DNA of 34,195 nucleotides, taken from positions 1 through 34,195 of the IMG/VR virus record IMGVR_UViG_3300014656_002176; one strand, given 5' to 3'. The notes below the pieces were generated by a model. The model ran no database searches, was not told where the DNA came from, and worked only from the letters and a program-made list of their open reading frames with translations. The DNA comes from a virus (lineage: Duplodnaviria; Caudoviricetes). This document shows, one piece after another, positions 1 to 34,195 of this stretch (the first letter of the stretch is position 1; each line of letters starts with the position of its first letter). Position numbers and translations under genes: made by a program.

Positions 1-2
1 AT

Positions 3-119
3 ATGAAATATTGGAAAAGAGATAAAGACAATAATAGTGATGCTGATAGTAAGTTTTTTCCACAAGACTTGTTTGACAAAGTGCGTCAAACCATCAAGCA
101 GAGAAAGGAGGAAAAATGA
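3..119 (+). CDS. Small hypothetical protein (may extend beyond the window start)
   Basis: Manual translation MKYWKRDKDNNSDADSKFFPQDLFDKVRQTIKQRKEEK*; ATGA overlap with the next ORF. Confidence 0.5.
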   Translation: MKYWKRDKDNNSDADSKFFPQDLFDKVRQTIKQRKEEK

Positions 120-268
120 AAACTAAACTAACCAATGACCGAGAAGAGTTAATGGAAATTAAACTAGCAATAACCAGACTAATACCCACAATTCCAATAA
201 CCAAGGGATTAGCTGATGGTTTAGCCATCCGTAAAGAACTTCAAAAGATTATGGAGGAGAAGAAATGA
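116..268 (+). CDS. Small hypothetical protein (50 aa)
   Basis: MKTKLTNDREELMEIKLAITRLIPTIPITKGLADGLAIRKELQKIMEEKK*; AGGAGG Shine-Dalgarno upstream; ATGA overlaps at both ends. Confidence 0.6.
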   Translation: MKTKLTNDREELMEIKLAITRLIPTIPITKGLADGLAIRKELQKIMEEKK

Positions 269-327
269 CTAAATCAGACACAGTAGAAGAAAAGATAAAA
301 TTAATAATTAAAAAAAGGAGAAAATAA

Positions 328-411
328 ATGGATTATCCAACAGCAATAGTATTGAGTGTTTTTCTTATGGGTTTATTTTTGTTATTTATTACTATGATTA
401 AAAAACTATGA
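328..411 (+). CDS. Small single-pass membrane peptide (27 aa)
   Basis: MDYPTAIVLSVFLMGLFLLFITMIKKL*; AAGGAG upstream; ATGA overlap with gmd. Confidence 0.5.
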   Translation: MDYPTAIVLSVFLMGLFLLFITMIKKL

Positions 412-1424
412 AAAAAAACAGTCAAGAAAGAAAAAAAGCACTAGTTACTGGATGTAATGGGCAAGATGGTTCTTATTTAATGGAGTTTCTCTTAGATAAA
501 GGATACGAGGTATATGGAATGGTTAGAAGGCTTAGTTGTCCAAATTATCAAAACATAAAACACCTTCTTGGGTCAGTAAATTTAATTTATGGCGACATGA
601 CAGATATTACCAGTATAGTAAAGATAGTAAAAGACGGACAGTTCGATGAAATTTATAATTTAGCGGCGCAATCAAGTCCTGCGGAAAGCTTTAAGCAACC
701 TTTTCTTACCACTGACGTGAACGCCTTGGGTAGTCACAGGCTTTTTGAAGCAGTGTCCATATATTCCCCACAAACGAGGGTATATCAAGCCTCTACAAGC
801 GAAATGTTTGGCAATGCGTTTGAAAGTCCTCAAAGGGAAACAACACAGTTTAATCCAAGCAACCCTTATGCGGTTTCAAAAATGTATGCGCACCAAATGG
901 CGCATATTTACAGAAACAAGGGTTTATTTGTTGCTTGTGGAATATTATTTAATCACGAAAGCGAAAGAAGGGGTCTTCAATTTGTTACTCAAAAAATCTG
1001 CTATGGAGTAGCTTGCATAAGCTTGGGTATGAAGGAGTCACCAGCCTTGAACGAAGAAAATGAACCACTAGTCAAGGACGGAAAGATAAGTTTGGGAAAC
1101 TTGGACGCTAAAAGAGATTGGGGGTATTCCCCAGACTACGTTAGGGGAATGTGGATGTTGCTTCAATTAAACATGCCAGATGATTTTGTTATTGCAACAG
1201 GCGAACAACATTCAATTAGGGAACTGGTACAAACAGCATTTAAGTTTGTTGGTATAGAAGATTGGGAAAAGTATATTTACGTAGATCCAAGATTTGTCAG
1301 AAAAGATACCTGTTCGTTGTTAGGTGATCCAACTAAAATAAAATCAATCGGCTGGAAAACCGACGTTGATTTTAAAAAATTGGTCGAAAAGATGGTGGAA
1401 AATAATATAAATCAACTAAAATGA
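408..1424 (+). CDS. gmd: GDP-mannose 4,6-dehydratase
   Basis: Family motifs ALVTGCNGQDGSYL, YNLAAQS, YQASTSEMFG, PYAVSK (YxxxK), GILFNHES, LGNLDAKRDWG. Confidence 0.95.
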   Translation: MKKNSQERKKALVTGCNGQDGSYLMEFLLDKGYEVYGMVRRLSCPNYQNIKHLLGSVNLIYGDMTDITSIVKIVKDGQFDEIYNLAAQSSPAESFKQPFLTTDVNALGSHRLFEAVSIYSPQTRVYQASTSEMFGNAFESPQRETTQFNPSNPYAVSKMYAHQMAHIYRNKGLFVACGILFNHESERRGLQFVTQKICYGVACISLGMKESPALNEENEPLVKDGKISLGNLDAKRDWGYSPDYVRGMWMLLQLNMPDDFVIATGEQHSIRELVQTAFKFVGIEDWEKYIYVDPRFVRKDTCSLLGDPTKIKSIGWKTDVDFKKLVEKMVENNINQLK

Positions 1425-1690
1425 GAAGACCGTTAGTTATATCAACTCACGCCCAGCAGAGGATGAAAGAAAACACTATAAGTGTTGCCATGCTGGAACG
1501 TATGTGGAAATTGGCTAGAGAGGTGAAAGTGCCAATATATAGAAAGAGATATAAAAAGGAAAAGTACGGAAAGAACCAAGATGGGGTCAGATATTTCTGG
1601 CACAGCGGTTATCTATTAACAATTGACACTCACAAGATGGTTTTAGTTACTATCGCCAAAGAGAGTCTCTCTAGTGTCATTTTAAGATGA
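1421..1690 (+). CDS. Hypothetical basic protein, DUF4258/RelE-like fold possible
   Basis: ISTHAQQRM N-terminal motif and terminal LVTI strand; ATGA-coupled on both sides. Confidence 0.5.
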   Translation: MRRPLVISTHAQQRMKENTISVAMLERMWKLAREVKVPIYRKRYKKEKYGKNQDGVRYFWHSGYLLTIDTHKMVLVTIAKESLSSVILR

Positions 1691-2040
1691 ATAAAAAAAG
1701 CCTTGATGTTCTTTGGTCAAAATTAGTTATAAAAAGAGGCAATGAAAGGTGCGAATATTGTGGGTCAACTTATAGTTTAGCCCCACATCATATTTTTGGG
1801 CGTATAAACCAAACGGTAAGATGGGATTTAAACAATGGTATCTGTTTGTGTTTAGAGCACCACACGGGCGGAGACTTTTCGGCTCATAGATCTCCAAACG
1901 AATTTAAGCAGTGGCTAATAGACACTAGAGGGGTTGAATGGTACGAGTCATTAAGAAAAAAATCAAAGCAATGCTTTTTTGGAGACTATAATTTGATATT
2001 AAGCTCTTTACAAAGAGAATGTAAAATGGTTATAATGTAA
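1687..2040 (+). CDS. HNH endonuclease (NinG-like / packaging-associated)
   Basis: LDVLWSKLV...CEYCG...PHHIFGR...RWDLNNGICLCLEHH; lies shortly upstream of the terminase genes. Confidence 0.8.
   Translation: MNKKSLDVLWSKLVIKRGNERCEYCGSTYSLAPHHIFGRINQTVRWDLNNGICLCLEHHTGGDFSAHRSPNEFKQWLIDTRGVEWYESLRKKSKQCFFGDYNLILSSLQRECKMVIM
2007..2036 (+). promoter_or_regulatory. Putative sigma70-type promoter
   Basis: TTTACA (2007-2012), 18 nt spacer, TATAAT (2031-2036), upstream of the ORF at 2062. Confidence 0.45.
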
Positions 2041-2061
2041 TAGTTAAATTATATAAAAAAA

Positions 2062-2241
2062 ATGAAAGATAAAGAAGATATATGGCTAACCTGCGCTTGT
2101 GGGGAGAAATTTTTGTTCTCAATTAGAGATCAAGACTTTTACGAGAGTAAAGGATATCTCCCGCCCAAAAGATGTAAGCAGTGTCGTATTTTAAGACAAA
2201 AGGAAAGAGAGAAGTTTGGGCAAATCCCTTCTAGTAATTAG
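2062..2241 (+). CDS. Zinc-ribbon protein (zf-trcl-like), 59 aa, absent from the ORF track
   Basis: MKDKEDIWLTCACGEKFLFSIRDQDFYESKGYLPPKRCKQCRILRQKEREKFGQIPSSN*; pattern C..CG..F.F...Q.FY..KG..P.RC..CR. Confidence 0.8.
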   Translation: MKDKEDIWLTCACGEKFLFSIRDQDFYESKGYLPPKRCKQCRILRQKEREKFGQIPSSN

Positions 2242-2310
2242 GGGCGTGAAAGGTCTAGCCAGTCAGTGGAATAACTGACTAGGAACTCGGCTTCAATGTC
2301 GACACGTCCA
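2242..2310 (+). ncRNA. tRNA-like RNA resembling a stand-alone tmRNA tRNA-like domain (Ala identity)
   Basis: Acceptor stem GGGCGTG(2242-48)/CACGTCC(2303-09) with G3.U70 and discriminator A2310; stemless D-loop AAAGGTCTAG; hairpin AGTCAGT/ACTGACT; T-arm TCGGC-TTCAAT-GTCGA; CCA not encoded. Confidence 0.6.
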
Positions 2311-2326
2311 CTTATTAATGTAAAAT
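2299..2326 (+). promoter_or_regulatory. Putative promoter for terS (leaderless-type)
   Basis: TCGACA (2299-2304), 16 nt spacer, TAAAAT (2321-2326), then 5 nt to the ATG. Confidence 0.45.
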
Positions 2327-2331
2327 AAATT

Positions 2332-2895
2332 ATGACAGCACCAAAAGAACTACAAGAAGCCAAAGACAAAGGACTAAATCGGTTAGAAGACACTGATATC
2401 TTTAAAGCATTATTAAAGACAGAAAACAAGTCAAAACCACAGGTTGGAAGACCTAAAATAATCGACACGTCTGTACTCCGTAAATTATATGAAGCTTTTA
2501 TCATAGGTTCTACGGACGAAGAAGCGTGTTTTTGGGCTAATATAGGCAAAAGTTCTTTATATGCCTTTCAAATAGACTACCCAGAATTTTTGGAGCTAAA
2601 AGAAGAATGGAAACAAAACCCAACATTAAAGGCAAGGCAAACTGTTTTCTCAAATTTGGATTCAGCGGAAAATGCAAGATGGTATTTAGAACGAAAGAAG
2701 AAAGAGGAATTTGCGGTTAGAAGTGAACTGACTGGCGCAAGTGGTGTGAGTTTATTACCTACTAATTTAGAAGATTTAAAAACAAATTATGGAGATTTGG
2801 CAAAAGACCTTATTGAAGAAACTTCAAAACAAGGGGTGGAGAATGACCCATCTCTACAAGATAAAGAACAAGGAGGGGGAGTTAGTAACCTTTAA
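2332..2895 (+). CDS. terS: Terminase small subunit
   Basis: GRPK motif, HTH-like GSTDEEACFWANIGKSSLY, ARWYLERK...EF, ELTG; directly upstream of and overlapping terL. Confidence 0.8.
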   Translation: MTAPKELQEAKDKGLNRLEDTDIFKALLKTENKSKPQVGRPKIIDTSVLRKLYEAFIIGSTDEEACFWANIGKSSLYAFQIDYPEFLELKEEWKQNPTLKARQTVFSNLDSAENARWYLERKKKEEFAVRSELTGASGVSLLPTNLEDLKTNYGDLAKDLIEETSKQGVENDPSLQDKEQGGGVSNL

Positions 2896-4330
2896 GCCGA
2901 ATACAGTACAGCTTAAACATGCGGTCGATAGGAAAGACTTTACCAGAACACTTGTACTTAAAGCGAGGCAGTTTGGGTTTACTACTTTTTATTGCATTGA
3001 TTTATTAGACGAGGCATTGTGGGTTAAGGGTACTACTTGCGCTATTCTAGGCCATGAGAGAGAGGCCGTGGATAAGATCTTTGATATTGTGAAAAGAGCT
3101 TATACAAACTTACCAGAGTTTCTAAAACCCAAAACAAAAACAGACACTAAACGGCAGTACGACTTCACGTTTAGGTTTGATGGTGAGCAGTTGGACTCAT
3201 CAATCTATGTGGCATTGAAGCTAAGGTCTGGTACTGTTCAGAATCTACATATAACCGAGAGCGCCTACATAAAAGATCGTCAAGAGTTGAATGCTGGTTC
3301 TAAGCAAGCAGTGCCATTATCTGGAAGAATAAGCGAGGAAACAACAGGTAATGGTTTTGATGAGTTTTATGATGTTTATGAAGAAGCTAGAACCAATCCA
3401 CATCCAACACCTTTAGACTATCGGGCATTTTTTTATGCTTGGTATGAAAACCCAGAATACACTTTAAGCGGGGAGTGTGGGGAGAAGAGTCAGTATGAAA
3501 CGGAGATCCAAGTCAGGTACAACTTAACAGAAGGTCAACTGCTTTGGAGAAGGTGGAAGATGAAGGAGTTAATGAGAAGCGACAAAGGTTTATTGGGACT
3601 AACTGGTGAACAGTTATTTAAGCAAGAATACCCAATCACTGTTTTAGAGGCTTTTCAGAGTGGTGCTGGTAACGTATTCGATACTGAAAAGGTTGAAGCC
3701 ACCAAGCCGAACCCTCAATTATTGGGTGGAATACCGACGCTACAATCTAAAGGGTTTATTGTTTGGCAGAATGTCATAATTGGACATAAGTATGTAATAG
3801 GGGTAGATCCAAGTGATGGAGAAGGTGCAGACGCCTCATGTATTGACGTTTGGGATAAAGATACAAGATTCCAAGTGGCACAGTTCTATGGAAAGATAAG
3901 ACCAGATGAATTAGCAGATTTGGCTAAACTTGCAGGAGATTATTACAATAAGGCTTATGTAGGGGTTGAAAACAACATGTTGACCTGTATTCTTTTTCTT
4001 TCAAAGATTTATGATAACTACTTCTTTACTACCACAATAGACGAAAAGACTGCCAAAAAGACCAAGAAGATTGGTTGGAATACCAATTCTAAGACCAGAG
4101 ATGTGATGATCGACGAGTTTATTATTGCTTTTGAAGAGGATACTTTGACAATTAACTCAACTGGTACTCTTGGGGAAATGAAGACATTTGTAAAAAAAGA
4201 AAACGGAAAGAGAGAGCATGCTGACGGTAAACATGACGATAGGTTATTTGCAGGATTTATAGCGTTACAAATGATTAAACACTACAAAGAGCCCGCTAGA
4301 ACTTGGGAATCTAACAATACTGGTTTATAA
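2789..4330 (+). CDS. terL: Terminase large subunit
   Basis: Walker A LKARQFGFTT, Walker B LHITESAY, ETTGNG coupling motif, nuclease GVDPSDG...HDDRLFA. Confidence 0.95.
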   Translation: MEIWQKTLLKKLQNKGWRMTHLYKIKNKEGELVTFKPNTVQLKHAVDRKDFTRTLVLKARQFGFTTFYCIDLLDEALWVKGTTCAILGHEREAVDKIFDIVKRAYTNLPEFLKPKTKTDTKRQYDFTFRFDGEQLDSSIYVALKLRSGTVQNLHITESAYIKDRQELNAGSKQAVPLSGRISEETTGNGFDEFYDVYEEARTNPHPTPLDYRAFFYAWYENPEYTLSGECGEKSQYETEIQVRYNLTEGQLLWRRWKMKELMRSDKGLLGLTGEQLFKQEYPITVLEAFQSGAGNVFDTEKVEATKPNPQLLGGIPTLQSKGFIVWQNVIIGHKYVIGVDPSDGEGADASCIDVWDKDTRFQVAQFYGKIRPDELADLAKLAGDYYNKAYVGVENNMLTCILFLSKIYDNYFFTTTIDEKTAKKTKKIGWNTNSKTRDVMIDEFIIAFEEDTLTINSTGTLGEMKTFVKKENGKREHADGKHDDRLFAGFIALQMIKHYKEPARTWESNNTGL

Positions 4331-4360
4331 TTAACACAAGATTTATAGTAAAATAATAAT

Positions 4361-5842
4361 ATGGCAGAAACATCAGAAGTACTTTTTCCTAAGACGAGTG
4401 ATAAACCGAGACTAAGTGGTTACGACTATTACGAAAAGCTTTTCATGGGCGACCATTTTACAGCCTTTAATATTGCAATTGACAACAACAAGGATTTTAA
4501 CAAGGCTTATGCAAAGATTCGCTATGTTAAGGCCAATTTCGCAGGATTAATTTCTAAAGTCATTGCCGACATGCTTTTTTCAGAGCCAATTAAATTAAAG
4601 GTCGAGAGTGAAGAGCAACAAAACTGGCTTGATTCATTTGTCCAAGAAAACAAACTAAATCAAATATTATACGAGAGCGCCTTATCTAATTCTTACCTAG
4701 GTGATATTTTGTTTAAATTGAGGATTGGTAAAAGGATGGCTGGTGATGAAGATAGTTCTATTATTTTGTCGAATTTACCACCATCTATATATTTTCCGAA
4801 GATAAACCTAAGTAACATTGACGAAGACCCAGAAGTAAAAGAATTGTGTTGGATTATAGATTTTATTGATAAAGATAATAAGCCAAAAAAGTACCTACGG
4901 AAAGAGATACACCTTCCTAAAAAGATTGTAAACGAGCTATGGAGAATGGAGGGGGACAAGGTAGTCGAGAAAGTTCCTTTTTCTGAGATAGGCGACACCA
5001 CAACCAAACCTTTTGAAGATACAAAAATTAATCGCCAACTGGTAGTTCATATTCCCAACTGGAAGACGGTGAGTAGGTTCTGGGGAATCAGTGACTTCTA
5101 TGATCTTGATACCCTGTTCTTTGCTATTAACAACCGTATTTCAAAGATTGATAACATTTTAGACAAACACAGTGATCCGTTACTTGTTGTCCCAACTGGA
5201 ATCCTAGACGAGAAGGGAAAAGTAAAAAAGGGTAGTTTGGGTGTGGTAGAAGTACAAGACGCAAACGACGGTAAGCCAGAATATGTTGTTTGGGACGCCT
5301 CATTAGAGAATGCGTTTAATGAGATTGACAAGATGGTTGAGCTCTTGATGATGACATCTGAAATTTCCCCAGATATCCTAGGCATGGGCAAGGGGCAGTC
5401 TGACAGCGGTAGAGCTTTAAAGTATAAGATGTTAAGAACCATCGCTAAGACCGCAAGAAAGAGACTTTATTACGATAATGCAATTAAAGAAATTATCTAT
5501 CGAAGCATGATGTTGGCCAAAGCATGGGGATTGAAGGCTGGTGGAGTTGCCTTTAGTGGCGAACCAGTCATACCCGAGATTGTATGGGCTGATGGTATTC
5601 CTGCTGATGAGACTGAATTAATTGAAAACGAGAACGCCAGAATAGACGGAGGCACGGAGACAATTGAAGACGCTATTATGAAAATTGACGGTGTGGACAG
5701 GGACACAGCAGTAGAAAAGGCCAAAAAGATTAAGGATGAAAAGGCAATTGAAATGCCCACCAATGGCTTTGATATGAAAAACAATCCCTTTAACCAAGTT
5801 AAAGATCTGAAGAAAAAGGCGGAAAAACAGGGAGGTAAATAA
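4361..5842 (+). CDS. Portal protein (SPP1 gp6/A118-like)
   Basis: 493 aa after terL; NFAGLISKVIADMLFSEP, HIPN...WGISD, SGRALK motifs. Confidence 0.9.
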   Translation: MAETSEVLFPKTSDKPRLSGYDYYEKLFMGDHFTAFNIAIDNNKDFNKAYAKIRYVKANFAGLISKVIADMLFSEPIKLKVESEEQQNWLDSFVQENKLNQILYESALSNSYLGDILFKLRIGKRMAGDEDSSIILSNLPPSIYFPKINLSNIDEDPEVKELCWIIDFIDKDNKPKKYLRKEIHLPKKIVNELWRMEGDKVVEKVPFSEIGDTTTKPFEDTKINRQLVVHIPNWKTVSRFWGISDFYDLDTLFFAINNRISKIDNILDKHSDPLLVVPTGILDEKGKVKKGSLGVVEVQDANDGKPEYVVWDASLENAFNEIDKMVELLMMTSEISPDILGMGKGQSDSGRALKYKMLRTIAKTARKRLYYDNAIKEIIYRSMMLAKAWGLKAGGVAFSGEPVIPEIVWADGIPADETELIENENARIDGGTETIEDAIMKIDGVDRDTAVEKAKKIKDEKAIEMPTNGFDMKNNPFNQVKDLKKKAEKQGGK

Positions 5843-6708
5843 TGCTCTTCCCTATTGAGGTTGGTCTACCAGACAGAGACATTAACAAGATCATTAAGCT
5901 TTATAAGCGGGCATATAAAAAGATTGTCTTGGAGATATCCACCGCCACTGATTTCGGTATTTACAACAGAAGATCTATTTTGAGCCAGATTGAGATAATA
6001 TTAACTAAGTTGGGTGCGGACGTTCAAGACTTTTTGGAAAAAGAAATCCCTAACAATTACAAAATAGGCTTTAATCAAGCAGACAGGCAACTAAAAAGCT
6101 TTGGGGTTGAATTGATTGGCGACATGCAGTTTAACCTTCTCCATCAAGAGGCTATTATAAATTTAATTGACGATACTTCTAAGGCTTTTGCTGGTGGAAT
6201 AACTGGGGTAAAAAGGAATGCTGAGATGTTACTAAACAAGGCCGTTAAAGAAGAAATTAAAATGAGAATGGCGGAGGGGGCGATAAGCGGTGAAGCAACA
6301 AAGGCAATTCGTGCTTACATAAACGGATATCTTAAAGATCAAGGGTTGGCTTCTTTAATAGATAAAGGTGGGAGGAAATGGACACTGGACAGGTACACGG
6401 ACATGTTAATTAGGACAAAGACCGCCGAAGCACGCAATAGAGGGTTAATTAATAGGGTAGTTGAGAATAAATATGATCTAGTACAAGTGTCTAGTCATCC
6501 AAGTAGTTGTCCTTTATGTGCCCCATGGCAATCTAAGATTTTATCTTTGACTGGAAATACCAAGGGATACCCAACTTTGACTGAGGCAGAAGAGAGCGGG
6601 TTGTTTCATCCTAACTGTCGACATGCAATTAATGTCTATGACCCAGAGATCTCAAAACAGACACGTTCTTTCAATCCAAAAACTGGAAAATATGAATTAG
6701 CAGAGTAG
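5842..6708 (+). CDS. Minor head protein (phage minor capsid 2 / MuF-like)
   Basis: DKGGRKWTLDRY, VSSHPSSCPLCAPWQ, GLFHPNCRH; position after the portal; GGAGG SD. Confidence 0.88.
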   Translation: MLFPIEVGLPDRDINKIIKLYKRAYKKIVLEISTATDFGIYNRRSILSQIEIILTKLGADVQDFLEKEIPNNYKIGFNQADRQLKSFGVELIGDMQFNLLHQEAIINLIDDTSKAFAGGITGVKRNAEMLLNKAVKEEIKMRMAEGAISGEATKAIRAYINGYLKDQGLASLIDKGGRKWTLDRYTDMLIRTKTAEARNRGLINRVVENKYDLVQVSSHPSSCPLCAPWQSKILSLTGNTKGYPTLTEAEESGLFHPNCRHAINVYDPEISKQTRSFNPKTGKYELAE

Positions 6709-6716
6709 TCGTTTGA

Positions 6717-6744
6717 TTGACAATAATTTCTATTGTTATATAAT
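6717..6744 (+). promoter_or_regulatory. Consensus sigma70 promoter for scaffold/capsid
   Basis: TTGACA (6717-6722), 16 nt spacer, TATAAT (6739-6744); inverted repeat ACAATA-N5-TATTGT (6720-6736) overlaps it. Confidence 0.75.
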
Positions 6745-6798
6745 TAAGTTGTTATCCTTTAGTGGCGTTGCACGTAAAACACGAATTAGGACAAAATT

Positions 6799-7431
6799 AT
6801 GCCTAAAACAATCGAGGAACTAGAAAAGAAAATAAAAACACTAGAAGATGAAAAAAAGGAACTATCAAAGCCCTTTGACATATCAAAACTGACAGACGAC
6901 CAAATCGACAAGGTGTTCGAAGATGAAAGAATTTGGAAACACCCCAGATTTAAGGCACTTAACGAGAAAGCCAAGGAAGGCGAAAAAATCGCTAAGGAAA
7001 AGTCAGAAGCAGACTTAAAGAAACTTGAAGAAGATAAAAAGTTTGAGGAAGCTCTAAAGATGGAAAAGGAGAAAAACCAGAAATTGGAGAGCGAGCTTAA
7101 ACAATCATCTTTGGACAGTGTAATTCGAGCAAGCGCTTCAAAACTTGGAGCTTTAAACCCTGAAACAGTTTTGAAATTAGTTGACAGAAGCAAAATCGTT
7201 GTTAAGGATGACGGTTCGGTGGAAGGTGTTGAAGAAGCACTAAAAGGTTTGGCTGAAAATGACAAATACCTTTTTGACTCCACAACTTTAGCGAACGGGA
7301 CAAATCCTGCAAATAACAACGCAACGCCAAAGTTTAAACAGTCGCAAATAAGCAATGTTGCGTTCTACCAAGAGCATGAGACTGAAATTTTGGAAGCTAT
7401 GAAAACTGGTCAAATCGAACAAGATATGTAG
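6799..7431 (+). CDS. Capsid scaffolding protein
   Basis: Lys/Glu coiled coil, GALNPE...VEGVEEAL...KYLF, low-complexity linker; immediately before the capsid gene. Confidence 0.85.
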   Translation: MPKTIEELEKKIKTLEDEKKELSKPFDISKLTDDQIDKVFEDERIWKHPRFKALNEKAKEGEKIAKEKSEADLKKLEEDKKFEEALKMEKEKNQKLESELKQSSLDSVIRASASKLGALNPETVLKLVDRSKIVVKDDGSVEGVEEALKGLAENDKYLFDSTTLANGTNPANNNATPKFKQSQISNVAFYQEHETEILEAMKTGQIEQDM

Positions 7432-7471
7432 GCATAATAGAAAGGTTCTATTATATTTTTAATTTACTTAT

Positions 7472-8386
7472 ATGGCGGAAAACGTATTAAACAATACTAC
7501 AAATGCGGTATTTATCCCGACGATAATTGCCCAAAAATGTTTACAGAGATTACCTAGCTATTTGAACATGGCAAAAACCGTGTCTAAAGATAGTGATTGG
7601 GCTACTGCTCAAATTGGTGATAAAATCCAAGTTCCAAAAACTGGTGCTGTAACAGCAAACGATAAAGTCGCTGGTGTTGCGTTCACAAAACAAAACCCAA
7701 CTGGCACTTACGAGGAAGTTACTTTGGACAAACACAAAGAAGTTACCTTCACAATTGACGATGTTACTAAGGTGTTTGAAAACCAAGACACACAAATGAG
7801 ATATGGAGAAGATGGAGCTATTGCTCTTTCAGAAGCCATTGAACAGTCTTTGGTCGATCTCCACCCACAAATCACAAACACTCTCACTTGGAACAGAACA
7901 AGTGAAACTACCATTGACACCTCAATGTTAGCTATCCGAAAATTCTTTACCGATCAAAAAGTTCCTAAATTGGAGCAAAAGTATTTCTATTGTGATTCAA
8001 CGATCTACAATGACTTACTCGGTACTGATAAATTCTCACGATATGACGCTACTGGAAAGCAAGGTCAAATCACCGAAGGTGAAATGATTAAAGCCTATAG
8101 CATGCTCGTTTCTGAGTCTCAAATGATTCCTACATCTGGTTCGCCCGTTGCTTATCATAACTTCGCTTATTCCAAAAACGGTATGGTCTTGGCTACTAGA
8201 GCACTACCTACCCCAAAAGGATTCAGCGGTTATTCAGCAGTTATCAACGATCCTTTAACAGGGATCACTCTTCGCTCGATGTTCTGGTACAATGCAGATA
8301 TCGGTGCACACCAATTGACACTTGATGTCCTCTTTGGAGTTGCAATCTTAGATGATCGAAGACTCGTAGAAGTGGAATCCTTCTAA
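7472..8386 (+). CDS. Major capsid protein (HK97 fold, P22-coat-like family)
   Basis: FIPTIIA, GDKIQVP, VTLDKHKEVTFTIDD, C-terminal LDVLFGVAILD; position; followed by a terminator. Confidence 0.9.
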   Translation: MAENVLNNTTNAVFIPTIIAQKCLQRLPSYLNMAKTVSKDSDWATAQIGDKIQVPKTGAVTANDKVAGVAFTKQNPTGTYEEVTLDKHKEVTFTIDDVTKVFENQDTQMRYGEDGAIALSEAIEQSLVDLHPQITNTLTWNRTSETTIDTSMLAIRKFFTDQKVPKLEQKYFYCDSTIYNDLLGTDKFSRYDATGKQGQITEGEMIKAYSMLVSESQMIPTSGSPVAYHNFAYSKNGMVLATRALPTPKGFSGYSAVINDPLTGITLRSMFWYNADIGAHQLTLDVLFGVAILDDRRLVEVESF

Positions 8387-8402
8387 TTAACCGATACTCG
8401 AT

Positions 8403-8431
8403 AACCCCGCTTGTAAAAGAGCGGGGTTTTT
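8403..8431 (+). terminator. Rho-independent terminator after the major capsid gene
   Basis: AACCCCGCT-N8-AGCGGGGTT stem running into a T tract. Confidence 0.85.
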
Positions 8432-8435
8432 GTTG

Positions 8436-8463
8436 TTGACAAAACATAAAATGATTGTAAAAT
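8436..8463 (+). promoter_or_regulatory. Sigma70 promoter heading the glycosylation cassette (leaderless-type)
   Basis: TTGACA (8436-8441), 16 nt spacer, TAAAAT (8458-8463), 6 nt to ATG 8470; no SD. Confidence 0.7.
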
Positions 8464-8469
8464 GAAGAT

Positions 8470-9693
8470 ATGCCTTATCTAAGAAACCCGAAAGGAAGAA
8501 TTGTTTGCATAGACAAGCCAAATGAATACGAAAAATACCTAAATACAAAAGGATTTGAGAAGATTACGCCAGAAGAAGAAAGAGATTTCGTTATGGAAAG
8601 ATATAAGATAGCAGAGAAGGTAACAACGAGAAGGGAAGAGGTTATTCAAAACAATTTTGTTCGAGGCATTTACTTGTCCACGGTAGTTGAGGGTGGCAAA
8701 GATGGTTATGGAGTAGCCAGCGATAAGATTGTCAAAGAATTGGTCAACCTAGACGTAGACATATCCCGTGTTTTTAAGAAACAACTCGTTGGACTACTAT
8801 TTCATAATCCATATTCCGTACTAAAAATGGAAAACCCATTCAAGGTGATTTATACGATGTTTGAGAGTACTAAAATACCAGACGATTGGGTAAAATACTT
8901 ACAATCTGCCGACAAGGTGATTGTACCCAGTAGATGGTGTAGAGACGTATTCAAAAATTCTGGTGTTAATGCCGATGTTATTCCATTGGGCTACGACGAT
9001 GATGTATATACTTTTAAAGAGAGAGAGAACAAAAGCGAAAAGCATGAACCATTTGTTTTTTTGCACTATAACGCATTTAATGTTCGAAAGGGTTTTTTAG
9101 AGGTATTTAAGGCATTTACCCAAGAATTTGATAAATCAGAACCAGTCAAGTTGGTTTTAAAGACGACACTGAATAGTCCGCCAATTCCTATCATTAAAGA
9201 CAAGTACCCTAATATAGAAGTTATTTGCAAAAAATATAGCGAGAAAGAGTTAGTTGAACTGATTCATAAGTCTGATTGTTTCGTCTTTCCTTCAAGGGGT
9301 GAGGGATTTGGCATGACTCCGCTAGAGTGTATGGCAACTGGATTACCTGCGATTGTACCCAATGCACACGGGATAAGTGAATATTTTGATAAAGAATGTA
9401 TGTATGAAGTAAAAGTTAAAGAAGACTGCCCCGCCCTATATCATAAATATAAGGGTGAAGATGTTGGAAAGATGGTGATTTGTGATGTGAAAGATCTGAG
9501 GAAGAAAATGCGTTATATATACGAACATCAAGATGAAGCTTTAGAGATGGGCAAAAGAGCTAGTCGGTATGTGAGACAGTGGACTTTTAGAAAAACGGCT
9601 ATTAAGCTTAAACAGATGGTTGAGGAACTCTATTCTAAGCCTATTGAAAAAAAAGCTCTAACAAATGTATTACAATTAAGTGAGGTTAAATAG
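8470..9693 (+). CDS. Glycosyltransferase, GT-B fold (GT4-like), with an N-terminal extension
   Basis: YTMFES, VIVPSRW, RKG, FVFPSRGEGFGMTPLECMATGLPAI (ExxxxxxxE motif). Confidence 0.9.
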   Translation: MPYLRNPKGRIVCIDKPNEYEKYLNTKGFEKITPEEERDFVMERYKIAEKVTTRREEVIQNNFVRGIYLSTVVEGGKDGYGVASDKIVKELVNLDVDISRVFKKQLVGLLFHNPYSVLKMENPFKVIYTMFESTKIPDDWVKYLQSADKVIVPSRWCRDVFKNSGVNADVIPLGYDDDVYTFKERENKSEKHEPFVFLHYNAFNVRKGFLEVFKAFTQEFDKSEPVKLVLKTTLNSPPIPIIKDKYPNIEVICKKYSEKELVELIHKSDCFVFPSRGEGFGMTPLECMATGLPAIVPNAHGISEYFDKECMYEVKVKEDCPALYHKYKGEDVGKMVICDVKDLRKKMRYIYEHQDEALEMGKRASRYVRQWTFRKTAIKLKQMVEELYSKPIEKKALTNVLQLSEVK

Positions 9694-9704
9694 TTTATAC
9701 AAAT

Positions 9705-9881
9705 ATGAAAAAAGTAAAAAAAACAAACGATCAGCCGAAAATGAAATATAGATATGTGTGTCCCGCTTGCACCAATAATGCAATCTTCACCAGCAGTAAA
9801 ATGATTGGTAACAAAGTTACCTGCCAGTCATGTGGAAAAGAAATTATATTAGAAAACATGAACAACTATATAAAAATATAA
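9705..9881 (+). CDS. Small zinc-ribbon protein (58 aa), absent from the ORF track
   Basis: MKKVKKTNDQPKMKYRYVCPACTNNAIFTSSKMIGNKVTCQSCGKEIILENMNNYIKI*; CxxC-x17-CxxC; fills the gap between two GT genes. Confidence 0.7.
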   Translation: MKKVKKTNDQPKMKYRYVCPACTNNAIFTSSKMIGNKVTCQSCGKEIILENMNNYIKI

Positions 9882-9882
9882 A

Positions 9883-11007
9883 ATGAACATCAAATATTGT
9901 GGTGCACTAAGAGACTATTCGGGATACGGAGAAGCTGGTCGCCATGATGTCGGCGCTCTGTTGAGTGCTGGGGTTGAAGTGAAAACCGAAATGCCAAGCT
10001 ATGTATTGGAGGTGTCAGATTTTGGTGAATTGGGTGAGGAATGTCGTAAGCGACAAGACCTATCTATATCTTATGGTATAAAAATACTTCACACTACTCC
10101 CAACGTATATTCTAAATACTACGAAGAAGGCAAATACCACATCGGAAGAGTTATCTGGGAGACAGATAAACTCCCCAAAGATTTCGCTGATAATGTTCAG
10201 AAGTATTGTGATGAGATATGGACTGCCAGCGAATTTAATAAAAAAGCAATAGAGAAGGCTGGGGTAACAAAACCGATCTATGTTATACCAGAGGCCATTG
10301 ATTGTAGGATTAATTCAGATGAAATAGAACCTTATTTAGTTTCGAATAATCAAGACTTCAAATTCTATTCTATGTTTGAATGGACTGAGAGAAAGAACCC
10401 GTCGGCGCTACTAGAGGCTTTTTGGACTGAATTTGACCCAGCAGAGCCCGTCAGCTTAACGATTAAGACTTATGTAGATAGTTTTAGGCCAGAGAAACAA
10501 AGAGAGATCGACGATTACGTTAAAGCAATAAAGAGAAAACTTAATTTGAGTAAATACGCCCCCTTATATCTTTATAAGGAGTTAATGGACAGACACCAGA
10601 TATATCGCTTCCACAAGACATTTGATGTTTATGTTAGCACACATCGAGGTGAGGGGTGGGGAATACCGCAGACTGAGGCCATGCTAATGGGTAAACCAAT
10701 AATCTCAACGAATTGTGGTGGTTGCCATGAATATCTAACTCAAAACGTAGATTCACTGTTACTTGAGCCAAAGATGATCCCAGTAAGAGCAAATTCAAGA
10801 AATCAAATCTGGTACACACAAGACCAGAACTGGGCGGATGTTGATATTGACGAAGTTAAAAAGAAGATGAGGTATATGTTTGAGTCTAGGGAAATAGTGA
10901 GCCAGATGGGTAAGGAAGCAAAGAAAACTGTCAAGAGAGAATTTGACTTACCAGTAGTTGGTGACATAATGAAAAGTAGATTAGAAATTATTCAAAAACA
11001 ATTATGA
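9883..11007 (+). CDS. Glycosyltransferase, GT-B fold (GT4-like)
   Basis: SGYGEA, WETDKLP, ERKNP, YVSTHRGEGWGIPQTEAMLMGKPII. Confidence 0.9.
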   Translation: MNIKYCGALRDYSGYGEAGRHDVGALLSAGVEVKTEMPSYVLEVSDFGELGEECRKRQDLSISYGIKILHTTPNVYSKYYEEGKYHIGRVIWETDKLPKDFADNVQKYCDEIWTASEFNKKAIEKAGVTKPIYVIPEAIDCRINSDEIEPYLVSNNQDFKFYSMFEWTERKNPSALLEAFWTEFDPAEPVSLTIKTYVDSFRPEKQREIDDYVKAIKRKLNLSKYAPLYLYKELMDRHQIYRFHKTFDVYVSTHRGEGWGIPQTEAMLMGKPIISTNCGGCHEYLTQNVDSLLLEPKMIPVRANSRNQIWYTQDQNWADVDIDEVKKKMRYMFESREIVSQMGKEAKKTVKREFDLPVVGDIMKSRLEIIQKQL

Positions 11008-11153
11008 GAAAAATGGAAACGATTATGTACATTTGTTTAATTCTTGTATTGGCCTATTACGTTCACATAGCCAATAAGCCAAAAGTACTTGTCTGTCAAA
11101 ATCGAAGTGACGATGTTCAAGTATGTACCGTTATGAATTATTTAGGAAAGTGA
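11004..11153 (+). CDS. Small membrane-anchored protein (49 aa), absent from the ORF track
   Basis: MRKMETIMYICLILVLAYYVHIANKPKVLVCQNRSDDVQVCTVMNYLGK*; ATGA overlap upstream, GTGA overlap downstream. Confidence 0.6.
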   Translation: MRKMETIMYICLILVLAYYVHIANKPKVLVCQNRSDDVQVCTVMNYLGK

Positions 11154-12160
11154 AACTACACTATATTTCCTGCCATTCTATTCTTGAATATGACGAAGTT
11201 AAGTTGTTTACCGAAATGGGAATTGATGTCTTTTCGAACGGGGCTTATATTGACCCGAAGGGACATATAACTCTACCCCGTCCCGCAATAGAGGGAATGG
11301 TTTACCACGAAGATTTAGCCCAAATTGCACGAAGTACCCCACGGACAGAACTTCCCCCAGAACTAATAGAACCTTTTGATGTGATAATGATTATGCATAG
11401 CCCCGATGTTTTATTTCAGAATTGGCAAAGAATTAAACACAAAAGAGTTATCTTTAGGTCAATAGGACAGTCTACTGGTGGACTAGAGAAGAGATTAAAG
11501 CCATTGATTGACGAGGGTTTGGAAGTGGTTAGATATTCCCCAATGGAAAAGAATTTGCCTAATTATGCTGGTGAGACGGCTATGATTAGATTTTATAAAG
11601 ACCCAGACGAATTTAAAGATTGGAATGGTGATGACCCCTTAGTCATTAACTTCACCCAAAGCTTGAAAGGTAGGCGTGATTTCTGCCACCACGATGAAAT
11701 TATTAAGATGATGGAAGGTTTTAACTCAAAAGTATATGGTAATGGAAATGATGATCTTGGATCTTTGAATGGTGGAGAATTGCCTTATGAGTTAATGAAG
11801 GGAAAGATGAGGGACGCCAGAGCATACGCCTATGGTGGAACTTACCCCGCTTGCTACACGCTATCATTTATTGAAGCCATGATGACTGGTATTCCCATTT
11901 TAGCAATCGGAAAAAAGACTGCTAATATTGAGAAGTTTGAACAGCTAGACTTCTATGAGGTAGATCAGATTATCGAGGATGGTGTAAACGGTTTTTGTAG
12001 CGATGAAATTGACAAATTAAAGGACTACATTTCAATCTTATTAAGCAACAAGGATTATGCCCAAAAAATAGGTAAAAAGGGAAGAGAAACGGCAATTAAG
12101 TTGTTTAGTAAGGAAACTATTAAGAATCAATGGTTAAAATATTTAAACTTAGACAAATGA
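11150..12160 (+). CDS. Glycosyltransferase, GT-B fold (divergent GT4-like); start moved to GTG 11150
   Basis: YTLSFIEAMMTGIPIL, IEDGVNGF, GRETAIKLFS...W C-terminus; GTGA coupling with the upstream ORF. Confidence 0.8.
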   Translation: MKLHYISCHSILEYDEVKLFTEMGIDVFSNGAYIDPKGHITLPRPAIEGMVYHEDLAQIARSTPRTELPPELIEPFDVIMIMHSPDVLFQNWQRIKHKRVIFRSIGQSTGGLEKRLKPLIDEGLEVVRYSPMEKNLPNYAGETAMIRFYKDPDEFKDWNGDDPLVINFTQSLKGRRDFCHHDEIIKMMEGFNSKVYGNGNDDLGSLNGGELPYELMKGKMRDARAYAYGGTYPACYTLSFIEAMMTGIPILAIGKKTANIEKFEQLDFYEVDQIIEDGVNGFCSDEIDKLKDYISILLSNKDYAQKIGKKGRETAIKLFSKETIKNQWLKYLNLDK

Positions 12161-12885
12161 CAATCACAAAAGAATTGCAAGAAAAAGATACCAGCTTAGT
12201 TGTCCACAATGAGGGAGAGTGGAATAAAACCACTTCTGAATACACAGCGTTTAACGACGCTGGTATTGAATGTGAGGTCGGAGAGTTTTTATACGGATTT
12301 TTGAGAGTTTTAAAACCAGAATTTGTACTAGAAACAGGGACTCATGTTGCCGTTGGTGCTTCCTATCTAGGGATGGCTTTGAAGGATAATAATAAAGGGC
12401 ACTTGGATACAGTTGAGTTTTTGCCAGTTATTTATGTAGAAGCTAAACGTAGAATTGAAAAGATGGGTCTTCAAGATTTTGTTGAATGCCATTTTGGTGA
12501 TGTAAAAGATTTTAAAATCCCAGAAGATTGGAGAGGTTCTAATGCCACCATCCAAGAAACCATCGGTGGGGATCAGCCAACAATTAAGTATGATTTTATA
12601 TTATTAGACACTGAACCCCAGACAAGATTTGCAGAATTTATCAAGTTTTTCCCACACCTAAAGGAAGGTGGTTACATATTTATCCACGACTTACACCGAC
12701 ACATGCACCAAATTCCTAACGAGGAACACGGCTTTGCTTGGCCATTCGGAAAAATACCTGCTCCAATCAGTCAGCTGGTTCTCGACGGCTCGGTTTGCGT
12801 GTTCCACTTGCCAACCCCAAGAGGTCTAACTGGCTTTTACAAGGTCAGCGAATCCGATTATAATTTTAATAAATATGAGAAGTAG
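12157..12885 (+). CDS. Class I SAM-dependent methyltransferase (Methyltransf_24-like); start moved to 12157
   Basis: VLETGTHVAVGASY, YDFILLD, LKEGGYIFIHD; ATGA coupling. Confidence 0.85.
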   Translation: MTITKELQEKDTSLVVHNEGEWNKTTSEYTAFNDAGIECEVGEFLYGFLRVLKPEFVLETGTHVAVGASYLGMALKDNNKGHLDTVEFLPVIYVEAKRRIEKMGLQDFVECHFGDVKDFKIPEDWRGSNATIQETIGGDQPTIKYDFILLDTEPQTRFAEFIKFFPHLKEGGYIFIHDLHRHMHQIPNEEHGFAWPFGKIPAPISQLVLDGSVCVFHLPTPRGLTGFYKVSESDYNFNKYEK

Positions 12886-13894
12886 AGCAGTTTTATTACC
12901 AACCCCGTGCGACCCGTTCCTATTAAAATATTGGCTTGAGAACTATGCCAAATACTATAAGGATGAAGTCGACAAATTATATGTTTGTTTAAATTCGAGC
13001 ATAGAGAAAGAGGTCATAGAGTACGAACAAAAACTCCTCGAAAGATACGGGGCTAGTTTTGTATATATAGACCACCAAATAGAACATGGTGACGCCATCA
13101 AAATCTTATTGGAAATGTGCAAGGAAGAATATGTAATGCTGGTCGAAGATGACGCTTATGTCTTCAAGAAAGGCCATATTGATTCTTGTTTTAAACACGT
13201 TGAGGACGGAGAGGTGGATTGTGTTGGCTCGAAGAGGGGCAGTTGTGCTTTTGAAATACTAGAAGAAGCCAAAAGAAAGTGGGGAGTTGATTATGAGGGT
13301 TTGGGGGATCATGGATGTAATTTTTGGCCATGTTTCTTTTTCTGTAAGACACAGACATTGTTAGACACTGATAGGCACTTTAAGGCCAAGGCTTGGGAGA
13401 AGGGTGAAGTTGTAGAACCATTGAATTATGTGATGAAAGAAACTGGATATGGAGACACTTTTGTAAACACTAGCCTCATATTAAGGTCTAAAGGATTAAA
13501 GTTCTTATGCCTACAACAATATCATGGTAGCCCCGAAGACTTGGTTCACTGGGAAAAACGACAGTATCTATGGAATGGTTTATCGGCTTGGACTCATGTA
13601 GGAAGTTTGAGTAGTGGTGTTGGTGGAGTTTTGGTTGATGATAGGGGAATAAGTCTTTCAAATAGAAAGATTTGTGTTGAACCAAGAGAGTTTAAGTTGG
13701 CCGAGGCACACATAGATGAGTGGGCAAGAAGAATACAGTGGTGGCAAACATTTTACGATAATTCAGATCCGAACGAGATATGTGAATTTAGGGAAGAATA
13801 CCGAAAAGCTTTAGATAGAATCTATGCTCTTAGCGGAGTTCACAGAAAAACGGTGTTAAAAAGACAAAAAGCATATAAGGAGTTAGGACTATGA
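12875..13894 (+). CDS. Putative glycosyltransferase, GT-A fold
   Basis: HGDAI...EYVMLVEDDAYV (DxD-type); cassette context. Confidence 0.7.
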   Translation: MRSRAVLLPTPCDPFLLKYWLENYAKYYKDEVDKLYVCLNSSIEKEVIEYEQKLLERYGASFVYIDHQIEHGDAIKILLEMCKEEYVMLVEDDAYVFKKGHIDSCFKHVEDGEVDCVGSKRGSCAFEILEEAKRKWGVDYEGLGDHGCNFWPCFFFCKTQTLLDTDRHFKAKAWEKGEVVEPLNYVMKETGYGDTFVNTSLILRSKGLKFLCLQQYHGSPEDLVHWEKRQYLWNGLSAWTHVGSLSSGVGGVLVDDRGISLSNRKICVEPREFKLAEAHIDEWARRIQWWQTFYDNSDPNEICEFREEYRKALDRIYALSGVHRKTVLKRQKAYKELGL

Positions 13895-14586
13895 TCGTAC
13901 CAGATATTGTAATTAGTTGGCCAAGAAATTGCGATTATCCAATGTGGCGAAAATTTATAAGGGAAAACAGAAATAGGTTTAAAGATGTCATTATTGTCAT
14001 CACCGAGACAAATCAAGGGTATGACTACAGTGATTTTATAAAAGAGGAAATGGGAGGTTATTGCACGGTAGTTAAGTCCCCACCTGTTCTTTCAGGACAA
14101 GATTGGAGAAATATATCAACAAACTTTGGGCTAACTTTGTGTAGTTCTGAATGGGTGTGGTTTACAGAACAAGATTTTTACCCCAATGAAGAGTTTTGGG
14201 AATATATCAGCCAAATTACAATGGACTTAAATAACGTAAACGTAATTGGCGCATATCAAGGGGATAGGCTTCACCCTTGTTGTATTTTTGCTAAAAGAGC
14301 TGTCGTAGACAAAACAAGGAGAGACTTTAGCATTACCCCAGGCGTTGCAGATCATTTTTATAAGTTTCAGCAAGACATAAAGAACATTTCGGTGATTAGA
14401 ATTAGCGCTGGACTATACGAACACTTAAATGGGCTTAGCAGTAATTTTAGTCTAATTGCAAATGGCGGAGTTCCAAACTATGAAGTAGATAGGTTTGATA
14501 AATACATTGCCGACTCTCTAAACAGCAAGGAAACACTACATCCTAACTTTATAAAAGTATGCCAAGAATACTTAGATAGAAAATGA
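13891..14586 (+). CDS. Putative glycosyltransferase, GT-A fold
   Basis: WRNISTNFGL...SEWVWFTEQDFY (ExD variant); cassette context. Confidence 0.65.
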   Translation: MIVPDIVISWPRNCDYPMWRKFIRENRNRFKDVIIVITETNQGYDYSDFIKEEMGGYCTVVKSPPVLSGQDWRNISTNFGLTLCSSEWVWFTEQDFYPNEEFWEYISQITMDLNNVNVIGAYQGDRLHPCCIFAKRAVVDKTRRDFSITPGVADHFYKFQQDIKNISVIRISAGLYEHLNGLSSNFSLIANGGVPNYEVDRFDKYIADSLNSKETLHPNFIKVCQEYLDRK

Positions 14587-15620
14587 ACGTGCTATGTGAT
14601 TTCCATCATGCAGGACTTCTTAATTCATTAATTCTATTATTTGAGAGGAGGTTGGGGTGGAAAGTTTATCGACCCATCGGCAGACAGTGGTTTGATGAAG
14701 GATATTGGAAGGTTTACGATCACCCAGCCACGGTAGCACAGTTTTTGGATGTTAATGGGGCTACCCCAGACAACACCGACCCCGTGAATGATGTTATTAC
14801 TGGTGAAAGCGGAGTTTACATTTGCCACGACATATCCTCTTTAAAGACAAATAGGGCAATTACCTTAGACAAATTTAGGGAGATGAACTTCGGGATCATA
14901 ATTGCCTCAATTCCAAAACATGTTGAACCGTTTAAAAAGTTATGCAAAGAACACTGGTCAAGACCTAAACTTATTTTCCAAATTGGCAATCAGTGGGTCG
15001 GGGAGGCCGAAAAAGCTGACAATATCATGTGCTCTTCTCGCATAGCCATAGCGAACAAGAATAGTGTGGTATATCATCAAGAATTTGACACAAACGTCTT
15101 TTCTAGGGCTTCTAGTGAGGTGTTCGAACCTAACATCACTTCGCTAGTTAATTGCTTCTCTAATGACGGAATGTTTAAAGAGGATTGGGAGCTATTCCAA
15201 AAGGTTGAAAAACTAATGCCAGAGTGGAATTTTAAGTGCATGGGCGGTCAGTGTCGTGATGGACAGGCGCATGGTGAGGCGGAAGTCGCCAAAACAATTG
15301 CAAAGGCTGGCTTTATTTGGCATACGAAAAAGGGCGGTGATGGTTACGGTCACATAATTCACAATGCTAGTGCTTGTGGTAGGCCAATGATTGTTAAAAA
15401 GGAGTATTATTCTGGTAAGTTGGGAGAAGACTTAATGATAGACGGAAAAACGTGTGTTTGTATTGACGGTTTAAACCCCTTGGAGATAAAGAATAAGATT
15501 GAATATTACTCTCGGCAATGGAAAGAACTATGTAACAACTCATATTATAATTTTAAAAATAAGGTTGACTTTGATAAGGAAGAGAAGATCATTAGACATT
15601 TTTTGTCAAAGTTGATATAA
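14583..15620 (+). CDS. Putative glycosyltransferase, GT-B fold (divergent)
   Basis: EFDTNVF, WHTKKGGDGYGHIIHNASACGRPMIV, DGKTC; resembles the GT4 donor-binding region. Confidence 0.7.
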   Translation: MNVLCDFHHAGLLNSLILLFERRLGWKVYRPIGRQWFDEGYWKVYDHPATVAQFLDVNGATPDNTDPVNDVITGESGVYICHDISSLKTNRAITLDKFREMNFGIIIASIPKHVEPFKKLCKEHWSRPKLIFQIGNQWVGEAEKADNIMCSSRIAIANKNSVVYHQEFDTNVFSRASSEVFEPNITSLVNCFSNDGMFKEDWELFQKVEKLMPEWNFKCMGGQCRDGQAHGEAEVAKTIAKAGFIWHTKKGGDGYGHIIHNASACGRPMIVKKEYYSGKLGEDLMIDGKTCVCIDGLNPLEIKNKIEYYSRQWKELCNNSYYNFKNKVDFDKEEKIIRHFLSKLI

Positions 15621-15626
15621 CAGACT

Positions 15627-16490
15627 ATGGATAAAGTAAGCATTGTTATTCCATCGAGAAACGAGATCTTTTTAAAAAATACGATTGAGGACATTTTAAA
15701 AAATGCGACAGGTGAAATAGAGGTATTCCCAATTTTAGACGGTTACGAGCCACCAGCCGAGGAGATTGTCAAAGATCCAAGAGTAAATTATATCCGACTT
15801 CCAAAAGTCACATACACCCAGAAAAGACACGGAATAAATCATGCAATTTCAATTTGTACTGGTAAATATGTTATGTCTGTTGACGCACATTGCATGTTCG
15901 CTAAAGGGTTTGATGAACAGCTGGTTAAGGACAGTCAACCAAATTGGGTGCAAATACCAAGAAGACATAGGCTGGACGCAGAGAATTGGTGCTTACAAAC
16001 CCAGAGCGATAATCGACCACCAATAGATTACGAATATATTATGTACAAACCTCTTTTTACTGATCTTGGTATTCACGGTTTTAAGTGGGATGAGAGGACG
16101 CTAGAGAGGTGGGATATCCCCATCGACGACACTATCACGTTTCAGGGTTCGTGTTGGTTTATGGAAAAAGATTGGTTTAACAAGATGGGTTTTATGCAAG
16201 TTGAGGGATATACTGGCTGGGGTCAAGAAGCGGAGGAAATTTCTTTTACTACATGGTTGAACGGCGGAAGGGTGGTAACAAACAAGAACACTTGGTATGC
16301 CCATCTCCACAAAGGTCAAAAGTATGGAAGGATGTACTGGATGAGCCGTAACGAAAACAGAAAATCTTATGCTTATTCTTATAGCAAATGGATGGTCGAA
16401 AACAAGGACTTTTTTATTAGTTTAATTGAGCAATTCCCTTTAATGCCGTCGTGGCCATCAAATTGGAAAGAAAAATTATGGAAACTTTAG
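15627..16490 (+). CDS. GT-A glycosyltransferase with polypeptide GalNAc-transferase (GT27)-like motifs
   Basis: VSIVIPSRNE.FL..TI..IL, SVDAHC (DxH), WGQEAEEISFTTWLNGGRV, YAHL. Confidence 0.85.
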   Translation: MDKVSIVIPSRNEIFLKNTIEDILKNATGEIEVFPILDGYEPPAEEIVKDPRVNYIRLPKVTYTQKRHGINHAISICTGKYVMSVDAHCMFAKGFDEQLVKDSQPNWVQIPRRHRLDAENWCLQTQSDNRPPIDYEYIMYKPLFTDLGIHGFKWDERTLERWDIPIDDTITFQGSCWFMEKDWFNKMGFMQVEGYTGWGQEAEEISFTTWLNGGRVVTNKNTWYAHLHKGQKYGRMYWMSRNENRKSYAYSYSKWMVENKDFFISLIEQFPLMPSWPSNWKEKLWKL

Positions 16491-17092
16491 ATTATATCGT
16501 CAAAAAATTTAACATTGACCTAAATCAACCATCCCCGATAATGTTGGCAATAGGGAGATTTAAGGACATACCAAAACTTTTGTGTGAACTAGGCTTCAAC
16601 AAAGGGGCTGAAATTGGTGTTTATAGGGCTTCGTATTCGAGACATCTTTTAGACAGAAACCCAAACTTGCAACTAATAGGTGTAGACGCTTGGGAGGTGT
16701 ACACAGGATACAAGGATTACCACAGGGAAGATATAAAAGACGCTCATAGAGAATCCATCGAGGTGTATAAAAAATATGGTGATAGGGCTACTTTAATTCA
16801 AGGGTGGAGTAATTGGGTGGTCAAGACTATTCCCGATGAGTCGTTAGATTTTGTGTTTATAGACGGAAACCACGCCTATGAATACGTCGTTGAAGATATC
16901 GCCTTGTGGTCAAAAAAGGTAAAAAAGGGCGGAATTATATATGGACACGACTTTGATGATTACTCAAATAGTAGACGTTGGAAGGACATGAATGTTATTA
17001 ATGCCGTCGATGGGTGGATGAAATCTTATAAAATTAAACCTTGGTTTGTAACAACCAATAATTCCAACAAGTGTTGGCTATATGTAAAATGA
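16478..17092 (+). CDS. Class I SAM-dependent methyltransferase (Methyltransf_24-like); start moved to ATG 16478
   Basis: GAEIGVYRA, GVDAW, LDFVFIDGNHAYEYV..D...W..KVKKGGIIYGHDF. Confidence 0.9.
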   Translation: METLDYIVKKFNIDLNQPSPIMLAIGRFKDIPKLLCELGFNKGAEIGVYRASYSRHLLDRNPNLQLIGVDAWEVYTGYKDYHREDIKDAHRESIEVYKKYGDRATLIQGWSNWVVKTIPDESLDFVFIDGNHAYEYVVEDIALWSKKVKKGGIIYGHDFDDYSNSRRWKDMNVINAVDGWMKSYKIKPWFVTTNNSNKCWLYVK

Positions 17093-17820
17093 AACTATCA
17101 ATAATAATAGCAGTCTATAACAGTCACGGTGTCATAGAGAGGCAAATGAAGTTTTTCTCCAAACTCCAACTTCCCGACGATATAGAATTTATACTAGTAG
17201 ACGATGGCAGTTCTCCCCGACATGAGGGCTATAGCTTAAAAAACTTGAAGATTATCTATACAAATGATAAACGCCCTTGGACTCAGGGGTTGGCGAGAAA
17301 CAGGGGGGTAAAGGAATCGTCTGGTGAGTATATTTTAATGACTGACGCCGATCACATATTGTCTTACGAGGCAATAATGGACTCATATAATTTTACTGGT
17401 GATAAAATGATTTTCCCTAGATTTTTGGCAGTTTTGGATGAAGATGGGTGCTTGACTCAGGAAAAACAAGTTTTGAAAGATTACGGGATAGATGAATCAC
17501 GTTTTACTTCCAAGAGGGGTTTATATGCTTCATATCACGGGAATACTTTTTGTATGAAGAAATCTACATTTGAAAATCTCGGCGGATACCCAGAGAAGGC
17601 TTGTACTTACGGACATCATGCCACTTCAAAGAAAGGCGAGGACTCATATTTTAATACGAGGTGGAATCATTATGCCGTCAAGTACGGTCTTAAACCAATC
17701 GTAGGTTCTAAAATTTATATATTTCCAATAGGTAGATATAACGTGAATTATGATCTAAACCCAAAAGGTTTGTTTCATTCTTTAAGTTATGAGCCTGTTG
17801 CACAACCAAACAAACTATGA
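17089..17820 (+). CDS. Glycosyltransferase family 2; start moved to 17089
   Basis: MKLSIIIAVYN, ILVDDGS, ARNRG, MTDADH, LGGY.E, GED. Confidence 0.9.
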   Translation: MKLSIIIAVYNSHGVIERQMKFFSKLQLPDDIEFILVDDGSSPRHEGYSLKNLKIIYTNDKRPWTQGLARNRGVKESSGEYILMTDADHILSYEAIMDSYNFTGDKMIFPRFLAVLDEDGCLTQEKQVLKDYGIDESRFTSKRGLYASYHGNTFCMKKSTFENLGGYPEKACTYGHHATSKKGEDSYFNTRWNHYAVKYGLKPIVGSKIYIFPIGRYNVNYDLNPKGLFHSLSYEPVAQPNKL

Positions 17821-18581
17821 AAAAAATAGCGATAATCGGTTTCGGGTGGGTAGGCAAATCAATGGGGAAGTTGTTCCCAGAGGCCACAATTTACGATCCG
17901 ATGTTAAAAAATAATGTTACAAAGGAAGACGTAAATAATTGTGACGTGGCTTTTATAGGAGTTCCAACCCCTTGTATAGAAGAAGGTAGGCTGGACACTT
18001 CAATTGTTGAAGAATGTGTTGAGTGGTGTAAGTGTCCTCTTATTGTAATAAGATCAACAGTAAACCCAAACGACACCCTAAATTGGTCGGTAAAATATAA
18101 CAAAAAAATAGTCTTTCAGCCAGAGTATCTAGGTGAGACACCGCAACATCCATTATTAGATCCAAAGGCTAGGCCATTTTTAATTATCGGCGGACAACCA
18201 GAAGCAAGGAGGGATTTAATTGACCTATACACCGAGGTTTATAATGCAAACGTAACTATTCGCCAAGTATCTTCATTGGAGGCGGAGATAATCAAACTAA
18301 GCGAAAATAGAGCTATTGCCTTCAAGGTTGCCCAGTGTCAGGAATTATATGATGTTTGCGAAATTTCGGGAGTCGACTACTACCAAATTCGAGACGCAGT
18401 TTACGGAGATGATCCAAGATTTAATTTATGGTTTACTTTTATATACCCAGAAAAAAGAGGCATGAGCTCTAAATGTATTCCAAAGGATGTTTATGCTTGG
18501 TGTGCTTTTGCTGAATCCCTCGGTTATAATCCACAAATTACACGGGGAATCCTTAAAAAGAACAAGGAGTGGGTTGGTTAG
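17817..18581 (+). CDS. UDP-glucose/GDP-mannose dehydrogenase family protein, short form
   Basis: IIGFGWVG, FIGVPTP, IRSTV, PEYLGE, AEIIKLSEN, KCIPKD with the catalytic Cys; 254 aa, no C-terminal domain. Confidence 0.85.
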   Translation: MKKIAIIGFGWVGKSMGKLFPEATIYDPMLKNNVTKEDVNNCDVAFIGVPTPCIEEGRLDTSIVEECVEWCKCPLIVIRSTVNPNDTLNWSVKYNKKIVFQPEYLGETPQHPLLDPKARPFLIIGGQPEARRDLIDLYTEVYNANVTIRQVSSLEAEIIKLSENRAIAFKVAQCQELYDVCEISGVDYYQIRDAVYGDDPRFNLWFTFIYPEKRGMSSKCIPKDVYAWCAFAESLGYNPQITRGILKKNKEWVG

Positions 18582-18597
18582 GCTGTTATACTAAATT

Positions 18598-20274
18598 ATG
18601 TACGATTTATCTATTTTAATACCAGCCCGAAACGAGGAGTTTTTGGTCAGAACGATAGATGACATTTTGCAACACATAGAAGGTAATACAGAAATTATAG
18701 TCGGTTGTGATGGAAATTGGCCTGCCACTCCAATAAAAGACAATCCTAGGGTAACTGTTGTTCATGTTTCCGAGTCAATTGGCCAAAGGGCAATGACCAA
18801 TCAACTTTGCCGATTATCAAAAGCAAAATATGTGATGAAAGTAGACGCTCATTGTGCCTTCGATCAGGGATTTGACGTGAAGTTAATGGCTGATATGCAC
18901 GATGACTGGACTGTCGCCCCGATAATGAGGAATTTGCATGCATTTAATTGGAAGTGTAAGAATGGACATACCAGATATCAAAGCCCAAGCGGAGTCTGTA
19001 AAGTATGTGGTGAGCCGACGGAAAAGGACGTTGTTTGGATTGCTAAAACTAACCCTTCATCCACGTCGTATTGTTTTGACCCAGAACCTCACTTTCAATA
19101 TTTCAATGATTGTAAAAATAGACAATGGTACAAAGACCAAGGAGACCTAACTGAAAGCATGTCCCTTCAAGGCTCTTGTTTTATGTTGACTAGAGATAAA
19201 TATTGGGAGCTTAATATTTGTGATGAAAACTTTGGCAATTGGGGTTCTCAAGGAATCGAGGTGGCGTGTAAGACTTGGCTTTCTGGCGGAAGGGTGATAA
19301 TAAACCATAAGACTTGGTATGCGCATTTATTTAGAACTCAGGGAGGGGATTTTGGTTTTCCATACTTGCTAGGACAGGGTCAGATTTCAAATGCGAAAAA
19401 AACTGCACGGGAGATGTTTTTTGATGGGAGATTTAAAGGTGAACGACCAATTAGTTGGTTAGTAGAGAAATTCTGGCCAGTACCAAAATGGACAGAAGAT
19501 GATTTGAAAAAAATAGGTGGAAAAGTACCAGTAGTCGAAAAAACGTCAAGCACAGAGCCTATAGTGAAGCTATCAGGCACAAAAGGGGTCATATATTACA
19601 CAGATAATCAGTTAGATGAGAAGGTTATGAAAGCTTGTCAGAAACAATTATGGAAAAGTGCTTGTCGAGACCATAAATTACCAATAGTGTCCTGTTCTCT
19701 AAAACCGATGGATTTTGGTAAGAACAAAGTTTTTAAAGGCGAGAGAGGGTATTTGACCATGACTAAACAAATTTTAACTGCTTTAGAGGAGCTGGATACA
19801 GACATTGTGTTCTTTTGTGAGCATGATGTCTTGTATCCCCCAGAACATTTTGCCTTTACTCCACCAGATAGAAACACTTGGTATTACGAGGAAAACTATT
19901 GGTTTTTAAGACTTAACGATGGTTTTGCTATTAGTTATGACTGTTCACCTTTATCGGGATTGGTAGTTTACAGAGATATTGCTATTAAACATTTTAAAGA
20001 AAGAATCGCTTTAATGGAAAAAGACCAGTTTAAAGAGTTTTCTATGTTAAAGATAGGTTTCGAACCGATGACCCATGGAAGAATTAAGTGGGAAAATTCA
20101 TACCCCTTCAAGACTTTTTATTCTCCTAAGCCTAGTATAGACATTACTCATGGAAGTAATGTTAGTCGAAAAAGGTGGAGGATAGACCAGTTTAGACGTA
20201 AACCCAAAAGATGGCAGGAAGGCACGATTGATACTATCTCCGAATGGGATAATGTCAAAAGATTGTTGGGATAA
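18598..20274 (+). CDS. Two-domain glycosyltransferase: GT27-like N-terminal domain plus a second GT-A domain
   Basis: LSILIPARNE, KVDAHC, WGSQGIEVACKTWLSGGRV, YAHLFR; C-terminal IIYYTDN-like start and FFCEHDVLY. Confidence 0.85.
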   Translation: MYDLSILIPARNEEFLVRTIDDILQHIEGNTEIIVGCDGNWPATPIKDNPRVTVVHVSESIGQRAMTNQLCRLSKAKYVMKVDAHCAFDQGFDVKLMADMHDDWTVAPIMRNLHAFNWKCKNGHTRYQSPSGVCKVCGEPTEKDVVWIAKTNPSSTSYCFDPEPHFQYFNDCKNRQWYKDQGDLTESMSLQGSCFMLTRDKYWELNICDENFGNWGSQGIEVACKTWLSGGRVIINHKTWYAHLFRTQGGDFGFPYLLGQGQISNAKKTAREMFFDGRFKGERPISWLVEKFWPVPKWTEDDLKKIGGKVPVVEKTSSTEPIVKLSGTKGVIYYTDNQLDEKVMKACQKQLWKSACRDHKLPIVSCSLKPMDFGKNKVFKGERGYLTMTKQILTALEELDTDIVFFCEHDVLYPPEHFAFTPPDRNTWYYEENYWFLRLNDGFAISYDCSPLSGLVVYRDIAIKHFKERIALMEKDQFKEFSMLKIGFEPMTHGRIKWENSYPFKTFYSPKPSIDITHGSNVSRKRWRIDQFRRKPKRWQEGTIDTISEWDNVKRLLG

Positions 20275-20300
20275 GACCGAGAGAAAAGGTATAATTAATT

Positions 20301-23300
20301 ATGGCTTCAGCGGAAATCATAACCACAGGTCTTTTTAATAGCACATATCTCAAATCATATTATCGTTTTGAATCTGGGGCTTTAACTACAGATAGTAGTA
20401 GTCAAGGTCACACTTTGACGGCAATATCTGACCCAGCGGAGGGGGATGGTGTTTTTGGTGGGGCTGTTGATTTAGATGGTAATGACGGGTATTCAATTTC
20501 AGACCATGCAGATTTTAAGCCGACGGGCAACTTCTCGATTAATGCTTGGATAAAAAGCTCTACAACAGGAGCAATTCAGGCCATTTTTGCGTCATATACG
20601 GTTACACCAAATACCGCAGGAATTATGTTAGATGTAAATTCTTCTGGGTACGCAGTCTTGGTTTCAGGAAAAGATACTGGCACTCTTGAAAATACGGACT
20701 GGGCTCAGTGCGTGGGTACGGCAAGTGTTTGCGATGGTGGGTGGCACATGATTACTGGTACATGGGACGGAACGAATTTGAAAATTTACGTCGATGGTTC
20801 ACTTCAGACAACAAAGGCGTGGTCAAATGCCCCTTCGTATGACCCGACAAACGTCGTTCGGTTTGGTTGTCGAGACCCATTTAGCACTGGGGCAATTTCT
20901 TTTGTAACTGGGTCACTTGACGATGTGGCTGTTTTTAACGGGCTTGCCTTATCGTCTGACCAAGTAGCCAGTATTTATGATGGTACAATAAATTCAGTAG
21001 AATTAAACACTACTGGACTGTTGAATGATGATAATCTGGCTGGATATTGGAGATTCGAAGACAATTCATTGGACACAACCGAAAATAACAATGATTTAAC
21101 CCTTTCTGGTTCTCCGTCTTATGTAACTGGTTTTTTCGGAAAAGGACTAAATTTGGTTTTGTCTTCGGCACAATATGCTTACATATCAGATGGTTCACAG
21201 ACTGATTTAGATTTGTCTGGCGATTTTACAATCTCAGCATGGATAAAAAAAACCGCCACTGGTATCGGGTATATATGTGGTAAGTGGAACGGCACATCTA
21301 ACCAGAGAGCTTATTTGTTTTTTATAAACTCCGATAATAAATTGTACGTTAGTGTTACAGATAATGGTACTAACGACTGGTCTGGTGGACATGCAATCCA
21401 ATTAAAAAGTACGTCTACGGTGTCAACAGGCAGATGGACACATGTTGCAGTGACTTTTGACATAAGTTCAGATTCATGCACTTTTTACAAAAACGGTGTT
21501 GGTGAGGCAGGAACTTTGGTTCAGGGAGGTATAGGGACTACTGTCTATAATAGCACGGCAACTTTTTGTGTTGGTGCAAGCACAGAGGCAACTGTTGGGC
21601 TTGACGCAGTTTTGGATGAATTGGCTGTTTTTAGTCGAATCTTAACTTCTGACGAAATCGGAAGTCTTTATGACGGAACTATAAATTCTCCAAGTCCATC
21701 AGCCTCACCCTCAGCTTCTCCATCTTTATCACCAAGTTCTAGCGAATCTCCGTCTACTTCTCCAAGCCAAAGCCCGTCAGAGTCGCCTTCACCAAGCCCT
21801 AGTTCTTCTCAAAGTCCCTCATTGTCCCCTAGTTCTAGCTTGTCCCCATCTCTTTCCCCTTCTCAAAGTCCTAGTTTATCCCCATCCTCATCAAACAGTC
21901 CTTCCACCTCTCCCTCAAATTCACCGTCTATTAGTCCTTCTTCATCCAACTCTCCTAGTCGTAGTCCGTCATCCTCTAATTCTCCCTCACGAAGCCCAAG
22001 TTCTAGTATCTCTCCCAGTAATAGCCCAAGTGTTAGCCCTTCTTTGAGTCCCTCTAGTTCACAGTCTCCTTCAAATTCTCCCTCTACTAGCCCTAGTTTA
22101 AGTCCTAGTTCTTCAAACTCTCCCTCGCAATCTCCATCAGAATCCCCTTCCTTATCTCCGTCTGCCAGTGAATCTCCCAGTACTTCACCGAGCGAAAGCC
22201 CGAGTACAAGCCCTTCAAGTTCTATCTCCCCTTCTTTGTCGCCATCTGAATCCCCCTCTCTTTCTCCGAGTTCTAGTGAAAGTCCTTCTGAAAGTCCCAG
22301 CGAGTCACCTTCTTTAAGCCCTAGTAGTTCGGTGAGCCCCTCCGAAAGTCCTTCGGTGTCTCCTTCGCTTTCTCCAAGCTCTAGTGAATCACCATCAGAA
22401 TCTCCAAGCCTCTCACCCAGCAGTTCAATCTCACCGTCGGTTAGCCCTTCGGAAAGTCCTTCAACCTCACCATCGACATCAGTTAGTCCTAGTGAATCTC
22501 CAAGCCAAAGCCCGTCGTTAAGTCCTTCTAGTAGCCCTAGCAACTCTCCTTCCCAATCACCTTCACTATCTCCTTCAAGTTCGGAAAGTCCCAGTGAATC
22601 ATCAAGTGAAAGTCCGAGCGAGTCCCCGAGCTCATCAACTTCCCCAAGCTTGTCACCTTCTTCTTCTCAGTCACCTAGTTTAAGTCCTAGCGCCTCTTTG
22701 AGCCCCAGTTCTTCGCAATCACCTTCTACCAGCCCAAGTTCATCTGTTTCCCCGTCAAATTCTCCATCTAATTCTCCGTCTATCTCGCCATCTGTCTCGC
22801 CGTCGTCTTCGGCTTCACCTAGTTTGTCACCAAGTAGTTCTGTTTCTCCGTCTGAATCCCCGTCCGAAAGTCCAAGCTCGTCCCCATCTTCTAGCGTGTC
22901 TCCGTCAGAGTCGCCGTCTGTTAGTCCGTCAGTAAGTCCAAGTTCTTCGCAGTCTCCTAGTGAGAGCCCGTCAAACTCACCATCAACCTCCCCCTCATCG
23001 TCTCCAAGTGAGAGCCCCTCTAGTTCACCTTCTTCATCAGTCTCACCCTCTTTAAGCCCGTCTAGTAGTGTTTCTCCGTCGGAAATTTCTAGTGAATCGT
23101 CAAGCGTTTCCCCAAGTGAGTCACCCAGCCTATCTCCATCATCTTCAATTTCTCCATCCGAGTCACCAAGTGAGTCACCGTCAGTGTCTCCAAGTTCGTC
23201 AGAAAGTCCCTCCAAAAGTCCCTCTTCATCTGAATCCCCATCCGTTTCCCCGTCATCATCATTATCACCCAGTTCTTCGAGCAGTCCGTCTTTAAGTCCG

Positions 23301-23858
23301 TCATCTTCCGTGTCCCCATCAGCTAGTCCATCATCTTCTAATAGCGCCAGCCTTTCTCCGTCCTCAAGTACATCATCGTCATCTTCTCCGTCCGCCAGTC
23401 CTTCTATCTCTCCCTCATTATCACCGTCGTCTAGTGTTTCCCAGTCAGCTTCCCCAAGCGAGTCGCCAAGCAAATCACCTTCTTCATCAGCTAGCCCTTC
23501 GGGCAGTCCGTCTGTTTCACCAAGTGTTTCACCGTCCTCATCCACAAGTCCGAGCCAAAGTCCTTCTATTAGTCCGAGCCAATCCCCCTCAAGTTCTGTT
23601 TCTCCGTCACAATCACCTAGTGAATCACCAAGTTCATCGGCCTCTCCATCTCAATCACCTTCACTAAGTCCATCCTCATCATTCTCACCGAGTCCTTCAC
23701 CTAAGCAACAATGGTATGAAAAAAACAACACTCAGTTTGTCAGCGATCTCGGGGCTAAAGATAAATGGGAAAACAAAAACGATACGACCTTCCAACAACC
23801 GAACAATTTCAAATGGTATAATAAATTAACTAAAAATTGGATATATAAAAATGGCTAG
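20301..23858 (+). CDS. Putative virion fibre/decoration protein: 2x LamG (concanavalin A-like) domains + 672-aa Ser/Pro stalk + short Trp-rich C-terminus
   Basis: YYRFE/YWRFE, FSINAWIK/FTISAWIK, WHMITGTWDG/WTHVAVTFD, GSLDDVAVF/LDELAVFSR; no signal peptide; between the capsid and head-tail genes. Confidence 0.85.
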   Translation: MASAEIITTGLFNSTYLKSYYRFESGALTTDSSSQGHTLTAISDPAEGDGVFGGAVDLDGNDGYSISDHADFKPTGNFSINAWIKSSTTGAIQAIFASYTVTPNTAGIMLDVNSSGYAVLVSGKDTGTLENTDWAQCVGTASVCDGGWHMITGTWDGTNLKIYVDGSLQTTKAWSNAPSYDPTNVVRFGCRDPFSTGAISFVTGSLDDVAVFNGLALSSDQVASIYDGTINSVELNTTGLLNDDNLAGYWRFEDNSLDTTENNNDLTLSGSPSYVTGFFGKGLNLVLSSAQYAYISDGSQTDLDLSGDFTISAWIKKTATGIGYICGKWNGTSNQRAYLFFINSDNKLYVSVTDNGTNDWSGGHAIQLKSTSTVSTGRWTHVAVTFDISSDSCTFYKNGVGEAGTLVQGGIGTTVYNSTATFCVGASTEATVGLDAVLDELAVFSRILTSDEIGSLYDGTINSPSPSASPSASPSLSPSSSESPSTSPSQSPSESPSPSPSSSQSPSLSPSSSLSPSLSPSQSPSLSPSSSNSPSTSPSNSPSISPSSSNSPSRSPSSSNSPSRSPSSSISPSNSPSVSPSLSPSSSQSPSNSPSTSPSLSPSSSNSPSQSPSESPSLSPSASESPSTSPSESPSTSPSSSISPSLSPSESPSLSPSSSESPSESPSESPSLSPSSSVSPSESPSVSPSLSPSSSESPSESPSLSPSSSISPSVSPSESPSTSPSTSVSPSESPSQSPSLSPSSSPSNSPSQSPSLSPSSSESPSESSSESPSESPSSSTSPSLSPSSSQSPSLSPSASLSPSSSQSPSTSPSSSVSPSNSPSNSPSISPSVSPSSSASPSLSPSSSVSPSESPSESPSSSPSSSVSPSESPSVSPSVSPSSSQSPSESPSNSPSTSPSSSPSESPSSSPSSSVSPSLSPSSSVSPSEISSESSSVSPSESPSLSPSSSISPSESPSESPSVSPSSSESPSKSPSSSESPSVSPSSSLSPSSSSSPSLSPSSSVSPSASPSSSNSASLSPSSSTSSSSSPSASPSISPSLSPSSSVSQSASPSESPSKSPSSSASPSGSPSVSPSVSPSSSTSPSQSPSISPSQSPSSSVSPSQSPSESPSSSASPSQSPSLSPSSSFSPSPSPKQQWYEKNNTQFVSDLGAKDKWENKNDTTFQQPNNFKWYNKLTKNWIYKNG
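21687..23702 (+). repeat. Coding low-complexity (Ser-X)n repeat, 672 aa
   Basis: SPSxSPSxSPSSSx units; Ser at essentially every second residue; codons highly varied. Confidence 0.97.
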
Positions 23859-24528
23859 TAAAAGAAATTATCTTACAATCGCAGAACTGGAAGAATTTGC
23901 CGATATCACGGTAATAGATGACGATGAAGCGGAAGATCAAATATCGCAGGCGGAGGAATTAATTGACGCTTATGTCGGGTTTCAAGACAAGGCGATTGAA
24001 GTAGAATACAGGGGGATGGCGACGGGTGGCTCTACCACATCTTTGACACTACAAACTAAACATCAGAACTTGTTTCAAAAAGACTATTTTAAATACTGTA
24101 TGGTTGAAATTATAGGCGGAATTGGTCAGGGAGAGAGAAAGATGTGTCTTAGCAGTACACTGGCAGGAGTGCTAACCACAGAAGAATTTAGTGTGTCCCT
24201 AGATAGTACTTCTTATTATAGAATCTTTCAGTTAGGTAAATTTCCAAGATTAGAAGACGCTCATTTTGATAGTGAGAATGTGCCAAACACTTGGTACAAA
24301 TTTATTCCCGAGAAATTAAAAAGAGCGGTTGCCTGCCAAGTAGAATATAAAATAAACATGGGAGATAGTTTCTTTTCTACTAACAAGGCAAACATACAAA
24401 GTGAGTCAATTGGTGATTATTCTTATAGCAAGTCTGGTACTGGAAATCGTATCAATGATCTAATTGCCCCAAAAGCTAAAATGCTTCTAAATGGAATTAG
24501 GAACATTGTCGGAGAAATAGAGGTATGA
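23851..24528 (+). CDS. Head-tail adaptor (SPP1 gp15-like) with an inserted domain
   Basis: YLTIAEL, AEELIDAY, IPEKLKRAVACQ, SESIGDYSYS, AKMLL. Confidence 0.8.
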   Translation: MASKRNYLTIAELEEFADITVIDDDEAEDQISQAEELIDAYVGFQDKAIEVEYRGMATGGSTTSLTLQTKHQNLFQKDYFKYCMVEIIGGIGQGERKMCLSSTLAGVLTTEEFSVSLDSTSYYRIFQLGKFPRLEDAHFDSENVPNTWYKFIPEKLKRAVACQVEYKINMGDSFFSTNKANIQSESIGDYSYSKSGTGNRINDLIAPKAKMLLNGIRNIVGEIEV

Positions 24529-24854
24529 ATCCTGTAGGGTTTTTCAATCAAACAATAACAGTAGCTACAAAGACTGCCAACAATAGATATGGTAGGGCTA
24601 CATTTGGAACTGGCACTGACCAAAACGCTAGGTTTCAAAAAAAGAACAAAGAGAAGCTACTGCCAAACGGCCAGTTGGTTACTATTGAAGCAATTGTTTA
24701 TTGCAAGGGTTCTTTATCTATAAATATTAACGACAAGATAACTTACGGTTCGGACAATTATAAAGTCTATTCAAAAAGTGAAGCTATTGACGGAGAGGGT
24801 AACATTAACCATTTAAAGTTGGAGTTAATAAAATGGCTGGAAACTTCTACATAG
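24525..24854 (+). CDS. Head closure/stopper protein
   Basis: 109-aa beta-rich protein, NRYGRATF, DKITYG..YKV; position. Confidence 0.7.
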   Translation: MNPVGFFNQTITVATKTANNRYGRATFGTGTDQNARFQKKNKEKLLPNGQLVTIEAIVYCKGSLSININDKITYGSDNYKVYSKSEAIDGEGNINHLKLELIKWLETST

Positions 24855-25204
24855 AGTTAAATTTAGATGGTCTAAAGAGTGGTGTTGAGAGGTTGACGAG
24901 ACTTACCCGCCTAAAAAGTGGTGAGGCCGTTGAAAAGATTGCCAACGAAGTTTTAAGATTGAGTCAAGGAGAAGTACCCTTAGATACAGGGGCGCTACAG
25001 AGTAGTGGGCATGTAGAAAAAGGCGATAATGAACAGGAGAGGCTGGTGGGTTATAATAAAGTATATGCTTCGAGGTTGCACGAGAACCCTCAGTATAATT
25101 TTAAAAACGGAAGGAAGGGTAAATATCTTGAAGATCCTTTAAAAAACAACCTAAACATTTTTAAAAACATTTATACTAATTTAGTCGGAGACATCTTTAA
25201 ATGA
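24833..25204 (+). CDS. Tail completion/neck protein (HK97 gp10-like)
   Basis: VPLDTGALQSSG, YASRLHE, GKYLEDPL. Confidence 0.85.
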   Translation: MAGNFYIELNLDGLKSGVERLTRLTRLKSGEAVEKIANEVLRLSQGEVPLDTGALQSSGHVEKGDNEQERLVGYNKVYASRLHENPQYNFKNGRKGKYLEDPLKNNLNIFKNIYTNLVGDIFK

Positions 25205-25584
25205 GTCACTTAATTGATAATATAGCTGACTATTTAGCCAGCAACGGGGTAGGCACAGTGGCAACTAATATATTTGTTGGTACTTTACCAGATTCCCCAG
25301 ATACTTGTATTGCCGTTCTCGACACTGGTGGTTCTCAACCAGATCAGTATATACCTACAAAAGAACCTACTTTTCAGATTTTAATTAGAAGTACTGATTA
25401 TGATTTGGGTAAGACCAAACTCGATCTTATTAGATCATTACTTCACCAAAAAAGTAACTTACAGTTTGTCACTGGTGGCCAATATTGTTACTTTGTCCTT
25501 GCGTTAAGTGAGGGTGGGCATATAGGGAGAGATCTTAATGGTTTTGATATGTTCTCTATTAATTTTCAAACCAGAACTAGATGA
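25201..25584 (+). CDS. Tail terminator (phage minor capsid 3-like)
   Basis: IFVGTLPDSPD.CIAV.DTGG, PTFQILIRS, GRD.NG...FSINF. Confidence 0.8.
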   Translation: MSHLIDNIADYLASNGVGTVATNIFVGTLPDSPDTCIAVLDTGGSQPDQYIPTKEPTFQILIRSTDYDLGKTKLDLIRSLLHQKSNLQFVTGGQYCYFVLALSEGGHIGRDLNGFDMFSINFQTRTR

Positions 25585-25787
25585 TCGAAATCAATAATGA
25601 GTTATATAGGGAATTGAGATGTACTACTTGTCGAAAATTAATCTGCTACGAAAGAGTCAAGGGTAAAATCTGTTATATCTGCCCACGATGTGGTGAGGTA
25701 AACCATTTTAACTTTACTGATTTGAATGAATGGAAGAAAACAGGTAAAATAGAAGTGTTAAAAATTATTAAAAAAGAAGGTGAATAA
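25581..25787 (+). CDS. Mu Com-like zinc-ribbon protein
   Basis: RELRCTTCRKLI...ICPRCGEVN. Confidence 0.7.
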   Translation: MIEINNELYRELRCTTCRKLICYERVKGKICYICPRCGEVNHFNFTDLNEWKKTGKIEVLKIIKKEGE

Positions 25788-25789
25788 AT

Positions 25790-26299
25790 ATGTCTGATAT
25801 AACTAATGTCGAACTCGGTGTTTGTAGCGTTTCTTTCAACGGTGTTGATCTTGGTCACACCAAAGGTGGCGTCGAGGTTTCTTACGAACCCTCATTCAAA
25901 GACGTCTCAGTCGATAAATATGGCGAAACAGCAGTCGAAAAATATCTAATCGGTGAAAAGTTATCAGCCAAAATACCCCTTGCAGAATACACACTGGCTA
26001 ACCTAAAAGTGGGAATGCCTTTTGGTAGTAAGGCTGGTGCGGCCGACGCAAGATTAACTATTGGCGCAAATGCAGGTAAAGTTGGCTCTACAGAGGCAAA
26101 AGAACTTGTACTCCACCCAATTAGTGAAGGTACTCGAAGGCACGATATCGTGATTCATAAGGCCGTGGTTGCTTCAACCGTTGCCCTAAAACACATGATT
26201 GATGAAGAGAAAATAATTGAGGTTACTTTCGAAGCCCTTTTAGACGAAAGCAAATCTGATGGTAATTACCTTGGTTTCATTGGTGATTCCACCGCTTAA
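25790..26299 (+). CDS. Major tail (tube) protein
   Basis: LGVCSVSFNGVDLGHTKGGVEVSYEP, VTFEAL; position before chaperone and tape measure; AAGGTGA SD. Confidence 0.85.
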   Translation: MSDITNVELGVCSVSFNGVDLGHTKGGVEVSYEPSFKDVSVDKYGETAVEKYLIGEKLSAKIPLAEYTLANLKVGMPFGSKAGAADARLTIGANAGKVGSTEAKELVLHPISEGTRRHDIVIHKAVVASTVALKHMIDEEKIIEVTFEALLDESKSDGNYLGFIGDSTA

Positions 26300-26331
26300 T
26301 TTTTTATAAGTACCCTTAGTGGTCAGAAATT

Positions 26332-26706
26332 ATGGAATTAAAAATACAGAACTCAGTAGTGCAAATTAAAGTTATCCCGATAAGAAAATACCCAGACCTA
26401 TTAAAGAAAATAAAAGTATTGCCAAAATATTTTAATGATATTAGTGGGAAAAAGAATGACGAATTGTTTGAATTAGCCCCAGAGATTATTGTGAATTGTT
26501 TACCAGACGTTATTGCTATCTTTTCAGAAGCTACCAGCATAAGTGTAGAAAAACTGAATGAATATGGAATGAGCGACTTAATTGACATTTTTATTGCCGT
26601 TATAAAAGAAAATAGGTTTATTGAGGCGATAGAAAAGCTAAAAAAAGAGTTCACCCTAAAGGAGAAACCAAAGATAGAGGTGCAGAATACACCGTCTACA
26701 CAATAA
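26332..26706 (+). CDS. Tail assembly chaperone (gpG-like)
   Basis: Helical 124-aa ORF between the tail tube and tape measure genes; slippery site near its 3' end. Confidence 0.8.
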   Translation: MELKIQNSVVQIKVIPIRKYPDLLKKIKVLPKYFNDISGKKNDELFELAPEIIVNCLPDVIAIFSEATSISVEKLNEYGMSDLIDIFIAVIKENRFIEAIEKLKKEFTLKEKPKIEVQNTPSTQ

Positions 26707-26963
26707 TCGACATAATTTCTTCCGAGTATGGGTGGGACGCTATAAATGATATTGGCTTTTATGAGGGGGTGATTTTTTTGGATATTATTTCAGACAGACG
26801 AAAAGATAATATTATAATTCAGTCAGTAGCAACACAATCAGACCCAAAAGAACTCAGAAAAAGACTCTTCTCAGAAACAGACCACCCCGAAAGGTTAGAT
26901 GTTAATTCCTTTGAAAATTTTAAACGATCATTGGCGAAAGGAAGCCATCTTGGTGTAAAATAA
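26625..26963 (+). CDS. Frameshift extension of the tail chaperone (gpGT-like; fusion 26332-26963, ~210 aa)
   Basis: -1 frame reads KRVHPKGETKDRGAEYTVYTIIDIISSEYGWDAINDIGFYEGVIFLD...; includes track ORF 26769-26963. Confidence 0.75.
   Translation, partial: GDRKAKKRVHPKGETKDRGAEYTVYTIIDIISSEYGWDAINDIGFYEGVIFLDIISDRRKDNIIIQSVATQSDPKELRKRLFSETDHPERLDVNSFENFKRSLAKGSHLGVK
26640..26646 (+). promoter_or_regulatory. -1 programmed ribosomal frameshift site A_AAA_AAA
   Basis: CTA AAA AAA GAG in the chaperone frame; the -1 frame is open from 26625 to 26963. Confidence 0.75.
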
Positions 26964-26967
26964 GTAT

Positions 26968-28602
26968 ATGTTTGAGATAGGATCAGCAGTTGCCAAAATT
27001 AAAGCAGACACAAGCGATTTCCAAAAAGGTATCGGGGAAATAAGCGGGAGTACAAGCAAATTGGGGTCTTTGATGACAAAACTTGGTGGTGTTATAGCTG
27101 GCGCATTTGCGATTAGTAAAATAGTTGATTTTGGAAAGCAAGCTAGTTTGGAAGCCTCTAATTTTGAAAGGGCGATGATTTCTTTAGACATTATCGCTGG
27201 TAAATTTGGTGTTAGTGCGGACGTGGCCAAAGAGAAGGCGACAGAACTTGGGAAAAGTTTAAGAATTGGCGTTGGTGCTTCGGCTGAAAGTTTACAGAAC
27301 TTGTTGAAATCAGGATTAAACTTAGATCAATCGGTTGAGTTAATGAAGAGGTTTACAAACGAAGCCATAACAGGCAAGTCGGCAAACATCTCACTTGCTC
27401 AGGCGGTACAAAACTTGTCTTTTGCCTATGCTACTGGAAATAGTGCATTGGGAAATATGTCTGGTATGTCAGAAAACTGGTCGGATATTATAGATAAAGG
27501 TCGGATAGCTTTGGAAAAGGAAGGAGTTGCGACAAAGGATATTACCGATGATATGGCCAAGCTTAGGGGTACAATGGACTTGACAAACTTGACACTAGGT
27601 TCTTCGGAGAGATTTACTGGTACTTTAATTGACAAACAAGCAGAACTGGGCATTAAGATACTTGATTTAAAGGTAAAAATAGGGGACATTCTTAACCCAG
27701 TCTTGGCATTTTTTGTTGGCTTAATGGCGACAGTTGTTGATGGGGTTTCTAATTTTGTCTCTGTATTAACTCAATCTTCGAAAGAAGGTGGTGCTTTATC
27801 AAACGTATTAAGCGAAATGGGTATAGTGTGGAATAATCTAATTGTATTTTTAGAGCCTTTAATTAGTTTATTTGTGGCAAATGTAGTCCCGTTATTACAA
27901 AGCTTGTGGTCTGAATTTATGTATTTTGTAAACGCAGTCGTACCACCAGTCGTTTCCATTGCTGGTTTTTTATATAGATCATTGGTAGAAATATTTACAA
28001 ATCTGTATAATTTTTGGGTACAAAATTGGGAAAATATATCTAAAATTTTGAAAGGCGCATGGGAGTTTATTGTTGGTTTCTTGCAGTGGAATTTTGGTGT
28101 AATAGTTGGAATATTTGTGGTTTTCTTAAACTTACTTACTGGAAACTGGCAGGGTGCTTGGGACGCAATCAAACACTATTCTCAGGTTGCTTGGGATGGT
28201 TTAAAAAATATGTTCAATGGGATAATTTCATTCCTATCTGGTTGGGGTGGCTGGTTGCTTGATGTTCTTACAGAGCCTTTCAGAAAGGCGTGGGAGACTA
28301 TCAAAGGAATTGTGGAAAATATAAAAAACGCTTTAGACTTTACCAAAAGACACTCTCCCTCGGTGGTAGATATTGTCCATAAAGGGGTCGGACTGGTCAA
28401 CAGGGCGTTTGATGATCTAAAAGTGGGTGTTGAGCCGATTGACACACAACACCTATCCCTAGCGGGCGCTGGTACGTCAAATTTGGCATTGAATATAAGT
28501 CTTGATGGGGCAATGATAACCGATGAATACGGCGCAAGGTCAATGGCTGAAAAAGTCGGAGATCTTATCATTACCCAGTTAAAAGGTAATGTGAGGTTCT
28601 AA
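26968..28602 (+). CDS. Tape measure protein (544 aa)
   Basis: N-terminal IGSAVAKIKADTSDFQKG, amphipathic repeats with periodic W/F (GNWQGAWDAIK), HSPS near the C-terminus. Confidence 0.9.
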   Translation: MFEIGSAVAKIKADTSDFQKGIGEISGSTSKLGSLMTKLGGVIAGAFAISKIVDFGKQASLEASNFERAMISLDIIAGKFGVSADVAKEKATELGKSLRIGVGASAESLQNLLKSGLNLDQSVELMKRFTNEAITGKSANISLAQAVQNLSFAYATGNSALGNMSGMSENWSDIIDKGRIALEKEGVATKDITDDMAKLRGTMDLTNLTLGSSERFTGTLIDKQAELGIKILDLKVKIGDILNPVLAFFVGLMATVVDGVSNFVSVLTQSSKEGGALSNVLSEMGIVWNNLIVFLEPLISLFVANVVPLLQSLWSEFMYFVNAVVPPVVSIAGFLYRSLVEIFTNLYNFWVQNWENISKILKGAWEFIVGFLQWNFGVIVGIFVVFLNLLTGNWQGAWDAIKHYSQVAWDGLKNMFNGIISFLSGWGGWLLDVLTEPFRKAWETIKGIVENIKNALDFTKRHSPSVVDIVHKGVGLVNRAFDDLKVGVEPIDTQHLSLAGAGTSNLALNISLDGAMITDEYGARSMAEKVGDLIITQLKGNVRF

Positions 28603-30908
28603 TGGCGACAATAGTAGATTCATATTCAGAAAGTAACTATCATTCTTATGCTGGACTTGATGACGATGATTACCGTTGGAGATATGTTGGGCAATCTTTT
28701 ACTGGTGACGGTGGGGTTTTAAACAGTATTAAGTTTTATTTAGCGAAAGAGGGAGTTCCAACGGGAACTGTTTGTGCAACAATTCACGCTCACTCTGGAA
28801 CTTATGGCACATCATCTGTTGCAACTGGGGCTGTTCTCGCTATTTCTGATACTGTAGATATTTCAGAACTGTCAACGGATTTAACTTTGGTTACATTTAT
28901 TTTTTCTGGGGAAGAAAAAATAACATTAACAGATGAAACATATTATGTTGCTTCTGTATATGGTGGTGAATTGGTTCACGGTGGTAGTAGCTCTAACTAT
29001 ATTGCCGTTGGAGTCGATGATACATCTCCGACACACTCTGGAAATGGTTGGTACTACAACGCAGGAGTAAATTATGCGTCATTTGACACTTGTTTTTATG
29101 TCTATGCAGACGCTTCTTCTCCCAGTCCCTCATTGAGTCCTTCAAGTTCTACATCTCCGTCACAAAGTCCTTCGGTTAGTCCAAGTAGTAGTGTGTCCCC
29201 ATCTCCATCCCCATCATTGTCTCCGTCATCATCAGTTTCACCGTCACAAAGTCCTAGTTTAAGTCCTAGTTCTTCACAATCCCCAAGTTCATCACCTAGT
29301 GAATCCCCAAGCAATTCCCCTTCCGCCTCACCTTCAAGTTCAGTTTCGCCATCAGAATCCCCCAGCTTATCACCATCATCTAGTCAGAGTTCTTCACAAT
29401 CCCCAAGTTCATCACCTAGCGAGTCCCCCTCATCATCCCCCTCACTGTCTTCTTCTCCCTCACCAGCGCCAGATGTAATTACAATAGGTGGAATAGACAG
29501 GACGGCCGATATTATAAACCAAAGCATTGTCATTGAAGATATAATCAACGAAAAGGCAAATACTTGCAGTTTTTCCATTATAGATAGAAGTGGAAACGGC
29601 ATACCAGAAACGGATGACGAAGTGATAATCACCGACGGATACTATGGCGTGGTTTTTGGTGGATATGTAACTTCAATAAGTTTAAAGAAAATGGGGGTTG
29701 GCACGGTAATGGCGAATATAAATTGTGTTGATTATACAAGAATACTTGACAGGTATCTTGTTCACAAAAGTTATGAAAACATGACTGATAAGGAGATTAT
29801 AGAAGACATCGTTAGTACGTATTGTGTTGGCCTAGGAATAACAACAACGAACGTCGAGGAGGGTGTTACCATAGACCAGATCTCGTTTAATTACCTACAA
29901 ATTTCACAGGTTTTAAAGAATATATGCAAGCTTACTAATAGGAACTGGTATATTGATTACGATAAAGATATTCATTATTTTGCGGAGAATGCTTATTCGT
30001 CTCCTTTTGATATTGACAGTTCTTGCGCAAAATATAAAAACCTAAATATCTCAAAAAACAGCACACAGTTGAAGAACCGTGTATATGTTAGAGGTGGTAC
30101 TAAACTTTCAGATTTGACTGATTACATAACAGTAGGCGACGGGGAGACAACAAAGTTTAATCTACCCGACAAGCCACACGATGTCACTGTTTATGTTGAC
30201 ACTGGTACTGGATATGAGGAAAAAACCCTTGGTATAAAAAATATTGATACTTCTGGTTTTGATTGGTACTTAAATTATCAGGAAAAATATATCGAGCAAG
30301 ATTCTGGCGGTTCAGTTTTAACAGCCGACCATGTATTAAAGGTAAACTATAAATATGATATTCCCATTTTGGTCGCAGTTGAGGACACGGAATCTATTAT
30401 GGCGAATGGAGTTCAGGAGTTTGCAATATTTGATACATCAATTTCGACCACTACTTCGGCAAGAAATAGGGCTATCGCCGAATTGACAGATTATTCAAAT
30501 GACATTGTTGAGGGATCTTTTGAAACGCAGGAGGTTGGGTTCAATTCTGGGCAAACAATAAATATAAGCCTAACAGAATACGGAGTTGACGATGACTACA
30601 TAATTCAAAGCGTTATTAGCAAATCAATGGGCGCTGGAATATTTACCTACAAGGTAAAACTAGCAAGCGCAAAAACTCTTGGGATAATTGGATTCTTAAT
30701 AAGGTTACTAGAAATAGACAAAAATTTGGTTAAATTAGACGACGATGAAGTTGTTGACGAATTGTTAGAAAAATCAGACGCTTTATTGTCCGACTCACTG
30801 CTGGATTCGCTAACTATTGATTCTTGCGGTGCTTATTTTACTTGGTGTGATAGCGATGAAACAACGCCGATCACTAGGGCAAGATGGGATTTGTTTAGTT
30901 GGGGTTAA
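28602..30908 (+). CDS. Tail tip/hub protein: N-terminal beta domain + Ser/Pro stalk + baseplate-hub-like region
   Basis: Follows the tape measure gene; GQSFT domain, 119-aa SPS repeat, then VFGGYV...CVDYTRILDR...WYIDYDKDIHYF...NRVYVRGG. Confidence 0.75.
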   Translation: MATIVDSYSESNYHSYAGLDDDDYRWRYVGQSFTGDGGVLNSIKFYLAKEGVPTGTVCATIHAHSGTYGTSSVATGAVLAISDTVDISELSTDLTLVTFIFSGEEKITLTDETYYVASVYGGELVHGGSSSNYIAVGVDDTSPTHSGNGWYYNAGVNYASFDTCFYVYADASSPSPSLSPSSSTSPSQSPSVSPSSSVSPSPSPSLSPSSSVSPSQSPSLSPSSSQSPSSSPSESPSNSPSASPSSSVSPSESPSLSPSSSQSSSQSPSSSPSESPSSSPSLSSSPSPAPDVITIGGIDRTADIINQSIVIEDIINEKANTCSFSIIDRSGNGIPETDDEVIITDGYYGVVFGGYVTSISLKKMGVGTVMANINCVDYTRILDRYLVHKSYENMTDKEIIEDIVSTYCVGLGITTTNVEEGVTIDQISFNYLQISQVLKNICKLTNRNWYIDYDKDIHYFAENAYSSPFDIDSSCAKYKNLNISKNSTQLKNRVYVRGGTKLSDLTDYITVGDGETTKFNLPDKPHDVTVYVDTGTGYEEKTLGIKNIDTSGFDWYLNYQEKYIEQDSGGSVLTADHVLKVNYKYDIPILVAVEDTESIMANGVQEFAIFDTSISTTTSARNRAIAELTDYSNDIVEGSFETQEVGFNSGQTINISLTEYGVDDDYIIQSVISKSMGAGIFTYKVKLASAKTLGIIGFLIRLLEIDKNLVKLDDDEVVDELLEKSDALLSDSLLDSLTIDSCGAYFTWCDSDETTPITRARWDLFSWG
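29115..29471 (+). repeat. Second coding (Ser-X)n Ser/Pro repeat, ~119 aa
   Basis: SPSxSPSSSx units; 32-nt exact direct repeat at 29268-29299 and 29388-29419. Confidence 0.95.
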
Positions 30909-30924
30909 AATCATATAATATTCT

Positions 30925-31395
30925 ATGGACGAAAAACTTAATGACAAAATTATACCAGAGGGAAAAGTTGAGTTAATTTTCAGAAACGTAAAAACTGGGA
31001 TAGAGGATAGGTATCTGGTAAATAATTTAGTTACCAGCGCAGGTAAGGCTTCGATGGCCGACGGTTTACGTGGTACGACTGCGAGTAATAAAGGAATTAT
31101 AACTTATTGTGCTTTAGGAACCGACTTAACAGCCCCAGAGGTCACAGACACGGTTTTGGGTGCAGAAATATTTAGAAAGTTGGTGTCGGTTAGAAGTGTT
31201 TCTGGCAATGTTGCCCTTTTTGAAACCTTTTTTTCAATAGAAGAGGCAAATGGGGAATTAAAAGAGGCTGGATTGTTTGGTGATAGTGCAACGAGCACCG
31301 CAGATTCAGGTACTTTATTTTGTCATTTGGCAATTAGTAGAACAAAAACGAGTAGTGATACTTTAACTTTAAGATGGTCTGTAAGTATAGGGTAA
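30925..31395 (+). CDS. Tail/baseplate structural protein
   Basis: NLVTSAGK, ALGTDLTAP..TDTVLGAEIFRK, EANGELKEAGLF, KTSSDTLTLRW: pattern seen in fibre-attachment proteins. Confidence 0.7.
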   Translation: MDEKLNDKIIPEGKVELIFRNVKTGIEDRYLVNNLVTSAGKASMADGLRGTTASNKGIITYCALGTDLTAPEVTDTVLGAEIFRKLVSVRSVSGNVALFETFFSIEEANGELKEAGLFGDSATSTADSGTLFCHLAISRTKTSSDTLTLRWSVSIG

Positions 31396-31494
31396 GACAC
31401 AATATGTCATTGGCATAATATAGACGGAAATTATAATAGAAACTTAGATGACTTCATTTTATTGTGTCCCAGTTGTCACAAATTAGTCAAATAA
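31396..31494 (+). pseudogene. HNH endonuclease C-terminal remnant
   Basis: Start-less frame DTICHWHNIDGNYNRNLDDFILLCPSCHKLVK*. Confidence 0.6.
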
Positions 31495-31508
31495 GGTAAA
31501 ATATATTT

Positions 31509-31922
31509 ATGGATAGCACAAATGTTACAGCAGGAGAAAACGCAACAGCCTTGGAGTACAACAATTTGAGAAAAGATTTAGTCTTGGGCAAGGCTTTGAG
31601 TGGTGATGAAACAGATGAGGCCACCGTGACTGTTGACGCCTCGGATCTAACTAAAGGGAAAATTAGAGATATTACATTGGGCGGTAATAGAACAATCTTG
31701 GTTACTAACGCAGTTAAAGATCAAATTATCATGTTGAGAATAAAACAAGACGCTACTGGTTCGAGAGTGCCTAGCTGGTCTGGTTCTATTACGATAAGTT
31801 GGTATGGTGGAACTGCACCAACCTTTACAACAACGGCTAATAAAACCGATTCCGTAGCTTTAATTTGTACCAATGACGATGGAGATGAGTTTGAGGGTTA
31901 CATTTTGGGAATGAGTAAATAA
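31509..31922 (+). CDS. Tail fibre-like protein
   Basis: VTAGENATALEYNNLRKD N-terminus; ITLGGN, KQDATGSR..SW, W.GGTAPTFTTTANKTD. Confidence 0.65.
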   Translation: MDSTNVTAGENATALEYNNLRKDLVLGKALSGDETDEATVTVDASDLTKGKIRDITLGGNRTILVTNAVKDQIIMLRIKQDATGSRVPSWSGSITISWYGGTAPTFTTTANKTDSVALICTNDDGDEFEGYILGMSK

Positions 31923-32815
31923 TGAGTGTTTCTGACATAACAGCCAGTTATTCAGGACACATCGGGCCAACTTCTCTTGGTGCTACTTGGAATAATTTAC
32001 AAACGTCTTCTAGTTTCGGCTCTGCCGTAACGGGTGAATGTATTGCAAAAGTTGAAAGACCTGGCTCGGGTGATTATTTCTTTATGTTAAGGGGGTTTTT
32101 AGATTTTGACACGTCGAGTTTGCCAGATAACGCCACAATTACGTCGGTAATACTAAATTTGTATTCCACCTCCGTTGTTAATCAATTAGGCGGTTTTTAT
32201 GTCGTACAATCAAGTAAAACTGAAAATCAAATAGCCGAGGAAGATTGGGATACAATAGTTAGAACAGCATATTCAAACTACATTTCTGGTGCATATAGTA
32301 CTGGTGCAAAATCAGTCTCTTTAAACTCTACTGCCATCTCTAATATAAGCAAAACTGGCTACTCTAAGATAGCCATTATGCAAAGCAATGATTATCTAAA
32401 TTCCGCTTCTGGGCAGGGTAATGATTATTTTGCATTCGCCTCATATAATGATATTACACCAAGCAAAAGACCTTATATAAGTATTACTTGGACAACCCCC
32501 CCAGTGGTCACTAGCGGAGCTGTAAGCGATCTGACCCCTCAATATGCGACAATAAGTGGAGAAGTTACAGACGTTGGCGGTGGTACGGTAACAAGTCGTG
32601 GTATATGTTGGAGTAAAGCGGAAGACCCTACAATATCAGACTCTAAAAACACCTCGTCGGGACAGGACGGCACTTTTTCGGTTTTGGCTAATAGTCTAAC
32701 CCCAGGAACTAAATATTATTATCGTGCTTTTGTCACAACGGAAAACTCCACAACATACGGAGATAATTTGAGTTTCGTAACGCCAAGTGGTGCATTAATT
32801 TTTGGGATGATGTAA
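31922..32815 (+). CDS. Putative virion protein: DNRLRE-like beta domain + fibronectin type III-like domain
   Basis: RGFLDFDTSSLPDNATITSVILNLY...RPYISITW; VTSRGICWS...LTPGTKYYYRAF...TYG. Confidence 0.7.
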   Translation: MSVSDITASYSGHIGPTSLGATWNNLQTSSSFGSAVTGECIAKVERPGSGDYFFMLRGFLDFDTSSLPDNATITSVILNLYSTSVVNQLGGFYVVQSSKTENQIAEEDWDTIVRTAYSNYISGAYSTGAKSVSLNSTAISNISKTGYSKIAIMQSNDYLNSASGQGNDYFAFASYNDITPSKRPYISITWTTPPVVTSGAVSDLTPQYATISGEVTDVGGGTVTSRGICWSKAEDPTISDSKNTSSGQDGTFSVLANSLTPGTKYYYRAFVTTENSTTYGDNLSFVTPSGALIFGMM

Positions 32816-32871
32816 AATTAATTTATAAACTTATAATAAAAAGTATTGAAGATATATAAAACGGGAAAAAT

Positions 32872-33225
32872 ATGAATGAAAACAAAACAAAAATTAGTGA
32901 AGCGTCTCCACCACTGGAAACAAGGACTTTACATGCTGGGGTCATTAGAATTGACCTTTGGAAGGCTTTGGCAATCATTTTCACTGCTGTTCTTGGTTCT
33001 GCTGGAACTGCTATTTGGGGTACTCTTGCTATTGCTAATACAATTCCTTTTCGGGTTGATGCGTTAGAAAAACAAATAGAAGAAGTAAAAGTTGTTGTCG
33101 AATCCAATAATGATAAATTTATGCCATTAGACCTCTCCATTGAAAAGTGGAAAAACAATGACAAGCAACACGATGAAATAATTAGGCGTTTAGATGTTAT
33201 CCAAACTACTTTAAGTAGACTATGA
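32872..33225 (+). CDS. Membrane protein with coiled coil (lysis-associated, holin/XhlA-like possible)
   Basis: Hydrophobic LWKALAIIFTAVLGSAGTAIWGTLAIA followed by heptads; coupled to the endolysin gene. Confidence 0.55.
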   Translation: MNENKTKISEASPPLETRTLHAGVIRIDLWKALAIIFTAVLGSAGTAIWGTLAIANTIPFRVDALEKQIEEVKVVVESNNDKFMPLDLSIEKWKNNDKQHDEIIRRLDVIQTTLSRL

Positions 33226-34064
33226 TTAACTATAACCAAAATGATCCAATTTATTCAAAAATATTTTTGGGTGAATCAAAAAAATACACTTTAAAAAGTG
33301 ATGGGTGTTATGTATTTTCCGTAGCTTATTGTCTGGGAATTGATCCGATAGAATGTAACAGAAGACTATTTGTTGCTGGTGCTTTTTATGCTGATTCGAC
33401 TGGTGACGAGTGTTTACTAAATCATTCAAAAATAAAGTTTGCTTTTCCAGGCAGAATAGAGGATGTTGTTAAATATAATTCCTACAACAACGATGTTTGC
33501 TTAGGGGCAATTGAGAAATATGGTAAATGTATTGTAAAGGTTGATTACGACGGATCTAATTCTACTGCATTCGATACTCATTTTGTGACATTTATAGGCG
33601 ATGGAAAATTGTTTGATTCGCTTGGTGGTAAAATTAAGCCAGTCTCAACATATCCAATACTGTCTGGGTTGAGAATTATTTTATTAAAACCAGTTCAAGA
33701 GGAGGAAGATATGTCAAATATAACAGAGGAAGAAACTAAAATATTAGGATTTATTAGAGAAGGAATTACTATCAATGGTGCAAAAAGAGACATGACCGAG
33801 GGTGATGTTAGACAGGGAATTGGCTACATAACCGATAATATAGAGGGTAAGCTAGAGAAGCTAGAGAAAAAGGTAGAAACACTAACCGAAAAAGTAAAGA
33901 CTTTAACCGAATCTCAGCTATATGATGGCAAATCAGCTTCAGATTGGCACTCGTCTTATGACTCTGCTAGTGCTGAAGTTCAAACTTGGAAGAAAAAATC
34001 ATTACAGGCTAGTACCTTTAGTGATATAGTTAGTGAAATTATTAATCGTTTATTCAAAAAATGA
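33222..34064 (+). CDS. Putative endolysin: C39-like cysteine peptidase + C-terminal coiled coil
   Basis: YNQND, SDGCYVFS (Cys), THFV (His), LFDSLGG (Asp); flanked by membrane protein genes. Confidence 0.7.
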   Translation: MINYNQNDPIYSKIFLGESKKYTLKSDGCYVFSVAYCLGIDPIECNRRLFVAGAFYADSTGDECLLNHSKIKFAFPGRIEDVVKYNSYNNDVCLGAIEKYGKCIVKVDYDGSNSTAFDTHFVTFIGDGKLFDSLGGKIKPVSTYPILSGLRIILLKPVQEEEDMSNITEEETKILGFIREGITINGAKRDMTEGDVRQGIGYITDNIEGKLEKLEKKVETLTEKVKTLTESQLYDGKSASDWHSSYDSASAEVQTWKKKSLQASTFSDIVSEIINRLFKK

Positions 34065-34195
34065 ATAAAATAAAAGCATTTTTCACCAGTGAGAAGTTTC
34101 TCAAGTGGGGCAAGAATACTTTAATCTTCGCCGCACCAGCTCTAGTTATTTTCTTAACCGCAATACAGCAAGGAGTTCCTGTTAATCAGGCTCTA
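34061..34195 (+). CDS. Putative holin (truncated by the window end)
   Basis: MNKIKAFFTSEKFLKWGKNTLIFAAPALVIFLTAIQQGVPVNQAL...; ATGA overlap with the endolysin gene. Confidence 0.6.
   Translation, partial: MNKIKAFFTSEKFLKWGKNTLIFAAPALVIFLTAIQQGVPVNQAL

Follow-up and report, generated by a model that had tools for sequence, protein, structure and literature searches.

A tag-less tmRNA derivative with a six-nucleotide T-loop beside the terminase genes of a tailed phage

The locus and its small RNA

The window (the whole stretch of viral DNA analyzed, 34,195 nucleotides) makes up nearly all of contig C15 (34,222 bases) of a genome bin of 1.19 Mb and 89 contigs. It carries a tailed-phage structural module with HNH, Zn-ribbon, terminase small subunit (terS), terL, SPP1-type portal, minor capsid and scaffold genes; the small RNA, the promoter at 2007-2036, the Zn-ribbon ORF and terS lie on the plus strand. 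Between the Zn-ribbon ORF (2062-2241, 59 aa, treble-clef; PF13451, E 1.5e-10) and terS (2332-2895; phrog_4102, E 2e-15) lies a 69-nt tag-less mini-tmRNA, counted up to its discriminator base (2242-2310), which corresponds to tmRNA's tRNA-like domain only. Its first base, G2242, abuts the TAG stop codon of the Zn-ribbon ORF (2239-2241), confirming the start proposed in an earlier reading made without database searches (the sequence-only reading), and terS begins 21 nt after its end. A predicted sigma-70-like promoter at 2007-2036, matching 11 of 12 consensus positions, would drive the Zn-ribbon gene, the RNA and terS. A second promoter-like match (2299-2326, 10/12) overlaps the 3' end of the RNA ahead of the terS start and is probably incidental. 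One DNA read run, possibly from the source sample, shows no sequence variants.

The acceptor stem is formed by 2242-2248 and 2303-2309, which pair at 7/7 positions, the third pair being the G2244.U2307 wobble (G3.U70), and is followed by the discriminator A2310 and an encoded C74 at 2311, the end of the 3' segment 2303-2311. Since CTT follows the discriminator, C74 is the only base of CCA that is encoded. The D-loop (2249-2258) is a stemless, unpaired stretch of 10 nt that begins AAAGG; when its GG (2252-2253) is placed in the register of the Rfam consensus and of the numbering given in the excerpted text of PMC8363625, the sequence puts the U17 equivalent at 2256 and the G19 equivalent at 2258, and replaces the C18 equivalent with A at 2257. 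A short hairpin (2259-2283) takes the place that helix 2, pseudoknots and tag frame have in tmRNA. Its helix (2261-2267 with 2274-2280) has seven perfect base pairs under a GGAATA cap and is lengthened by two C-G pairs (2259-2260 with 2282-2283) beyond the bulged A2281; the segment folds at z -5.6 relative to its own shuffles. The linker that follows is AAC (2284-2286), or GAAC if G2283 is counted, and retains the A334 and C335 equivalents with A at the G333 equivalent; an alternative alignment to the model R1 described below reads it as GGA, an inserted A and C. The T-arm (2287-2302) has five pairs, including one G.U in the stem (2287-2291 with 2298-2302), and a 6-nt loop, TTCAAT, closed by C-G. 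The acceptor with G3.U70 and discriminator A, the AAAGG D-loop and the TTCAAT T-arm of the sequence-only reading are thus all present in sequence and fold.

The 69-nt RNA has a minimum free energy of -28 kcal/mol (z -3.95; 0/200 shuffles equally good), and its pair probabilities are 0.83-1.0 when the flanks are included in folding. A strict descriptor, composed after the element had been seen, matches once in the window and in none of 200 simulated windows. The 25-nt hairpin is all that lies between the two tRNA-like halves, which agrees with the earlier statement that the RNA has neither tag frame nor pseudoknots; the D-stem and the anticodon arm with a 7-nt loop that characterize tRNA (RF00005) are likewise absent from 2242-2310. 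The perfect GGAATA-capped helix was also described correctly, but its placement as a substitute for the anticodon arm was not: it corresponds to helix 2 of tmRNA, which mimics a long variable arm, SmpB occupying the place of the anticodon arm (PMC3968760, in excerpt).

The contig lacks a host flank, its G+C content is 0.39 versus about 0.44 in most of the bin, and its tetranucleotide match to the bin (0.62) is the lowest of 33 contigs over 15 kb, so the host has been assigned by binning only. The bin encodes SmpB, AlaRS, RnpA and a PF01743 nucleotidyltransferase; an RNase P RNA was not found in it. It also holds two different full tmRNA-smpB pairs (L001, G000:C66:1083-1446; L002, G000:C67:1924-2290) with SmpBs 38% identical, and may be mixed. 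Unlike the window's RNA, both of these tmRNAs have AG instead of GG in the D-loop and a T-loop that begins TGCAA, and this pair of changes recurs in other genomes of the phylum. Elsewhere in the window, a GDP-mannose dehydratase gene (PF16363, 408-1424) and a run of about 12 ORFs that follows the major capsid gene and resembles glycosyltransferases and methyltransferases (8470-20274, read by eye) suggest that virion glycosylation is likely; two proteins in which Ser-Pro repeats form long tracts (20301-23858 and 28602-30908) are probable glycosylation targets.

A subtype with an AAAGG D-loop and a six-nucleotide T-loop

Relatives of the element were found with patterns that fix only the loops and a few end bases. 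The first pattern gave six matches, comprising four whole tag-less RNAs and two ends of permuted tmRNA; a loose viral pattern gave three real matches among the 120 listed, two of them known already and one added; and in a metagenome pattern scan 15/57 matches, including the window's own contig, pair at 7/7 acceptor and 5/5 T-stem positions. In all 15, pairing is perfect at the 10 stem pairs for which both sides had not been fixed by the pattern. None of the eight matches of a GTDB pattern scan was real, and the last viral pattern scan yielded no further member. Other searches gave less: an exact 17-mer scan returned three matches, all by chance; BLAST with the element as query, against 101 related genomes and cultured phages, gave short chance matches only; searches of terL and Zn-ribbon loci gave no relatives; and in 151 genomes from the phylum of the bin R2, a model of the subtype, found the window's own contig and two weak matches.

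After removal of duplicates the subtype comprises 14 distinct sequences (the window's element and 13 relatives) of 66-86 nt with an AAAGG D-loop and a 6-nt T-loop. L205 was left out (6/7 and 4/5 pairs, without G3), though R2 scores it at 27 bits, and L068 and L074 were rejected as members (4/5 and 4/5 pairing, acceptor not G-rich). G3.U70 is present in 14/14 members, G3 not being fixed by the patterns, and compensatory two-sided changes occur at 6 of the 12 stem pairs, in 35 cells across the 14 sequences, which shows selection on both stems and on alanine identity. These pair counts are partly circular, since perfect stems were what members were picked for and related sequences do not count as independent; the evidence therefore lies in the bimodal rate of real matches, not in the count alone. 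The middle hairpin is free in both length and sequence among the 14, and beats its shuffles (p<0.05) in 12 of them. CCA is encoded in 6/14 members and C74 in 13/14, so that the earlier caveat that CCA is not encoded holds for 2242-2310 but carries less weight, the RNA of phage DS6A also lacking it. The caveat about the 6-nt T-loop likewise stands for this RNA and is softened by the full-length tagged tmRNAs of L396, L057, L422 and L430, which have such a loop.

Four of the 14 members adjoin tRNA genes and four lie in or beside a terminase operon. No gene is common to the neighborhoods, and no relative of the Zn-ribbon gene was found beside other mini-tmRNAs, which gives no sign of a partnership. 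Small RNA genes have a slot in the terminase region; in the closest terS relatives (L014-L017) a tRNA-Thr lies about 1.9 kb downstream of where terS starts.

Several other RNAs were noted. L194:2454-2563 and L402:248-381 are tag-less forms of greater length (about 110 and 135 nt), with an AAAGG D-loop and a branched middle, that of L194 having a 6-nt T-loop. The viral contigs L057, L422 and L430 carry tagged tmRNAs, full or permuted, which share the 6-nt T-loop, and it is possible that such tmRNAs are the ancestors of the subtype. On a cellular contig, L371 (L421:16139-16223; G039:C1:329638-329722) is an 85-nt tag-less RNA that resembles tmRNA but has an altered elbow; it scores 39 bits with R1 and lies 15 kb from the full tmRNA of that genome, from which it differs at the 3' end. 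L370 (G091:C8:21709-21777), a 69-nt RNA with an alanine acceptor and an encoded CCA, lies between genes for an aspartyl/lysyl-type tRNA synthetase and GMP synthase and is missed by ARAGORN; with its cloverleaf fold and odd anticodon loop, it is an odd tRNA rather than a mini-tmRNA.

Relation to tmRNA and to the wider tag-less family

The standard tools proposed in the sequence-only reading as a check do not recognize the element: ARAGORN calls neither a tRNA nor a tmRNA at 2242-2310, the Rfam tRNA model makes no call there, and the Rfam tmRNA model (RF00023) has no match even at E 10. Other Rfam families (Y RNA, ribozymes, riboswitches) reach at best E 1.7 in 1800-2800, and no Rfam family matches at its gathering score anywhere in the window. 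In contrast, 17 of 20 loci tested from the canonical pattern described below clear the Rfam tmRNA cut-off. The link to tmRNA was instead drawn with R1, a model whose 23 rows are canonical phage tag-less tmRNAs, the element and its subtype being left out. Its match in the window is exactly 2242-2310, at 29.7 bits (E 2e-5, a rough value) against 9.8 for the next best, a score that the model may favor slightly since all of its rows have three bases before the GG, like the element. The other 13 members score 27-69 bits and the DS6A RNA 60 bits; tRNAs score at most 14.5 bits in one set, and the margin is modest because the best tRNA elsewhere, a tRNA-Arg, reaches 24.7 bits, only 5 below the element. 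At the sequence level, a stronger link than the R1 score is the graded series that leads from L061 and L189, which combine the full TCGAC...GGAC elbow with the AAAGG D-loop and 6-nt T-loop, through L226, L060 and L402 to the window's element. The exact R1 match, the compensatory changes among 13 relatives and these elbow-keeping intermediates together uphold the main earlier claim, of the tRNA-like domain of a tmRNA only, with alanine identity, and the element is very likely a tag-less tmRNA derivative, whatever its function.

The elbow is the part that has drifted. U17, G19 and A334 are SmpB contacts, and the change G19C abolishes trans-translation (PMC8363625, in the portion of that article available). 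Counted from the D-loop GG and the Rfam consensus, the element retains the U17, G19, C21, A334 and C335 equivalents, has changed those of A15, C18, A20 and G333, and has a T-loop one base short. Across the subtype the U17 equivalent is kept in 9/14 members and that of G333 in 5/14; A334 and C335 were fixed by the search patterns. The G19 equivalent is kept in 9/14, a nominal enrichment (p 0.004) among kin that are not independent, and a G in that register is missing from the other five. With the C18, A20 and G333 equivalents changed, any SmpB binding by 2242-2310 would probably be weaker than that of canonical forms. Full tmRNAs of the bin's phylum (35 ARAGORN calls out of 43 loci) have TCGA, which the element lacks, in 32/35, C at position 333 in 5/35 and a 6-nt T-loop in one; such loops and 333 changes in full tmRNAs mean that the caveats leave room for a tmRNA-like function.

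Tag-less tmRNAs have been described before. Mycobacteriophage DS6A is listed as having a 'TLD only' tmRNA (PMC4131195, in excerpt), and the tmRNA database, as reported in the excerpted text of PMC11915505, holds just 9 one-piece message-less ('standard, no CDS') sequences among 97,179. We located the DS6A RNA (tmID 11587, Phage__Mycobacterium.9) at JN698994 28478-28557. Like the window's RNA, it is a phage gene with a 7-bp acceptor, G3.U70, A73, a stemless D-loop with GG and no encoded CCA, in which a short hairpin replaces the message and pseudoknots. It differs in its TCGAC, its 7-nt T-loop and its length (80 nt versus 69 nt), the window's RNA having a 6-nt, C-G-closed T-loop and a changed elbow, and it scores only 18 bits with R2. 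Bacterial tmRNA (RF00023) shares with the element the layout of the tRNA-like domain, the alanine identity elements and the U17, G19 and A334 equivalents, but has the tag frame and pseudoknots that the element lacks. Among organelles, message-less tmRNAs of mitochondria (RF02544), conserved along with SmpB, and of Mallomonadaceae plastids (genes of about 65 bp) are noted in the available portion of PMC11915505. They resemble the element in size and in having no tag frame; however, they replace the sole tmRNA of the organelle (in mitochondria with an organelle-targeted SmpB), whereas the viral RNA would face an intact host tmRNA.

A canonical pattern, defined by the textbook tmRNA elbow and a gap of no more than 42 bases separating the halves, matches at least 120 loci in viral contigs; 108 of the 120 listed are complete tag-less RNAs of this known kind, and about 700 matching stretches are estimated from 11/64 parts. 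The matches listed contain 90 distinct canonical tag-less RNAs of 62-92 nt, with G3.U70 in 90/90 (U70 being fixed by the pattern) and CCA encoded in 21/90. Their layout is that of the window's RNA, with the differences that the T-loop is 7 nt in 89/90 and that TCGAC, which the pattern fixes, is present in all. Many of them (L249-L368) share with DS6A an inner motif, an A-rich stretch followed by a CCGC...GCGG hairpin, which is absent from the window's element. We found no published description of the 6-nt-loop subtype or of the abundance of the family in the open-licence literature. What is new here is the drifted form with an AAAGG D-loop, a 6-nt T-loop and a relaxed elbow.

Possible roles in ribosome rescue

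We favor, at about even confidence, the reading that the charged mini-tmRNA competes with host tmRNA and lets stalled proteins escape tagging and destruction. The RNA would be transcribed from the predicted promoter on a late transcript, cut by RNase P directly after the Zn-ribbon stop codon, trimmed at the 3' end and then given CCA by host enzymes, and charged with alanine by host AlaRS. It would next compete against the tmRNA of the host for SmpB, EF-Tu and stalled ribosomes, whereby the tagging and destruction of stalled proteins would be avoided. No smpB adjoins the mini-tmRNAs at the 130 loci checked, which include 71 of the 108 canonical loci (those on contigs over 2 kb), so that the SmpB partner would be the host's. 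A DS6A-like RNA, chargeable or not, strongly inhibits the endogenous tmRNA of E. coli, and titration of SmpB may be the cause (Mao et al. 2009, cited through the excerpted texts of PMC4131195 and PMC11915505). As this artificial inhibitor worked in either state, pure titration leaves the invariant G3.U70 unexplained; the invariance of that pair suggests that the charged form acts, entering stalled ribosomes without a tag, rather than by passive soaking-up alone. The drifted elbow, the missing Rfam match, the modest R1 margin over a tRNA-Arg, the partly circular pair counts, a host known by binning only and a bin with two tmRNA-smpB pairs in which no RNase P RNA was found all count against the competitor reading.

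The variable elbow can also be taken to mean that SmpB is not involved, and that an anticodon-less alanine acceptor serves as a decoy that absorbs or escapes defenses aimed at tRNA or tmRNA ends. It would fit this that the SmpB elbow is variable alongside a conserved acceptor, G3.U70, D-loop GG and T-arm, that four members sit beside tRNA genes, and that defense systems with SmpB-like domains have been predicted, in the part of PMC11090510 available, to bind tmRNA. Set against these points are the enrichment of the G19 equivalent (nominal, as given above), the presence of members with the full textbook elbow (L061, L189) within the same subtype, and the lack of a recurrent defense or anti-defense gene among 30 neighbors scanned. 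We consider such a decoy rather unlikely, and are equally doubtful of a mini-tmRNA branch uncoupled from SmpB that has acquired some new task, for instance protecting phage translation against defenses directed at tRNA or tmRNA.

Somewhat less probable again is a helping role, in which a tag-free rescue RNA together with host SmpB would free stalled ribosomes late in infection and thereby support translation. The invariance of G3.U70 and A73 implies a role for the charged form, four members lie in or adjoin a terminase operon, and the message-less tmRNAs of mitochondria (with SmpB) and plastids offer a parallel; an RNA with no reading frame, however, supplies no stop codon for release of the ribosome, and in the single experiment cited tmRNA was inhibited. 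A relic of a captured tmRNA or of an attP integration site, with no function as an RNA, would account for the drifted elbow and the missing CCA, and tmRNA genes are frequent phage integration sites (PMC11915505, in excerpt). It is nevertheless improbable, and appears largely refuted by covariation along with chance origin, given that every stem is intact and covarying, that the D- and T-loops differ from those of both bin tmRNAs, that the RNA lies in a packaging module on a contig with no host flank, and that the strict descriptor matched none of the simulated windows. Least likely by a little is the processing signal for terS put forward in the sequence-only reading, by which a tRNA-like fold would let RNase P and 3' nucleases split the Zn-ribbon from the terS transcript: the element does abut the upstream stop 21 nt ahead of terS on one predicted transcript, but the four terS genes most similar to it (71-77% identical) have neither the element nor space for it, R2 finds one at 0/35 terS-related loci, the relatives lie in settings unrelated to one another, some of them having a -10-like box to themselves, and G3.U70 is unnecessary for cutting.

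As the element shows, part of the mini-tmRNA family escapes standard annotation. The 69-nt variant amounts to a natural mutant series for the elbow and T-loop bases needed by SmpB, AlaRS and EF-Tu. Message-less genes appear to be common, the pattern scan suggesting several hundred in viral contigs, and if they blunt host tagging, then phages would commonly manipulate ribosome rescue by means of RNA.

Follow-up and report, generated by a model that had tools for sequence, protein, structure and literature searches.

In reviews, GT27 enzymes figure as proteins of the eukaryotic secretory pathway that carry a lectin domain, and GtfA/B as the primers of serine-repeat stalks. The DxH motif is described as occurring only in GT27 and GT60, two families of polypeptide Ser/Thr transferases (PMC7185993). 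Here we analyzed a 34,195-nucleotide stretch of DNA from a Caudoviricetes virus (the window) in which two genes, referred to as GT-A and GT-B, encode GT27-like proteins (Table 1). A literature search found no description of a GT-A/GT-B cassette, and tblastn with GT-A and GT-B returned no match among 50,697 GenBank phage records.

Table 1. Features of the window, with positions in nucleotides.
Feature	Position	Strand	Remarks
GDP-mannose 4,6-dehydratase-like enzyme	408..1424	+	possible source of a deoxy-sugar donor
Upstream block, seven genes	8470..15620	+	follows the major capsid gene; types are GT4, GT-A, methyltransferase and unassigned
GT-A	15627..16490	+	287 aa; stand-alone GT27-like catalytic domain; likely second-step enzyme
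GT-A DAHC	15882..15893		residues 86-89
GT-A WG-type motif	16218..16268		residues 198-214, WGQEAEEISFTTWLNGG
Methyltransf_24 methyltransferase	16451..17092	+	Pfam; likely glycan O-methylation
GT2-family glycosyltransferase	17071..17820	+	likely elongating
UDP-glucose/GDP-mannose dehydrogenase-like, short	17817..18581	+	N and central Pfam domains only
GT-B, whole gene	18598..20274	+	558 aa; GT27-like N-domain, then second GT-A-type domain
GT-B N-domain	18598..19512	+	aa 1-305; GT27-like; likely peptide-priming enzyme
GT-B DAHC	18844..18855		residues 83-86
GT-B zinc-ribbon-like insert	18955..19008	+	C120 to C137; C120, C134, C137
GT-B WG-type motif	19240..19290		residues 215-231, WGSQGIEVACKTWLSGG
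GT-B YAHLFR	19318..19335		GT-B only
GT-B C-domain	19573..20274	+	aa 326-558; second GT-A-type domain; invariant E-x-D
LamG and stalk protein	20301..23858	+	1185 aa; two LamG domains, 672-aa (Ser-X)n stalk
(Ser-X)n tract 1	21687..23702	+	335 register serines
Tail hub-like protein	28602..30908	+	second (Ser-X)n tract, 116 aa, nt 29118-29465

The glycosyltransferase cluster and its relation to GT27

GT-A and GT-B are paralogous, sharing 30% identity across 266 columns (E 4e-35), and Pfam assigns them alike to Glycos_transf_2. The original prediction of soluble enzymes without a ricin lectin domain or membrane anchor was borne out: neither protein has a Pfam match to a ricin domain, and no membrane helix was detected in either, the maximum 19-residue hydropathy being 0.95 and 0.81, respectively. 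GT-B also carries a Cys/His zinc-ribbon-like insert, each Cys of which is kept in 96 of 97 homologues, and a C-domain that has neither a Pfam nor a PDB sequence match and whose profile match to GT-A is not significant. In some cassettes this C-domain is a separate gene or is absent. Among the neighboring genes, those of the Methyltransf_24 cluster are the commonest companions of the cassette (85 of 99 cassettes); the first GT4 gene of the upstream block tracks the capsid lineage, not GT-A/GT-B. The sole epimerase-family gene of the window scored 327 bits as a GDP-mannose dehydratase versus 64 bits as GalE. An assembly artefact was considered and rejected; a contig from an independent assembly spans positions 19197-25580 with even depth and no difference, and the read run behind this contig may itself be the source of the window.

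The best single-protein matches of GT-A and GT-B among 177,635 PDB sequences were all ppGalNAc-Ts (E 1.8e-6 and 4.7e-6), which were also the only full-length PDB matches, at a low identity of 17-22%. Family profiles aligned with ppGalNAc-Ts across most of the domain (E 9e-13 and 2e-12) and with bacterial GT2s only over the N-terminal 85-125 positions. Predicted models of GT-A (pLDDT 96.6) and GT-B (pLDDT 92.0) were then compared with mGalNAc-T1, giving VIA Z scores of 25.1 (rmsd 2.9, 262 aligned; best non-GT27 18.7) and 26.7 (rmsd 2.5, 262 aligned; best non-GT27 18.2), and a Foldseek search with the GT-A model yielded ppGalNAc-Ts throughout among the matches listed. The GT60 profile PF11397 was matched by 3/110 (best E 0.046) and 2/52 (best E 0.0052) family members and by neither protein of the window. 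Among solved enzymes of the GT-A type, the catalytic fold predicted for the two proteins is closest to that of GT27. The GT27-like fold and metal site proposed initially are supported.

Placement within the eukaryotic GT27 family did not hold up. In a tree that took in eukaryotic and ten GT2 outgroup rows and contained no GT60 row, the GT-A and GT-B families (A+B) formed their own deep clade (support 100/100), set apart from a grouping of eukaryotic GT27 with C2 (100/98); C2 is a second lectin-less clade that is closer to eukaryotic GT27 than A+B and was seen in a phage contig. A topology joining A+B to the eukaryotes without C2 was rejected (p-AU 0.017). Because A+B lie outside both eukaryotic GT27 and the closer lectin-less clade, the label "eukaryotic GT27" is not supported. 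Nor was nesting among GT2 enzymes evident, the ten long-branched, uncharacterised GT2 rows falling on one side of a branch of only moderate support (91/75). No GT60 sequence above the cut-off was present in 3, 201 and 12 genomes or records. The family is a large one: GT-A has 2,080 clusters at 90% identity, and 477 clusters were counted at 50% (E under 1e-30).

Metal site, peptide pocket and donor contacts

The DAHC motif was confirmed in both reading frames, along with the third metal His. In GT-A, D86, H88 and H226 (the C-His) are kept in 208, 205 and 208 of 208 homologues, and in GT-B D83, H85 and H243 are found in 97/97. Neither protein has DxD, the third position being His. The column of the inverting base, which we infer from the alignment to correspond to the catalytic Asp of the GT2 xED motif, holds D/E in 8/10 GT2 rows, Gly in 20/20 GT-B rows and mostly Ala, Pro or Phe in GT-A. 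Of the YAHL(FR) motif originally assigned to both proteins, YAHL is common to the two and FR is restricted to GT-B, with GT-A reading YAHLHK. WGGEN occurs in all 27 eukaryotic rows and is absent from GT-A and GT-B. A WGGEN-type pattern matches 117 metagenome loci.

In GalNAc-T2, residues F280, W282 and F361 recognise Pro-x-Pro, and two of them are near-essential by mutagenesis (PMC4432651). GT-B residues F166, Y168 and F245 fall on these positions in the profile alignment, a mapping based on sequence alignment, from which MAFFT departs by setting Y168 one column away from W282. All three are highly conserved (95/97, 95/97 and 97/97 homologues), and GT-B has further GT27-like residues in W215, R246 (equivalent to R362) and the loop F254-P255. 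A family-wide pocket is lacking in GT-A: the F361 position is His (H228) in 179/208 homologues and the F280 position is variable (F152 in 56/208), with W154 (W282) present in 200/208 and E201 (E334 of T2) in 196/208. Two of the three pocket residues, F152 and W154, are present in the GT-A of the window. Because of these, and because ppGalNAc-Ts T7 and T10 also vary at the F361 position, where they carry Tyr, GT-A could act on peptides or glycopeptides. The idea that both enzymes prime was retained in part: priming is well supported for GT-B, which keeps the pocket, and not for GT-A, since its family does not conserve it.

Among the donor-side residues, R208 and E334 are specificity contacts (PMC13071866). 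In GT-B the E334 position (Q218) is Gln in 84/97 and Met in 10/97 homologues. The N335 position is Gly (G219) in 97/97 GT-B sequences and A202 in GT-A, the R208 position is Thr (T67) in GT-B and Ile (I70) in GT-A, and the G309 position is Ser/Ala in the two. With the R208 and E334 contacts of GT-B replaced, and Gly in place of N335, the predicted GalNAc specificity is not supported.

Stalk proteins and distribution of the cassette

The 1185-aa protein encoded between the glycosyltransferase cluster and the head-tail adaptor gene is likely a virion fibre and the main acceptor. It has no detectable signal or membrane segment, and no hydrophobic segment was found in either stalk protein. Over 672 aa its stalk has Ser at every second residue (99.7%), all 144 Pro residues of tract 1 come directly after Ser, and the Pro content is 21%. 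In this tract, 330/335 serines have a Pro at -3, -1, +1 or +3, the positions at which Pro favours mucin-type glycosylation (PMC6994419).

The proposed genomic link to Ser-Pro stalk proteins was also upheld: a (Ser-X)n tract of at least 30 aa lies within 10 kb at 65/80 viral GT-A loci, although the loci include near-duplicates and kin, such that the counts overstate independence. Where downstream DNA was in view, a stalk was found within three genes downstream of GT-B at 35/50 viral and 15/25 GTDB loci; upstream of GT-A, a stalk gene was found no more than two genes away at 34/73 viral loci. No stalk was seen at the remaining 15/80 viral GT-A loci, most of them cut-short sequences, and one locus (L025) has GT-A and GT-B without a stalk in 20.8 kb. 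Conversely, among the matches listed, contigs with a tract of at least 90 aa had the enzymes in only 10/22 cases; nine contigs covered whole had none (these are fragments, 4-56% complete, and one is 185 kb long), and three were covered partly. The listed matches of the viral repeat-pattern scan were mostly short Ser-Pro linkers or other frames. In the phylum of the host bin, for which 400 genomes were covered, a Ser-repeat pattern was found in 5/5 enzyme-positive versus 36/395 enzyme-negative genomes, using a Ser-biased pattern that still counts plain Ser-Pro linkers, and the three highest Ser-repeat counts belong to enzyme-positive genomes. An earlier phylum-wide pattern was dropped since Thr-Pro linkers matched it too (178/401). 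As a control, relatives of the capsid had GT-A/B or stalks in 0/14 loci, of which only L208 (20.9 kb) extends far enough past the capsid gene, making it the one informative case.

The cassette occurs inside the virion modules of unrelated phages and also in Patescibacteria genomes, often next to tatC, with the stalk gene adjacent in phages and chromosomes. At 98 loci with both genes, GT-B is single in 98/98 and GT-A is present in 2-4 copies in 21/98. The two are not equivalent: GT-B keeps the pocket, is single-copy and adjoins the stalk gene, while GT-A is duplicated. A GT4-type (GT-B-fold) gene is absent from the DNA covered in 48/67 loci with both enzymes and a stalk. In the smallest cassettes no sugar-synthesis gene lies between or beside GT-A and GT-B, and at L246 the two enzymes stand alone beside the stalk gene.

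Proposed pathway and comparison with known systems

On balance, we favor a pathway in which GT-B adds the first sugar to stalk serines in the cytoplasm and GT-A acts second, using a donor that is probably not UDP-GalNAc. The fibre and tail-hub stalk proteins are very probably the acceptors of this O-glycosylation. Given such acceptors, there is a good chance that the GT-B N-domain would use the F166/Y168/F245 pocket to hold a Pro close to the acceptor Ser and would transfer a sugar with retention of configuration and the help of a divalent metal. The replaced contacts make a donor other than UDP-GalNAc probable, perhaps a common host sugar nucleotide, because sugar-synthesis genes are missing from between and beside the two enzymes in the smallest cassettes. 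GT-A would then, fairly likely, fill in beside the first sugar or extend it, the GT-B C-domain and other glycosyltransferases may extend the glycan, and methyltransferases may cap it. The result would be a stiff bottle-brush stalk keeping the LamG heads away from the virion.

Other assignments of roles were considered. Both proteins share the DxH motif, C-His and fold, and GT-A keeps E201 (196/208) and W154 (200/208), as might be expected if both were true polypeptide alpha-GalNAc transferases priming the stalks in parallel. We consider this unlikely: R208 is Ile/Thr, G309 is Ser/Ala, neither protein keeps N335, GT-B also lacks E334, the sole epimerase-family gene scores far higher as a GDP-mannose dehydratase than as GalE, and A+B lie outside eukaryotic GT27. 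It is improbable that GT-A instead primes the peptide and GT-B, with two catalytic domains, extends the glycan, since the pocket residues are conserved in GT-B and not in GT-A, and the duplicating, diversifying gene is GT-A; in favor of such a reversal, the E334 equivalent is kept in GT-A and a stalk gene lies at most two genes upstream of it at 34/73 viral loci.

There is also a small chance that both enzymes elongate a glycan primed by a GtfA-like GT4 enzyme, as for streptococcal serine-rich repeat proteins (SRRPs), by the GT-B C-domain or by a host enzyme. The phage stalks follow the (Ser-X)n pattern of SRRPs, which are primed by GtfA/B (PMC6973325), GT4-type genes are present in the window, and Pfam places both proteins in Glycos_transf_2. 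However, GT4-type genes were seen in only 19/67 loci with both enzymes and a stalk, the C-domain is missing from stalk-bearing loci L016 and L044, and the proteins lack the xED acid, have DxH rather than DxD and, in GT-B, keep a peptide pocket. Finally, phage glycosyltransferases that alter DNA or host serotype are known (PMC12619734), and the enzymes are absent from some stalk-bearing contigs, but it is very unlikely that the cluster modifies host surface polymers, a lipid-linked glycan or phage DNA and that the stalks are unglycosylated linkers, given the absence of membrane segments and the location of the cassette inside virion modules of unrelated phages with the stalk gene adjacent.

The preferred pathway, with GT-B priming and GT-A acting second, resembles several known systems in part. 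With eukaryotic GT27 (GalNAc-T1 and T2; Toxoplasma GalNAc-T3) both phage enzymes share the predicted fold, the DxH motif with C-His and the WG motif, and GT-B alone shares the F280/W282/F361 pocket, R362 and the loop F-P; the phage acceptor, too, is Ser/Pro-rich. The phage enzymes differ in being cytoplasmic and devoid of a ricin domain or anchor, in their phage and bacterial distribution as a separate clade, in the changes at R208, N335 and G309 in both and at E334 in GT-B, and in the zinc-ribbon insert and second GT domain added in GT-B. The polypeptide alpha-GlcNAc transferases (GT60) of protists and bacteria likewise lack a lectin domain, have DxH, are related to GT27 and initiate Ser/Thr glycosylation (PMC8724618, PMC7185993), but PF11397 is matched by few GT-A/GT-B family members (E 0.005-0.1). 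Lacking both anchor and lectin domain, the small, soluble GT-A and GT-B proteins should be easy to express, so that direct tests become possible of how mucin-type initiation arose and of what determines donor choice; the enzymes could also find use in bacterial glyco-engineering. Mycobacteriophages similarly encode glycosyltransferases among virion genes and glycosylate virion proteins (Freeman et al. 2023, as summarised in PMC12619734); their glycans are described there at the C-termini of capsid and tail-tube proteins, whereas here hundreds of sites are predicted on dedicated stalks.

The SRRPs of Gram-positive bacteria (Fap1, GspB and PsrP), with GtfA/GtfB, are also glycosylated in the cytoplasm and have alternating-serine stalks and adjacent enzyme genes. 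In contrast, the phage stalks are Pro-rich (21%) and without signal peptide, LPxTG or SecA2/Y2 (no GtfA/GtfB, LPxTG or SecA2/Y2 names were among the Pfam and NCBIfam matches of the window proteins), the constant cassette enzymes are GT27-like rather than GtfA/B, and the proteins belong to virions or, in chromosomes, are Tat-linked. More tentatively, phages and Patescibacteria may have in common a large and so far undescribed family of cytoplasmic protein O-glycosylation initiators, an outer sister of eukaryotic GT27, that builds bottle-brush, mucin-like stalks on virions and, via Tat, on host surfaces, with the kit being swapped between them; together with C2, this family might mark the origin of mucin-type glycosylation in prokaryotes and viruses. 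The favored pathway itself would represent a third route, with a GT27-type primer working on SRRP-type acceptors both in viruses and in ultra-small bacteria.

Fold and family placement

Every motif named in the original prediction was found in GT-A (287 residues) and GT-B (558 residues), paralogous lectin-less enzymes resembling the polypeptide GalNAc-transferases (ppGalNAc-Ts) of family GT27. In single-sequence searches, ppGalNAc-Ts were the only PDB matches at E <0.1 for either enzyme. Profiles built from 110 GT-A and 52 GT-B homologues aligned with ppGalNAc-Ts over most of the domain and with GT2 structures only at the nucleotide-binding N-terminus; chondroitin synthase equaled the ppGalNAc-Ts in profile score via two stretches of this N-terminal type. 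Among 48,161 chains, the top structural match of the AlphaFold models (pLDDT 96.6 for GT-A and 92.0 for GT-B) was mouse GalNAc-T1 (Z 25.1 and 26.7, respectively), followed by Toxoplasma GalNAc-T3 (23.6 and 25.2); after the GalNAc-Ts, the best Z falls to 18.7 and 18.2.

A motif scan detected a different lectin-less enzyme with the full WGGEN motif in L295, a 149-kb viral contig, and searches with it returned about 60 lectin-less environmental relatives (clade C2) as well as eukaryotic GT27 sequences. C2 members have an intact WGGEN and keep the R208 equivalent, and many are fused to a PF01973 domain. The gene beside the L295 enzyme presumably resembles UDP-galactopyranose mutase, and no Ser-repeat gene was found within 20 kb. 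The tree used 75 rows and 266 columns from a 109-row alignment: 21 GT-A, 15 GT-B, 12 C2, 17 of eukaryotic architecture and 10 GT2, with GT60 missing. GT-A rows fell on one side of a branch (99/90), as did GT-B rows (100/99), and together they grouped at 100/100; the split from the 10 GT2 rows received 91/75. C2 was sister to eukaryotic GT27 (100/98), and joining GT-A and GT-B to the eukaryotes without C2 was rejected (p-AU 0.017). The eukaryotic GT27 signatures originally proposed are present as motifs, but the enzymes stand apart from eukaryotes plus C2. Given this tree, which lacks GT60, GT-A and GT-B should not be filed as GT27 members, but are predicted to work like them.

Coordinates of the enzymes and associated features
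Feature	Location	Further members
GT-A	window 15627-16490	
GT-B	window 18598-20274	
Zinc-ribbon-like insert of GT-B	window 18955-19008	
Short nucleotide-sugar dehydrogenase	window 17817-18581	
GT4 gene behind capsid gene	window 8470-12160	L206-L219 (12 of these 14 capsid relatives)
C2 enzyme	L295:2476-3324 (= L413:10001-10849)	P0272-P0286, P0334-P0379
Chromosomal cassette (after tatC in 27 of 75 loci)	L225:8573-9967	L220-L294
Small post-capsid protein	L027:9242-9952; L049:9267-9965	23 other viral loci

Peptide pocket and predicted roles

When the GT-B profile is aligned to human GalNAc-T2 (residue numbers are those of the 2FFU chain plus 70), GT-B F166, Y168 and F245 fall on F280, W282 and F361, and W215, R246 and F254-P255 on W331, R362 and F369-P370. 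Among 97 distinct GT-B homologues, 95-97 conserve these pocket and adjoining residues. Excerpts of PMC4432651 attribute Pro-x-Pro recognition to F280, W282 and F361 and describe F361A and W282A as nearly abolishing activity. The E334 position of GT-B holds Gln (84/97) or Met (10/97), and the N335 position Gly (97/97); at the R208 position, 15 of the 20 rows examined from the tree have Thr, with an invariant Arg three residues before. R208 and E334 are among the specificity contacts in the part of PMC13071866 consulted. GT-A conserves the E334 (196/208) and W282 (200/208) equivalents; its F361 position is His in 179/208, its F280 position is variable and its W331 position is mostly Phe, where the F152/W154 mapping derives from the PDB-search alignment range (152 on 280) and MAFFT moves the pocket alignments of both enzymes by one column.

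The original prediction that both enzymes prime the stalks is therefore supported for GT-B, whose pocket is kept, and not for GT-A, with His at F361 and a variable F280 position. GT-B is likely the primer and GT-A likely its follower; GalNAc is the less likely sugar. Both lack an acidic residue where most GT2 rows have one which, on an inferred column mapping, would fit a retaining mechanism (PMC7185993, in excerpt). The zinc-ribbon-like insert of GT-B adjoins the predicted peptide groove and may be a stalk-gripping replacement for the lectin domain.

Phage and chromosomal cassettes

The window carries a tailed-phage particle region: terminase, SPP1-like portal, capsid (7472), head-tail connectors, tail tube, tape measure and tail hub. 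Between the capsid gene and that of the 1185-residue LamG protein lie twelve genes, most of which encode sugar or methyl transferases. The dehydrogenase has only 254 residues, without the C-terminal Pfam domain, and recurs in this short form in many cassettes. Of 14 capsid relatives, 12 have a GT4 gene behind that of the capsid; GT-A/B occur in none of the 14, among which only L208 (20.9 kb) extends far past the capsid. Because the GT4 gene tracks capsid relatives without GT-A/B, the glycosylation genes of the phage appear to form two modules with separate origins. End to end, the window is one contig (C15) of a 1.19-Mb bin. The phage-host link to this bin is uncertain, since the contig's GC is 0.388 vs about 0.43 in most of the bin and a search of the bin contigs found no further GT-A/GT-B homologue. 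Two bin contigs (C55 and C72) encode short Thr-Pro linkers of their own; within the bin, GT27-like genes are confined to the phage contig.

The GT pair is real and well linked to stalks, the (Ser-X)n tracts. Among the best 80 of 120 GT-A relatives, 65 viral loci have a tract of at least 30 residues within 10 kb of GT-A, although several loci are near-copies, which counts against co-occurrence; stalk-bearing loci span unrelated capsid and portal types. Gene order recurs as GT-A, methyltransferase with variable GTs, GT-B and stalk gene, the last lying immediately 3' of GT-B in 20/50 viral and 11/25 GTDB loci and at most three genes past it in 35/50 and 15/25. GT-B is single-copy in all 98 loci with both genes, 21 of which have 2-4 copies of GT-A. 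GT4-type genes occur in 31/99 cassettes and in 19/67 with the stalk in view, as counted with profiles seeded from the same loci and flanks limited to 10 kb; gene-by-gene scans of six compact loci gave no GT4 Pfam match in four and one in each of two. Counting against the link, only 10 of 22 contigs carrying long tracts have the enzymes. Long alternating Ser-Pro tracts without a GT-A/B match occur in L139 (a 185-kb record), L134, L146, L156, L169 and L179; such fragments may use another primer or lack the relevant DNA.

Most of the 75 GTDB loci studied (from 141 matches) were labeled as Patescibacteria groups, the others having mixed labels and similar gene context. Host-type neighbors, with none of the clustered phage head families, surround 55 of the 75; two have phage head genes and 18 neither. 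tatC is nearby in 27/75, vs 0/80 viral loci. In 28/29 cases, a Tat-like motif ([K/R]RxFL) lies inside a companion membrane protein. Chromosomal cassettes come after tatC in these 27 loci and after such a membrane protein, and nearby proteins resemble phage fiber parts. The tatC gene, Tat-like motif and fiber-like neighbors suggest that these cassettes make a putative Tat-exported, glycosylated surface fiber. A stalk lies within the flank in only 19/75 loci, many being cut before the cassette end. Of 400 genomes (0.4-2.1 Mb) from the phylum to which the bin belongs, five encode the enzymes; the Ser-repeat pattern occurs in 5/5 of these vs 36/395 enzyme-negative genomes, which include G180 solely as a negative row (Fisher p 9e-6, overstated because two of the five share a family). 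The closest tree neighbors of the window's GT-A and GT-B are chromosomal copies (73% and 77% identity), a pattern suggesting that phage and hosts of this kind have exchanged these genes.

Serine-alternating stalks as likely acceptors

The tract of ORF 20301, the LamG protein, spans 672 residues; Ser occupies 99.7% of every second position, and each of the 144 Pro stands directly behind a Ser; that of the tail hub-like ORF 28602 spans 116. Pro stands at -3, -1, +1 or +3 of 330/335 and 57/58 register Ser, respectively, positions described as favorable in the part of PMC6994419 consulted; this is fit rather than proof, because it largely follows from Ser alternation and 21% Pro. In 25 viral loci, a small protein encoded directly 3' of a putative capsid gene has a C-terminal (Ser-X)n tail of about 80-320 residues, making it a candidate glycosylated capsid decoration.

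Searches of the open literature on virion glycosylation, prokaryotic/bacterial GalNAc-T relatives, serine-rich repeat proteins (SRRPs) and GT27/GT60/GT2 evolution (including parts of PMC4202792, PMC13345888, PMC3417536, PMC8724618 and PMC12619734; subscription papers and CAZy itself lay outside) found no phage or Patescibacteria GT27-like family, nor publications joining Patescibacteria, glycosylation, serine-rich proteins and glycosyltransferases. According to the portion of PMC6973325 consulted, the glycosylated stalks of SRRPs are typified by alternating serines, a feature that the window stalks share.
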